From: Candidatus Woesearchaeota archaeon
GTDB lineage: Archaea; Nanobdellota; Nanobdellia; Woesearchaeales; SM23-78
Direction of reading: 5' to 3'
Length of the DNA stretch: 32,000 bases
NCBI GenBank assembly: GCA_016935175.1
Contig: JAFGRK010000006.1
Span: forward strand, 30,005-62,004
Shown: positions 1 to 32,000 of the stretch, one piece after another
Numbering within the stretch: position 1 is the stretch's first letter
Layout of the letters: every line of letters begins with the position of its first letter
Position numbers and translations under genes: made by a program
Notes under the pieces: model-generated
What the model saw: the letters and a program-made list of their open reading frames with translations, nothing else
What the model was told of the DNA's origin: nothing
Database searches by the model: none

Positions 1-658
1 AAAAAGTGAACATCATGCCCCCGCCAATAAGCACCTTATCAGCCTGCACCAGCATAGCCTGAATTATAGGAATCTTAGTCTTGAGCTTGGCGCCTCCCAG
101 TAATGCAATAATAGGCCTCTGCATGGTGCTGAAATCAAGATTCTCTAATTCTTTCTCAATCTGCAAGCCAATGCAGCCAGGCAAGAGCTTGGTTATGGCA
201 TGCATGCTGGCATGGGCACGATGGCAAGTGGCAAAGGCATTATTCACATAGATGTCAGCGCAAGAAGCAAGCTTTTTTGCGAATTCAATATCATTAGCCT
301 CTTCTTCCTTATGAAACCTCAGGTTCTCCAATAAGATGATTTTTTCATTCTCAGGAATCTTGATGTTAATGCAATCATCAAGCTTGCAGATGCTCTTGCC
401 AGAAAGCTTCATCAAGCGGATAGCGACCTTGTCCATGCATAATGGCTTTACAATTTTCCCCCCCGGAGAGCCCATGTGGCCCATGATAATTAATTGCTTG
501 GCGCCATCATCAAGGATTTTCTTGATAGTAGGGATGGCTGCCTTAAGCCTGGAGTCATCGCTGATATCGCCAGACTTCACATCCAAAGGCACATCCAAGT
601 CAGCCCTGAGAAGAACTTTCTTTTCTGTGAAATCCGCATCTTTCAATGTGTTAAGCAT
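1..658 (-). CDS. pgk: phosphoglycerate kinase, N-terminal ~219 codons (3' end runs off the window)
   Basis: Absent from the ORF track because there is no stop in the window. Reverse-strand translation from the ATG at 658-656 reads MLNTLKDADFTEKKVLLRADLDVPL..QLIIMGHMGSPGG..LENLRFHKEEE..VNNAFATCHRAHAS..LLGGAKLKTKIPII..KVLIGGGMMFTF, matching conserved PGK N-domain and hinge motifs. Confidence 0.9.
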   Translation of the reverse strand, partial: MLNTLKDADFTEKKVLLRADLDVPLDVKSGDISDDSRLKAAIPTIKKILDDGAKQLIIMGHMGSPGGKIVKPLCMDKVAIRLMKLSGKSICKLDDCINIKIPENEKIILLENLRFHKEEEANDIEFAKKLASCADIYVNNAFATCHRAHASMHAITKLLPGCIGLQIEKELENLDFSTMQRPIIALLGGAKLKTKIPIIQAMLVQADKVLIGGGMMFTF

Positions 659-680
659 GGGAAAGCTAAAGGGAAGGTTG

Positions 681-690
681 TATATAAAAA
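681..690 (-). promoter_or_regulatory. TATA box for pgk (leaderless transcript likely)
   Basis: tatataaaaa is centred ~27 nt upstream of the pgk ATG at 658, with no SD in between. Confidence 0.45.
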
Positions 691-955
691 TTGTGGAAAA
701 GCGAAAAAGCTGGATTTGACACTGAATGGTGAAAAAAATATCGGCGAAAAAGGGAAAGCTTTAAATTATAAGCATGATTACTCGCAACGTTCAAGTTGTT
801 ACAACAGAATAGTTAATTACTTTAAAAAAAGTAATTAAGGAGGCGGCTAGAAAAGAGATTTCTTACACAAAAGTTAACTAGCTACAACAACAGTTTAAAC
901 ACACTAAAAATAAATCTTAAAATAAAGCAAAAATAAATCAACGGAGGGTTGAAAA

Positions 956-3451
956 ATGAAATATAAATTTCTAATAGGGATTTTAATTGCGCTTATGTGC
1001 GTGACAGGAGTAAGCGCGGTTGCAACGAAAGAGTATTCTGACCAATCACTAAATGATTGGGGAAGCGGCAATTTTGATGATGTGTGGGATTTAACTGCTT
1101 GCGACCTAACCTTGTCGTACACTATTGATATGTCTGGACAAGTGACAGGCGGATGGACGCCTATTGAAATCGGATTAAGGGATGAAGGCTACCCTAACCT
1201 GGATCCAAACGATCATGCAGGGTTCATGTGGCAAAATTGGCAGCACACCACTCCCAATCCAGTTTCCGCGAATATCAACGACCATTTCCTACTTGCAAAA
1301 CATGGTTGGATGCTTGATGAAACTCAGTACGATGTAGATTCCTCAGGAAACATCGTTGCACCATTTGGAACATATAATAGCTATGCCATCTGGTTTGACC
1401 GTGACGGCGTAGATGAATGGCAAGATGACATGTGGCAATACAAAGACGGCATCACATACAACACAGGCGGAGTATATGATGTAGTTATACAATACCACGC
1501 AGTAGATGCCACAACAGGAACCATGATGGCAACCATTAATGGAGAAGCACAAGGGTTCAACGGAAACCCACCAGCACTCCAACCAGTAGGAAGAAGCTTC
1601 ACTGGCGATATGGCTAAAAAAATGGTGTTCTTTGGAAGAGGAAGTGGCGGCGGAGCTGTTCTGATTACTGACATTGAAGTAACTGGATGCGTTAACAGGT
1701 ACGCAGAAATCACCTCACCCAGCGCTGGAGAAACAGTAAGAGGAGAAGTTGACTTTGAAGCTTATCTTGTGGATGAAGGTGCAGAATCAGTTCAATGGGC
1801 TGTAAGAAAAGGAACTTGCGCAGCAGCAACCAACACCGTCTTCGGGAATGTAGATGGGTTCACCGATGCGTATGACTGGAATTATGACGCAGAAACATTC
1901 ACCCACACATTCTCAGCCACAGCAGACACCTGCGTATGGGAACCTGGAGACTACTGTTTCATCTTTAATCCGGGAGAAGGCGCAGGAGATACCAACATCA
2001 GGCTTACCCAGCTGTTCATACTTGACTGCGACCATGATGATGATGGCGTGCTATATCCTGAGGATTGCAATGACGACGACGCGGCAATCTATCCAGGAGC
2101 AGATGACTCTAATTGCAACGGAGTAGATGAAAACTGCGACGGCACTGCAGACGACGGCTACATCAATACACCTACTAATTGCGGGATTGGAGCATGCTAC
2201 GCAGCAGGAGAACTAACCTGTGTCAGCGGAACAGAAGTTGACACTTGCGTTGCAGGAACGCCAAGCGCAGAAGAGGATGATGACGTAGACAACAACTGCA
2301 ACGGCCAGGTGGATGAAGGCTTCTGCACAGATTCAAATACTGTGAAGCAGGACTTTGAAACCATAACTGTTCTTCCTAACGGGGCAACCTTCTCAACAAC
2401 TAGCAACTTAGAATCAGGAGATGAATACATTGTTGAGGCAAGCGGAACATATGATTACGGCCCTAGCATTGCTGACGCAAAATGCAGTGAAAGGACTGGC
2501 GTAATTTACGGCCCTGGATGGGTGCCTGGAGAATTACTGCCCGCGCCCTGGCAATACTTCCTCCAGATGTGGATAGACGGCAGCCACGTTAGCGATAACT
2601 GGGGCTTAACCTGTGATGAAATAGGCCACACATATGCAACATCAATAACTGGAGACGGAACCACAATCGATTTCAGCATAATTGACAGCTCATACACCGA
2701 CAACAGTGGCTCCTTGACTGCAAAGATATCTTATTGCAATCCTGATGTTGATGATGACGGAGTATTGAACCAAGATGATATGTGCCCAGACACCGTCGCT
2801 GATGCGCCAACTGATGGGCTTGGAACTAACAGATGGGTATGGAATGGAGAAGAATGGGTGACAAAAGTAAGTAAAGGAACAGGCCCAAAAGAGACATACA
2901 CCATTGAAAGCACTTACGGATGCAGCTGTGACCAGATTCTTGCAGTGATTGAGGATAAGACAGACCTTGACTTCGAAGGCCACCACAAGTACGGATGCAG
3001 CAAGAGCATACTAGAGGACTGGATAGCTGGAGAATACTATGTTGGGCCGACTTTTGTTGAGACAATAAGCGTACCTACTAACACAGCGACACCAACAGAG
3101 AGTGTAGCAACATTAGAAACAGACAAGGATTACTTCCTAAAGGCTTACGGTACTGCAGATGCCGGGGATAGTATCGAGTTTGACGCAAAGTATAGCTTCC
3201 GAACAGGCAGCAGCATTGAATGGACTGATGCGGTATCAACCTATGAGAGCTATGGCGCATACTTGCTTGACCTGTATGTTGATAACACAAATGTCGATTG
3301 GGGAGCATACAATGAAGAGCACATATATCAGATACCTTATGAAGGAACAGGAAACAAGCTCTCATTGCACATATATGATGTGTACTACCCTAACAACGTC
3401 GGAAACCTATTTGTAGAGTTGATCGAGGACAAGTGGGTCGACCTCTGGTAA
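956..3451 (+). CDS. large secreted multidomain surface protein (signal peptide, Ig-like region, MopE-like Cys-rich metal-binding motif, TSP3-like Ca-binding motifs, two copies of an uncharacterised C-terminal module)
   Basis: 831-aa ORF with GGAGGG at 943-948, 7 nt before the ATG. The N-terminus MKYKFLIGILIALMCVTGVSAVA is signal-peptide-like. EDCNDDDAAIYPGADDSNCNGVDENCDG plus CGIGAC..CVSG..C..NNCNGQVDEG match the MopE-type motif. DVDDDGVLNQDDMCPD is thrombospondin-type-3-like. The C-terminal modules are shared with the next gene. Confidence 0.85.
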   Translation: MKYKFLIGILIALMCVTGVSAVATKEYSDQSLNDWGSGNFDDVWDLTACDLTLSYTIDMSGQVTGGWTPIEIGLRDEGYPNLDPNDHAGFMWQNWQHTTPNPVSANINDHFLLAKHGWMLDETQYDVDSSGNIVAPFGTYNSYAIWFDRDGVDEWQDDMWQYKDGITYNTGGVYDVVIQYHAVDATTGTMMATINGEAQGFNGNPPALQPVGRSFTGDMAKKMVFFGRGSGGGAVLITDIEVTGCVNRYAEITSPSAGETVRGEVDFEAYLVDEGAESVQWAVRKGTCAAATNTVFGNVDGFTDAYDWNYDAETFTHTFSATADTCVWEPGDYCFIFNPGEGAGDTNIRLTQLFILDCDHDDDGVLYPEDCNDDDAAIYPGADDSNCNGVDENCDGTADDGYINTPTNCGIGACYAAGELTCVSGTEVDTCVAGTPSAEEDDDVDNNCNGQVDEGFCTDSNTVKQDFETITVLPNGATFSTTSNLESGDEYIVEASGTYDYGPSIADAKCSERTGVIYGPGWVPGELLPAPWQYFLQMWIDGSHVSDNWGLTCDEIGHTYATSITGDGTTIDFSIIDSSYTDNSGSLTAKISYCNPDVDDDGVLNQDDMCPDTVADAPTDGLGTNRWVWNGEEWVTKVSKGTGPKETYTIESTYGCSCDQILAVIEDKTDLDFEGHHKYGCSKSILEDWIAGEYYVGPTFVETISVPTNTATPTESVATLETDKDYFLKAYGTADAGDSIEFDAKYSFRTGSSIEWTDAVSTYESYGAYLLDLYVDNTNVDWGAYNEEHIYQIPYEGTGNKLSLHIYDVYYPNNVGNLFVELIEDKWVDLW

Positions 3452-3463
3452 AGACTCTTTAAA

Positions 3464-3490
3464 TTTTTTTTATTTTACAATTTTTTATTT
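3464..3490 (+). terminator. oligo-T termination tract
   Basis: T8 and T6 runs lie directly after the stop at 3449-3451. Archaeal terminators are oligo-T. Confidence 0.4.
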
Positions 3491-3557
3491 AATTTAAGTA
3501 CAAAGCAAGAATAAATCCCGCCTCTAATCATGACAGGCAGGAATGGAGGAAAAGAAA

Positions 3558-4991
3558 ATGAGAAAGATAGTATTAATAGCAACGATAATGACGCTGCTAG
3601 TTGCTTTTCAAGTAGCTGCGCTCCCGACAGGATTGGTTGGATGGTGGCAGCTGGACCAGAATGCTGAAGACTCTTCGGACAATAATTTTGATGGGACACT
3701 GATAGGGACAGAAAATTATGAGGAAAGAGCCGGTTTTGGGTATGCTCACCTATTTGATGGGGCAACATACTTCCAGATACCTAGAGACCCATTGCTTGAG
3801 CCGCAAAACATAATATCAGTAGAGGCCTGGGTTAAAAGGGATGGCTCTCCAGGTGCTTACAAGCACATTGTTGCTAAGGGCTCAATTGGTTGTGGCTCAT
3901 CTTCCTATGCTTTTTACACTGGCGGCTCAGGGGGGCTATCATTCTATGTGACCACAGCTGGCTACAAATTATCCCCTTCAGTAGCACCAGCAGCAATCTG
4001 GGATAATGAGTGGCATCACATTGCCGGAACATATGACGGGGCTTACGTAAGATTGTATGTTGATGGCGTTGAGGTCGGAACTGGGACTAGTGCAACAGGA
4101 AACATAGTTTATCCTGTGGAAGACTTGTATTTCGGCAGGTTCAATGAAATGTGCGGAGGGTACAACTACTTCCAGTACAGCGGCTACCTTGATGATGTAA
4201 GGATATGGAACATCGCGTTGACCGCAGACCAGCTCGCTTACTACGACCAGGACTTTGACTGGGTATTTGGCGATGATGACAAATGCGCAGGAACAGTAGT
4301 TGATGTTCCAGATGAAAACCTAGGTGTCAACAGGCATGTCTGGTATGGAGGAGACTACTTTACCACATTAGTGCCTGCAAAAAAAGGAACATTCATTGAA
4401 GAAGCTTCACCTTTCTCAATGGCTGACACCCTAGGTTGCAGCTGTGAGCAAATACTTCAAAAACTAAAGGATGAGTTCGGAGCTCAAATGGTTGGCCACT
4501 GGAATTTTGGATGCAGCAAGAGCGTGATGGATGACTTCGTTCTCGACATGAGCGACGGAGTGTTTGACGGGCTTTACCTTCTTGATACGGTGACTGTTCC
4601 ATCAAACCAGAACATTGCATCTGCTGTTGAGGTTATCATGCCAGACCAAACCTACATATTAGAGGCAAGCGGCACTTATCAATACGCCACCTGGGCAGGA
4701 ATCCCTGTAGCTGACGCTAAATGCTCTTGGAGAGGAACAGCTGATCCTTTAGGGTATATCAACCAATGGCTAAGCGGCGACCTGCTTCCTTCACCTTACA
4801 CCAACTATCTAGAAATAAAAGTGAATGGGGGCGTAGTGGACTGGGGAGTTCCTTCAGGAACATGCAATGCCGACAACATATACAAGATGGAGATTACTGG
4901 TGTAGACCATTTAGATTTCAACATCTATGATGGCGGCGCTACTGGTGACAACAGCGGAAGCATAACTGTGAAAATCTTTGCACAGGTCTAA
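3558..4991 (+). CDS. secreted LamG (concanavalin-A-like lectin/glucanase fold) protein with shared C-terminal modules
   Basis: The track ORF starts at 3543, but GGAGG at 3545-3549 sits 8 nt before the ATG at 3558, giving MRKIVLIATIMTLLVAFQVAALP (signal peptide). The Laminin_G_3-type pattern LVGWWQLD..FDG..ISVEAWVK..WHHIAGTYDG..VRLYVDGVEV..YSGYLDDVRIWNIALTADQL is present. The C-terminal 240 aa are paralogous to aa 595-695 and 465-594 of the 831-aa protein. Confidence 0.85.
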   Translation: MRKIVLIATIMTLLVAFQVAALPTGLVGWWQLDQNAEDSSDNNFDGTLIGTENYEERAGFGYAHLFDGATYFQIPRDPLLEPQNIISVEAWVKRDGSPGAYKHIVAKGSIGCGSSSYAFYTGGSGGLSFYVTTAGYKLSPSVAPAAIWDNEWHHIAGTYDGAYVRLYVDGVEVGTGTSATGNIVYPVEDLYFGRFNEMCGGYNYFQYSGYLDDVRIWNIALTADQLAYYDQDFDWVFGDDDKCAGTVVDVPDENLGVNRHVWYGGDYFTTLVPAKKGTFIEEASPFSMADTLGCSCEQILQKLKDEFGAQMVGHWNFGCSKSVMDDFVLDMSDGVFDGLYLLDTVTVPSNQNIASAVEVIMPDQTYILEASGTYQYATWAGIPVADAKCSWRGTADPLGYINQWLSGDLLPSPYTNYLEIKVNGGVVDWGVPSGTCNADNIYKMEITGVDHLDFNIYDGGATGDNSGSITVKIFAQV

Positions 4992-5005
4992 AAACCCTTC
5001 CAAAC

Positions 5006-5031
5006 TTTTTCTTTTCTTTTTTTCTTCTTTT
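5006..5031 (+). terminator. T-rich termination tract
   Basis: ctttttcttttctttttttcttctttt follows the stop at 4989-4991. Confidence 0.4.
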
Positions 5032-5093
5032 CCCTTCCCAACAGAAACATTTATATTCTTTTAGGTTAATAAGTTATCAAGAGGTGTTTTTTT

Positions 5094-5666
5094 GTGAGGG
5101 ATAGGTTTGCTTTCAGCATCAGCATATTAGTGGTTGTAGCCTTGACTGCTATCATTGGCATGATCGGCGTCTTTGGCGCTGCTGGTGGAAGTGATTTCCA
5201 GGAGCAGCTCAGCGGCAATGGCTTCATCTTTCAGGCTGTGAGCGTGACTGACGGTGACAGGATTAAGGAGATTACCACTGCTAAGGTTTCTTTTGGCGGC
5301 AAGCTTGGCTTTGGCAAGGACAACGAACCTGCTGGCAATTGGCATGTGAAGTTCTTTGACGTTGGCAATAATGAGTTGGATGGCTCCCAGTTCCGCTCTG
5401 CAAAGATCATTTCCTTGAGGTTTGACGATGCTTGCGGCAAGTCTGCGCATTTCTCTGCTCTTGGCAAATTGGATAATGAGCTGGGGTGGAACTTATTGGT
5501 GGACGCCTCAGCAGCTGACCCTGTCTCTGGCCATGAGGCTAATATTAGGGTTAGGCTCAGCCACCCTGTTTATGGGGAGGTTTATGACAGCGCTTCTGAG
5601 TTTACAAGCGTTGATTATTGCATTGGCCAGACTTTAGTGGATTCTGGCAACCTGAACTTCAGGTGA
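5094..5666 (+). CDS. small membrane-anchored/secreted hypothetical protein
   Basis: GTG start with GAGGTG at 5081-5086. A TATA-like catttatatt lies at 5048-5057. The N-terminal hydrophobic segment is FSISILVVVALTAIIGMIGVFGAAGG. No recognisable domain. Confidence 0.65.
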   Translation: MRDRFAFSISILVVVALTAIIGMIGVFGAAGGSDFQEQLSGNGFIFQAVSVTDGDRIKEITTAKVSFGGKLGFGKDNEPAGNWHVKFFDVGNNELDGSQFRSAKIISLRFDDACGKSAHFSALGKLDNELGWNLLVDASAADPVSGHEANIRVRLSHPVYGEVYDSASEFTSVDYCIGQTLVDSGNLNFR

Positions 5667-5693
5667 TTTATTCTCGATAGCTAATAAGGAACA

Positions 5694-5701
5694 TTTATAA
5701 A
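5694..5701 (+). promoter_or_regulatory. TATA box (aacatttataaa) for the 5728 gene
   Basis: tttataaa is centred ~31 nt upstream of the ATG at 5728 with no SD. The same acatttata core recurs at 5048 and 22461. Confidence 0.5.
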
Positions 5702-5727
5702 TCATTATAGATTACCTTCTTATCACA

Positions 5728-7266
5728 ATGAAACATACAATAGTCATAAGCATATTTATGTTGTTTCTAGTGGCAGTTTTTTCTTCTGCCCAGCAAAGCG
5801 AAGAGTTAAGTGTTGAAGCAGGCACTACTCCTGGCAACTTGTTCTACGGCTTGGACAGGGCTATGGAGAACATCCAATTAGCCATGACAAGGGATCATTT
5901 CAAGAAGGCTGAGCTTCACTTGAAGCATGCTGAGGAAAGGTTGGCGGAGATGAACCAATTAATTGAGAGGAACAAGCTCAAGCACGTGGAGAACCTTGCC
6001 AAGGAGCATGATGAATCATTATCCAATGCAGAGGCTGAGGTCGAAGAGGCAGAAGCCAATGGCCAGGATGCTTCTGCAGTAAGGCAGCACGTGGCTGAGA
6101 TGAATCAAAAGCACGTCCTTGTGCTGCAAAGAGTGCTGGAAAAAGTGCCTGAGCAGGCCAAGGAGAGCATACAGAGAGCAATCAACAAATCCATATCTGG
6201 CTATCAGAAAGCAACCATGAACATGGAAGCCAAGGAGACTGGCAAGCCAGCAGATGTGCCTAAGCCAGAGAAAGGAGAGCAGGAAATGGAAAAGGAGCAA
6301 GGAGAAGAGCCTGGCCCTGAGCAGGAGATGGAACAGGAAGCCAAGGGCGAGGGCAAGCTCAAGATGCAAATCACTGACAAGCCTGCCTCTTTGAATATAT
6401 CTAAGCTCGAAGTCACCATCTCAAGCGTCAAAGTCCACACTTCATCATCTTCCTTTGAAGGCGAGACTTGCGAGAACGAGACTTACATTGATGAGGAATG
6501 CGAGAACGAAACAATTATCATCAACCAGACCTGCGAGAACATTACAGAAGTCCGAGAGGTATGCACTAACATAACAGAGATAGTCGAAGTCTGCACTAAC
6601 ATCACAGAAGAGCAGGAAGTGTGCGTGAATGAGACTTTCTATAACTACACCTGCGCAGAAGACGTTTGTGATGGAGGAGTATTTGTGGAAGATGAGTGCG
6701 TGAACGGAACGCTCATCCCTGGCGAGTGCACTAATGAGTCCTATGAAGCTCCAGTTTGCAGCATGGAAAACATAACAATAGGGCAAGAGTGCGTCAACGA
6801 GACTATTGTGACAGGCCAGGAATGCGTAAATGAGACTGTGATTATTGGTGAAACATGCGTTAATGAGACTGAAATCCAAGAGGTATGTGAAAACGTGACC
6901 AAGACCAGGATTGTCTGCACTGACGTCTCAGGAGACGGAACAGCTGGCTGGCACACAGTGGTTGACGAAGCCAAGACCTTTAACTTAATGGACTTGATAG
7001 ATGTCAAGGAATTTCTAGGTGAGACTACTCTTGGGGCTGGCAACTACCAGCAGATAAGGCTGATTGTGTCAGATGCAAAGCTTTGGATTAGCGGAGAGGA
7101 GAAAGCCTTGAAGATACCTAGCGGCAGCATAAAGCTCATAAAGCCTTTCAGCATCGAAGCAGGCCAGACCACTACCTTGACCATTGACTTTGACGCGCAC
7201 CAGTCAGTTCACCAGGCAGGCTCACAGTACATCATGAAGCCTACCATAAAGGTGATTGTAGAATAA
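5728..7266 (+). CDS. secreted DUF4382-family protein with an N-terminal helical region, an E-rich linker and an inserted Cys/N-glycosylation-sequon repeat array
   Basis: Signal peptide MKHTIVISIFMLFLVAVFSSAQQ. PGNLFYGLDRAMENIQLAM..AELHLKHAEERLAEM is a DUF5667-like helical region. LKMQITDKPA..LEVTISSVKVH ... GWHTVVDEAKTFNLMDL..GNYQQIRLIV..LKIPSGSIKLIKPFSIEAG..LTIDFDAHQSV..YIMKPTIKV matches the DUF4382 pattern. Confidence 0.8.
   Translation: MKHTIVISIFMLFLVAVFSSAQQSEELSVEAGTTPGNLFYGLDRAMENIQLAMTRDHFKKAELHLKHAEERLAEMNQLIERNKLKHVENLAKEHDESLSNAEAEVEEAEANGQDASAVRQHVAEMNQKHVLVLQRVLEKVPEQAKESIQRAINKSISGYQKATMNMEAKETGKPADVPKPEKGEQEMEKEQGEEPGPEQEMEQEAKGEGKLKMQITDKPASLNISKLEVTISSVKVHTSSSSFEGETCENETYIDEECENETIIINQTCENITEVREVCTNITEIVEVCTNITEEQEVCVNETFYNYTCAEDVCDGGVFVEDECVNGTLIPGECTNESYEAPVCSMENITIGQECVNETIVTGQECVNETVIIGETCVNETEIQEVCENVTKTRIVCTDVSGDGTAGWHTVVDEAKTFNLMDLIDVKEFLGETTLGAGNYQQIRLIVSDAKLWISGEEKALKIPSGSIKLIKPFSIEAGQTTTLTIDFDAHQSVHQAGSQYIMKPTIKVIVE
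6463..6921 (+). repeat. in-frame degenerate tandem repeats encoding ~15 C-x-N-x-(T/S) units
   Basis: Translation reads CENETYIDEECENETIIINQTCENITEVREVCTNITEIVEVCTNITEEQEVCVNET...CVNETIVTGQECVNETVIIGETCVNETEIQEVCENVTKTRIVC, with a period of ~10-11 aa. Confidence 0.85.
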
Positions 7267-7275
7267 GATTATTTG

Positions 7276-7292
7276 TTTTTTTTCCTTTTTTT
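7276..7292 (+). terminator. oligo-T tracts in a convergent intergenic region
   Basis: T8 and T7 runs follow the stop at 7264-7266. The region is shared with the 3' end of the minus-strand MgtC gene. Confidence 0.4.
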
Positions 7293-7341
7293 ATTTATTA
7301 TTTTCTTATGGCTTAGTTATTATCTTTAAGGCCTTACCCAG

Positions 7342-7806
7342 CTATTTTTTCTTCTTAGCCTTAGAATCATCCTTATTAGGCTCTTCTGGCGGGCCGTGCT
7401 CACCGAAATGAGGGAGCCTGAGCACTGAGAAGGCAAGAAGGGTTGCTATGACTGCTAACATGTACCATCCAAAGCCAATAGCCATGCCTATGGCTGCTGA
7501 CATCCACACAGTAGCAGCAGTAGTCACTCCCCTAACAGAGCCTTTGTGCTGCATGATTATGCCTGCGCCAAGAAATCCTATCCCTGTCACTATGTTTGCA
7601 GCAATCCTTGTGGAAGAGTCAGAGCTTACATTCACTGATAGCATGGTGAAGAGCATGGCTCCCATGCAAACCAAGGTCTGGGTCCTAACACCTGCAGGCT
7701 TCTCCCTTGAGCCTCGCTCATAACCTATGAGAAAGCCAGCTATGAAAGCGAACACAAAGCCTATCAGGAACTTCAGCTCCAATGATATCATTGCTTCATC
7801 TATCAT
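7342..7806 (-). CDS. mgtC: MgtC/SapB family membrane protein
   Basis: GYERGSREKPAGVRTQTLVCMGAMLFTMLS..TGIGFLGAGIIM..VRGVTTAATVWMSAAIGMAIGFGWY is the MgtC signature. The start lies 22 nt after the gap stop, so it is probably co-transcribed. Confidence 0.85.
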   Translation of the reverse strand: MIDEAMISLELKFLIGFVFAFIAGFLIGYERGSREKPAGVRTQTLVCMGAMLFTMLSVNVSSDSSTRIAANIVTGIGFLGAGIIMQHKGSVRGVTTAATVWMSAAIGMAIGFGWYMLAVIATLLAFSVLRLPHFGEHGPPEEPNKDDSKAKKKK

Positions 7807-7828
7807 AATCCCAGCCTTTTACCAAGAA

Positions 7829-8842
<1,014 letters not shown>

Positions 8843-8914
8843 TTACTTTGCTAACCCTTAGCATAACCTCTTTTTTTAAACATTATGAAACAGGGAACAA
8901 TATTAAACAAGGAA

Positions 8915-9163
8915 TTAAATGGTATTCTTAAAATTTTCGTGAGTCTCCTTCCATATCTCCTCAAAGCTGGCCATCTTCTTCCTGATGACTATATTGGTCA
9001 AGGCCTCTACCTGGGCCCTCAGCATAGCCTGCTTGTACATGCTGATAAGAAGAAGCTCTTTTAGCTCCTGGCCTGACAAGTCCTTTAGCTGCTTTTCAAA
9101 AGCCTTGGCAGCATGGTTATTCATGCCAGCCTCTTTCACCTCAATTTTTTTCCCCTTACCCAT
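8915..9163 (-). CDS. small coiled-coil hypothetical protein (82 aa)
   Basis: The track ORF (to 9412) overlaps the divergent gene and its promoter. An internal ATG at 9163 (MGKGKKIEVKEAG...) lies ~29 nt downstream of the palindromic TATA tttataaa (9189-9196). Confidence 0.55.
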   Translation of the reverse strand: MGKGKKIEVKEAGMNNHAAKAFEKQLKDLSGQELKELLLISMYKQAMLRAQVEALTNIVIRKKMASFEEIWKETHENFKNTI

Positions 9164-9226
9164 CAAATGCCACTTAAACAACAGCAGTTTATAAATTTTA
9201 TTATATGCGCTTACCATTATCAGTAA

Positions 9227-9236
9227 CTTTATATAC
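9227..9236 (+). promoter_or_regulatory. TATA box for the 9258 gene
   Basis: ctttatatac is centred 26 nt upstream of the ATG at 9258, with no SD. Confidence 0.45.
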
Positions 9237-9257
9237 AAAGGCACTGTAACATTAATC

Positions 9258-9578
9258 ATGCGGGCAATAATCATTCTCTTCATCATGGCAACATTGATTA
9301 TTAGCGGCTGCTTCAAGGAGCTCCCATTAGAGCAGGTGCAGGCATGCAAGTTTGACAGCGACTGCATAGACGTGTTTGACGCTGGGTGCTGCAAGTGCCC
9401 AACCACTATCAATAGCGATTACAAGGAATATTGGGATGAGCTGACCAGGCACAAGAGCAAAGGCTGCGAAGGCGCAGTATGTGATCCTTGCCCGCCAAAA
9501 GCCATAGGCACAGAGTGCAAGGAAGGAATATGCGTGATGATGTATTCTCCAGTAGGATTGGCCGGGACCATAGAATAG
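9258..9578 (+). CDS. small Cys-rich putative lipoprotein
   Basis: MRAIIILFIMATLIISGC has a signal peptide plus a lipobox-like ISGC. The ~88-aa mature part contains 10 further Cys. Confidence 0.65.
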   Translation: MRAIIILFIMATLIISGCFKELPLEQVQACKFDSDCIDVFDAGCCKCPTTINSDYKEYWDELTRHKSKGCEGAVCDPCPPKAIGTECKEGICVMMYSPVGLAGTIE

Positions 9579-9623
9579 AGCAGACACTATAGGATAAGAT
9601 AGTAAAAGAGTAAAAAGATCATC

Positions 9624-9947
9624 TCAAGAAAGATAATTCTCAGACAATCGCTGGTAAATCTCGTCATGATCCAAGACTTTCTTAGCCTTCAAGTCATAGC
9701 CTATAGAGAGCTTATTCACTTCCTCTTTCATTACGAGTGAAATCCCATATTTATAGTGAGCAATTAGAACAGGTATGCCTATAGACAAGGCCCTTTCCCT
9801 TGCCTTTTTCTCGGTGCTGCCCTGGGATAAGACAATGCCATCAATGATTGTAACATAGTCAAGCCTTACACTAGCCCCTGCCTCTTTCTTCAGGTAATCC
9901 TCTAGAGCCTTCTTCTGCTTATCGTTATTCCTATGGTTATGTTTCAT
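9624..9947 (-). CDS. hypothetical protein (107 aa)
   Basis: Clean ORF with an ATG start and coding-like composition. No recognisable motif. Confidence 0.55.
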   Translation of the reverse strand: MKHNHRNNDKQKKALEDYLKKEAGASVRLDYVTIIDGIVLSQGSTEKKARERALSIGIPVLIAHYKYGISLVMKEEVNKLSIGYDLKAKKVLDHDEIYQRLSENYLS

Positions 9948-10123
9948 GGTTAAATATCCTATTTCGGGTAGAAGTGAAAATGGTCATTTAAATAGGTTTG
10001 TAATTTATTCAGACATTTTTCATCACTAGGCATCTACAAAAACAAGGTATGCGGCGCGCAAGCCTGCGGGCAAGGATGCGAGTTTTTTTAGTTATATGAC
10101 CCAGGGCGCGAGGGTTTGCTAAT

Positions 10124-10159
10124 ACAAAAAAAGTAAAATAAGCCCCGCCGGCGAGGCGC
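10124..10159 (-). terminator. possible hairpin + oligo-T terminator downstream of pcm
   Basis: The minus-strand RNA reads gcgcctcgccggcggggc (GC hairpin) followed by ttattttacttttttt, ~45 nt after the pcm stop. Confidence 0.35.
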
Positions 10160-10207
10160 AAATAAGATAGTTCTTTTAGAAAAAATAATCATCAACCAGG
10201 ATACAAC

Positions 10208-10858
10208 CTACTCATCCCCTATCAGCGGAACAAAGATGACTCCTCCATGCTCTTCTGTGTCTAGCTTGTCTCCTTCTCTCTTGATTATCCTCAACAATTC
10301 CTGGCCATAGCCTTTGCCTACTGGAGCCACAAGCCTTCCACCTTCTGCTAATTGCTCGATAAGTGCTTTAGGAATCTTATCAGCTGCTGCTGTGACTATG
10401 ATTGCATCATAAGGAGCTTCCTTGCCGTAGCCTTTTGTGCCGTCGCCATGAATCACAGTGACATTATTATAGCCGTGCTTCTTCAGGAGTACCCGAGTCT
10501 TCTTTGCCAAGCCCTCAATCCTCTCAAGAGTTATGACTTTCTTTGCAAGCTTGGAAAGAATAGCTGCCTGGTATCCTGAGCCAGTGCCAATCTCAAGAAC
10601 TTTCTCGCTTCCTTTTAGCTCCAGCAGCTCAGTCATCTCTGCGACAATATAAGGCTGGGAAATAGTCTGGCCATGGCCAATAGGCAATGGATGGTCATTG
10701 TAAGCCTCAACTACTAATCCTTCAGGCACAAACAATTCCCTAGGCACTTCCCTCATGGCTTTGAGCACTCGCTTGTCACTCACTCCTCTAGATTCTATCT
10801 GGTGCTTGACCATGTCTTCTCGCAATTTTGAGTAGTTCATCAGAAAAAAGAAATGCAT
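10208..10858 (-). CDS. pcm: protein-L-isoaspartate O-methyltransferase
   Basis: VPRELFVP, GHGQTISQPYIVA, VLEIGTGSGYQAAIL (SAM-binding site) and YDAIIVTAAA are present. An alternative ATG at 10840 (MNYSKLRE..) is equally plausible. Confidence 0.9.
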   Translation of the reverse strand: MHFFFLMNYSKLREDMVKHQIESRGVSDKRVLKAMREVPRELFVPEGLVVEAYNDHPLPIGHGQTISQPYIVAEMTELLELKGSEKVLEIGTGSGYQAAILSKLAKKVITLERIEGLAKKTRVLLKKHGYNNVTVIHGDGTKGYGKEAPYDAIIVTAAADKIPKALIEQLAEGGRLVAPVGKGYGQELLRIIKREGDKLDTEEHGGVIFVPLIGDE

Positions 10859-10876
10859 ACAAGCTTAAAAATATTC

Positions 10877-11461
10877 TCAGAAAAGCACATTCCCCAGCGC
10901 ACTGAAGACTTTTGAGCCGTCAAAGCCTGGTATGGGCAGCATGTTGAAGATGAAAAGGAACATGTTTATCTTGCTCAGCAATGAGAGGAAATGATAGGTG
11001 TCCCTCTTGAGCTTCTTATTAGTCTTCAGTATCAAAAGAGAGCCAAGCCACAATACCAGGTTCACTGCAGGGCCTGCAAAGGCTATCAAGCCGAACTGCA
11101 AGTCAGTGCCAGTCCCAATGATGGATACGTAAGCAGGCACAAAGAAGATGAAGCCAACTCCTACTAGCTTGAGCAAAGCCCCTATTCCTAGCCAGAAGTA
11201 AGCTGCGTGGAAGCTTGCAGACATGCCGTAGGCCATGGCCACGAACTTATGTCCGAACTCATGCAGTATAATGCTTGGGCCTACAACTGCTGCGGCAAAC
11301 CAGAAATCACTCCACCTAAAGCCTTTTTTCTTGCCTGAAAGGTAATATTCAGGGGTGAAGACCTCGACCCTAGGCCTGTGGGGGAATACGTCCTTGAAGA
11401 TGAAGCCAATGACTAAGGTCATGAGTGCTATGTCAAATATCTCGCTTAGTTCTAATAGCAT
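10877..11461 (-). CDS. small integral-membrane zinc metalloprotease, site-2 protease (M50)-like
   Basis: Multiple TM segments, ILHEFGHKFVA (HExxH) and NMLPIPGFDGSKV (M50-type LDG motif). The stop is 18 nt upstream of pcm, so an operon is likely. Confidence 0.8.
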   Translation of the reverse strand: MLLELSEIFDIALMTLVIGFIFKDVFPHRPRVEVFTPEYYLSGKKKGFRWSDFWFAAAVVGPSIILHEFGHKFVAMAYGMSASFHAAYFWLGIGALLKLVGVGFIFFVPAYVSIIGTGTDLQFGLIAFAGPAVNLVLWLGSLLILKTNKKLKRDTYHFLSLLSKINMFLFIFNMLPIPGFDGSKVFSALGNVLF

Positions 11462-11585
11462 GATAGTAATGTGTTAGGGAATGGTTTAAATGTTTTTTGC
11501 AGGCTTTCAGCCTGTCCGGCGCTTGAGGACCACTGAGTTATTAAAAGCAACACCTGCCTATCCCATGCACCCATTTTCCACAACC

Positions 11586-11595
11586 AATATAAATA
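11586..11595 (+). promoter_or_regulatory. TATA box for the 11616 gene
   Basis: aatataaata is centred 26 nt upstream of the ATG at 11616. Confidence 0.45.
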
Positions 11596-11615
11596 AGTGG
11601 CTGATTACTCTCATC

Positions 11616-12842
11616 ATGGGATTTTTCGACTTTCTAAGGAAAAAAGAGCCTGCTGTGGTGAATTTCTCTGAATTAGATGAATGGCTTGACAAGCAGCTCG
11701 AGGAGAAAAAGCTTGGCCAGAAGGTTGAGAAGGCCAAGAGCGTAGTAAGGTCCAAGGTCAAGGAAAGCTTTAATTACCTTGCTGAGCTGGAAAAAGCAGC
11801 CTTGCTCAATCCTAACATCCCAGACAGGGCTAAGCACATAATGGAAGGCCACAGGAAGTTCTATGTGCAAAGGCTCAAGCGCTTCCTTGACGAGATAGAA
11901 GTGCCTGATGACTACTCAGAGATAGGCCACTGTGCTGCCAGGTTCTCAGAGTCAATAACCAAGCTTAGCGAGGAGACGCAAAAGAATTACCTGGTGCTCA
12001 GGGAGTTCGTGGAAAAAGAATTGTCAAAGGTGATAAAGAGCATCAAGGCAATTGAAGACGAGCTGTCAGCCTTGCAAAGATCCATAGAGGCAGAAGGGTT
12101 AGAGCTGATAAGGGAGGCCAGGATCAGGCTCAAGCATTACAGGAATGATATTGACAAGAAGATAAGGCTTGAGAATGAGAAACAAAGGCACCATGATGAA
12201 TTAAGCTCATTGCACTCAAAAAAACAGAAATACCATGAGAAGATAAAAGAGCTAAAGGAGAGCAATGACTACGCAAGGTATAAGAGCTTGCTGGAAGAAA
12301 AAAACAAGCACGAGGAATCACTAAAGGAGCTGGAAAAGGATCTCAGCATCATCTTCGCAGAGCTCAACAGGCCCTTGAGGAAGTACAAGCACGGCTCACT
12401 GAACGAGGACTTAATAGACAAGTACTTGCTAGACCCATTGGGAGCCTTGGAATCAGACCACAGCTTAGTCATAAACGAAGTGCTCTCCAAGATGAGCCAA
12501 GGCTTGCACGAGCTAGAGCTGAAGGAACACCAGGTAGAGAAGGCTGTTGAGCTGATAAGCAAGCTGAGCAAGGAGTTCCTCACAGACAAGAGGATTGCGC
12601 TTTACGAGATAAAATCCCTTAACAAGGACGTGGCTACCAAGATTAACACCAGCGTAGCAGCGCTGAATATGTCAGAGTCAGAGACCCTGCTAAGGAACAT
12701 AGAGCAGAGAATAATCCAGGTGGAGCAGGCCATAGCAGCCATTGAGAAGGACATCAACGAAATAAGCCTTGACTATGCAAAGCAAAAGGTTAAGGAGAAG
12801 GTCAAGGAGATAATGTCAGACATAACCATTAATGACGAATAG
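11616..12842 (+). CDS. coiled-coil hypothetical protein (408 aa)
   Basis: The track ORF starts at 11490, but that N-terminal extension covers the TATA box. The ATG at 11616 (MGFFDFLRKKEP..) fits a leaderless start. The remainder is long K/E/L-rich heptad-like sequence. Confidence 0.7.
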   Translation: MGFFDFLRKKEPAVVNFSELDEWLDKQLEEKKLGQKVEKAKSVVRSKVKESFNYLAELEKAALLNPNIPDRAKHIMEGHRKFYVQRLKRFLDEIEVPDDYSEIGHCAARFSESITKLSEETQKNYLVLREFVEKELSKVIKSIKAIEDELSALQRSIEAEGLELIREARIRLKHYRNDIDKKIRLENEKQRHHDELSSLHSKKQKYHEKIKELKESNDYARYKSLLEEKNKHEESLKELEKDLSIIFAELNRPLRKYKHGSLNEDLIDKYLLDPLGALESDHSLVINEVLSKMSQGLHELELKEHQVEKAVELISKLSKEFLTDKRIALYEIKSLNKDVATKINTSVAALNMSESETLLRNIEQRIIQVEQAIAAIEKDINEISLDYAKQKVKEKVKEIMSDITINDE

Positions 12843-12873
12843 GGAAAAAAAGAATATAAAAAATAAAAAAATA

Positions 12874-14274
12874 TTATTTCTTGTTTGCCTCAGCAGGTTT
12901 CTCAGGGCTGGCTTCTGTCTTGCCACTATTCTTGCTTCCTTCCTGGCTGCCGTTGCCATTAGCATTGCCATTCCCATTGCCACTCACGTTTTTGCCTTTC
13001 CTGCTCCCACTGCCTTTCCTGTTGCCAACTACTTTGGTGCCTGTATTATTCTCATAGTTGTGCATCACTCGCAGGATGGTTGAGTCGCTAATCTTCATGC
13101 CACCAGCCCTCTGCTTAAGGTTCTCCTTTATCTGGGCATAGGACTTGCCTGACAGGTAGTCATTAATCACTTGCTCTGTAGCTCCGAGAGCTGTTGCGAC
13201 AAGGCCGTTGTACTTGCTCCTAACGTAGGCTGCTCCTGCACTTATGGCTGCTGCCATATTGGTTGCTATGTCCTTGAAGCTCCTCACCTGGTAGCCATTC
13301 TTTTTTGACTCCCTGATTATGTCCTTGGCCTTGTAGCCTTGGTTGTAAAGGTCAAGCACTTCCTTGCTAGCGCCTATATCATCATAGCTGGCAGCGTATT
13401 TATCCTTTAGCGAGCTGAGCTTTGACTCAAGGCTTGATGGCTTGGCCTTGGCTTCAATGAGAGCCTCGTCCTTACCATCCCTTTTAACTGCACCAGGAAC
13501 TACTCTTGCTACTTCTGTTACTTCTGCTTTTTTATGCTCATACTTGCTGGCGTAGCTCTGCAAAAGCCCTCCTGGCGCATACACATCAATGTCAGCGTCA
13601 ATGTCAGGGCTTAGCTGCTTGAGCTTTCTCTTGAATTCATCCACAATGCTGTCAAGGGTTAATTGCTTCTCAGCTGGCTTTGGCGCAGGCTTAGGCTGCG
13701 GCATCACTATCGGATTAGGCTTTGGCATTGCAGCAGGCTCTTCAATTGGCTTGTAAGCTGGCTGCGCTGGCAATTGAGTTGCAGGCTTAACAACAGGATT
13801 AACTGCTGGCTGAGCAGCTGGCCCAGTCATGGGCTTGTAAGTTGGCTTAGCAATAGGCTGCACAACTGGCTTCACCACTGGCCTTGGAGCCTGTGAAGGC
13901 TTATATCCTGCAGGCTGCACTACTGGCTGGCCAGGAACTGCATAACCTGAACTTCTGCCAGTGCTGCTCGCAGGGCTGAAGCCATACTTCCTGTTAAAGT
14001 CATCTTTCATCTCCCTGAATCCACCATATAATATCTGCTTCCATCCCCTAGCAATAGAGTTTGCTGCCTTGTCAACGTATCCTAAGGGCCTGCCTGAATC
14101 TATGTAGTCACCAATGTTCCTGAAAATGTTCTTGGTGTAGCTCACTCCCTTGTTGATATCATCGACAATCTCTTTGCCAGAGGCTACTGCTTCCTCAACC
14201 TTTTTCTCAAACTCATTGATTTTCGGCATCACCTTAGGTATCATCCTGTAAATCGCGTTTTCTATCATTCCCAT
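12874..14274 (-). CDS. hypothetical protein with a Pro-rich (KP/QP) linker, HTH-like C-terminal segments and an NG-repeat tail
   Basis: The track start is a TTG at 14313. AGGAGGAGG lies 6 nt before the ATG at 14274 (MGMIENAIYR..). The Pro-rich region spans 13666-13947. DYLSGKSYAQIKENLKQRAGGMKISDSTILRVM resembles a resolvase/sigma-type HTH. The C-terminus reads GNGNGNANGNGS. Confidence 0.7.
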   Translation of the reverse strand: MGMIENAIYRMIPKVMPKINEFEKKVEEAVASGKEIVDDINKGVSYTKNIFRNIGDYIDSGRPLGYVDKAANSIARGWKQILYGGFREMKDDFNRKYGFSPASSTGRSSGYAVPGQPVVQPAGYKPSQAPRPVVKPVVQPIAKPTYKPMTGPAAQPAVNPVVKPATQLPAQPAYKPIEEPAAMPKPNPIVMPQPKPAPKPAEKQLTLDSIVDEFKRKLKQLSPDIDADIDVYAPGGLLQSYASKYEHKKAEVTEVARVVPGAVKRDGKDEALIEAKAKPSSLESKLSSLKDKYAASYDDIGASKEVLDLYNQGYKAKDIIRESKKNGYQVRSFKDIATNMAAAISAGAAYVRSKYNGLVATALGATEQVINDYLSGKSYAQIKENLKQRAGGMKISDSTILRVMHNYENNTGTKVVGNRKGSGSRKGKNVSGNGNGNANGNGSQEGSKNSGKTEASPEKPAEANKK

Positions 14275-14287
14275 CTTAATCCTCCTC

Positions 14288-14797
14288 CTATTTGGTTGTA
14301 TAACTTTTGGCAAGGCTCTTGACTATTCCCTCGAGCCCTGCTGAAAACATCCTTGATGCGGCCTGAGCAATCATTCCTCTGCCATTATTCCTCATCTGCT
14401 TAAGCTGCTTGCCATTGACCAGCCTTATTCCCCTCTTCTGGGCGTATCTTATTGCCTTCCGGGTGTAACCTGTGTCTGTGACCATCAATCTTATCGCGCT
14501 CCTGCCGTTGTTGTTCTCAAGCTTATGGTAAAACTCAGCCACCTGCTTCACTCCGACATGCCTGTCCCTGAAGTGCGCCTTGCACTCTATGATGTAAAAC
14601 TGCTTGGTCTTAGGCTTGAACATCACCAGGTCATATTCCCTTTTCATTGCCTTGTCCTTGTCAAAGTCATAGTTCTTCATCCACTTGTTCTGATCAACCT
14701 TGACATAGCCGTTGCTTTCAAAAACGCCCCTTACATCGCGCTCAAAGCCATGGCCTAATTCGCCAGGAGTCATGTTCTTCTTGTTAGCATAGGTCAT
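14288..14797 (-). CDS. Mrr-cat / restriction-endonuclease-fold (PD-(D/E)xK) protein
   Basis: GHGFERDVRGVFESNGY..EYDLVMF..FYIIECKAH..VGVKQVAEFYHKL..RLMVTDTGYTRKAIRYAQKRGIRLVNGKQL follows the Mrr_cat (PF04471-type) order of motifs. Confidence 0.75.
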   Translation of the reverse strand: MTYANKKNMTPGELGHGFERDVRGVFESNGYVKVDQNKWMKNYDFDKDKAMKREYDLVMFKPKTKQFYIIECKAHFRDRHVGVKQVAEFYHKLENNNGRSAIRLMVTDTGYTRKAIRYAQKRGIRLVNGKQLKQMRNNGRGMIAQAASRMFSAGLEGIVKSLAKSYTTK

Positions 14798-14876
14798 TTA
14801 GTCACTTCATCTTTTTCATTTCAATCATAATAAAAATAAAAAAAACAAAAAAATAGTTTGTGCTTATGCATCTTTT

Positions 14877-15140
14877 TTACGCATCCTTTTTCTTGTAGCC
14901 GTCAAGGGCTTTCTTTATTGAGTCGAACAAGCCGTACTTGTCTGCCTGGTCATAGCCTGCGCCTATAACTGCGCCGCCTGCCATCCTTCGCATAAGCTGC
15001 TTCTTGCTCTCGTCCTGTGTCAAGAACTTCTTCTTGACCACATCGTAGACAAGCAAGCCGCCAACTGCAAGCTTGCCCAGGTCTATGACTCCTATCTTCT
15101 CTGCCTTTGCCATCTCAACTTTCTTTTCTAGCTCTGCCAT
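14877..15140 (-). CDS. small hypothetical protein with a Gly-zipper segment (87 aa)
   Basis: GGAGGT lies 7 nt before the ATG at 15140 (the track start 15155 contains the SD). AGGAVIGAG is a glycine-zipper-like stretch. Confidence 0.6.
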   Translation of the reverse strand: MAELEKKVEMAKAEKIGVIDLGKLAVGGLLVYDVVKKKFLTQDESKKQLMRRMAGGAVIGAGYDQADKYGLFDSIKKALDGYKKKDA

Positions 15141-15186
15141 GTTAGTTACCTCCATATGTTTTCATTGCTTTTTGCTTATCTGCTGA

Positions 15187-15591
15187 TTAGATTGGCTCAA
15201 AATCTCCAGGAGCCCCATCGCCATCCTCAGGGCTGTCGCTGCTTCCATCTCCGTTGCTACCTCCTCCTGGGCTAGCAGCCTGGGCTTGCCCGTTCTTGCG
15301 GTGCTTGCCATTCATTATCAGGTAAGTGCCTACAGCCCCGGCAATCGCCCCAAGGCCGATGTTCTGAACCCTCTCGTTCATGCTGTACTTGTTTCCGTTG
15401 TTGATCTCCTCGCCGATATAGTCTCCTGTCACAGCGCCAAGTATGCTTCCCTTGGCAAGGGTCTTGTACTTGGACTTCTCCTCCTTGCTAAGGTTAGTCT
15501 TCTTGCTAAGGTAGCCTTCAAGAGGCTTGTCAGCCACCCATACTGCTGCTGCGCCTATAACTGCGTGCTTCAATAATTTCTCTAATCCCAT
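15187..15591 (-). CDS. small Gly-zipper membrane-associated protein with an acidic G/S/D tail
   Basis: SD AAGGTGA precedes the ATG at 15591. The sequence contains VIGAAAVWVA, ILGAVTGDYIG and IGLGAIAGAVGTYLI, and the tail reads SPGGGSNGDGSSDSPEDGDGAPGD. Confidence 0.65.
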   Translation of the reverse strand: MGLEKLLKHAVIGAAAVWVADKPLEGYLSKKTNLSKEEKSKYKTLAKGSILGAVTGDYIGEEINNGNKYSMNERVQNIGLGAIAGAVGTYLIMNGKHRKNGQAQAASPGGGSNGDGSSDSPEDGDGAPGDFEPI

Positions 15592-15630
15592 TCTTGCATC
15601 ACCTTTTGCCCTTGTTGTTTTTCCTTAATG

Positions 15631-16164
15631 CTATTTTTTCTTGAAAACACTGTTAATCAAAGCATAAATGCCCAGTATCATGGCTTCGTGCATTATCACG
15701 TCAATCCCGCTGACAGGCTCATGCACTAATTTGCCGCTAGCTTTCCTAGCTATCTGGTAACTCGCATCAAGGGGATTGGCCACCATGCCGTCCCTGACAT
15801 TTTGCAGCACTTCCCCTGCTATGTATTCCAAAGGGTTAGAGCTGTTCTTCATTGGGTTGCCGCTGCCAGGAACTGCTGCATTAGGATTCTTCTTGGTCTT
15901 CCTGCTGCCCGTAGGAGCGCTGACCAGCTCATCAAGGTCATCATCTGCCCCTGCTGTGACTTTCTCTGGCAATGGAGACTTGTAATCCTGCGCGCTGCTC
16001 TTCTTAGGGTCATATCCATCAATGATGTTCTTCTTCACTCCCTCAATGACCTTGTCAACGAGCCCATCTGAGCCTGAGCCCTTGCCATCAGCCAGCTCTT
16101 TTGCTTCTTGCTTTCCTTCATAATCCTTTTTTGAATCCACAAAGTACTTTTTTGCCTGTGACAT
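15631..16164 (-). CDS. hypothetical protein (177 aa) with a C-terminal hydrophobic segment
   Basis: SD AGGAG lies upstream of the ATG at 16164. The N-terminal two-thirds look disordered and K/D/G/S-rich. The C-terminus IDVIMHEAMILGIYALINSVFKKK looks tail-anchor-like. Confidence 0.6.
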   Translation of the reverse strand: MSQAKKYFVDSKKDYEGKQEAKELADGKGSGSDGLVDKVIEGVKKNIIDGYDPKKSSAQDYKSPLPEKVTAGADDDLDELVSAPTGSRKTKKNPNAAVPGSGNPMKNSSNPLEYIAGEVLQNVRDGMVANPLDASYQIARKASGKLVHEPVSGIDVIMHEAMILGIYALINSVFKKK

Positions 16165-16212
16165 TTTTCATCAACTCCTAGCATGCTTCCCCAAGCTTTT
16201 CATCACTCCTCT

Positions 16213-18003
16213 TCACATCACTCCGTTCCTGCCCATGTCCCCGACCACAATGCCGGGTATGTCTGTTTCATCTTTTATTGTGTATAGCTGGATTTTCTTG
16301 TGCCTGAACCTGCCTGTATCCCCTGAAAACCCTCCAAAGCAGAACCCTGATGCTATCTCAAGCACAGTTATCCTGTTAGTGTTCTTCTTGCTGACAAGCC
16401 CTCTCATGACTTCGTCATAATTGTAAATATAACCGTCTGATATGAGCATTATGTCAACTGAGTTCTTGTTCCTGGAAAGCACTTCGTGCATCTTCTCTGT
16501 CTCAAGCCTTGTGCCCCCTTCCTGGTAATGCAGTATGTTCTTGGAAACCTTGCGAGGGTCATCAAGAAAATTGCTAGCCTTGGTCTCGCTGCTGAAATTA
16601 ACCACAGCCACCTTGCTGCCTTTTCTCAGGTATTGCCTGGCAGCGCACACTCCTCCAAGGGCTGCGTATGAAAGCTCTTCTGCAGGGTCTGCCATGCTGC
16701 ATGACGAGTCAATCATTACCAGCAGGTCAGGAGTTCCCTTGGTTTTCTTCTCTCCCCGGCTGCCTTCTTCATTCCATGACTTGGAAATCTCAGGCAAGTA
16801 CTTGCCATAGCTGTTGAAAACATCAACCCTGGCAACAGGCTCATCAATCTCCCAGGGCTTTAGCTGCGTGCTCGCATTCTCCCCTCCTCCAATCACATCC
16901 CTGTCCTCGACCAGTATCTCATAGCTCTCTGCCTTGGCATTGTAAAAGTCAATTAGCGCATCCTTAGGGTCCCTTCCAGGGGCTCTGCTCCTGCCTGAGC
17001 CTGCGATTGGCAGCCCTTTCCTTGTTGCGCCAGGCTTGCCAACATCACTAAGCCCATCATCTTTAGCGCCTGTTTCTTGCCCTTTCAGCCTCTCCTGCTC
17101 TTGTCTCACAAAATCATGTAGCTTCTTGTAGTTATCAGGCTTCTCAAGCTCTTTTGCAATATCCTTTAATGCCCTTTCAACTTCTTTCTCGTCATAAGCC
17201 CCTAGGCCAAATCCATCAACCTTGGAAAGAGAGTAGCCTCCTGATTTGCCAGAGCTGCTTTTACCCTTGTTGCCTTCCTGCTTTTCCTGCTCATCAAGCT
17301 CTGCAAGTATCCTCGCAAACCTCTCAGCGTTCTGGTAAGCCCTTTTCCTGCTGGTGAATTTTATCTTTCCCAGCTCATCAACCTTCTGCCTCAAGCCCTT
17401 GCCTATTGTCGGCACATCAAAGTCCATGCCTGTCTTAAAGGCGTACAAGTGGCTGAGCACTGCCTCAGTATTTGAGCTCTTGTCAAGCTTCTGGTAAATC
17501 CTCCTTATCGAATCCTCTCTCTTGTCAAGCATGAGCTCCAAATTCAGGCACACGTCCATGAAATAGTTGGAAAGCTCATCCTTTTTCTCAGGGCAGGCTT
17601 TCTCAATCCTGTAAGTCAGCATTATCATGTTCTTCAAGTCCCAGGGCATTATCTTGTAATGGCCTGCCTCGTGCAATAGCAGCCCCCTGAATATGGTCTG
17701 GTAGTCAAGCCCCTTGCCCCTTAAGTGGTCAACAAATTTTTTCTGTATGCTTATCTCGTGGCTTTTCATGCTGATGCAAGCAGTCTCAACCTCATCTGAC
17801 TCAACAAGCTTAGGGAATTGCAGCTCAAAGCAGTAAAGCCTTTTCTGCACATAATCCCAGGCTTTCTCCAGCTCATCATCTATTGAAAGAGGCGAAGCTA
17901 TAGCAGCCTGCTGCTTAGCATCAGCAGCATTAACTGCAGCTTTCTTGCCTGCTTCTTGCCCTTTTTTTCTTGGCAATCCCAATAAATCCTCTAAAAACGA
18001 CAT
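16213..18003 (-). CDS. putative metallopeptidase (HExxH, DUF2201_N-like) + C-terminal vWA domain protein
   Basis: SD GGAGG lies 8 nt before the ATG at 18003. LLLHEAGHYKIMPW is encoded at 17659-17673. The vWA MIDAS motif LLVMIDSSCSMADP (DxSxS at 16696-16710) is followed by a VAVVNFSS..GGT..IMLISDG beta-strand pattern. Confidence 0.85.
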   Translation of the reverse strand: MSFLEDLLGLPRKKGQEAGKKAAVNAADAKQQAAIASPLSIDDELEKAWDYVQKRLYCFELQFPKLVESDEVETACISMKSHEISIQKKFVDHLRGKGLDYQTIFRGLLLHEAGHYKIMPWDLKNMIMLTYRIEKACPEKKDELSNYFMDVCLNLELMLDKREDSIRRIYQKLDKSSNTEAVLSHLYAFKTGMDFDVPTIGKGLRQKVDELGKIKFTSRKRAYQNAERFARILAELDEQEKQEGNKGKSSSGKSGGYSLSKVDGFGLGAYDEKEVERALKDIAKELEKPDNYKKLHDFVRQEQERLKGQETGAKDDGLSDVGKPGATRKGLPIAGSGRSRAPGRDPKDALIDFYNAKAESYEILVEDRDVIGGGENASTQLKPWEIDEPVARVDVFNSYGKYLPEISKSWNEEGSRGEKKTKGTPDLLVMIDSSCSMADPAEELSYAALGGVCAARQYLRKGSKVAVVNFSSETKASNFLDDPRKVSKNILHYQEGGTRLETEKMHEVLSRNKNSVDIMLISDGYIYNYDEVMRGLVSKKNTNRITVLEIASGFCFGGFSGDTGRFRHKKIQLYTIKDETDIPGIVVGDMGRNGVM

Positions 18004-18023
18004 TCCTTTTTCCTCCGGTTATA

Positions 18024-18221
18024 TTGAAAAAGTCGCCGCAACCGGCACAAGCCTTTAACGAAAGCCTTGAGGGAAAAGAGCTACACTCGCATTGCGATGC
18101 TCGGTAGCAAGCGTGGAATGGGACTTCCGAAGGAATGTCCCATACTAACTCTTTTGCAAGCTTTTGTTATGAAAAGCTTCGGGGGTTGGCCCCGTCGGGG
18201 TGGCTTAGGCGACTTTTTCGA
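18024..18221. ncRNA. candidate structured RNA element of unknown class in the AAA+/vWA spacer
   Basis: A perfect 12-bp closing stem pairs 18026-18037 (gaaaaagtcgcc) with 18208-18219 (ggcgactttttc). A 7-bp stem pairs 18074-18080 with 18149-18155. An 11-bp bulged hairpin spans 18118-18143, an 8-bp hairpin spans 18158-18179, and a G4/C4 hairpin spans 18181-18200. There is no credible ORF, and the strand is undetermined. Confidence 0.45.
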
Positions 18222-18245
18222 CAGTTATTTTTTCCTTCATATCTC

Positions 18246-19655
18246 CTAATCAATTTTCAAATAATCATAAAACACAGGATGGTCAACTTCTTTGGCCAGC
18301 TTTTGCGCCTCTGCAAGCTTGGCCTTGGCAACTGAGGGGCTGGATTTCTCGTTCATGGCATAAGCTTCCATCAGGCTGAACATGCTCGCTTGAGCATCCT
18401 TTTGCTTGGACCATCTCTGCATCATGTCTGCCACTGACTTCTTGGTGACGTACATCTGCAAAGGGTCTGACTCTTTCCTTCGCTCCTTCTTGAACCCTTC
18501 AATGTAGTTCTGGGTGAACCTCATCTTGTGGTTGAGCACAAAGGGCAATATGGCAGCCACGTGCTGCACACTAACTTCTTTTTCCCCAAGCAGCCAGGCA
18601 AGGCTTTGCATGTACTTGTTCTCTGCAAACGTATTCCTTACGGACTCACAATTAGTTTTCTTGCCGCACATCAATTCCTTGTAATGGCATCCCTCAACGC
18701 ATCCCTCATTGCTTCGCTTCTGCCCGAACATCATGCACGAGTATAATTCTGAAACTACAAAGTCAAGTAATAAGTCTGCCTCGTCGCTGATCCTGATTTT
18801 TCTTATCTCGTCATAAGCCTGGTTGAGCTCATCCCTTGTGAGCAATTCAAGCCCAGTCCTCTTCTCCAAAACTTTCTTGAAATCCTCTTGCACAGCAATC
18901 ATCTCTTTCCTCTTATCAGTGTAAGGCTTGTCGCTCTTCATGATGGCGTAGAGCTTGTCCTCAGACTCCTTGTGGTTGAGCATCCTTGCCCCGTGAGAGC
19001 TCCTCACATGCTGGTGGCGTATTATCCTTATAGGATTAACTCCTGGAAACTTGCTCTCATCACTCACATCGCACCTGTCAATCAATGCCTCGACAATCCT
19101 GTTGTTGCCTGAGTCCTTGTAGTTGATAGTGTTGAATATAGGCACTTCCCCCAGGTTGATAAGCTCGTTAAGGTATTGGAACTCTCCCTTGTCCATGCCC
19201 CACAAGAGCAGGTTTTGCTTTGACTCAGGTATCCTGTTGAGCTCATCAACGATCTTGGGCTCTAGCAGCACAAAATTAGACCAGATGGGCTTCTCATTTC
19301 CTTGGTTAAGCTGCCCAAGGTCTAGCCTTGCAGTCATCTTCTCTTGAGTTAATTCTGCGTGGCCTTTGAGGCTGCAGCTTGACATCACAGTCTTTGGGAT
19401 GCCATATGTCATGCTGAGCAATACTTCTGCAGAGGTGGTCTTTCCAAGGCCGTACTCTCCCATGCATAGCTGCTTTCCTCGGTTAACGCTTGTAAGCAAC
19501 CCTAGCAATAGGTTTGAGTTGAACCTGCTAGTCCCTACTTGCATATTAGAGTGGCAAAGGTAAAGGTTGTCCTTCACATAGCCGTACACTCTCAGCAATT
19601 TTTCCTGCTTTGATTTTGCTCCAGGATTGCTGCTCAACTGTTTCTGCTCGCTCAT
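18246..19655 (-). CDS. MoxR-like AAA+ ATPase with a Cys-cluster insertion in the lid region
   Basis: Walker A is GEYGLGKTT and Walker B is KIVDELNR, with ..SKQNLLLWGMDKGEFQ.. and FNTINYKDSGNNRIVEALIDRCDV matching the MoxR NP/DRF region. The lid carries VSVQHVAAILPFVLNHKM. C-X11-C-X3-C-X6-C-X5-C is encoded at 18648-18737. The ATG overlaps the upstream stop (ATGA). Confidence 0.8.
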   Translation of the reverse strand: MSEQKQLSSNPGAKSKQEKLLRVYGYVKDNLYLCHSNMQVGTSRFNSNLLLGLLTSVNRGKQLCMGEYGLGKTTSAEVLLSMTYGIPKTVMSSCSLKGHAELTQEKMTARLDLGQLNQGNEKPIWSNFVLLEPKIVDELNRIPESKQNLLLWGMDKGEFQYLNELINLGEVPIFNTINYKDSGNNRIVEALIDRCDVSDESKFPGVNPIRIIRHQHVRSSHGARMLNHKESEDKLYAIMKSDKPYTDKRKEMIAVQEDFKKVLEKRTGLELLTRDELNQAYDEIRKIRISDEADLLLDFVVSELYSCMMFGQKRSNEGCVEGCHYKELMCGKKTNCESVRNTFAENKYMQSLAWLLGEKEVSVQHVAAILPFVLNHKMRFTQNYIEGFKKERRKESDPLQMYVTKKSVADMMQRWSKQKDAQASMFSLMEAYAMNEKSSPSVAKAKLAEAQKLAKEVDHPVFYDYLKID

Positions 19656-21010
19656 TTGATCTCACCTTTAGCCTCAGCAACTTTCTTATCATCACCTTTA
19701 GCCCCAGCAGCCTTCTTATCATCGCCTTTAGCCTCAGCTTTATTCTCGCTTTTCTCCTCAGTTACAAACACTTTCTTGTCATTGTTATACTTCTCAAATG
19801 AGCTGTTAGCAGGCTTTTGCACTGTTTGAACTAGTTGCTCTGCCTGGTTGGCATTACTGGCATAAACATCGCTCGCATTGCTCGCCATCAACGGGCCTGC
19901 CTTTATCCTTGTAGGCACATAATCATTGTTCTCCACGATCGCAAAGAGAGTTCCTTTTTTCAGGTAGCCTTTTGCAACATATTCATCCACGAGCGAGTTA
20001 AGGAACCTCACGCAGCCATGGCTTGCAGCGCTTCCTAACTTTTCAGGCTCATTAGTGCCATGGGCCAGGATGTCTGATATCTCGTCAGGCTTGTAGTTGC
20101 CTTTAGAATCCCATCTTCCTGCATTTAGCCTTGCAGCTTTTGGGCCGTAAGCCAGCTCTCCGCCATATCTCCAATTGCTGCTGTCCTGAACAGACTGCAC
20201 CTCAAATATTCCGTTGGGTGTCTTATGGTCACCCGCCCTCTCCTTGTCTCCTGGGTTCATGCCTGTGCTAACATCAGCCTCATCAACCAGCTGGTATGCG
20301 AGCTTGTACACCTTTGCCCTTTGGGTTTCCTTATCCACAACAAAGACATACTCTGGCTTGCCTTTCTTTTCCTTACCAAGCATCATATCGAGGACTTTGG
20401 GGGTTTCGCTTGAATAAGCACGAGAGCTGTCTTTGCTTATGCTTGGCGCATTTACATCCACAACAGCTACATCCACAACATCATCAATTGTTCCTGGCTT
20501 TTCCACCTGAAGCCTTTCTGCCTGAGGTGATTTTTCTGCTCTAAAGGCCCCATTATCTGGCTGCAAAAATCCAGGCATGGCTGCGATTGCTTGCCAGGCT
20601 AGCCTGTTAGCATAAGGGCTTTGCACCAATTCATCCTCTGCTATCATAACCTGCTGCTTTGGATGCTCCTTGGCAGATCGCATAGCCTTGGCAAAAAGCC
20701 CATCATACATCTTGCCTGCGTTGAGCACTGAGAAAAACGTGCCAGCAGCTATCAAGCCTGCTCCTATTAAGCTGTATGCTCGCGCACCATGCTTCTTTTT
20801 ACTGGCAATATCAGGAACTAGCTCTTTTTTCTCTTGCAAGCCACTGGTTGGTTGCTGATCGCTCTTTGGCTGCTCATTCATTGGCTGTTGCCAGCTCCTT
20901 GGCTGTTGCTCACTAGCTGGATACCCAGCATTTCCTGCAATAGCTTCTGCTGCAGTAGCCTCTGATGGCTTTGCCCCGTAATCATTTATTCTTCCATCTA
21001 GCTCAGTCAT
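19652..21010 (-). CDS. membrane-anchored YkuD (L,D-transpeptidase-fold) domain protein with an intact catalytic motif
   Basis: The track start is a TTG at 21025. AAGGTGA lies 5 nt before the ATG at 21010. There is a single TM segment, AYSLIGAGLIAAGTFFSVL. The YkuD pattern reads VVDKETQRAKVYK..STGMNPGDK..GDHKTPNGIF..ILAHGTNEPEKLGSAASHGCVRFLNSLVDE (domain ~19928-20353). Confidence 0.8.
   Translation of the reverse strand: MTELDGRINDYGAKPSEATAAEAIAGNAGYPASEQQPRSWQQPMNEQPKSDQQPTSGLQEKKELVPDIASKKKHGARAYSLIGAGLIAAGTFFSVLNAGKMYDGLFAKAMRSAKEHPKQQVMIAEDELVQSPYANRLAWQAIAAMPGFLQPDNGAFRAEKSPQAERLQVEKPGTIDDVVDVAVVDVNAPSISKDSSRAYSSETPKVLDMMLGKEKKGKPEYVFVVDKETQRAKVYKLAYQLVDEADVSTGMNPGDKERAGDHKTPNGIFEVQSVQDSSNWRYGGELAYGPKAARLNAGRWDSKGNYKPDEISDILAHGTNEPEKLGSAASHGCVRFLNSLVDEYVAKGYLKKGTLFAIVENNDYVPTRIKAGPLMASNASDVYASNANQAEQLVQTVQKPANSSFEKYNNDKKVFVTEEKSENKAEAKGDDKKAAGAKGDDKKVAEAKGEIK
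19661..19738 (-). repeat. 30-nt in-frame tandem repeat (~2.6 copies) encoding KGDDKK(A/V)A(G/E)A
   Basis: ctcacctttagcctcagcaactttcttatc / atcacctttagccccagcagccttcttatc / atcgcctttagcctcagc. Confidence 0.85.
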
Positions 21011-21066
21011 TATATCACCTTTCAATAATCCCCTGTCGCTACTCTAACGCTAACTAACAGCTCTTT

Positions 21067-22311
21067 TTACCTGCTGAATCTCAGGCTTAGTGGCCTTAAT
21101 GAGTGCTCTATCACAAAAGCTGCATTGCTATAGTTTCCCCTGACTGTTGAGTCAAGGTCATTAAGGTCATGGTTAAGCATTATCACTCCGCCATTGGTGC
21201 TGTTCCTGCTTTCCCTTATGGCTTTTATCCTGTCAGGATAGTCTGCTCCGCAAAGCACTATTCCCTTGAAGTTGGTGGACAATCCAACAATGCCATCTCC
21301 GTACAATCCTGTGTGGACTGGGGAAAAGTTCCTGTACTCAGCAAGGAATACTCCTTCAGGAGTGGCTTTGTCTCCTGATTGCATCTTTTTATTAGGGTTG
21401 GTGCCTGTTGAGCAAGCGTATTGCTTGACAAATCCTAGCTTGCCATTGCTGCTCTTGTAAAGGCTCAGCTTGTTCTCATCCTTGTCAACGTATATAATAT
21501 AGGAGAAGTGGCTTGCGAACTTGCCCTCATACTTTGAAAGCGCTCCGGGCATTTTTTGTCCAGAAGCCTTTAAGACTTGCCCAGATTGATAGCTTGCCAC
21601 AGCTCTTTCTTCAAGGGCAGGTGATCTGCTTTGCAAAGAGGGCTGGGCTGCTGTAGTTGCCTGCGCTGGTGCGCTTGATGGGTCGTATGCATTGGCCTGC
21701 CTCATCTCATCTACCTTTCTCATGCCCTCCCTGACTTGCTGCTCAAGCTTTGAGATGTAATCATCCTTTTCACTCAGCCGAGCATCTTTCTCGCTAAGGG
21801 TGCTTGACAATCCATTGCTCTTCTCCTGCAATAGCTTGTTGTCCAGCTCTAGCTTCTTGGCTTTCTCAGCCTCTGCCTTTAATTCTTCCTGGGTCTTCTG
21901 GTAGTTAGCCTCTACTGCTGTCTTAGACTCTTCAAGCGTCAGGGCTTTTTGCTCCAGGCTGCTTATTTTTTCTTGCCCAGTCTTCCATTCAGCCACTGTC
22001 GGATTTATCTTTTCATTGTAGAACTCCCCTATCTTGGCATTCACGCTTCCGCAATGGGTTGCCCAGTAAACAGTCCCTCCCATCAAGAGGATTTGGATAC
22101 CGCGCTTCAGCTTGCCTTTTTCCGGCCATACAAATCTCTTGAATGCTCTTGCAGCCACGTATCCTGCTGTTGCAAGTGCTGCTCCGCCTATCAGGGCTTT
22201 TGCTCCCTTAGAAAACTTTGTCTTTGCGTTGATTGCTGCATATTGAGTCCCTGTTGCTTGAGCTTGCCCTTCTTGCGCTTGCTCAGTTCCAGTTGGTTCA
22301 GTATCGCTCAT
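21067..22311 (-). CDS. membrane-anchored coiled-coil protein with a degenerate (catalytically inactive-looking) YkuD-like domain
   Basis: The track start is a TTG at 22329. GGAGGGG lies 6 nt before the ATG at 22311. Two hydrophobic segments are followed by a long coiled coil. The C-terminus aligns to the neighbouring YkuD protein (VDKDENKLSLYK..STGTNPNKK..GDKATPEGVF), but His is replaced (IVLCGA) and SHGC is replaced by TNGG. Confidence 0.7.
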   Translation of the reverse strand: MSDTEPTGTEQAQEGQAQATGTQYAAINAKTKFSKGAKALIGGAALATAGYVAARAFKRFVWPEKGKLKRGIQILLMGGTVYWATHCGSVNAKIGEFYNEKINPTVAEWKTGQEKISSLEQKALTLEESKTAVEANYQKTQEELKAEAEKAKKLELDNKLLQEKSNGLSSTLSEKDARLSEKDDYISKLEQQVREGMRKVDEMRQANAYDPSSAPAQATTAAQPSLQSRSPALEERAVASYQSGQVLKASGQKMPGALSKYEGKFASHFSYIIYVDKDENKLSLYKSSNGKLGFVKQYACSTGTNPNKKMQSGDKATPEGVFLAEYRNFSPVHTGLYGDGIVGLSTNFKGIVLCGADYPDRIKAIRESRNSTNGGVIMLNHDLNDLDSTVRGNYSNAAFVIEHSLRPLSLRFSR

Positions 22312-22468
22312 TTTTTCCCCTCCATACAATTTTTAATTTTTGCATTAAGATTAGCATAGTGGAGGTGTTTAAAATAGCCTCTCACGAAAAAACCGGAGGA
22401 ATTACGGCGATGTCGGAAATACCTACAGGTTGCTCGTAATATAGAAAAGCGCCACCGCAACATTTATA

Positions 22469-22987
22469 ATGGATAAAATAATATTTTCAGCCATGGAAAA
22501 AGCAACCGGAACCATACCCGAGGCAAATTACAAAGCCCTGAAAACCATAACTGAAAAGCTAAAGGGCCATGACATTGATTGGGTGCTCATCGGCAGCACT
22601 AACCTCGCATTGCAGGGAGTAGATGTTGAAGTGCATGACATCGACTTGATAACTGACCAGCAAGGCGGAGAAAGAATGGCAGAGCTACTCAAGGAATACA
22701 TTACTAAGCCTTTTGAGTACAGCGAGAAAGGCCCATTCAGGTCATACTATAGCATTCTTGACATCCATGGCATAAAGGCAGAGATAATTGCTGAGATGCA
22801 GTACAAGCTCAGAAGCGGGGAGTGGAGTGATAAGAGCAGGGTAGCAGAGAAAAAAATGATTGAATACCAAGGGCTGGAAGTCCCTGTTTGGGATTTAAAA
22901 AAAGAATACGAGGACTATAATCTCATGGGCAGGGAAGAGAAAGCTCAAAAGATCAAGGAATTTATGGACGAAGGGATTAAAACATAA
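22469..22987 (+). CDS. nucleotidyltransferase-fold protein (minimal NTase / aminoglycoside-lincosamide NT-like)
   Basis: DWVLIGSTNLALQGVDVEVHDIDLITD fits the G-S ... D-x-D NTase motif. The TATA tttataa (22463-22469) overlaps the first ATG, so a leaderless start at the ATG at 22493 (MEKATG..) is a good alternative. Confidence 0.6.
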   Translation: MDKIIFSAMEKATGTIPEANYKALKTITEKLKGHDIDWVLIGSTNLALQGVDVEVHDIDLITDQQGGERMAELLKEYITKPFEYSEKGPFRSYYSILDIHGIKAEIIAEMQYKLRSGEWSDKSRVAEKKMIEYQGLEVPVWDLKKEYEDYNLMGREEKAQKIKEFMDEGIKT

Positions 22988-23113
22988 ATAAGACTTAAAA
23001 AAAGCTATTAGAAACATGACTTTCTTAATCATCAAAAATTTGTTTAGAATCAGATTAACTTTAGAGATAGCTAACCAAAAAATTAATAAACGTAATAATC
23101 TCTAAATACATAT

Positions 23114-23407
23114 ATGAAATGGAAAGAAATGCCCTATTGGACTCGCGGGGCCATAATATGCGTTCCTATATTGATTATGTTCCTTATTACATGGACCTTG
23201 ATTCAAAATGAATTATTTTACTGGGCATTATTCCCAATAATTACAGTGGGAAGCTTCTGGGGGATTCTCATCGGCGGATTCATCGGATCATTAATCGAGC
23301 TTATTAAAAAAAAGAATAAGAAAACTCTGATTGTTTTCATGAAAATAACATTTTTTATTATAGCCTTTTTCATCTTTTTAAAATGGTTCACAAGCCTTTT
23401 TAAATGA
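23114..23407 (+). CDS. small integral membrane protein (97 aa)
   Basis: Three hydrophobic segments and a KKKNKK loop. No known motif. Confidence 0.55.
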   Translation: MKWKEMPYWTRGAIICVPILIMFLITWTLIQNELFYWALFPIITVGSFWGILIGGFIGSLIELIKKKNKKTLIVFMKITFFIIAFFIFLKWFTSLFK

Positions 23408-23410
23408 TTT

Positions 23411-23845
23411 TCAGCTCAAGAACTCTTCTTTCTTTATGTGCTCAATGACATCATGGCATTCAAGCTTCTCAATGTCAAAATCACGTACCTGGTCGAGAAA
23501 ATTATAGAACTCCTTTATGCTCGGGAACACAGTGTCAATGAGAAAGTCATAGCCATCAATCCTAAAGACAGAATTCACGCCAGGGTGGCTGTTGATGAAG
23601 GACAGGAATTTTTCATGCTCCCTGAGCTTGACAAAGACAAAGCTCCTGTAAAAGAAGCCTAGCTTGCGGAAATCCATGAGGGAAGCATGTTTTTTTATTA
23701 TCCCATCGCGTTCCAGCTTCTGGTAATTGTCAAAAACCGTGGTGACAGGAATGCCTGATTCCCTGCTTATAGTGCTAAAGCTCTTCCTTGCATCTTGCCT
23801 CAGGTGCTTTAGAATGGCTGTGTGGTTGCTCTTATTAGTCCTCAT
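23411..23845 (-). CDS. Lrp/AsnC family transcriptional regulator
   Basis: The N-terminal HTH reads ILKHLRQDARKSFSTISRESGIPVTTVFDNYQKLERDGIIKK, followed by a RAM-like C-terminal domain. The size (144 aa) is typical. Confidence 0.85.
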   Translation of the reverse strand: MRTNKSNHTAILKHLRQDARKSFSTISRESGIPVTTVFDNYQKLERDGIIKKHASLMDFRKLGFFYRSFVFVKLREHEKFLSFINSHPGVNSVFRIDGYDFLIDTVFPSIKEFYNFLDQVRDFDIEKLECHDVIEHIKKEEFLS

Positions 23846-23957
23846 AGCTAAAACTAATTATCACAACCCCTTAATAAACCCTCTCTAAAAAAAAACGAAG
23901 GATTTCCGCCCAATACGGAAAAATATTAAAAACCTGCCATAATAACACCAACAAGGG

Positions 23958-24176
23958 ATGAGCAAGGAAAAAGAGCAAAAAAAAGAGGAGATGGAAACCC
24001 TGAAGAAAAAGATAAAATACCTGGAGGAAGAGCTGGCCAGGAAAGAAAAAGTGATAGATGGGCTGAAGCAGGAGAACATCGTACTGTTCAGGACAGCGCT
24101 GAAACATTCAGAGGAAAAAATTGACCGAGAAAAAAAAATGCATGAGCATGAAAAAAAAGGCGAGGGAAAAGAATGA
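23958..24176 (+). CDS. small K/E-rich coiled-coil protein (72 aa)
   Basis: A TATA-like aaaatattaaaaa lies ~30 nt upstream. The stop overlaps the next start (ATGA at 24173-24176). Confidence 0.5.
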   Translation: MSKEKEQKKEEMETLKKKIKYLEEELARKEKVIDGLKQENIVLFRTALKHSEEKIDREKKMHEHEKKGEGKE

Positions 24177-24748
24177 ATAAACCCAAAAAAAATAAAAAGC
24201 CCAAATCAGCAAAAGCCAAAAAAACATTTGCGCCAGGAAAACAAGCCAACTCAAAGAAATCAAAAAAGCTTGTGGTGTTCTACTCAAGGACAGGCATCAC
24301 GCGCAAGGTCGCAAACGCCATTGCCCAAGAGCTGCAGGCAGAGCTTGAAGAGCTGGTTGACAAGAAGAGCAGGAAAGGGATTATGGGCTGGCTGTCAGGA
24401 GGAAGGGATGCAATGAAAAAAATCCTTACAGAGCTTGAGCCGCTGGAAAAAGACCTTTCGGAGTACGAGATTATAGTCATAGGCACGCCAATCTGGGCAG
24501 GCAACATGGCGCCAGCAGCCAGGACATTCCTATCCCAGAATAGGGGCAAGCTTAAGAAAGTTGCATTCTTCCACACAAGAGGAGGCTCTGGCCTGGAAAA
24601 GGTTGAGAAGGAGCTATGGCAGGCGCTGAGCGCAACAGCTGCATCAGCCACAGTTGCAGCAAAGTCCTTGGCCCTGCTAAGAAGGGAAGTGGTAAAAGAC
24701 TTGCATGCTGACAAGGTAAAAGAATTTGCAAAGCAGTTGATAGGCTGA
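24173..24748 (+). CDS. flavodoxin-like fold protein with a Lys-rich N-terminal extension
   Basis: KKLVVFYSRTGITRKVANAIAQEL..YEIIVIGTPIWAGNMAPAARTFL..KKVAFFHTRGG follows the flavodoxin-family pattern. The first ~32 aa are K-rich (MNKPKKNKKPKSAKAKK..). Confidence 0.75.
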   Translation: MNKPKKNKKPKSAKAKKTFAPGKQANSKKSKKLVVFYSRTGITRKVANAIAQELQAELEELVDKKSRKGIMGWLSGGRDAMKKILTELEPLEKDLSEYEIIVIGTPIWAGNMAPAARTFLSQNRGKLKKVAFFHTRGGSGLEKVEKELWQALSATAASATVAAKSLALLRREVVKDLHADKVKEFAKQLIG

Positions 24749-24859
24749 TAGCAGTCATCGTCATAGCAAAAATCATCTTGGCCGTTCGCAAACCAGCTTT
24801 TTGGGCAGCTAAAGCAAAAGGCATAACCTTTTTAAGAGCAACATGATTACCACTGAAGA

Positions 24860-25141
24860 ATGGAATCACAATCAGAAATATACTACCTTCTAAAATATCA
24901 GGAGCCTCTACAAGAGTGCCCTATTTATTTCGCAGTTAAGCCAAACGGGGAAAAAGTATGCGACTTCAGCTCCTCGAGCATTGAAAATATGCTGGCATTC
25001 TATGAAGGGTTAGAGATGACAAGAGGAAAAATAACCCTCAAGGTGCCTGATTCAGTGCTAGAGATAGTAAAGGGAAGATACGCTGCCCCTCAATACATCA
25101 CGCGCGCCAATGGCAAGGGCAATGGCAAAGCAAAGAGATAA
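24860..25141 (+). CDS. hypothetical protein (93 aa)
   Basis: Clean ORF with a TATA-like cctttttaagag ~25 nt upstream. No recognisable motif. Confidence 0.5.
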   Translation: MESQSEIYYLLKYQEPLQECPIYFAVKPNGEKVCDFSSSSIENMLAFYEGLEMTRGKITLKVPDSVLEIVKGRYAAPQYITRANGKGNGKAKR

Positions 25142-25214
25142 TCCAAGCAACCTTATAATTTCGCTACTTTCTAGTGCAGGATGGGCTTGTATGAGGCAGT
25201 ATGATTTTCCGAAA

Positions 25215-25224
25215 ACTATAAAAA
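25215..25224 (+). promoter_or_regulatory. TATA box for the 25250 gene
   Basis: actataaaaa is centred ~30 nt upstream of the ATG at 25250, with no SD. Confidence 0.45.
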
Positions 25225-25249
25225 CTACCTGCCCAAGGGATAAGCTGAC

Positions 25250-25738
25250 ATGCATCCAGAAGATGACGAGCCGCAGGACGAGCTAGGCGGAGTTTATGAC
25301 GACGAAGGAAGGGAAGACCTCATAAAAGACGATGAGATAAGCCCTGAGGAAGAGGCCTTCATGCAAGGCTATGAGACAGAGGAGGAAAGGAAAGAAGAAA
25401 CCTCAGATGTCTATGAGGAAGCCTTTGACAAGGCCAACGCTGCAGCATTGCCCAAGAGAAAGGCAGCTAAGAAGAATGCTAAGGCTGCAAAAGCAGCCAC
25501 AAAAAAGGCAGGAAAAAAGGCAAAGCCAAAAAAGAAGCAAGCAAAGAAACCAGTAAAAAAGGCAAAGCCAAAAAAGAAATTAGGAAAAAAAGCAGCAAAA
25601 AAATCAAAGCCAAAAAAGAAGCAAGCAAAGAAACCAGTAAAAAAGGCAAAGCCTGCAAAGAAAATAGCAAAAAAAGCCCCTAAGAAAGCAGCAGAAAAAA
25701 CAAAGGCAAAGCCAAAAAAGAAGGGCAAGAAAAGATAA
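25250..25738 (+). CDS. bipartite acidic / Lys-Ala-Pro-rich (histone-H1-tail-like) protein
   Basis: The N-terminal ~60 aa are D/E-rich (MHPEDDEPQDELGGVYDDEGREDLIKDDE..). The C-terminal ~100 aa are KKAxKPKKKQAKKPVKKAKP-type repeats. Confidence 0.7.
   Translation: MHPEDDEPQDELGGVYDDEGREDLIKDDEISPEEEAFMQGYETEEERKEETSDVYEEAFDKANAAALPKRKAAKKNAKAAKAATKKAGKKAKPKKKQAKKPVKKAKPKKKLGKKAAKKSKPKKKQAKKPVKKAKPAKKIAKKAPKKAAEKTKAKPKKKGKKR
25521..25653 (+). repeat. perfect 49-nt direct repeat, 84-nt period, in frame
   Basis: caaagccaaaaaagaagcaagcaaagaaaccagtaaaaaaggcaaagcc occurs at 25521-25569 and again at 25605-25653. Confidence 0.85.
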
Positions 25739-25864
25739 GCCGATAGCTGAATCGTCCTAACAAGTGATATTATCCTATCTGTGATTATTTAATCTTTTTC
25801 TTAGGCATTTACGCAAAGCTTTAAAAAGTATCAAGCTTAACTAAGATAGCAGGAGGGAATAAAC

Positions 25865-27790
25865 ATGAAGATTTTATTCATTCACGCAGATTTCATAGAA
25901 TACGAGGCCAGGAAGAAGGCTATCAAGAGCGCAGAGGAAGTGCCAAAGGGCAAGGAGAAGGACAGGATGGAAGAGTGCCTTGTAGCCTTCACTGCTGTTG
26001 AGAAGGTTGATGAGGCCAACCCCTGCGGAGCTGCCAAAAAGGCTTTTGAGGAGATAAAGAAGATAAGCAGCCAGGTGCAAGCCAAGAATATCATGCTCTA
26101 CCCATACGCCCACCTGAGCCCTGACCTTTCCAAGCCAGAGCAGGCAGTCGAGGTCATGAAAGAGACTGAGAAGCTGCTCAAGGAAGCCAAGTACAACGTG
26201 AAAAGGGCTCCTTTTGGCTGGTACAAGTCATTCAACATAGCATGCAAGGGCCACCCATTGTCAGAATTGTCAAGCTCCCTCATCCCTGATGCAAAAGAGG
26301 GAGAAGAAGGAAAAGAAGGCAGCGAAGGAGGAGCAAAAGCATGTGAAGTGGTGTCTGAGGCCTTGAAGGCAGAGGAAAAGCTCAAGAGCTACTGGTACAT
26401 CATGGACGAGGATGGCAAGCTGCATGATGTTTCAGAATTCAATTTCTCAAAATACCCAAAGCTCAAGAAGTTTGCGTTCTATGAGAAGCAAAAGGACAGG
26501 ACCAGTGCCTGCGAGCCACTGCACATAGCGCTCATGAAAAAGCTAGAGCTGGTAGACTATGAGCCAGCCTCTGACTGCGGCAACATGAGATACTATCCTA
26601 AAGGCAGGCTGATCAAGAAACTGCTGGAAGAGTACGTGACTGACAAGGTAGTGGCTTACGGAGGAGTAGAGCTAGAGACTCCTGTAATGTATGACATGAA
26701 GCACCCGACCTTGGAAAAATACTTGCACAAGTTCCCTGCAAGGCAATACCAGATAACAAGCGACAAGAAGAATTTCTTCCTCAGGTTTGCAGCATGCTTT
26801 GGCCAGTTCCTGATAGCACATGACGCAGTTATCTCCTACAAGCACCTGCCGCTCAAGCTTTATGAGCTCACAAGGTACAGCTTTAGGCGAGAGCAAAGAG
26901 GAGAGCTATGCGGAGTTCGAAGGCTGAGGGCTTTCACCATGCCAGATGTTCATGCACTATGCTCAGACCTTGAGCAGGCAAAAGAAGAATACAAGATAAG
27001 GTTCCAATTATGCATGGACGTGCTTAAGGGCTGCGGCATTGAGCCAAAGGATTATGAGATGGGGCTCAGGGTGACAAAAGAGTTCTATGAGCAGAACAAG
27101 CCACTGATTGTAGGACTGGCAAAAAAGCTAGGCAAGCCGATCCTCGTGGAGATGTGGGATGAGAGGAAGTTCTACTTCATCCTCAAGTACGAGCTTAACT
27201 ATGTAGATTCAGTAGACAAGGCAGCTGCTCTATCCACAGACCAGATTGATGTTGAGAACGGGGAAAGGTATGACATGAGCTTCACAGACAAGGACGGCAA
27301 GAAGAAATACCCTGTAGTGCTTCACTGCTCGCCAAGCGGAGCCATTGAGAGAGTAATCTACACGCTGCTTGAATTGCAAGGGGAAAAAATACAAAAAGGG
27401 CAGGTGCCAGAGTTCCCATTGTGGCTTTGCCCAACCCAGGTAAGGCTTATACCTGTGTCTCCAGAAAAGCACCTTGAAAAGTGCAACGAGCTAGCCAAGG
27501 AGATATTCGGCGAAAGGATTAGGATTGACATCGATGATAACACAGAGTCAATTGGCAAGAGAGTTAGGCAGGCAGAGAAGGAATGGGTGCCTTACATCCT
27601 TGTAGTCGGGGATGAAGAGCTCAAGGCTGACAAGTTTAAGGCAAGAGTCAGGGGCAAGAAAGATGCAGTTGAGATGGGCAAGCACGAGCTTATCAAAGAG
27701 ATAAAGGAGAAGACTAAAGAATTCCCATGGAAGCCCTTGCCATTGCCCATGCTGCTTTCTAAAAGGCCGCAGTTCCAGACTATGAATTGA
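25865..27790 (+). CDS. thrS: threonine--tRNA ligase, archaeal type with an N-terminal editing domain
   Basis: SD AGGAGGG lies upstream. MKILFIHADFIEYEARKKAIK.. is the archaeal ThrRS editing-domain start. The class II core motifs FRREQRGELCGVRRLRAFTMPD and HCSPSGAIERVIY are present, followed by a C-terminal anticodon-binding region. Confidence 0.93.
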   Translation: MKILFIHADFIEYEARKKAIKSAEEVPKGKEKDRMEECLVAFTAVEKVDEANPCGAAKKAFEEIKKISSQVQAKNIMLYPYAHLSPDLSKPEQAVEVMKETEKLLKEAKYNVKRAPFGWYKSFNIACKGHPLSELSSSLIPDAKEGEEGKEGSEGGAKACEVVSEALKAEEKLKSYWYIMDEDGKLHDVSEFNFSKYPKLKKFAFYEKQKDRTSACEPLHIALMKKLELVDYEPASDCGNMRYYPKGRLIKKLLEEYVTDKVVAYGGVELETPVMYDMKHPTLEKYLHKFPARQYQITSDKKNFFLRFAACFGQFLIAHDAVISYKHLPLKLYELTRYSFRREQRGELCGVRRLRAFTMPDVHALCSDLEQAKEEYKIRFQLCMDVLKGCGIEPKDYEMGLRVTKEFYEQNKPLIVGLAKKLGKPILVEMWDERKFYFILKYELNYVDSVDKAAALSTDQIDVENGERYDMSFTDKDGKKKYPVVLHCSPSGAIERVIYTLLELQGEKIQKGQVPEFPLWLCPTQVRLIPVSPEKHLEKCNELAKEIFGERIRIDIDDNTESIGKRVRQAEKEWVPYILVVGDEELKADKFKARVRGKKDAVEMGKHELIKEIKEKTKEFPWKPLPLPMLLSKRPQFQTMN

Positions 27791-27830
27791 TTGTTCTTTA
27801 ATGCTGAACACAAGGATGCTTTTAATGGAA

Positions 27831-27840
27831 ATATATAAAT
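27831..27840 (+). promoter_or_regulatory. TATA box for the 27865 gene
   Basis: atatataaat is centred 29 nt upstream of the ATG at 27865. Confidence 0.45.
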
Positions 27841-27864
27841 AGAGGGATTTTTATTGAATCAATT

Positions 27865-28107
27865 ATGGGAATTTTTAAGAATATTCCAAAGATCTACAAA
27901 GGCTTAATATACCTATTTCTTGCAGTTGATTGGTGGCTTTTTGGCAAACTCACTCTATTCAAACCAGTTCCTAATGGAGCCATCAGGACGGACATTACTG
28001 GACTTGAAATTCCCCTTCTGATATATTCTGCTGTAATTCTAGCTTTGGGGCTATTGGGCATAGTATATACTATCCAAGGAATAAAAGAGATAATAGAAAA
28101 AAAGTGA
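27865..28107 (+). CDS. small membrane protein (80 aa)
   Basis: Two hydrophobic segments and a leaderless-type promoter spacing. Confidence 0.55.
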   Translation: MGIFKNIPKIYKGLIYLFLAVDWWLFGKLTLFKPVPNGAIRTDITGLEIPLLIYSAVILALGLLGIVYTIQGIKEIIEKK

Positions 28108-28132
28108 GCAAGAAAGATATCTTAAAAGAAAA

Positions 28133-28330
28133 TCAGCGCTTGCCCACAGTGTACTGGTAGGTGTTTCTCTTGCCAGTGTTCCTGTACTTGATAAGGTTGG
28201 TCTTTCGCAGCTTCTTCAAGGACATGGTCACTGAGCCAATGCTCACCTTTAGCTTGGTGGATATCTCCCTTGAAGTGAACCACTTGCCCTTATTCTTGCA
28301 TAGAAAGTCGTAAACCTCTTGTTGACCCAT
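28133..28330 (-). CDS. small winged-helix DNA-binding protein (65 aa)
   Basis: GGAGGGTG lies upstream of the ATG at 28330 (the track start 28438 is over-extended). MGQQEVYDFLCKNKGKWFTSREISTKLKVSIGSVTMSLKKLRKTNLIKYR is wHTH-like. Confidence 0.65.
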   Translation of the reverse strand: MGQQEVYDFLCKNKGKWFTSREISTKLKVSIGSVTMSLKKLRKTNLIKYRNTGKRNTYQYTVGKR

Positions 28331-28418
28331 ACTTATATCACCCTCCTCTTTTATGAATAAATGACAGTCAGAGTATATAAGCCTTTGCTTTTTAAAGCAC
28401 AAAAAAGCCTTTGCGCCA

Positions 28419-28586
28419 TCACCACATGATAAAGGCAACTATTACCATGATGAAGCCAATGGCAAAAACCCCCCAGGCTATCATCTCGTACTGCGTAAGG
28501 CTCTTGAAATATAGCTGCACCTTATTGGTGAACTCGTTGAGCTCCCCGCTCAGGTGGCTCATGAAATCCCTTATGTCCATTGCCAT
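28419..28586 (-). CDS. unlisted small membrane protein (55 aa)
   Basis: Below the track size cut-off. Translation is MAMDIRDFMSHLSGELNEFTNKVQLYFKSLTQYEMIAWGVFAIGFIMVIVAFIMW, with a C-terminal TM segment. TATA tttaaatacc lies ~28 nt upstream (28609-28618 region). The overlapping plus-strand track ORF 28411-28596 looks non-coding. Confidence 0.45.
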   Translation of the reverse strand: MAMDIRDFMSHLSGELNEFTNKVQLYFKSLTQYEMIAWGVFAIGFIMVIVAFIMW

Positions 28587-28686
28587 TATATATTAATATT
28601 AAATCTAAGGGTATTTAAACTTTTGTATTGAGCAGGGAGTCAGAAAAAAAGTAAACAAGCGGTGCCTGTAAGAGCTGTGCTTTATC

Positions 28687-29184
28687 TCATCGTATCTCTT
28701 TAAATTTATAATTTGCCAAAGCCTTAAGCTTTTTTGTCTCTCTATCGAGCGAGGCTTTAGCATAAAGGAGCTCAAAGTCTTCAAGCCAGCCGCTTTTGTC
28801 ATTGAAAGCACTTATCTTGCAGTGCTCAGCAACTCCTAATGGGGAATCACTGGCATAAACAAGCTTGCTCTTGTAGAGTAAAGGAAGGAATGGCACTGGC
28901 TTTCTTACATAAATGATGGTCTCTGCCTTGCTGCTCTTGGCAGCTAAATCCCTTTCAGACCAGGCGATTATTTCCAAGGTGTATTGTGAGCATGGCGCTG
29001 CTTTTCCAACATACCTCTCCTTAACGTAGTTGAAGCCTTCGGGATAATGCTGCTCATTTGATGTCCTCTTGCCAAGCTCAGATGCTATCAACCTTGCCTT
29101 CTCCTCAATCCTCAGCTCCTCTGCCCTTGATTTCATCTTATCAGCAAGCTCTTCTTTTTTAATCGCATCAATCTTTATTGCCAT
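28687..29184 (-). CDS. hypothetical protein (165 aa)
   Basis: AAGGTGG (29190-29196) lies 5 nt before the ATG at 29184. TATA ctttaaatac is at 29221-29230. The track start 29301 is over-extended into the divergent promoter. Confidence 0.6.
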   Translation of the reverse strand: MAIKIDAIKKEELADKMKSRAEELRIEEKARLIASELGKRTSNEQHYPEGFNYVKERYVGKAAPCSQYTLEIIAWSERDLAAKSSKAETIIYVRKPVPFLPLLYKSKLVYASDSPLGVAEHCKISAFNDKSGWLEDFELLYAKASLDRETKKLKALANYKFKEIR

Positions 29185-29270
29185 GACAACCACCTTAGTT
29201 ATCAAGAACAACTCCGGCAGGTATTTAAAGCTTTCTTTTTCTCCACTCCGCAATGGGTACTGATAGAAAG

Positions 29271-29280
29271 ATTTAAATAA
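29271..29280 (+). promoter_or_regulatory. TATA box for the 29302 gene
   Basis: atttaaataa is centred 26 nt upstream of the ATG at 29302. Confidence 0.45.
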
Positions 29281-29301
29281 GCTCATAAAATAACTTCTCA
29301 A

Positions 29302-30168
29302 ATGATTGATAAGGGAAAAAATAATCTTAACAGGACCAAAATCTATCTTATAGGCTCATTTCTTCCCTTCAGGGACAAGATAATCAGCGCCCTACCTGGT
29401 TATTCGTTCTCAGATCCGAGAACTCACCCCCAGTCATGCGTGCAGAAGCTTGTTGCAGCAGACATGAGCGAGGCAGAAAACTGCCCAGCAGCACTAGCTG
29501 TTTTTCCTAGGGGAAAAAGAAAGGGAGTAATGAGCTTTGCAGAGCTAGGAGCATCTGCAGCCCACCAAAACCACATCTTAGTAGTTGATGAGACTGGAGA
29601 AGATGACACTCTTTTAGAGCACATTGCCAGCAAAAGTTTTGGCAACATAGAATCAGTGATTGAGTATCTCAGAACAGAGCCTTTTTTATCATCTCACACC
29701 CAGAACGAAATCTTAAAGAAGTATCCTCCGACAGCAGAAGACAAGCCCATACCTGTGAAAAACATCTATTTCTGCGGAACTATAGATGATAAGATGCTGC
29801 AAACCATTGATAAGGCAAGAAAAATGCGGCCTGACAAGAACATGATTGTGAAATCAGACCCTGTAAATGAGTTCCATAACATAAACGACTATGACCTCAT
29901 AGTAGTCAACTTCCCAGGAGAGATAGACTGGGACAGGCATGCATGCTTTATGATGGGAGCAGCCTACTCCCACGACCTCCCTGTGCTGCTAAGAGAGGAC
30001 AAGGACTGGAGATACCCTCCATTGCAAGCTCTTGTCAGGAGGCACACGCCAACCTTGGAAGGAGTCCTGGAATATGTCACAGAAGTTGATGACATGCACA
30101 TCAACAGGGAAGCTGTGAACATGTACTATTTCTTTGAAAGGGAATTAAAGCGGAGAAACACCAAATAA
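29302..30168 (+). CDS. hypothetical protein, possibly tandem nucleoside 2-deoxyribosyltransferase-like (Rossmann-like) domains
   Basis: Half 1 reads KIYLIGSF..ADMSEAENCPAALAVFP..GVMSFAELGASAAHQNHILVV. Half 2 reads NIYFCGTI..INDYDLIVVNFPG..ACFMMGAAYSHDLPVLL. Both fit the loose iYlaG...D...aD.vva.....G...E.G.A...gkpv NDT-like pattern. Confidence 0.5.
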   Translation: MIDKGKNNLNRTKIYLIGSFLPFRDKIISALPGYSFSDPRTHPQSCVQKLVAADMSEAENCPAALAVFPRGKRKGVMSFAELGASAAHQNHILVVDETGEDDTLLEHIASKSFGNIESVIEYLRTEPFLSSHTQNEILKKYPPTAEDKPIPVKNIYFCGTIDDKMLQTIDKARKMRPDKNMIVKSDPVNEFHNINDYDLIVVNFPGEIDWDRHACFMMGAAYSHDLPVLLREDKDWRYPPLQALVRRHTPTLEGVLEYVTEVDDMHINREAVNMYYFFERELKRRNTK

Positions 30169-30232
30169 AACTTCAATAGGTAAATCTTCAATAACCTTTT
30201 TAAACAGCCGCCCTATCCTGACATATTAGAGG

Positions 30233-30357
30233 GCTTTTTCTAAATGCCCTGCTTCGTTTTTGCTCGCCACTGATGCTCGCAAAAACTACGCCGCGCCATG
30301 CAAGTTTACTATTGTAAACGTTGCATAAGCAGGCGACGACGGTCATTTAGAAAAAGC
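30233..30357 (+). ncRNA. candidate multi-branched structured RNA (5' leader of rtcB or a separate ncRNA)
   Basis: A 14-bp closing stem pairs 30233-30246 with 30344-30357. A 7-bp stem pairs 30248-30254 (cctgctt) with 30327-30333 (aagcagg). An 8-bp hairpin pairs 30256-30263 with 30279-30286, and a 12-bp bulged hairpin spans 30298-30326. TATA-like cctttttaaacag (30195-30207) would put the TSS at the base of the stem. GAGGTG (30360-30365) follows. Confidence 0.45.
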
Positions 30358-30370
30358 TAGAGGTGCTGAC

Positions 30371-31822
30371 ATGACAGAGCAAAAAGAAAAAATCCATGCA
30401 AAAAAAATCAATGATCACTTATTTGAGATAGAAAGGACAGGCAACATGAAGGTTCCTGTGAGGATATTTGCCAGCGAAAAGCTTCTTTCCAAATTGCAAG
30501 AGGACGCAAGCCTGCAGCAGGGCATAAACGTCGCAAGCCTTCCCGGGATTTACAAGGCATCCATCATGCTTCCTGATGCCCACCAAGGATATGGCTTTAG
30601 CATAGGCGGAGTTGCAGCCCTGGATTATGAGACGGGATGCATAAGCCCTGGCGGGATTGGCTTTGACATCAACTGCGGGGTAAGGCTTCTTACTACTCCT
30701 CTTAAAAAAGAGGATGTGGAGCCTAAGATAAAGGAGCTTATGGACTCCATGTTCAGGAATGTTCCTAGCGGAGTAGGCAGCGAGAGCTTCCTGCGCCTAA
30801 GCAATCCAGAGCTTGATGCAGTGCTAAACAAGGGAGCTGCATGGGCAGTGGAGCAAGGCTATGGCTTCAAGGAAGACTTAGAGCATTGCGAGGAGAACGG
30901 CGGCATGAAAGAGGCAGATGCTTCCAAGGTCAGCAACAAGGCCAAGTCAAGGGGAAGGGAGCAACTAGGAAGCTTGGGAGCAGGCAACCATTTCCTTGAA
31001 GTGCAGTATGTCGAGCAGATATATGATGAAGAAGTTGCAAAGGCTTTCGGCATTACAGAAATAGGCCAGGTGACTGTGATGATACACTGCGGCTCAAGAG
31101 GACTAGGCCACCAGGTATGCTCTGATTATCTCAGAAAGATGGAAGAGGCAGACCCTGAGCTAATGAAAAGCCTGCCAGAAAAAGACTTGATATACGCCAA
31201 GGCAGGCACCCAGCTTGCAAAGGATTATTTTGGCGCAATGGCAGCCAGTGCTAATTTTGCCTGGACTAACAGGCACATCATAGCCCATCAGGTAAGGAAG
31301 AGCTTCAAGGAAGTTCTGGGCCTTGAGCCAGAAAAAATAAAGACAGTTTATGATATTGCGCATAACATCGCCAAGGTAGAGGAGCATATGATTGATGGTG
31401 AGAAGAAAAAAGTTTATGTCCACAGGAAAGGAGCGACCAGGAGCTTGCCTGCAGGGCACCCTAATACTCCTGAAGTATACAAGAGCGTAGGCCAGCCAGT
31501 GTTAATCCCAGGAAGCATGGGAACAGCAAGCTACTTGCTCGTAGGAACAGAGAAAGCTCTTGAGGAAAGCTTTGGGAGCACAGCCCACGGGGCAGGCAGG
31601 GTGATGAGCAGGACAGAAGCCATCAGGAGCTTTCGTGGAGAGCAAGTGCGAAAAGAGCTTGAAGAGCACAAGATATACTTAAAAGCAGGTAGCCTAAAAG
31701 GAGTTAGCGAAGAAGCGCCTGCAGTCTACAAGGACATAGATGAAGTAGTTAAAGTCAGCCACGAGGCAGGCATAGGCAACCTTGTAGCCAAGCTAAGGCC
31801 GATTGGAGTGATAAAGGGCTAG
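30371..31822 (+). CDS. rtcB: RNA 3'-phosphate/tRNA-splicing ligase RtcB
   Basis: MLPDAHQGYGFSIGGVAA, GGIGFDINCGVRL, GAGNHFLEVQ, MIHCGSRGLGHQV, IAHNIA and GSTAHGAGR (nucleophilic His) are present. At 483 aa there is no intein-sized insertion. Confidence 0.95.
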   Translation: MTEQKEKIHAKKINDHLFEIERTGNMKVPVRIFASEKLLSKLQEDASLQQGINVASLPGIYKASIMLPDAHQGYGFSIGGVAALDYETGCISPGGIGFDINCGVRLLTTPLKKEDVEPKIKELMDSMFRNVPSGVGSESFLRLSNPELDAVLNKGAAWAVEQGYGFKEDLEHCEENGGMKEADASKVSNKAKSRGREQLGSLGAGNHFLEVQYVEQIYDEEVAKAFGITEIGQVTVMIHCGSRGLGHQVCSDYLRKMEEADPELMKSLPEKDLIYAKAGTQLAKDYFGAMAASANFAWTNRHIIAHQVRKSFKEVLGLEPEKIKTVYDIAHNIAKVEEHMIDGEKKKVYVHRKGATRSLPAGHPNTPEVYKSVGQPVLIPGSMGTASYLLVGTEKALEESFGSTAHGAGRVMSRTEAIRSFRGEQVRKELEEHKIYLKAGSLKGVSEEAPAVYKDIDEVVKVSHEAGIGNLVAKLRPIGVIKG

Positions 31823-31864
31823 TCCTGAAAGAAAAAAAGAAGCATTAGAAAAAAGAGGGATTGC

Positions 31865-32000
31865 ATGAAGCGCAAAATAACACTCGCATCAACTTCTCCG
31901 AGAAGGAACGGCTTGTTGCAGCAGATAGGGTTAGAATTTTCAGTGGTGGAAAGCGATTATCACGAGGATATGAGCCTGAATATGATCCCTAAGAAGATGG
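31865..32000 (+). CDS. maf: Maf-like nucleoside triphosphate pyrophosphatase, N-terminal fragment (runs off the window)
   Basis: MKRKITLASTSPRRNGLLQQIGLEFSVVESDYHED matches the LAS-SPRR-LL Maf N-terminus. SD AGAGGGA lies upstream. Not in the track because there is no stop in the window. Confidence 0.8.
   Translation, partial: MKRKITLASTSPRRNGLLQQIGLEFSVVESDYHEDMSLNMIPKKM

What the first reader, a model, noticed from the sequence alone, without database searches (positions are those of the whole stretch)
12874..22311. Nine-gene minus-strand cluster: YkuD pair + MoxR AAA+ + HExxH-vWA + Gly-zipper proteins + Mrr-cat nuclease + Pro-rich/HTH protein
All nine ORFs are co-oriented.

- **Spacing:** most gaps are 13-60 nt; the gap between the 14877 and 14288 genes is ~79 nt and contains a T-run. 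One junction overlaps as ATGA (19652-19655). Most ATGs have a GGAGG/GGTGA SD in front, which points to one or two operons.
- **Content:** membrane-anchored, outward-facing YkuD-fold enzymes are combined with a cytoplasmic MoxR-vWA chaperone-like pair. The vWA subunit also carries a metallopeptidase motif. A PD-(D/E)xK nuclease-fold protein and several small proteins with no recognisable family complete the set.
- **Context:** MoxR-vWA pairs are known both as maturation chaperones and as the core of NTP-dependent conflict systems. I do not recognise this particular assembly as a described system, and it sits in an archaeal context.

Whether it is a cell-envelope or host-interaction machine, a defence system or an integrated element is open.
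Basis: partly seen in the sequence, partly recalled or inferred. Interest (0 to 1): 0.85.

Follow-up and report, generated by a model that had tools for sequence, protein, structure and literature searches.

The report
Conserved Woesearchaeota AAA+/vWA cell-wall-enzyme gene cluster
A tightly packed nine-gene cluster in a tiny symbiotic-type archaeon (Woesearchaeota) is kept in the same order in at least eight related lineages; it combines an ATP-driven remodelling pair with outward-facing enzymes that act on bacterial cell wall, small membrane proteins, a nuclease and a probable DNA-binding protein, matches no described system, and may be used to interact with bacteria.

Summary
The nine minus-strand genes are real and carry the claimed domains, and they are not a chance juxtaposition. 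The same genes in the same order occur in at least 8 distinct Woesearchaeota loci (AAA+ identity 47-87%). They are often packed with overlapping stop/start codons, and they sit in a syntenic housekeeping context.

**Core.** The core is an active MoxR/chelatase-class AAA+ ATPase with a conserved Cys/His cluster. Its partner has an N-terminal zincin-like HExxH domain (AlphaFold/Foldseek: minigluzincin-like) and a C-terminal vWA domain with a complete MIDAS. This pair is a broad, uncharacterised family found in Thermodesulfobacteriota, Latescibacterota, Binatia, methanogens and DPANN. It is linked in 44 of 51 loci.

**Accessory genes.** These are specific to the Woesearchaeota.
- One slot holds a wall-binding protein (degenerate YkuD or LysM).
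- One slot holds a wall-modifying enzyme (active YkuD or CE4 deacetylase).
- There are two paralogous Gly-zipper proteins and a small disordered protein.
- There is an intact Mrr-type nuclease and a Pro-rich protein with HTH-like units.

**Known systems.** I found no match to PADLOC, PHROGs, phages, plasmids or viral contigs. None of the third components of the described MoxR-vWA conflict systems is present.

The g3-g4 gap is 242 nt and folds as a structured RNA. The first 'YkuD' lacks the catalytic His and Cys.

**Most likely function.** A chromosomal host-interface or envelope module. A defence role remains a live rival.

The parts
21067..22311 (-). g1: membrane protein with two hydrophobic segments around a basic loop, a coiled-coil stalk of about 100 aa, and a C-terminal degenerate YkuD-like domain (catalytic His->Cys, Cys->Gly). 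This is the wall-binding slot.
   Evidence: Pfam YkuD E 4.6e-4, below cut-off, plus coiled-coil hits. The alignment shows 'VLCGA...TNGGVIM' where g2 has 'HGT...SHGCVR'. Orthologous-slot proteins in L004, L063 and L058 keep the N-terminal half but carry LysM instead.
19652..21010 (-). g2: bitopic membrane protein. It has a cytoplasmic tail of about 84 aa, one TM segment and an outward-facing catalytically intact YkuD (L,D-transpeptidase fold) domain. This is the wall-modifying slot. Its stop codon overlaps the g3 start (ATGA).
   Evidence: Pfam YkuD E 3.4e-13. TM at 85-101. The HGT...SHGC[VI]R motif is conserved in the g2-slot proteins of the window, L002 and L061, and L062 has SEGCVR. The slot is replaced by TM + Polysacc_deac_1 proteins in L004 and L063.
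18246..19655 (-). g3: cytoplasmic MoxR/Mg-chelatase-class AAA+ ATPase with a Cys/His cluster (C307-x11-C319-x3-C323-H324-x5-C330-x5-C336) in the lid region.
   Evidence: AAA_5 and AAA_lid_2. The family profile hits MoxR 2r44 (1.3e-4) and the BchI/ChlI lid. Walker A, Walker B, N178 and R194 are invariant, and the Cys cluster is present in 50 of 54 family members.
18004..18245 (-). 242-nt structured intergenic spacer between g3 and g4. It ends in a GC hairpin plus a T5 run and a TATA-like/SD region. It may act as an internal terminator/promoter or be a small inserted RNA element.
   Evidence: MFE -78 kcal/mol, z -3.43, 0 of 200 shuffles fold as well. No Rfam match. The g3-g4 gap is only 22-38 nt in L002 and L004. 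Among the 65 loci, the sequence was found only in L001, which is the same sample.
16213..18003 (-). g4: cytoplasmic two-domain partner of g3. It has an N-terminal zincin-like helical domain with HEAGH (H111, E112, H115, D122), a disordered linker, and a C-terminal vWA domain with a full MIDAS (D432xS434xS436, T498, D523).
   Evidence: Alignments A2 and A3. AF2 model pLDDT 73, with both domains above 85. Foldseek vs PDB hits vWA and MIDAS domains. N-domain model pLDDT 91; its best hits are the minigluzincins jannalysin, abylysin and selecase, TTHA0227 and Spartan. It also hits the N-terminal part of phage CobT-like/vWA proteins.
15631..16164 (-). g5: small protein that is mostly predicted disordered. 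It has a conserved N-terminal MSxAKKYF motif and a C-terminal helical/amphipathic region. It always follows g4 in the clade.
   Evidence: No hit in Pfam, NCBIfam, PADLOC or PHROGs. Orthologs are in every clade-A locus that covers this position. Alignment. No similarity to the bacterial GXGXG third component (hhalign).
15187..15591 (-). g6: small Gly-zipper-type membrane protein with an acidic D/G/S-rich C-terminal tail.
   Evidence: Hydrophobic GxxxG-rich segments. Orthologs carry faint Gly-zipper_YMGG and Rick_17kDa_Anti hits. Present in every clade-A locus that covers this position.
14877..15140 (-). g7: a shorter paralog of g6 (Gly-zipper-type). The likely start is the second ATG.
   Evidence: The g6 profile hits the g7-slot proteins of L010, L062, L061, L063 and L056. 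Alignment. The SD GGAGGT lies before the second ATG.
14288..14797 (-). g8: Mrr-type PD-(D/E)xK nuclease with an intact E...D...ExK motif and a C-terminal amphipathic helix. It is preceded by a 79-nt AT-rich gap containing T-runs that could serve as a terminator and/or a TATA box.
   Evidence: Mrr_cat E 6e-13. The motif 'GHGFE...YDLV...IIECKAH' is conserved in the clade-A orthologs. An Mrr_cat gene is also linked upstream of g3 in clade B (L006), with a remnant in L009.
12874..14274 (-). g9: has an N-terminal helical region, a long Pro-rich spacer, two conserved HTH-like units at the C-terminus and a basic tail. It is followed by a long T-rich run that probably acts as the terminator.
   Evidence: PT repeat, with weak Recombinase, HTH_7, Tc3 and Sigma70_r4 hits at the conserved units. 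The Recombinase hit occurs in 3 of 5 orthologs. Alignment. T-run at about 12840-12873.

Best explanation
This is a chromosomally fixed, vertically inherited operon-like module of one Woesearchaeota clade. It is built around a widespread but uncharacterised two-protein remodelling unit.

Shown:
- g3 is a catalytically competent MoxR/chelatase-class AAA+ ATPase.
- g4 is its obligate genomic partner, with a zincin-like HExxH domain and a MIDAS-bearing vWA domain.
- Both lack TM segments and are therefore taken to be cytoplasmic.
- g1 and g2 are membrane-anchored. On topology prediction, their ectodomains face outward and bind (g1: degenerate YkuD, or LysM in relatives) and modify (g2: active YkuD, or CE4 deacetylase in relatives) peptidoglycan-type polymers.
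- g6 and g7 are small Gly-zipper membrane proteins.
- g8 keeps the residues of an active Mrr-type nuclease.

Inferred:
- As in other MoxR-vWA pairs, the vWA MIDAS captures an acidic peptide of a client. Candidates are the cytoplasmic tails of g1 and g2, the acidic tail of g6, or g5.
- The AAA+ ring then remodels the client. In the archaeal versions the zincin-like domain may also clip it.
- This assembles, activates or gates the membrane and ecto components.
- Woesearchaeota are not known to make murein, so the outward-facing enzymes most likely act on the wall of a bacterial partner or prey, for attachment or remodelling.
- g8, with the DNA-binding-like g9, handles DNA at that interface. Whether this is scavenging or attack is unknown.
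For: Linkage:
- The same nine-gene order occurs in the window, L002/L003, L004/L005, L062/L010, L061, L063/L055, L056 (partial) and the contig carrying P0009.
- g2 and g3 overlap by 4-23 nt in four lineages. L063 packs all the genes with gaps of about 70 nt or less.
- g3 and g4 are linked in 44 of 51 loci across bacteria and archaea.

Enzyme competence.

Folds.

Slot swapping keeps the cell-wall theme. YkuD-like is exchanged for LysM, and YkuD for Polysacc_deac_1, with the membrane topology preserved.

Vertical inheritance:
- The flanks are syntenic (RtcB, ThrRS, an Lrp-like gene, M50, PCMT).
- g3 diverges at about the rate of housekeeping genes.

Literature:
- Woesearchaeota and Pacearchaeota carry extracellular murein-targeting enzymes, interpreted as contact with or predation on bacteria (PMC8204110, PMC9723730).
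- Peptidoglycan hydrolase homologs are prominent in Nanoarchaeota (PMC12352652).
- MoxR-vWA pairs are described as a chaperone/co-chaperone unit that captures a peptide and releases it remodelled (PMC7159879).
Against: - There is no experimental or expression data. Client identity and any proteolysis are pure inference.
- The catalytic Glu of HExxH is lost in most bacterial homologs, so peptidase activity is not a family-wide requirement.
- Clade-B Woesearchaeota (L006, L009) and L065 have the AAA+/vWA pair, with or without Mrr, but no cell-wall enzymes. The core function is therefore not wall-specific.
- I could not check whether these MAGs make a murein-like wall of their own.
- A nuclease plus an HTH-like protein is not an obvious part of an envelope machine.
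- The 242-nt spacer and the 79-nt gap may split the cluster into up to three transcripts in this genome.
Confidence: 0.4

Rival explanations
1. It is an NTP-dependent conflict (antiviral or abortive-infection) system. The MoxR-vWA-zincin unit would be the threshold switch. It would release or activate the effectors: the Mrr-type nuclease g8 to cut DNA, and the Gly-zipper proteins g6/g7 to permeabilise the membrane. g9 would act as DNA sensor or regulator, and the wall-associating proteins as envelope-proximal sensors.
For: - The combination of a MoxR-vWA pair, a peptidase domain, a REase-fold effector and TM proteins is the grammar described for MoxR-vWA conflict systems. A subset of the iSTAND type carries peptidoglycan-associating domains behind TM segments (PMC7159879).
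- The Mrr_cat gene stays linked to the pair even when its position changes: upstream in L006, downstream in clade A.
- g8 resembles the nuclease modules of ZorD and CARF-PDDEXK effectors.
- In L064 a SNF2-methyltransferase gene lies next to a related pair.
Against: - g3-g7 and g9 have no PADLOC hit.
- No VMAP, iSTAND, FtsH or beta-propeller third component is present.
- The vWA domain is C-terminal with no variable effector tail.
- The locus is syntenic and vertically inherited among housekeeping genes rather than patchy or island-like.
- The bacterial relatives also sit in conserved housekeeping neighbourhoods.
- Wall-specific domains have no obvious self-target in an archaeon without murein.
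Confidence: 0.25
2. It is a module for maturing the organism's own envelope. These Woesearchaeota would build or decorate a glycan/peptide wall layer of their own. The cluster would then be a wall-maturation operon (cross-linking, deacetylation, anchoring) chaperoned from the cytoplasm by the AAA+/vWA pair. g8 and g9 would be unrelated passengers.
For: - In bacteria, YkuD, CE4 deacetylase and LysM are the classic wall-maturation set.
- Conserved synteny and a housekeeping-like rate of evolution fit a core cellular function.
- The same window encodes large surface proteins (Laminin_G_3, DUF4382/DUF5667, a MopE-like motif).
Against: - No mur genes are in the window.
- Murein synthesis is not known in this lineage. 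The literature treats murein-directed enzymes of Woesearchaeota as directed at bacteria (PMC8204110, PMC9723730).
- Linkage of g8 to the pair is conserved in two arrangements, so g8 is not a passenger.
Confidence: 0.15
3. It is a juxtaposition of two or three independent units that merely share a strand in a compact genome: g1-g3, g4-g7 and g8-g9.
For: - A 242-nt structured spacer with a hairpin and T5 run lies before g4. A 79-nt AT/T-rich gap lies before g8.
- DPANN genomes are gene-dense, with long co-directional runs.
Against: - Order and content are conserved over lineages in which g9, g2 and g5 have diverged to 26-52% identity.
- In relatives the g3-g4 gap is 7-81 nt, and the g7-g8 and g8-g9 gaps are very short.
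- g3-g4 linkage is near-universal, which contradicts a g3|g4 split.
Confidence: 0.1
4. It is an integrated mobile element, provirus or plasmid-derived island.
For: - Several products are ORFans.
- The g4 N-domain resembles the N-terminal part of phage CobT-like/vWA proteins at the fold level.
Against: - No integrase was detected among the ORFs scanned, and no tRNA gene or flanking repeats were found.
- G+C is like the flanks.
- PHROGs gave only single sub-significant or generic matches (g3 to a clamp-loader AAA+ family at 1.5e-5).
- Viral contigs, phage records and plasmid records gave no hits.
- The chromosomal position is identical in relatives.
Confidence: 0.03

Closest known systems
MoxR-class AAA+ / vWA partner dyads (RavA-ViaA, NorQ-NorD, CbbQ-CbbO, CoxD-CoxE, CobS-CobT, BchI-BchD)
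   Same: - An AAA+ of the MoxR/chelatase class is encoded next to a protein with a C-terminal MIDAS-bearing vWA domain.
- The g3 profile hits MoxR 2r44 and the ChlI/BchI lid.
- The g4 N-domain fold resembles the N-terminal part of phage CobT-like/vWA proteins.
- The expected mechanism is the same: MIDAS-mediated capture of a client, then ATP-driven remodelling.
   Different: - No known client is nearby (CobN, NorB, RuBisCO, CODH or LdcI).
- g3 carries a conserved Cys/His cluster.
- g4 has a zincin-like HExxH domain.
- The Pfam and NCBIfam models of those families do not reach their thresholds.
MoxR-vWA-centric ternary conflict systems (VMAP, iSTAND, FtsH and beta-propeller types; Kaur et al. 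2020, PMC7159879)
   Same: - A MoxR-vWA core is combined with a peptidase domain, a REase-fold nuclease and TM proteins.
- Some iSTAND systems include TM-anchored peptidoglycan-associating domains.
   Different: - None of the four defining third components is detected.
- The vWA domain is C-terminal with no variable effector tail.
- Those systems are concentrated in multicellular bacteria and are mobile. This cluster is vertically inherited in DPANN archaea.
Pfam DUF2201_N + DUF2201 ('putative metallopeptidase' + 'VWA-like') proteins encoded next to MoxR ATPases. This comparison rests on my own recollection of the Pfam entries.
   Same: The same architectural idea: an HExxH domain followed by a vWA-like domain, partnered with an AAA+.
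   Different: Only 1 of 21 family members gives a sub-threshold DUF2201 hit (E 0.032), and none hits DUF2201_N. At the sequence level this is a separate family. DUF2201 is itself uncharacterised in the searched literature.
Minigluzincins (jannalysin, abylysin, selecase) and SprT/Spartan-type minimal zincins
   Same: These are the best structural matches of the g4 N-domain. They share a three-stranded sheet, a backing helix and an HExxH active-site helix.
   Different: - The matches are weak (E 0.09-0.5, TM about 0.5 on the small target).
- g4 adds about 130 aa of extra helices.
- The third metal ligand is not identified.
- The Glu is lost in most bacterial homologs.
Extracellular murein-directed enzymes of Woesearchaeota/Pacearchaeota (giant lytic transglycosylase proteins; PMC8204110, PMC9723730) and archaeal peptidoglycan hydrolases (PMC12352652)
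   Same: Outward-facing bacterial-type cell-wall enzymes in archaea that lack murein. They are interpreted as tools for attachment to, or attack on, bacteria.
   Different: - The enzyme classes differ: L,D-transpeptidase fold, CE4 deacetylase and LysM, not GH23 lytic transglycosylases.
- Here they are embedded in an operon with a cytoplasmic AAA+/vWA unit and a nuclease. Those papers do not mention this.

Membership tests
MoxR/Mg-chelatase-class AAA+ ATPase (g3) | Walker A GxxGxGK[ST], Walker B hhhhDE followed by N-R, sensor-1 Asn and Arg finger | tested here: met
   G66-E-x-G-x-G-K72-T73, D137-E138-x-N140-R141, N178 and R194 are invariant or nearly so in 54 family members.
MoxR/Mg-chelatase-class AAA+ ATPase (g3) | Significant match to the family models (AAA_5, AAA_lid_2, MoxR structures) | tested here: inconclusive
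   - AAA_5 scores 18.1 bits against a cut-off of 22.
- AAA_lid_2 scores 22.6 bits against a cut-off of 22.7.
- The profile against PDB hits MoxR 2r44 at E 1.3e-4 and BchI at 3.2e-4.
The protein is related but divergent.
vWA domain with MIDAS (g4 C-terminus) | DxSxS...T...D metal-ion-dependent adhesion site on a Rossmann-like vWA fold | tested here: met
   - D432, S434, S436, T498 and D523 are invariant across 21 diverse members.
- VWA_2 is hit by 17 of 21 members.
- Foldseek hits integrin I, CMG2, MDN1-MIDAS and ArnB domains with probability 1.0.
Zincin metallopeptidase (g4 N-terminus) | HExxH on an active-site helix behind a small beta-sheet | tested here: met
   - H111, E112 and H115 are invariant in 15 archaeal members.
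- The model has strands 65-67, 75-77 and 84-87, with helix 101-117 carrying HEAGH.
- The best PDB matches are minigluzincins, TTHA0227 and Spartan.
Zincin metallopeptidase (g4 N-terminus) | Third metal ligand and family-wide conservation of the catalytic Glu, which would imply real peptidase activity | tested here: inconclusive
   - The Glu is replaced by Gly or Ala in most of the bacterial members aligned, while both His residues stay invariant.
- D122 is invariant in the archaeal set and is a candidate third ligand, but this is unproven.
- Catalysis cannot be tested here.
MoxR-vWA ternary conflict systems (PMC7159879) | A third conserved component: VMAP, inactive STAND, FtsH-type double AAA+, or a beta-propeller fused to the vWA domain | tested here: not met
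   None of the nine products hits such families in Pfam, NCBIfam or PADLOC. g4 has no propeller.
MoxR-vWA ternary conflict systems (PMC7159879) | Variable effector domains C-terminal to the vWA domain; mobile, patchy distribution | tested here: not met
   The vWA domain ends the protein. The locus is syntenic across lineages.
YkuD L,D-transpeptidase (g2) | Pfam YkuD above threshold, with catalytic His and the SxGC[IV]R cysteine motif | tested here: met
   50.8 bits against a cut-off of 23.4. 'AHGT...SHGCVRF' is conserved in orthologs.
YkuD L,D-transpeptidase (g1) | Catalytic His and Cys | tested here: not met
   21.2 bits against a cut-off of 23.4. The motif positions read 'LCGA...TNGGVIM', and the same losses occur in the g1-slot orthologs. 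g1 has the YkuD fold but is probably not an enzyme.
Mrr-type PD-(D/E)xK nuclease (g8) | Pfam Mrr_cat above threshold, with the E...D...(D/E)xK catalytic residues | tested here: met
   49.3 bits against a cut-off of 21. GHGFE, YDLV and ECK are conserved in the clade-A orthologs.
Known anti-phage defence systems (PADLOC-DB v2) | Component proteins match the models of a named system | tested here: not met
   The only hits are generic nuclease-domain matches for g8 and coiled-coil noise for g1. g2-g7 and g9 have none.
Integrated virus, plasmid or mobile island | Integrase or recombinase, tRNA target, flanking repeats, viral or plasmid homologs, atypical composition | tested here: not met
   - No tRNA genes.
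- No integrase among the flanking ORFs scanned.
- No flanking repeats.
- G+C is 0.44-0.50 against 0.43-0.48 in the flanks.
- No convincing viral family match in PHROGs, and no hits in viral contigs, phage records or plasmid records.
Cofactor-insertion dyads (CobS/CobT, NorQ/NorD, CbbQ/CbbO, CoxD/CoxE) | A neighbouring client enzyme (CobN, NorB, RuBisCO, CODH), and family models above threshold | tested here: not met
   No such gene is in the window or in the related loci inspected. The only hits are weak: Cob-chelatase subunit at E 0.006, and CobT in 1 of 21 members.
Helix-turn-helix DNA-binding protein (g9) | Significant match to an HTH family | tested here: inconclusive
   Only sub-threshold hits: Recombinase at 0.015 in 3 of 5 orthologs, plus HTH_7, HTH_Tnp_Tc3_2, Sigma70_r4 and KorB. 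They fall on the two conserved C-terminal units. The PDB profile search was uninformative.

The most novel reading that the evidence does not exclude
The cluster encodes a previously unrecognised trans-envelope 'grappling and feeding' device of DPANN archaea. A cytoplasmic AAA+/vWA/zincin switch would deploy membrane-anchored proteins that latch onto, and chemically remodel, the peptidoglycan of a bacterial host or prey (L,D-transpeptidation or deacetylation). Gly-zipper proteins, an Mrr-type nuclease and a DNA-binding protein would then process host DNA for a symbiont that cannot make its own nucleotides. If true, it would be direct genetic evidence that some Woesearchaeota live on bacteria rather than on archaea.
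Probability: 0.15. Interest if true: 0.85.

Novelty: new variant of a known kind. Interest (0 to 1): 0.62.

Why it matters
How DPANN archaea with minimal genomes attach to and exploit partner cells is a long-standing open question, and so is whether some of them use bacteria rather than archaea as hosts. This cluster gives a concrete, conserved set of nine genes to test.
- It contains an active L,D-transpeptidase-fold ectoenzyme, swapped for a CE4 deacetylase in sister lineages.
- It contains a wall-binding partner, swapped for LysM in sister lineages.
- Both are translationally coupled to a cytoplasmic AAA+/vWA unit and linked to a nuclease.

Independently, the work defines a broad and so far unnamed family. 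It consists of a Cys-cluster MoxR-like AAA+ ATPase paired with a zincin-like/vWA protein. The vWA partner gives about 240-500 clusters at 50% identity among 1.84 billion representatives. In bacteria and euryarchaea the pair has a GXGXG-type third subunit. Its function is unknown in any organism.

Tried and rejected
- **Known defence system.** PADLOC gave nothing for the core.
- **Virus or plasmid origin.** PHROGs, two viral-contig scans and four tblastn searches of phage and plasmid records gave no convincing match.
- **Is g5 the counterpart of the bacterial GXGXG third subunit (or of the third genes of L006, L035 or L038)?** hhalign gave probabilities below 1%, so I rejected this.
- **Sequence searches of PDB.** Single g3 and g4 sequences found nothing. 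Profiles gave only generic MoxR/ChlI and vWA hits. Profiles of g9 and g5 were uninformative.
- **Protein database searches with g4.** The second and third word-indexed searches returned only 11-12 close relatives even with a diverse profile. The AlphaFold alignments were therefore shallow. The exhaustive representative search gave the family size but no context.
- **Bacterial flanking genes** (YicC, guanylate kinase, HD, methyltransferase, PilZ, FKBP and others). These look like lineage-specific synteny and gave no functional clue.
- **Rfam search of the 242-nt spacer.** No match.
- **The conserved 'KGEIK' C-terminus of g2 as a Braun-lipoprotein-like lysine anchor.** I set this aside because those codons are the Shine-Dalgarno region of g3.
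- **Literature.** Searches for DUF2201 and for MoxR/vWA in DPANN found no description of this cluster.

Full report
**1. Observation**

The window comes from a Candidatus Woesearchaeota MAG. NCBI names g3 as hypothetical protein JXB28_01205 on an 83-kb contig. The flanks encode archaeal housekeeping proteins: ThrRS with the archaeal editing domain, RtcB, GAPDH, PCMT, an M50 protease and an Lrp/AsnC regulator.

All nine minus-strand ORFs exist. I chose starts using SD-like GGAGG/GGTGA boxes and the starts called in relatives. The resulting gene boundaries are:

| Gene | Coordinates |
|---|---|
| g1 | 21067-22311 |
| g2 | 19652-21010 |
| g3 | 18246-19655 |
| g4 | 16213-18003 |
| g5 | 15631-16164 |
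| g6 | 15187-15591 |
| g7 | 14877-15140 |
| g8 | 14288-14797 |
| g9 | 12874-14274 |

The gaps are 56, -4 (the ATGA overlap), 242, 48, 39, 31, 79 and 13 nt. A long T-run follows g9.

- It folds into a stable structure (MFE -78 kcal/mol, z = -3.4, 0 of 200 shuffles as good).
- It has no Rfam match.
- It ends in a hairpin plus T5.
- It is absent from relatives, where the g3-g4 gap is 22-38 nt.

**2. What the proteins are**

- **g2** is a bitopic membrane protein with one TM segment at 85-101. It has a YkuD domain well above threshold (E 3.4e-13) and an intact HGT...SHGCVR catalytic motif.
- **g1** matches YkuD only below threshold. The catalytic His and Cys are replaced ('LCGA...TNGGVIM'), and the g1-slot orthologs show the same losses. 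Its N-terminal half has two hydrophobic segments around a basic loop and a coiled coil of about 100 residues.
- **g3** has every AAA+ catalytic motif. A family profile hits the MoxR structure 2r44 and the lid of BchI/ChlI. It also carries a C-x11-C-x3-CH-x5-C-x5-C cluster in 50 of 54 family members, bacterial ones included.
- **g4** has an invariant HExxH (H111, E112, H115), D122 and an NYFxDV motif among archaeal homologs. It also has a complete MIDAS: D432xS434xS436, T498 and D523.
  - The AlphaFold model is confident in both domains.
  - The C-terminal domain matches vWA/MIDAS structures.
  - The N-domain modelled alone (pLDDT 91) best matches the minigluzincins jannalysin, abylysin and selecase, TTHA0227 and Spartan. 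Probabilities are 0.9-1.0 but E-values are weak.
  - In the viral library, the N-domain matches the N-terminal part of phage CobT-like/vWA proteins.
  - No Pfam family covers this N-domain.
- **g5** has no family. It is largely disordered, with a conserved MSxAKKYF N-terminus.
- **g6 and g7** are paralogous Gly-zipper-type small membrane proteins.
- **g8** is an Mrr_cat nuclease (E 6e-13) with the E...D...ExK residues conserved.
- **g9** has a Pro-rich spacer and two conserved C-terminal units. These give only sub-threshold HTH-type hits.

**3. Is the assembly conserved?**

Yes.
- Neighbourhoods of g3 homologs at 47-87% identity show the same genes in the same order. The loci are L002/L003, L004/L005, L062/L010, L061, L063/L055, L056 (partial) and the contig of P0009.
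- The genes are often packed with overlaps. g2 and g3 overlap in four lineages.
- The loci sit in a shared chromosomal context: RtcB, ThrRS and an Lrp-like gene on one side, and a coiled-coil gene, M50 and PCMT on the other.
- The two upstream slots vary in an informative way.
  - The g1 slot keeps its membrane and coiled-coil half, but ends either in a degenerate YkuD or in LysM.
  - The g2 slot is either an active YkuD or a TM-anchored Polysacc_deac_1 (CE4) enzyme.
  - The theme of 'bind and modify a peptidoglycan-type polymer outside the cell' is preserved while the domains are exchanged.
- g3 evolves about as slowly as the flanking housekeeping genes. g2, g5 and g9 evolve fast.

**4. The wider family**

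- The g3-g4 pair is far more widespread than the cluster. A scan of species-representative genomes found it in Thermodesulfobacteriota, Binatia, Latescibacterota, Entotheonella, Nitrospirota, Methanocellales, Methanosarcinales, Archaeoglobaceae, Pacearchaeota and other Woesearchaeota.
- g4 homologs are present next to g3 in 44 of 51 loci. The others are mostly truncated contigs.
- Bacterial g4 aligns over its full length at 27% identity.
- In most bacteria and euryarchaea, a protein of about 235 aa with a weak GXGXG match sits between the two genes. It is unrelated to g5.
- Both His residues of the motif are invariant family-wide. The Glu is Gly or Ala in most bacterial members. Metal binding may therefore be ancestral, with peptidase activity perhaps a feature of the archaeal versions.
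- Other DPANN variants exist.
  - L065 has a minimal AAA-vWA-106 aa form.
  - L064 has response regulator-AAA-221 aa-vWA followed by four tandem 155-aa paralogs.
  - Clade B (L006, L009) has an Mrr_cat gene upstream of the pair and two unrelated small genes after it.
- The nuclease is thus linked to the pair in two different arrangements. The wall enzymes, Gly-zipper proteins, g5 and g9 are specific to clade A.
- An exhaustive profile search gave 239, 495 and 884 representative clusters for g4 at E <= 1e-30, 1e-10 and 1e-3 among 1.84 billion.

**5. Known systems**

- PADLOC gave nothing for g2-g7 or g9. For g8 it gave only generic nuclease-domain matches, and for g1 only coiled-coil noise.
- PHROGs gave nothing meaningful.
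- No viral contig, phage record or plasmid record contains relatives of g3 or g4.
- The described MoxR-vWA conflict systems require a VMAP, iSTAND, FtsH or beta-propeller component and have effectors C-terminal to the vWA domain (PMC7159879). None of this is present.
- Cofactor-insertion dyads (CobS/T, NorQ/D, CbbQ/O, CoxD/E) share the logic, but no client gene is nearby and their models do not reach threshold.
- The locus has no tRNA gene, no flanking repeats and no atypical composition, and no integrase was detected among the ORFs scanned. An integrated element is excluded for practical purposes.
- Papers on murein-directed enzymes in Woesearchaeota and Pacearchaeota (PMC8204110, PMC9723730, PMC11537232) and on archaeal peptidoglycan hydrolases (PMC12352652) do not mention this cluster.

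**6. Mechanism**

- *Shown.* There is an ATPase-competent AAA+, an obligately linked zincin-like/vWA-MIDAS protein, one active and one degenerate wall-directed ectoprotein with cytoplasmic tails, two small membrane proteins and an intact nuclease. All are inherited as a unit.
- *Inferred from what is known of MoxR-vWA pairs* (PMC7159879). The MIDAS captures an acidic peptide of a co-encoded client. The AAA+ ring remodels it. The zincin-like domain may clip it. This assembles or gates the membrane and ecto components.
- *Inferred from lineage biology.* The ectodomains act on bacterial peptidoglycan, that is, at a host or prey interface.
- The roles of g8 and g9 are the weakest part of the model.

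I put about 0.4 on this host-interface/envelope reading. I put 0.25 on a defence or abortive-infection system, 0.15 on a module for maturing the organism's own wall, 0.1 on independent neighbouring units, and about 0.03 on a mobile element.

**7. Verdict**

The cluster is a new variant of a known kind: a MoxR-class AAA+/vWA system. It has an unusual partner architecture and a set of accessory genes specific to DPANN archaea. It is worth follow-up because it offers testable candidate genes for interaction between Woesearchaeota and bacteria, and because it defines an unnamed, widely distributed AAA+/zincin-vWA family.

Noticed in passing
window 18004-18245 (minus strand): A 242-nt intergenic insert between g3 and g4. 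It folds far better than shuffled controls (z -3.4), has no Rfam match, and is absent from all related loci except the same-sample contig L001. It could be a small mobile or structured RNA element, or an internal terminator/promoter.
   Followed up: partly
window 18246-19655 (g3), residues 307-336; all g3 homologs in L002-L065: A C-x11-C-x3-C-H-x5-C-x5-C cluster in the AAA+ lid region, conserved in 50 of 54 family members from bacteria and archaea. It suggests a Zn or Fe-S site. As far as I recall, this is not a feature of characterised MoxR proteins.
   Followed up: partly
L007, L011-L054 (e.g. L030:11314-12129): Bacterial and euryarchaeal versions of the pair carry a third gene of about 235 aa between the AAA+ and vWA genes. 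It has a weak GXGXG (glutamate-synthase/FwdC-type beta-helix) match. The three-gene unit sits in conserved housekeeping neighbourhoods and appears to be uncharacterised.
   Followed up: partly
L064:4509-6380: In another Woesearchaeota lineage the AAA+/vWA pair is preceded by a response-regulator gene and followed by four tandem paralogous genes of about 155 aa. An SNF2-helicase/methyltransferase fusion lies next door on the other strand.
   Followed up: no
L009:9504-9659 versus L006:9385-9918: The Mrr_cat gene upstream of the pair in clade B is intact in L006. In L009 it is reduced to a 51-codon remnant, which indicates recent loss of the nuclease in one lineage.
   Followed up: no
window 25250-25738 (plus strand): An ORF made largely of 42-nt tandem repeats (25459-25710) that encode a Lys/Ala/Pro-rich basic protein. 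It looks like a histone-H1-like or nucleoid-associated protein.
   Followed up: no
window 25865-27790 versus L004:2636-4564, L061:5183-7093 and L062:3478-5391: At the same syntenic position, the window and L002 encode a ThrRS with the archaea-specific editing domain (tRNA-Thr_ED). Sister lineages encode a tRNA_SAD-type ThrRS that is only about 30% identical. The synthetase type was replaced in situ.
   Followed up: no
window 956-7266 (plus strand): A run of large probable surface proteins lies upstream of the cluster region: 831 aa with a MopE-like metal-binding motif, 482 aa with a Laminin_G_3 lectin domain, and 512 aa with DUF5667 and DUF4382.
   Followed up: no
window 11490-12842 (plus strand): A 450-aa coiled-coil protein with no family match is encoded convergently right after g9. 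Its homologs (about 407 aa, 56-84% identical) occupy the same position in L002, L004 and L062, and a 409-aa gene occupies it in the P0009 contig. It might belong functionally to the cluster.
   Followed up: partly
window 19662-19751 (g2 C-terminus): Three 30-nt tandem repeats encode KGDDKK(A/V)A-type units at the C-terminal tail of g2, just before the g3 start. The last codons (KGEIK) double as the Shine-Dalgarno region of g3.
   Followed up: no

Follow-up and report, generated by a model that had tools for sequence, protein, structure and literature searches.

A conserved pair of YkuD-fold membrane proteins in Woesearchaeota, one a predicted enzyme and one without catalytic residues

We analysed two adjacent genes in a 32,000-nucleotide stretch of contig JAFGRK010000006.1 (the window), labelled Candidatus Woesearchaeota by NCBI, and propose that they encode a conserved surface module, in which a YkuD enzyme (gene A) would be paired with a non-catalytic YkuD-fold protein (gene B), most plausibly acting on the stem peptides of bacterial peptidoglycan. 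We give this reading a probability of about one half. The initial annotation had described a neighbouring pair of archaeal YkuD-fold genes, of which one keeps the full catalytic signature and the other lacks its His and Cys; both open reading frames lie where it had placed them, on the minus strand, and profiles, AF2 models and Foldseek searches bear the description out. The features of gene A are as follows.

19652..21010, minus strand: gene A, YkuD (L,D-transpeptidase family) type-II membrane protein, 452 aa (Pfam, AF2, Foldseek)
20723..20773, minus strand: residues 80-96, single transmembrane helix (hydropathy/charge count, AF2)
19916..20362, minus strand: YkuD catalytic domain, residues 217-365 (Pfam, alignment, AF2)
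20060-20062, minus strand: His317
20012-20014, minus strand: Cys333
20006-20008, minus strand: Arg335

Gene A, which carries the NCBI product name 'L,D-transpeptidase', matched Pfam YkuD (PF03734) at E 3.4e-13 and 50.9 bits (cut-off 23.4) over model positions 2-135 of 146. Its motif HGTNEPEKLGSAASHGCVR (20006-20062) fits H-x(14-17)-[ST]-x-G-C with Arg at Cys+2, the transpeptidase type, and His317, Gly318, Cys333 and Arg335 were invariant across 38 aligned relatives. The AF2 domain, with a pLDDT of 91-98 over residues 221-365, found 67 matches in the PDB at E<=1e-3, of which the 50 listed were all YkuD-fold. The profile score, the invariant residues and the fold thus show that the SHGC match noticed earlier is not fortuitous, and gene A is predicted from its sequence to be a catalytically competent YkuD enzyme with a Cys-His dyad and Arg. 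Simple hydropathy and charge counting, which found one transmembrane segment with a K/R-rich N-flank, predicts an N-in, C-out topology.

Gene A resembles the classical L,D-transpeptidases with which we compared it (B. subtilis YkuD, E. faecium Ldtfm, M. tuberculosis LdtMt1/2 and E. coli LdtA-E) in fold (Foldseek E 1e-8 to 1e-6), in the H-x15-C spacing of HGT...SHGC and the Arg two residues after the Cys, and in its membrane anchor; if the predicted topology is right, it would also share their extracytoplasmic location. It differs from them in lacking LysM, PG-binding or Ig-like accessory domains, in a ~35-residue insert before HGT and long low-complexity linkers, in having a dead paralog as a constant partner, and in its host, an archaeon not known to us to make murein.

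The partner has a different architecture.

21067..22311, minus strand: gene B, membrane-anchored coiled-coil protein with a C-terminal dead YkuD-fold domain, 414 aa (ORF, alignments, AF2/Foldseek)
22042..22203, minus strand: residues 37-90, putative membrane hairpin with loop KRFVWPEKGKLKRG (hydropathy/charge, low-confidence AF2)
21691..22041, minus strand: residues 91-207, long single helix or coiled coil (AF2 helix 91-207)
21082..21510, minus strand: YkuD-fold domain without the catalytic dyad, residues 268-410 (alignments, Foldseek)
21403-21414, minus strand: CSTG motif
21244-21255, minus strand: LCGA motif, with Cys354 at the His position
21187-21198, minus strand: TNGG motif, with Gly375 at the Cys position

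Gene B is a hypothetical protein in NCBI (JXB28_01215), and its matches in NCBIfam/PADLOC were of the coiled-coil type only (SMC, Rad50, LmuB). Against Pfam YkuD it stayed below threshold (21.2 bits, cut-off 23.4) and aligned over the N-terminal half only; more distant members of its family matched the full model above threshold. Profile-profile comparison linked it to the A family with a probability of 97.2% (E 4e-11), the B-family profile found Bd1075 (7o21) in the PDB at 4e-15, and the 15 best Foldseek matches of the AF2 model were all YkuD-fold. Three independent alignments agree that LCGA corresponds to xHGx and TNGG to SHGC, as the initial annotation had it. Gene B is therefore a member of the YkuD fold and not an L,D-transpeptidase.

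Gene B is nevertheless not a decaying gene, as the earlier term 'degenerate' might imply; what that term correctly captured is the loss of the catalytic residues. At E<=1e-3 the B family comprised 872 representatives, of which 123 remained at <=1e-10, and His and/or Cys were missing from ~70 of the best 150 (74 among the sequences analysed), with every named His/Cys-less member coming from Woesearchaeota, Nanoarchaeota or an 'archaeon' (DPANN). The open reading frame was intact in all loci inspected, dN/dS was 0.21-0.26 (0.19-0.24 for gene A), and the most conserved part of the protein is the cleft, with its motifs GIVLCGA, RI.A and TNGG, where the invariant residues gather. Since it has lost the catalytic residues but is widely conserved under purifying selection, gene B is a conserved pseudoenzyme.

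The two genes are paralogs in the sense that both encode the YkuD fold, but not by recent duplication. The B profile scored bacterial YafK-like enzymes at ~61 bits and the neighbouring A family at 27-42 bits, which places gene B nearer to the YafK/Csd6/Bd1075 branch than to gene A and makes the two old, distant paralogs; the nearest active relatives of gene B are bacterial (Bdellovibrionia, Bacteroidota, Deltaproteobacteria). Its best sequence and fold matches were to the hydrolytic, non-Arg YkuD branch of YafK/DpaA (LdtF), Csd6, Pgp2 and Bd1075 (PDB 8ikr, 4xzz, 6xj6 and 7o21), with which it shares the C-S-T-G and GDKATPEG motifs and a residue other than Arg after the former Cys position. Unlike these enzymes, it has no catalytic His and Cys and no NTF2-like domain, and where they have a signal peptide it begins with a membrane hairpin, followed by a coiled coil of ~115 residues. 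Since both His and Cys are gone, the mechanism of the YafK/Csd6/Bd1075 enzymes is closed to it. We also considered a Csd6/Pgp2/Bd1075-type L,D-carboxypeptidase and rejected it, as neither protein has an NTF2-like domain and gene B has no dyad: gene B ends 4 residues past its domain, gene A continues into a low-complexity tail only, and at Cys+2 gene A has Arg where those enzymes have Ala or Val.

The pair lies in a cluster with the following further features.

22312..22468, minus strand: A/T-rich intergenic region upstream of the pair, with GGAGG before the B start
21011..21066, minus strand: B/A spacer, 56 nt, with AGGTGA 6 nt before the A start
18246..19655, minus strand: MoxR-like AAA+ ATPase gene, whose ATG overlaps the A stop (ATGA)
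16213..18003, minus strand: gene for a VWA-like protein, partner of the AAA+ protein; DSSCS metal-site motif, HEAGH near the N-terminus (from sequence)
15631..16164, minus strand: o177, small protein, C-terminal ~80 aa conserved
15187..15591, minus strand: o134, glycine-zipper membrane protein conserved in the cluster
14288..14797, minus strand: gene with an Mrr-like nuclease fold, downstream of the pair and conserved there

Both genes start with ATG (22311 for B, 21010 for A) just after a Shine-Dalgarno-like sequence (GGAGG and AGGTGA, respectively), the 56-nt spacer contains no terminator-like site, and beyond the upstream intergenic region a nucleotidyltransferase-like gene diverges on the other strand. 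B precedes A on the same strand, separated from it by 0-56 nt or overlapping it, in the window and in loci L002, L005, L008, L011, L012, L015, L017, L018 and L019. The order is kept in L027 and L028, which are very divergent, and in metagenome loci L029-L038; among related archaeal loci with room downstream there was one exception. A block RtcB-ThrRS-Lrp-[B-A]-...-Mrr-M50-PCMT-GAPDH-MgtC recurs across many Woesearchaeota loci. The pair is thus vertically inherited within a syntenic block shared with housekeeping genes, and a recent bacterial origin by horizontal transfer, raised earlier, is unlikely. The AAA+ gene and the VWA-like gene, whose product has no Pfam match, occur only in the same subclade of pair-bearing loci; where they are missing, o177 directly follows gene A. 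A PADLOC search of the cluster proteins for known anti-phage defence returned only coiled-coil noise for gene B and generic Mrr/PD-(D/E)xK matches for the nuclease-like gene.

Three Bacteroidota loci (L024-L026) have the same order and architecture, an anchored, long-helix, YafK-like non-Arg YkuD enzyme followed by a TM-anchored, Arg-type classical Ldt; unlike the archaeal pair, both genes keep His and Cys. Gene B matched the first Bacteroidota gene at E 1e-5, and gene A was not detectably closer to the second than to other Ldts. With similarity this weak, a common origin of the cassettes does not follow.

How might the pair work? In the reading that we prefer, the genes would be co-transcribed, B first, and gene A would be held by its type-II anchor with the catalytic domain facing outward. 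By the chemistry of its family, Cys333 would be the nucleophile towards the L-centre carbonyl in a peptide with a terminal D-amino acid, releasing the D-residue, and the thioester would then be resolved by an amine (cross-link or tethering) or by water (L,D-carboxypeptidase). Gene B would be a partner without catalytic activity that binds A, the ligand of A or both, and that positions or regulates A. Such cooperation is suggested by analogy to E. coli LdtF/YafK, which lacks the Arg, is no transpeptidase itself and is reported to stimulate LdtD/E (PMC6428754). An outward orientation of gene B is suggested by the divergent B-like proteins of L019, L020, L027 and L028, in which one TM precedes the domain. 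In the window itself, where both proteins had been called type-II-like, gene A clearly is, but gene B has two weak hydrophobic segments split by a K/R-rich loop, by hydropathy and charge count, with low-confidence AF2 helices (38-61 and 68-85) and a conserved THC motif; this ambiguous topology counts against the module.

The ligand is probably a D-amino-acid peptide stem. DPANN archaea of the tiny, symbiotic type to which Woesearchaeota belong are not known to make murein. Woesearchaeota and Pacearchaeota do encode extracellular murein lytic transglycosylases, which have been read as pointing to bacterial hosts (Castelle et al. 2021, PMC8204110; Vigneron et al. 2022, PMC9723730); these are further bacterial-type, peptidoglycan-directed domains, widespread in the same lineage and taken to serve contact with bacterial walls, but they have an unrelated fold and act on the glycan strand instead of the peptide stem. 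The window encodes none. With no known murein of their own and such enzymes in relatives, the most plausible ligand would be the peptidoglycan stem peptide of a bacterium, either host or neighbour, and its use may serve attachment, remodelling or scavenging. Against a bacterial target, we know of no cultured DPANN with a bacterial host; the known hosts are all archaeal. All the roles proposed in the initial annotation (a host or neighbour wall, a pseudomurein-like or S-layer substrate, or a new function) stay candidates on sequence alone.

It is also possible, though we hold it to be less probable, that A cross-links or trims a non-murein surface substrate of the archaeon itself (S-layer, other surface proteins or a peptide-bearing polymer), with B as scaffold, a sortase- or transglutaminase-like use of YkuD chemistry. 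Vertical inheritance and the core position beside housekeeping genes favour this, and such a position is no less compatible with a self-directed role than with one directed at a host. So do the glycine-zipper membrane protein and a Pro/Thr-rich protein in the cluster, the several YkuD paralogs per genome (L027, L028), and divergent A and B proteins with large cytoplasmic coiled-coil N-termini, which suggest an envelope-spanning structural complex. None of the archaeal members examined is fused to LysM, SPOR or PG_binding, which likewise speaks for a substrate of the archaeon's own and against peptidoglycan. On the other hand, we know of no L-centre-D-amino acid substrate in DPANN archaea, gene A retains the Arg and the His/Cys geometry of murein enzymes, and the donors of all characterised YkuD enzymes end in an L-centre-D-amino acid (PMC12729407; family knowledge).

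That B does something that has nothing to do with A, such as binding in the manner of an adhesin or lectin, and that their adjacency merely reflects conserved gene order, is unlikely. The proteins do belong to different YkuD branches, gene order in the lineage is well conserved generally, unrelated genes included, and at the Woesearchaeota locus L020 a B-like gene has no A within 1.9 kb, which also counts against the module. However, L027 and L028 keep the adjacency although all surrounding genes differ, start and stop codons overlap or almost touch in several loci, and in divergent loci both proteins have gained a long cytoplasmic N-terminus in parallel.

We consider it improbable that gene B is a rewired enzyme with Cys354, at the former His position, as nucleophile. 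GIVLCGA is invariant among the close B family, ~2/3 of the His/Cys-less family have Cys in the His column, and P0096, P0102, P0103 and P0133, with Cys at both positions, could be intermediates; yet many members have Ser, Thr, Ala, Asn or Val there, among them those of the pairs in L011 (Asn) and L028 (Thr), and in the B domain the family alignment revealed neither a conserved His nor another general base.

Mis-binned bacterial contamination, or a very recent acquisition without function in the archaeon, might be suspected from the overwhelmingly bacterial distribution of the YkuD family and the bacterial affinity of gene B's active relatives, but is refuted by the synteny, since the same arrangement recurs in >12 independent archaeal assemblies with TFIIB, eEF1A or L35Ae nearby. 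The contig, taken as archaeal in the initial annotation and so labelled by NCBI, carries RtcB and a ThrRS whose editing domain is specific to archaea; GC is uniform across the region, and both genes are under purifying selection.

What is new here is that the catalytically dead B proteins form a large, constrained DPANN family, that their paralogy with the enzyme encoded beside them is old, and that the B-A order has been conserved.

Genes A and B lie next to each other on the minus strand of the window, with two further genes separating A from the other cluster genes.

22311 to 21067, minus strand: gene B, an open reading frame of 414 amino acids
21010 to 19652, minus strand: gene A, an open reading frame of 452 amino acids from ATG
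16213 to 19655, minus strand: genes of a MoxR-like AAA+ protein and of a 596-amino-acid VWA-type protein

Shine–Dalgarno-like sequences precede both start codons (GGAGG for B; AGGTGA, 6 nt ahead of the ATG, for A). No terminator-like site was found in the 56-nt B–A spacer, and the stop of A and the start codon of the MoxR-like gene that follows share the sequence ATGA. GC content is uniform over the A/B region, and a scan of the window found no tRNA or Rfam elements. The archaeal context proposed in the initial annotation holds, as the window encodes RtcB ligase and a threonyl-tRNA synthetase (ThrRS) whose editing domain is the archaea-specific PF08915 (E 1.7e-52), and the NCBI entries for the products of A and B are labelled Candidatus Woesearchaeota archaeon (83-kb contig). 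A bacterial contig or recent horizontal transfer is rejected on these markers together with the synteny described below.

The product of gene A belongs to the YkuD (L,D-transpeptidase, Ldt) family on all sequence and fold criteria applied, and is predicted to be catalytic. Pfam PF03734 matches it with E 3.4e-13 (50.9 bits; curated cut-off 23.4), and the motif HGTNEPEKLGSAASHGCVR is encoded at 20006-20062. His317, Gly318, Cys333 and Arg335 are invariant in 38 aligned relatives; all that is known to be required for YkuD acyl-enzyme chemistry is present, and A falls in the Arg-type (classical Ldt) group. The AlphaFold2 model has a pLDDT of 91-98 over residues 221-365, and its best PDB fold matches are all YkuD-fold enzymes (Bd1075, Pgp2, B. 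subtilis YkuD, Csd6, DpaA, Ldtfm and LdtMt1/2). In a word search, the closest non-archaeal relatives were small Bacteroidales Ldts and a few Deltaproteobacteria and Kiritimatiellota proteins. The C-terminal tail of A (19655-19915, minus strand) is K/E/A-rich and of low complexity; its last residues, KGEIK, are shared with the cluster representative P0002 and are near-identical in P0003 (GNEVK).

Gene B is harder to recognize. With Pfam alone, the match covers the first 58 positions of the model and stays below threshold (21.2 bits); remoter members of the B family cover the whole YkuD model above threshold. Profile–profile comparison of the B and A families gives 97.2% probability (E 4e-11), and the B-family profile matches Bdellovibrio Bd1075 (7o21) at 4e-15 and Csd6 at 1.8e-4 among PDB sequences. 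In the AlphaFold2 model, the C-terminal domain of B has a pLDDT of mostly 64-89 (lower at residues 329-349), and 15 of its 15 best PDB matches are YkuD-fold proteins. The initial annotation had equated LCGA of B with the His motif and TNGG with SHGC; this is correct, because Cys354 (LCGA) aligns with the catalytic His, and Gly375 (TNGG) with the nucleophile Cys, in each of three independent alignments. Ile377 occupies the Arg position, and Cys300, which sits in CSTG, might form a disulfide with Cys354. On these alignments and models, B is a YkuD-fold superfamily member without the catalytic residues. It should not be called an L,D-transpeptidase, although databases label it either ‘hypothetical’ or, misleadingly, ‘L,D-transpeptidase family protein’; NCBIfam has a family-level name for neither A nor B.

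Both proteins had also been described as type-II-like. This fits A, for which an N-in/C-out topology is predicted from its one hydrophobic helix (residues 80-96) and the K/R-rich stretch on the N-terminal side of it, as in six of six orthologues examined. It fits B less well, as a K/R-rich loop there separates two helices of weak hydrophobicity (residues 37-53 and 74-90). The hairpin is followed by a single helix of ~115 residues, a disordered linker and the YkuD-fold domain, and the positive-inside rule favours a loop-in, domain-out orientation. One transmembrane segment precedes the domain in the divergent B-like proteins of the related loci L019, L020, L027 and L028. B-family C-termini carry a conserved E-x-x-x-R-P-[LIV] motif, often with K or R next, and the C-terminal residue is basic in ~40% of the family (R in 20/73, K in 9/73). 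A C-terminal Lys acceptor like that of Braun's lipoprotein would be speculation, as B of the window has Arg as its last residue and many members have other endings. The A-type orthologues at L005:5602-6987, L008:10912-11784 and L017:6486-7388 start with M(T/I)RI(K/N)LL..EK.K, which is absent from the window's A. This start resembles the conserved INLLP N-terminus of bacterial PilN, which binds PilM; by that analogy it could be a cytoplasmic docking motif.

We searched 1.84 billion cluster representatives exhaustively with the B profile, obtaining 872 matches at E<=1e-3, 123 at <=1e-10 and 14 at <=1e-30; a word-indexed single-protein search, which found only 6 relatives, badly underestimates the family. 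The His and/or Cys is missing in 74 sequences of the column analysis set (217 proteins from all searches plus 3 locus translations), the His column holding C, S, T, A, N or V and the Cys column G, S or A. All such members with a named source are archaeal (Woesearchaeota, Nanoarchaeota, ‘archaeon’, SM23-78), and in a GTDB genome scan seven archaeal loci rank before Bdellovibrionia and Bacteroidota. The other top matches are active enzymes with Val/Ala instead of Arg after the Cys, the rule for the YafK/Csd6/Bd1075 type (PMC8938487). Four B-like representatives (P0096, P0102, P0103 and P0133) keep the nucleophile Cys and have Cys in the catalytic His column (for example, HCGTLGCV), and may be evolutionary intermediates from active YafK-like enzymes to the dead family.

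In the close B family, invariant residues are concentrated in the former active-site loops (G350, I351, L353, C354, G355, A356; R361, I362, A364; N373, G374, G375), and dN/dS is 0.21-0.26 (0.19-0.24 for A). B is thus not a decaying copy, since the family is wide, the cleft loops are invariant and dN/dS is low; pseudogene decay is excluded. By these sequence measures B is a conserved protein of the pseudo-enzyme type, from a large, constrained, archaeal family. At equal database size the B profile scores bacterial non-Arg active enzymes at a median of 60.7 bits and the A family at only 27-42 bits, which excludes a recent tandem duplication and marks A and B, in sequence terms, as old, distant paralogs.

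The adjacency of B and A is the most conserved feature of these loci. Gene A comes directly after B in the same orientation, 0-56 nt away or with overlapping codons, in the window, L002, L005, L008, L011, L012/L016, L015 (SM23-78), L017, L018 and L019, and among the metagenome loci L029-L038 in every clade locus with room downstream. The order also holds in L027 and L028, two highly divergent loci in which every neighbouring gene is different and A and B have each acquired helical cytoplasmic N-termini of ~270-300 residues. The sole exception is L020 (Woesearchaeota ARS73), where the B-like gene (5125-6429; ITSS...TNGG, Q-rich 230-aa N-terminus) is followed by a convergent SAM synthetase gene, no A-type gene being present in the 1.9 kb available downstream. 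A and B are co-inherited and almost certainly co-transcribed. A third, active-type YkuD gene lies near the pair at L027:9925-12936 (1003 aa, with a very long acidic linker) and L028:9935-10489 (184 aa, with a twin-arginine-like signal), so YkuD genes have expanded in those genomes.

A stable gene block surrounds the pair in the wider clade to which the window belongs, RtcB – ThrRS – Lrp/AsnC – [B – A] – o177 – o134 (glycine zipper) – Mrr-like – PT-rich protein – M50 – PCMT – GAPDH – MgtC, which makes vertical inheritance more likely than recent transfer. The AAA+ and VWA-type genes are a subclade-confined insertion outside the core module; their occurrence is limited to the window, L002, L005 and L011, and an obligate link to B–A is rejected by their absence from L008, L012, L015, L017 and L018. 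The AAA+ protein gives weak AAA_5 and AAA_lid_2 matches; the 596-aa protein, which matched no Pfam model, combines DSSCS, a motif of VWA type, with a metallopeptidase-like HEAGH motif at its N-terminus. At least eight loci, among them L027, whose gene order is otherwise different, keep a small Mrr_cat (PD-(D/E)xK) protein (window 14288-14797, minus strand) a few genes downstream of B–A; defence-model matches do not support the cluster as a known defence system. The window's ThrRS (25865-27790, plus strand) and that of L002 have the PF08915 editing domain, and those of L005, L007 and L008 have tRNA_SAD PF07973 instead at the same syntenic position (L005:457-2370, L008:5929-7953), an apparent replacement between related Woesearchaeota. 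The block also holds a GAPDH of bacterial type (class I, Gp_dh_N/C; 7829-8830, minus strand) and an MgtC-family protein (7342-7806, minus strand). A run of probable surface or secreted proteins at 956-7266 (plus strand), comprising one of 831 aa with a MopE-like metal-binding motif, a second with a Laminin_G_3/ConA-like lectin fold and a third with DUF5667 and DUF4382, fits a surface-interaction lifestyle.

With its substitutions B cannot carry out YkuD acyl-enzyme chemistry, yet the cleft is kept. We propose that the YkuD domains of A and B would both lie outside the membrane, where B may bind a ligand and/or A, and position or regulate A. The best precedent, by analogy, is E. coli LdtF (YafK), a non-Arg YkuD homolog that is no transpeptidase itself and increases 3-3 cross-linking by LdtD and LdtE (PMC6428754). 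The favoured ligand of the module is peptidoglycan of a bacterial neighbour or host, the substrate being the weakest link in the proposal. The donors that YkuD enzymes use have an L-centre and, after it, a terminal D-amino acid, and we know of no such polymer in Woesearchaeota. This, together with the large extracellular murein lytic transglycosylases of related Woesearchaeota and Pacearchaeota, read as tools against bacterial walls (PMC8204110, PMC9723730), is why we prefer bacterial peptidoglycan.

A serious rival is that the module serves the archaeon's own envelope; the core-genome position of the pair, the envelope-type neighbour genes and the failure to find PG-binding modules in archaeal members speak for it, and we hold it possible, if somewhat doubtful. 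That B is an enzyme with Cys354 as a rewired nucleophile is unlikely, because this Cys is replaced in many pair-bearing members.

If bacterial peptidoglycan is the ligand, B–A might be an inter-domain attachment device, a long shot in our estimation. A would take host stem peptides as acyl donors for local wall remodelling or for covalent tethering of an archaeal surface protein, much as E. coli LdtA-C tether Braun's lipoprotein, and the dead domain of B, on its coiled-coil stalk, would be a stem-peptide reader docking the archaeon. A Bacteroidota pair (Prolixibacteraceae, Mangrovibacterium; L024:2703-4552, L025:5335-7254, L026:1834-3737) has the same architecture, a YafK-like enzyme with a transmembrane segment and long helix (EIHGMGGKGVDWTDGCVA, active) followed by a membrane-anchored classical Ldt, but, unlike in the archaeal pair, both members are catalytic. 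We do not adopt a common origin of the two pairs, support for which is limited to this similarity.

Enzymes of the L,D-transpeptidase family count as bacterial wall enzymes. Archaea lack murein cross-linking and recycling enzymes according to a 2021 survey (PMC10117817), and a 2025 LDT review does not mention archaea. Our literature search found no account of YkuD proteins in DPANN archaea, or of a YkuD pseudo-enzyme partnered with an active YkuD. The enzyme family and its chemistry are familiar; what is unfamiliar is the lineage, the obligate pairing with a dead paralog specific to that lineage, and the biology that this implies. A canonical YkuD enzyme, predicted to be active, is a conserved, vertically inherited core gene of a large uncultured archaeal lineage and is always coupled to the dead partner. 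The annotation correction applies to dozens of protein clusters, and in the pair, regulation within the YkuD family can be studied on a natural pseudo-enzyme/enzyme system. The pair can be cloned and tested with carbapenem probes, which would address what DPANN archaea do with peptidoglycan chemistry, and what their hosts are. Should the attachment device prove true, it would be the first natural YkuD pseudo-enzyme/enzyme complex and would give the first molecular handle on the episymbiosis of Woesearchaeota with bacteria.

What the first reader, a model, noticed from the sequence alone, without database searches (positions are those of the whole stretch)
30195..30370. Multi-branched RNA structure positioned exactly between a TATA box and the rtcB Shine-Dalgarno site
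A 14-bp closing stem (30233-30246 with 30344-30357) encloses a 7-bp stem (cctgctt/aagcagg) and two hairpins of 8 bp and 12 bp, about 125 nt in all. The TATA-like element at 30195-30207 predicts a transcription start at the foot of the closing stem. The SD GAGGTG begins 3 nt after the stem ends and is not sequestered.

RtcB seals RNA 2',3'-cyclic-phosphate/5'-OH breaks. A stable tRNA-sized structured RNA fused to, or encoded immediately before, its mRNA could be a cis-regulator, a processed ncRNA, or a Y/tRNA-like partner as seen beside rtcB in some bacteria. The closing stem shares the GAAAAAG/CTTTTTC core with the 18.0-18.2 kb element.
Basis: seen in the sequence. Interest (0 to 1): 0.65.

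Follow-up and report, generated by a model that had tools for sequence, protein, structure and literature searches.

The report
Dispersed structured RNA element before rtcB
The folded ~125-nt sequence in front of rtcB is real and evolutionarily conserved, but it is one copy of a previously undescribed, multi-copy, position-hopping structured RNA element of Woesearchaeota (DPANN archaea), not a dedicated rtcB regulator.

Summary
The structure at 30233-30357 is real. It has a perfect 14-bp closing stem and folds far better than shuffles (z -5.1 on +, -6.1 on -). It belongs to a conserved family: 18 of 39 base pairs show compensatory changes across six members (0 of 500 shuffles reach this). The core is a three-way junction: P1 with free sequence but kept pairing, a conserved CCCUAYUYC strand, a variable P2, and P3 with a GC-rich base and an A-rich bulge. 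No Rfam family, tRNA or 5S model matches.

It is not rtcB-specific. Of 11 close RtcB lineages that share the same promoter (CCTTTTTAAAC), three carry it in the leader, one of them inverted. Eight have an empty site (AGAGGTG). Filled sites read AGAGG-element-(A)GAGGTG.

One MAG (SM23-78) holds three copies: before rtcB, before SMC and just after a class-I tRNA synthetase gene.

My reading is a dispersed, low-copy structured RNA module that rides on host transcripts and here forms the 5' leader of rtcB mRNA with the SD left free. A MITE-like DNA element is the main rival. I found no expression data. The link to the 18-kb element is not supported.

The parts
30197..30204 (+). TATA-like box TTTTTAAA of the rtcB promoter (context aaCCTTTTTAAAc)
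   Evidence: The same motif lies upstream of rtcB in L001, L002, L026, L028, L029, L033, L035, L036, L040 and L042. The predicted start is near 30226-30229 (inference from the usual archaeal TATA-to-start spacing).
30228..30232 (+). Left AGAGG direct repeat abutting the element
   Evidence: Filled sites read AGAGG|element|1-4 nt|(A)GAGGTG. Empty sites have a single AGAGGTG.
30233..30246 (+). P1 5' arm (closing stem, 14 bp perfect)
   Evidence: I20. The outer positions covary in the family.
30247..30255 (+). J1/2, conserved pyrimidine-rich junction strand (CCCTGCTTC here; family consensus CCCTAYTYC)
   Evidence: Alignments.
30256..30286 (+). P2 hairpin (8 bp plus a 15-nt loop TCGCCACTGATGCTC). 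This is the long-P2 variant shared with L026.
   Evidence: P2 is 7 bp with a 3-4-nt loop in L002/L013/L015/L017, and only GC-UAAA-GC in L028.
30289..30342 (+). P3: GC-rich base helix (CGCCGCGCC / GGCGACGACGG), asymmetric bulge (AAGCA here; ACAAA in the family), conserved (U)UGCA/UGCAA pairs and a variable tip hairpin
   Evidence: Covariation. CM alignment.
30344..30357 (+). P1 3' arm
30359..30365 (+). Right AGAGG repeat overlapping the rtcB Shine-Dalgarno site GAGGTG (30360-30365)
   Evidence: The SD is unpaired in the MFE fold.
30371..31822 (+). rtcB (483 aa, PF01139), the host gene whose leader carries the element

Best explanation
The feature is one copy of a dispersed, low-copy family (at least 3 per genome) of ~105-170-nt structured elements found in Woesearchaeota/Nanoarchaeia. 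It acts at the RNA level as a self-contained three-way-junction module.

Anatomy. A closing stem P1 has free sequence but kept pairing. It encloses a conserved 8-9-nt strand (CCCUAYUYC), a dispensable and variable P2, and a P3 arm with a conserved GC-rich base, an A-rich bulge and a variable tip.

Genomic behaviour. Copies sit inside transcription units: right after stop codons, or between a promoter and an SD. They usually lie on the sense strand and have no regular promoter or terminator of their own. I therefore infer that they are made by host-gene transcription, and that they are either kept as a 5'/3' structured end or trimmed back to P1 as a small stable RNA bound by a conserved factor.

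This locus. The element lies between the rtcB transcription start and the SD, flanked by AGAGG repeats. rtcB mRNA should therefore begin with this 125-nt module while the SD stays accessible.

Shown versus inferred. Shown: structure, covariation, multi-copy status, presence/absence, inversion, promoter conservation. Inferred: transcription, the functional strand, processing, a protein partner, and a neutral or stabilising effect on rtcB.
For: Structure and significance.

Family and covariation:
- 15 of 42 pairs are compensatory in 5 sequences.
- 18 of 39 pairs have changes on both sides, 94.6% of cells are paired, 0/500 shuffles reach this, and slid controls give 2-5 pairs.
- CM R1 scores 92-139 bits on the modelled strand against 22-33 on the reverse.

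Not rtcB-specific: 3 filled and 8 empty rtcB leaders share the same promoter. Filled lineages are scattered in the RtcB tree.

Other contexts:
- L013/L045: the element starts 1 nt after a tRNA-synt_1b gene.
- L015/L044: upstream of SMC.
- L017: abuts the stop codon of a wHTH gene.
- L028: between two small genes, 1 kb from rtcB.

Three copies lie in one MAG, GCA_001595785.1, on contigs LSSJ01000018.1, LSSJ01000019.1 and LSSJ01000036.1. Contig depths are similar across four runs. These paralogues differ by compensatory changes.

Orientation: 5 of 6 independent loci are co-oriented with the downstream gene.

P1 sequence differs completely between members yet always pairs: GCTTTTTCTAAATG, GTCCTAAATG, GGCAAAATAAG, GGAAAAAAGCCAA. 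This argues against a transposase-recognised terminal repeat.
Against: - There is no expression evidence. Three metatranscriptomes from the source study show no contig on the element, and no RNA run holds it.
- Helices are almost purely Watson-Crick (208 WC, 4 G-U, 2 A-C). Wobble pairs therefore do not fix the strand, and a DNA-level hairpin would fit equally well.
- L026 carries the element antisense to both neighbours.
- Presence/absence at one site, flanking AGAGG repeats, both orientations and mosaic subtypes are classic signs of a mobile DNA element.
- No partner protein or target was identified.
- The orientation bias (5 of 6) is not statistically significant.
Confidence: 0.5

Rival explanations
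1. It is a selfish MITE-like or ERIC/Correia-like DNA element. This would be a small non-autonomous palindromic insertion whose closing stem is its terminal inverted repeat. The hairpins would matter for transposition (as double- or single-stranded DNA), and any RNA fold would be a by-product.
For: - Presence/absence at the orthologous rtcB site among lineages 79-90% identical in RtcB, scattered in the tree.
- AGAGG direct repeats flank filled sites, against a single AGAGGTG in empty ones. The closest filled/empty pair, L002/L035, fits a simple insertion plus a 5-bp duplication.
- Both orientations occur at the same site.
- At least 3 copies occur per genome.
- Helices are nearly all Watson-Crick.
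- In run X1, several further contigs of depth similar to the window's contig carry the P3 half.
Against: - The terminal repeats are not conserved in sequence between members; only their pairing is kept.
- No target duplication is visible at the other four sites.
- No transposase is linked to any copy.
- Copies within one genome are diverged and differ by compensatory changes deep inside P3. The unpaired junction nucleotides are the best-conserved part.
- Copy density is low, with no extra copy in about 240 kb of related DNA beyond the seven loci.
Confidence: 0.25
2. It is a cis-regulatory leader of rtcB. This would be a riboswitch, a protein-binding operator, or autoregulation by RtcB or archease acting on its own mRNA.
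For: In the window, L002/L038 and L026 the element lies exactly between the conserved rtcB promoter and the SD. A different subtype lies 1 kb from rtcB in L028.
Against: - Eight of 11 close lineages lack it at this site.
- One lineage carries it antisense.
- Paralogues in the same genome sit next to unrelated genes such as SMC and a tRNA synthetase.
- There is no expression platform: the SD is unpaired in the fold and not covered by any conserved alternative pairing.
- No riboswitch family matches.
Confidence: 0.08
3. It is an RtcB partner or substrate RNA. This could be a Y-RNA/YrlA-like or tRNA-like RNA, or an RNA that is cut out and circularised by the splicing endonuclease and RtcB.
For: Physical proximity to rtcB in four lineages. 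The long terminal stem resembles Y-RNA or processing stems in outline.
Against: - No tRNA was found.
- There is no YrlA, Y_RNA or tRNA-like Rfam hit even at E<=10.
- No TROVE/Ro domain was found in the proteins tested.
- No bulge-helix-bulge motif occurs at the base of P1 in any member (sequence inspection).
- Most copies are not near rtcB. The RtcB-based sampling biases the apparent linkage.
Confidence: 0.07
4. It is a divergent copy of a universal RNA (5S rRNA, SRP RNA, RNase P RNA, tRNA) that standard models miss.
For: The size (~120 nt) and three-helix outline resemble 5S rRNA. The reverse strand has GAGUAGGG next to helix I, as bacterial 5S does (recalled from memory, not tested here).
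Against: - RF00001 detects 5S in 203 of 208 complete Nanobdellota genomes (bioRxiv 10.64898/2026.05.13.725050), yet gives no hit here at E<=10.
- The arm lengths and the 9-nt junction do not fit 5S.
- There are three diverged copies in non-rRNA contexts.
Confidence: 0.02

Closest known systems
Bacterial small palindromic intergenic repeats (ERIC/IRU of enterobacteria, Correia/NEMIS of Neisseria, BOX/RUP of pneumococci)
   Same: - About 100-150 nt long, with no ORF.
- Fold as a long imperfect palindrome.
- Lie in transcribed intergenic regions next to stop codons or start regions.
- Occur in either orientation.
- Show presence/absence between close relatives.
- Sometimes have short flanking duplications.
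(The features of these bacterial families are from my own knowledge, not tested here.)
   Different: - The host is archaeal (DPANN).
- The core is a three-way junction with highly conserved unpaired strands.
- Terminal arms are not conserved in sequence.
- Copy number is low (at least 3 in one MAG, not tens to hundreds).
- No sequence similarity.
Archaeal box C/D and H/ACA sRNA genes
   Same: - Multi-copy small RNA genes that often lack their own promoters.
- They abut or overlap neighbouring ORF ends.
- They are made from host transcripts and change position between related genomes.
- They have a conserved protein-binding core and variable stems.
(From my own knowledge of the Pyrobaculum, Sulfolobus and Nanoarchaeum literature.)
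   Different: - No conserved C/D boxes, K-turn, pseudouridylation pocket or ACA box.
- No variable single-stranded guide region.
- The fold is different.
Y RNA / YrlA next to rsr-rtcBA in Salmonella and other bacteria
   Same: A structured RNA with a long terminal stem, encoded beside rtcB.
   Different: - No tRNA-like domain, no Rfam hit and no Ro/TROVE gene were found.
- The element is dispersed, not operon-specific.
5'-terminal stabilising stem-loops of mRNAs (e.g. the ompA leader)
   Same: At this locus the module would sit at the very 5' end of rtcB mRNA and leave the SD free.
   Different: Such stabilisers need no conserved junction and are not dispersed families.

Membership tests
Any Rfam 15 family | Covariance-model score at or above the gathering threshold | tested here: not met
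   There were no matches at gathering threshold in the window. At E<=10 the only hit on the locus was a 12.9-bit chance hit to a fungal snoRNA. Nothing fell on the element in L002, L013, L015 or L017.
tRNA / tRNA-like | Cloverleaf with a T-loop and anticodon arm, detectable by ARAGORN | tested here: not met
   ARAGORN found 0 genes in the window. The P2 loops are 3-4 nt (UUU, UUC, UAC, UAUC), not a 7-nt T-loop.
5S rRNA | Match to RF00001, with helix II-III and IV-V arms, loop C and loop E | tested here: not met
   No RF00001 hit at E<=10. RF00001 works in this phylum. The MAG SM23-78 carries three copies, none of them in an rRNA context.
Riboswitch / rtcB cis-regulatory leader | Consistent position upstream of the regulated gene class in related genomes | tested here: not met
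   The element is present in 3 of 11 rtcB leaders, one of them inverted. Other copies are next to unrelated genes.
Riboswitch / rtcB cis-regulatory leader | Expression platform that occludes the SD or forms a terminator | tested here: not met
   The SD at 30360-30365 is unpaired in the MFE and centroid folds. No T-run follows the element.
MITE (cut-and-paste non-autonomous transposon) | Terminal inverted repeats conserved in sequence across copies | tested here: not met
   The P1 arms differ completely between members while pairing is kept.
MITE (cut-and-paste non-autonomous transposon) | Target-site duplication flanking each copy | tested here: inconclusive
   AGAGG is duplicated at the rtcB site in three lineages. 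No clear duplication is seen at the L013, L015, L017 or L028 sites.
MITE (cut-and-paste non-autonomous transposon) | Multiple copies per genome, and presence/absence at orthologous sites | tested here: met
   Three copies occur in GCA_001595785.1. There are 3 filled and 8 empty rtcB sites.
Archaeal BHB intron / circular RNA precursor | Bulge-helix-bulge motif (two 3-nt bulges 4 bp apart) at the excision boundaries | tested here: not met
   P1 is a perfect 14-bp helix here. Irregularities in L013, L015 and L026 are opposed internal loops or single bulges, not staggered 3-nt bulges.
Box C/D sRNA | Conserved C (RUGAUGA) and D (CUGA) boxes forming a K-turn | tested here: not met
   CUGAUGC occurs only in the P2 loop of the window and L026 variants and is absent from the other members.
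Y RNA / YrlA | Ro60 (TROVE) gene in the neighbourhood and a Ro-binding bulged stem or tRNA-like domain | tested here: not met
   No TROVE hit was found in the six neighbouring proteins scanned. No YrlA or Y_RNA hit was found. The whole genome was not available for a Ro search.
New family proposed here (Woesearchaeal three-way-junction element) | P1 + CCCUAYUYC + P2 + P3 (GC base, A-rich bulge, UGCA/UGCA pairs) + GACGGU-P1', supported by covariation | tested here: met
   The window copy scores 92 bits, E 4e-20, full length 1-116, against model R1, although it was among the five sequences R1 was built from.

The most novel reading that the evidence does not exclude
The element is a new class of RNA-level mobile or semi-autonomous module in DPANN archaea. 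Its spread, inversion or maturation would depend on RNA cutting and RtcB-type ligation, for example excision or circularisation followed by re-insertion. Alternatively it is the RNA subunit of an undescribed conserved RNP of Woesearchaeota. Its recurrent lodging in the rtcB leader would then be functional rather than accidental.
Probability: 0.12. Interest if true: 0.85.

Novelty: new variant of a known kind. Interest (0 to 1): 0.55.

Why it matters
Very few structured non-coding RNA families specific to archaea are known, and I found none described for DPANN lineages in Rfam 15 or in the paper searches run here. This family has clear covariation support, a compact conserved junction that looks like a binding site, and unusual genomic behaviour: several diverged copies per genome, gain, loss and inversion at one site, and a position inside transcription units.

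If it is an RNP RNA, it points to an unknown conserved factor in organisms with minimal genomes. If it is a selfish element, it is an archaeal counterpart of ERIC/Correia-type repeats and a useful marker of genome dynamics.

For annotation, it warns against reading the structure as an rtcB riboregulator.

Tried and rejected
- Rfam at gathering and at E<=10 on the window and on four canonical members gave nothing.
- ARAGORN gave nothing.
- 5S rRNA idea: rejected.
- Viral contigs: two pattern scans gave only a chance match and DNA-methyltransferase coding sequence (SPPYFGLRDY).
- Kinship with the 18-kb element: the shared heptamer lies in opposite arm order, and the CM with filters off gives no hit.
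- Ro/TROVE near either element: no Pfam hit.
- BHB intron, C/D, H/ACA, K-turn, hammerhead and twister cores: not seen on inspection and no Rfam hit.
- Expression: three metatranscriptomes of the source study and an RNA-run index search were empty.
- Strand call by wobble pairs: 4 G-U against 2 A-C, uninformative.
- Target duplication at the L028 site by comparison with empty orthologous spacers: the sequences are too diverged.
- Literature: three paper searches for a DPANN or Woesearchaeota structured RNA or an rtcB-linked archaeal RNA, plus one for DPANN 5S rRNA, found no description of this element.
- Look-up of the window's own RtcB contig to extend the window: not on record.

Full report
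**1.

- The window reads GCTTTTTCTAAATG (30233-30246) and CATTTAGAAAAAGC (30344-30357), a perfect 14-bp closing stem.
- Inside it lie an 8-bp hairpin (30256-30263 / 30279-30286) with a 15-nt loop and a 12-bp hairpin with one bulge (30298-30309 / 30314-30326).
- As RNA, the + strand folds at -51.6 kcal/mol against -34.4 +/- 3.4 for dinucleotide shuffles (z -5.06, 0/200). The - strand folds at -55.3 (z -6.13).
It is not in the MFE fold and is not conserved.
- TTTTTAAA lies at 30197-30204, GAGGTG at 30360-30365, and the rtcB ATG at 30371.

**2. No known family matches**

- ARAGORN finds no tRNA.
- Rfam 15 gives nothing at gathering threshold.
- At E<=10 the only hit is a 12.9-bit chance match.
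- Four other family members also give nothing.

**3. Source organism and homologues**

- The closest RtcB relatives are Woesearchaeota/Nanoarchaeia MAGs at 75-88% identity.
- L002 (MAG SM23-78) has a homologous element at the same place, with compensatory differences.
- L001, at 85% RtcB identity, has the same promoter and SD but no element.
- A metagenome pattern scan found four real loci: L013, L015, L016 (the same sequence as L002) and L017.
- Viral contigs gave only chance or coding-sequence matches.

**4. The fold is conserved with covariation**

- RNAalifold on five sequences gives 42 pairs, 15 of them with double compensatory changes.
- A covariance model (R1) scores members at 92-139 bits on one strand and 22-33 on the other.
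- On the model-guided alignment of six members:
  - 94.6% of cells pair.
  - 18 of 39 pairs change on both sides.
  - 0/500 shuffles reach this.
  - Sliding the partners by 1-3 columns leaves 2-5 such pairs.
- The alignment was fitted to the model, which leans towards the structure. The independent MAFFT/alifold result agrees.
- Consensus anatomy:
  - P1 is 8-14 bp, with free sequence and kept pairing.
  - J1/2 is CCCUAYUYC.
  - P2 ranges from GC-UAAA-GC in L028 to 8 bp plus a 15-nt loop here.
  - P3 has a base helix (Y)CG-C-CGC-GCC / GGC-N-GCG-A-CGG, followed by an A / ACAAA asymmetric bulge, (U)UGCA/UGCAA pairs and a variable tip.
  - A single U then leads back into P1.
- Loose ends of metagenome contigs show yet another member with P1 GGAAAAAAGCCAA/TTGGCTTTTTTCC.

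**5. The element is not tied to rtcB**

I fetched rtcB neighbourhoods for relatives that are 79-90% identical to the window's RtcB.

- All keep the promoter motif aaCCTTTTTAAAc.
- The leader is filled in three lineages:
  - the window,
  - L002/L038/L039,
  - L026/L027.
- The leader is empty in eight: L001, L028, L029-32, L033/34, L035, L036/37, L040 and L042.
- Empty sites read TTTTTAAA, then 23-33 nt, then AGAGGTG.
- Filled sites read TTTTTAAA, then 21-23 nt, then AGAGG | element | 1-4 nt | (A)GAGGTG. This is an insertion-like signature with a 4-5-bp direct repeat.
- In an NJ tree of RtcB the filled lineages are scattered:
  - L026 is sister to the empty L040 (90% identity).
  - L002/L038 are sister to the empty L035.
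- This needs either repeated precise loss or repeated gain.
- In L026/L027, which are two independent assemblies, the interior is inverted relative to the same flanks. The model hits the strand opposite to rtcB at 50.7 bits and does not hit the sense strand.
- L028 has an empty leader. It carries a different subtype 1 kb away, between two small genes.

**6. The element is multi-copy and dispersed**

- L015 proteins are exact matches to proteins of MAG SM23-78. Its contig LSSJ01000019.1 carries the element at L044 12419-12535, upstream of SMC.
- The L013 locus has its SM23-78 counterpart on LSSJ01000036.1. There the element (L045 9811-9927) starts one base after a class-I tRNA synthetase gene.
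- With LSSJ01000018.1 (rtcB), that gives three diverged copies in one MAG.
- Contig depths of the three loci are similar across four runs.
- The paralogues differ by compensatory changes. L013 shares its P3-base variant (CAUCUGGCC/GGCACAG) with L026. L002, L015 and the window share CGCCGCGCC. Subtypes therefore cross genomes and look mosaic.
- In the source sample (run X1), several further contigs of about the same depth as the window's contig (8.6-9.0 against 8.2) match the P3 half. This hints at more copies in the source genome, but it is not proof.
- Within the window there is only one copy.
- About 240 kb of related DNA held no copies beyond the seven loci.

**7. Strand and transcription**

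- Five of six independent loci are co-oriented with the downstream gene.
- Three start 0-15 nt after a co-oriented stop codon.
- No regular promoter or T-run terminator accompanies the element.
- This fits production from host transcripts.
- Wobble pairs do not decide the strand (4 G-U against 2 A-C among 224 cells).
- I found no expression data.

**8. Interpretation**

- Best reading (0.5): a dispersed structured-RNA module that rides on host transcription units and is probably recognised by a conserved factor through its junction. Here it forms the 5' end of rtcB mRNA and leaves the SD free.
- Main rival (0.25): a MITE/ERIC-like DNA element.
- An rtcB-specific regulator, a Y-RNA-like partner and a divergent 5S rRNA are each poorly supported:
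  - RF00001 works in this phylum but does not hit here.
  - No TROVE domain is present nearby.
  - There is no bulge-helix-bulge motif.

**9. The 18-kb element**

- It is also strongly structured (z -6.07 on the - strand).
- It lies between a MoxR-like AAA ATPase gene and a 596-aa gene.
- It is unrelated to this family.
- The shared heptamer is trivial, because P1 sequence is free in the family.

**10. Literature**

Searches found no description of this element.

Noticed in passing
window 18026-18219 (- strand): A second, unrelated, highly structured ~195-nt element (MFE -77.8 kcal/mol, z -6.07) is closed by the 12-bp stem GAAAAAGTCGCC/GGCGACTTTTTC. It lies between a MoxR-like AAA ATPase gene (18246-19655, -) and a 596-aa gene with no Pfam hit (16213-18003, -), ending 9 nt before that gene's GGAGG SD. 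It has no Rfam hit. Parts of it (18048-18080, 18111-18175) match other contigs in the source metagenome, so it may be another conserved or dispersed family.
   Followed up: partly
L026 9812-9983 and L027 1134-1305: The rtcB-leader copy is inverted relative to identical flanks (promoter, AGAGG, SD) in two independent assemblies. It carries extra branches in P3 (172 nt). Whether the segment flips within populations could not be tested, because only contigs were available.
   Followed up: partly
L004 1800-2510: In this Nanoarchaeota MAG the RtcB match starts at residue 101, directly after ...SIIVSN|CGVRLL. It is preceded by about 700 nt of open reading frame, which looks like an intein (with an endonuclease-like part) inserted at the catalytic-site cysteine of RtcB.
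   Followed up: no
L029 21048-21446 and L031 13287-13688: The DNA ligase gene downstream of the rtcB neighbourhood carries an intein (PF14890; 923 aa) in this lineage. In L026, L033, L035 and L036 the gene encodes 582-620 aa without it.
   Followed up: no
L030 5753-6172 and L031 1031-1450: An IS200/IS605-type Y1 transposase gene (PF01797) is inserted near the ThrRS/small-gene cluster in some contigs of one population. It is absent from L029 and from the held part of L032, which carry the identical RtcB. This is strain-level mobile-element polymorphism a few hundred bases from rtcB.
   Followed up: no
window 25459-25723: A 42-nt tandem repeat (five in-register copies of an 84-nt unit at 42-nt spacing) encodes a Lys/Ala-rich low-complexity tail (KKAAKK-like) at the end of the ORF 25250-25738.
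   Followed up: no
window 30195-30207 and the rtcB upstream regions of L001, L028, L029, L033, L035, L036, L040, L042: The promoter motif aaCCTTTTTAAAc is conserved. A similar motif (AACCTTTTTATAC) precedes SMC in L015/L044. This may be a useful Woesearchaeota promoter consensus.
   Followed up: partly
window 25865-30168 and the equivalent regions of L026, L028, L033, L038, L042: Synteny is conserved in the order ThrRS, a 65-aa wHTH gene, a 55-aa membrane gene, a nucleoside-deoxyribosyltransferase-like gene, then rtcB. ThrRS orientation is flipped in the window and in L038/L039 relative to the others.
   Followed up: no
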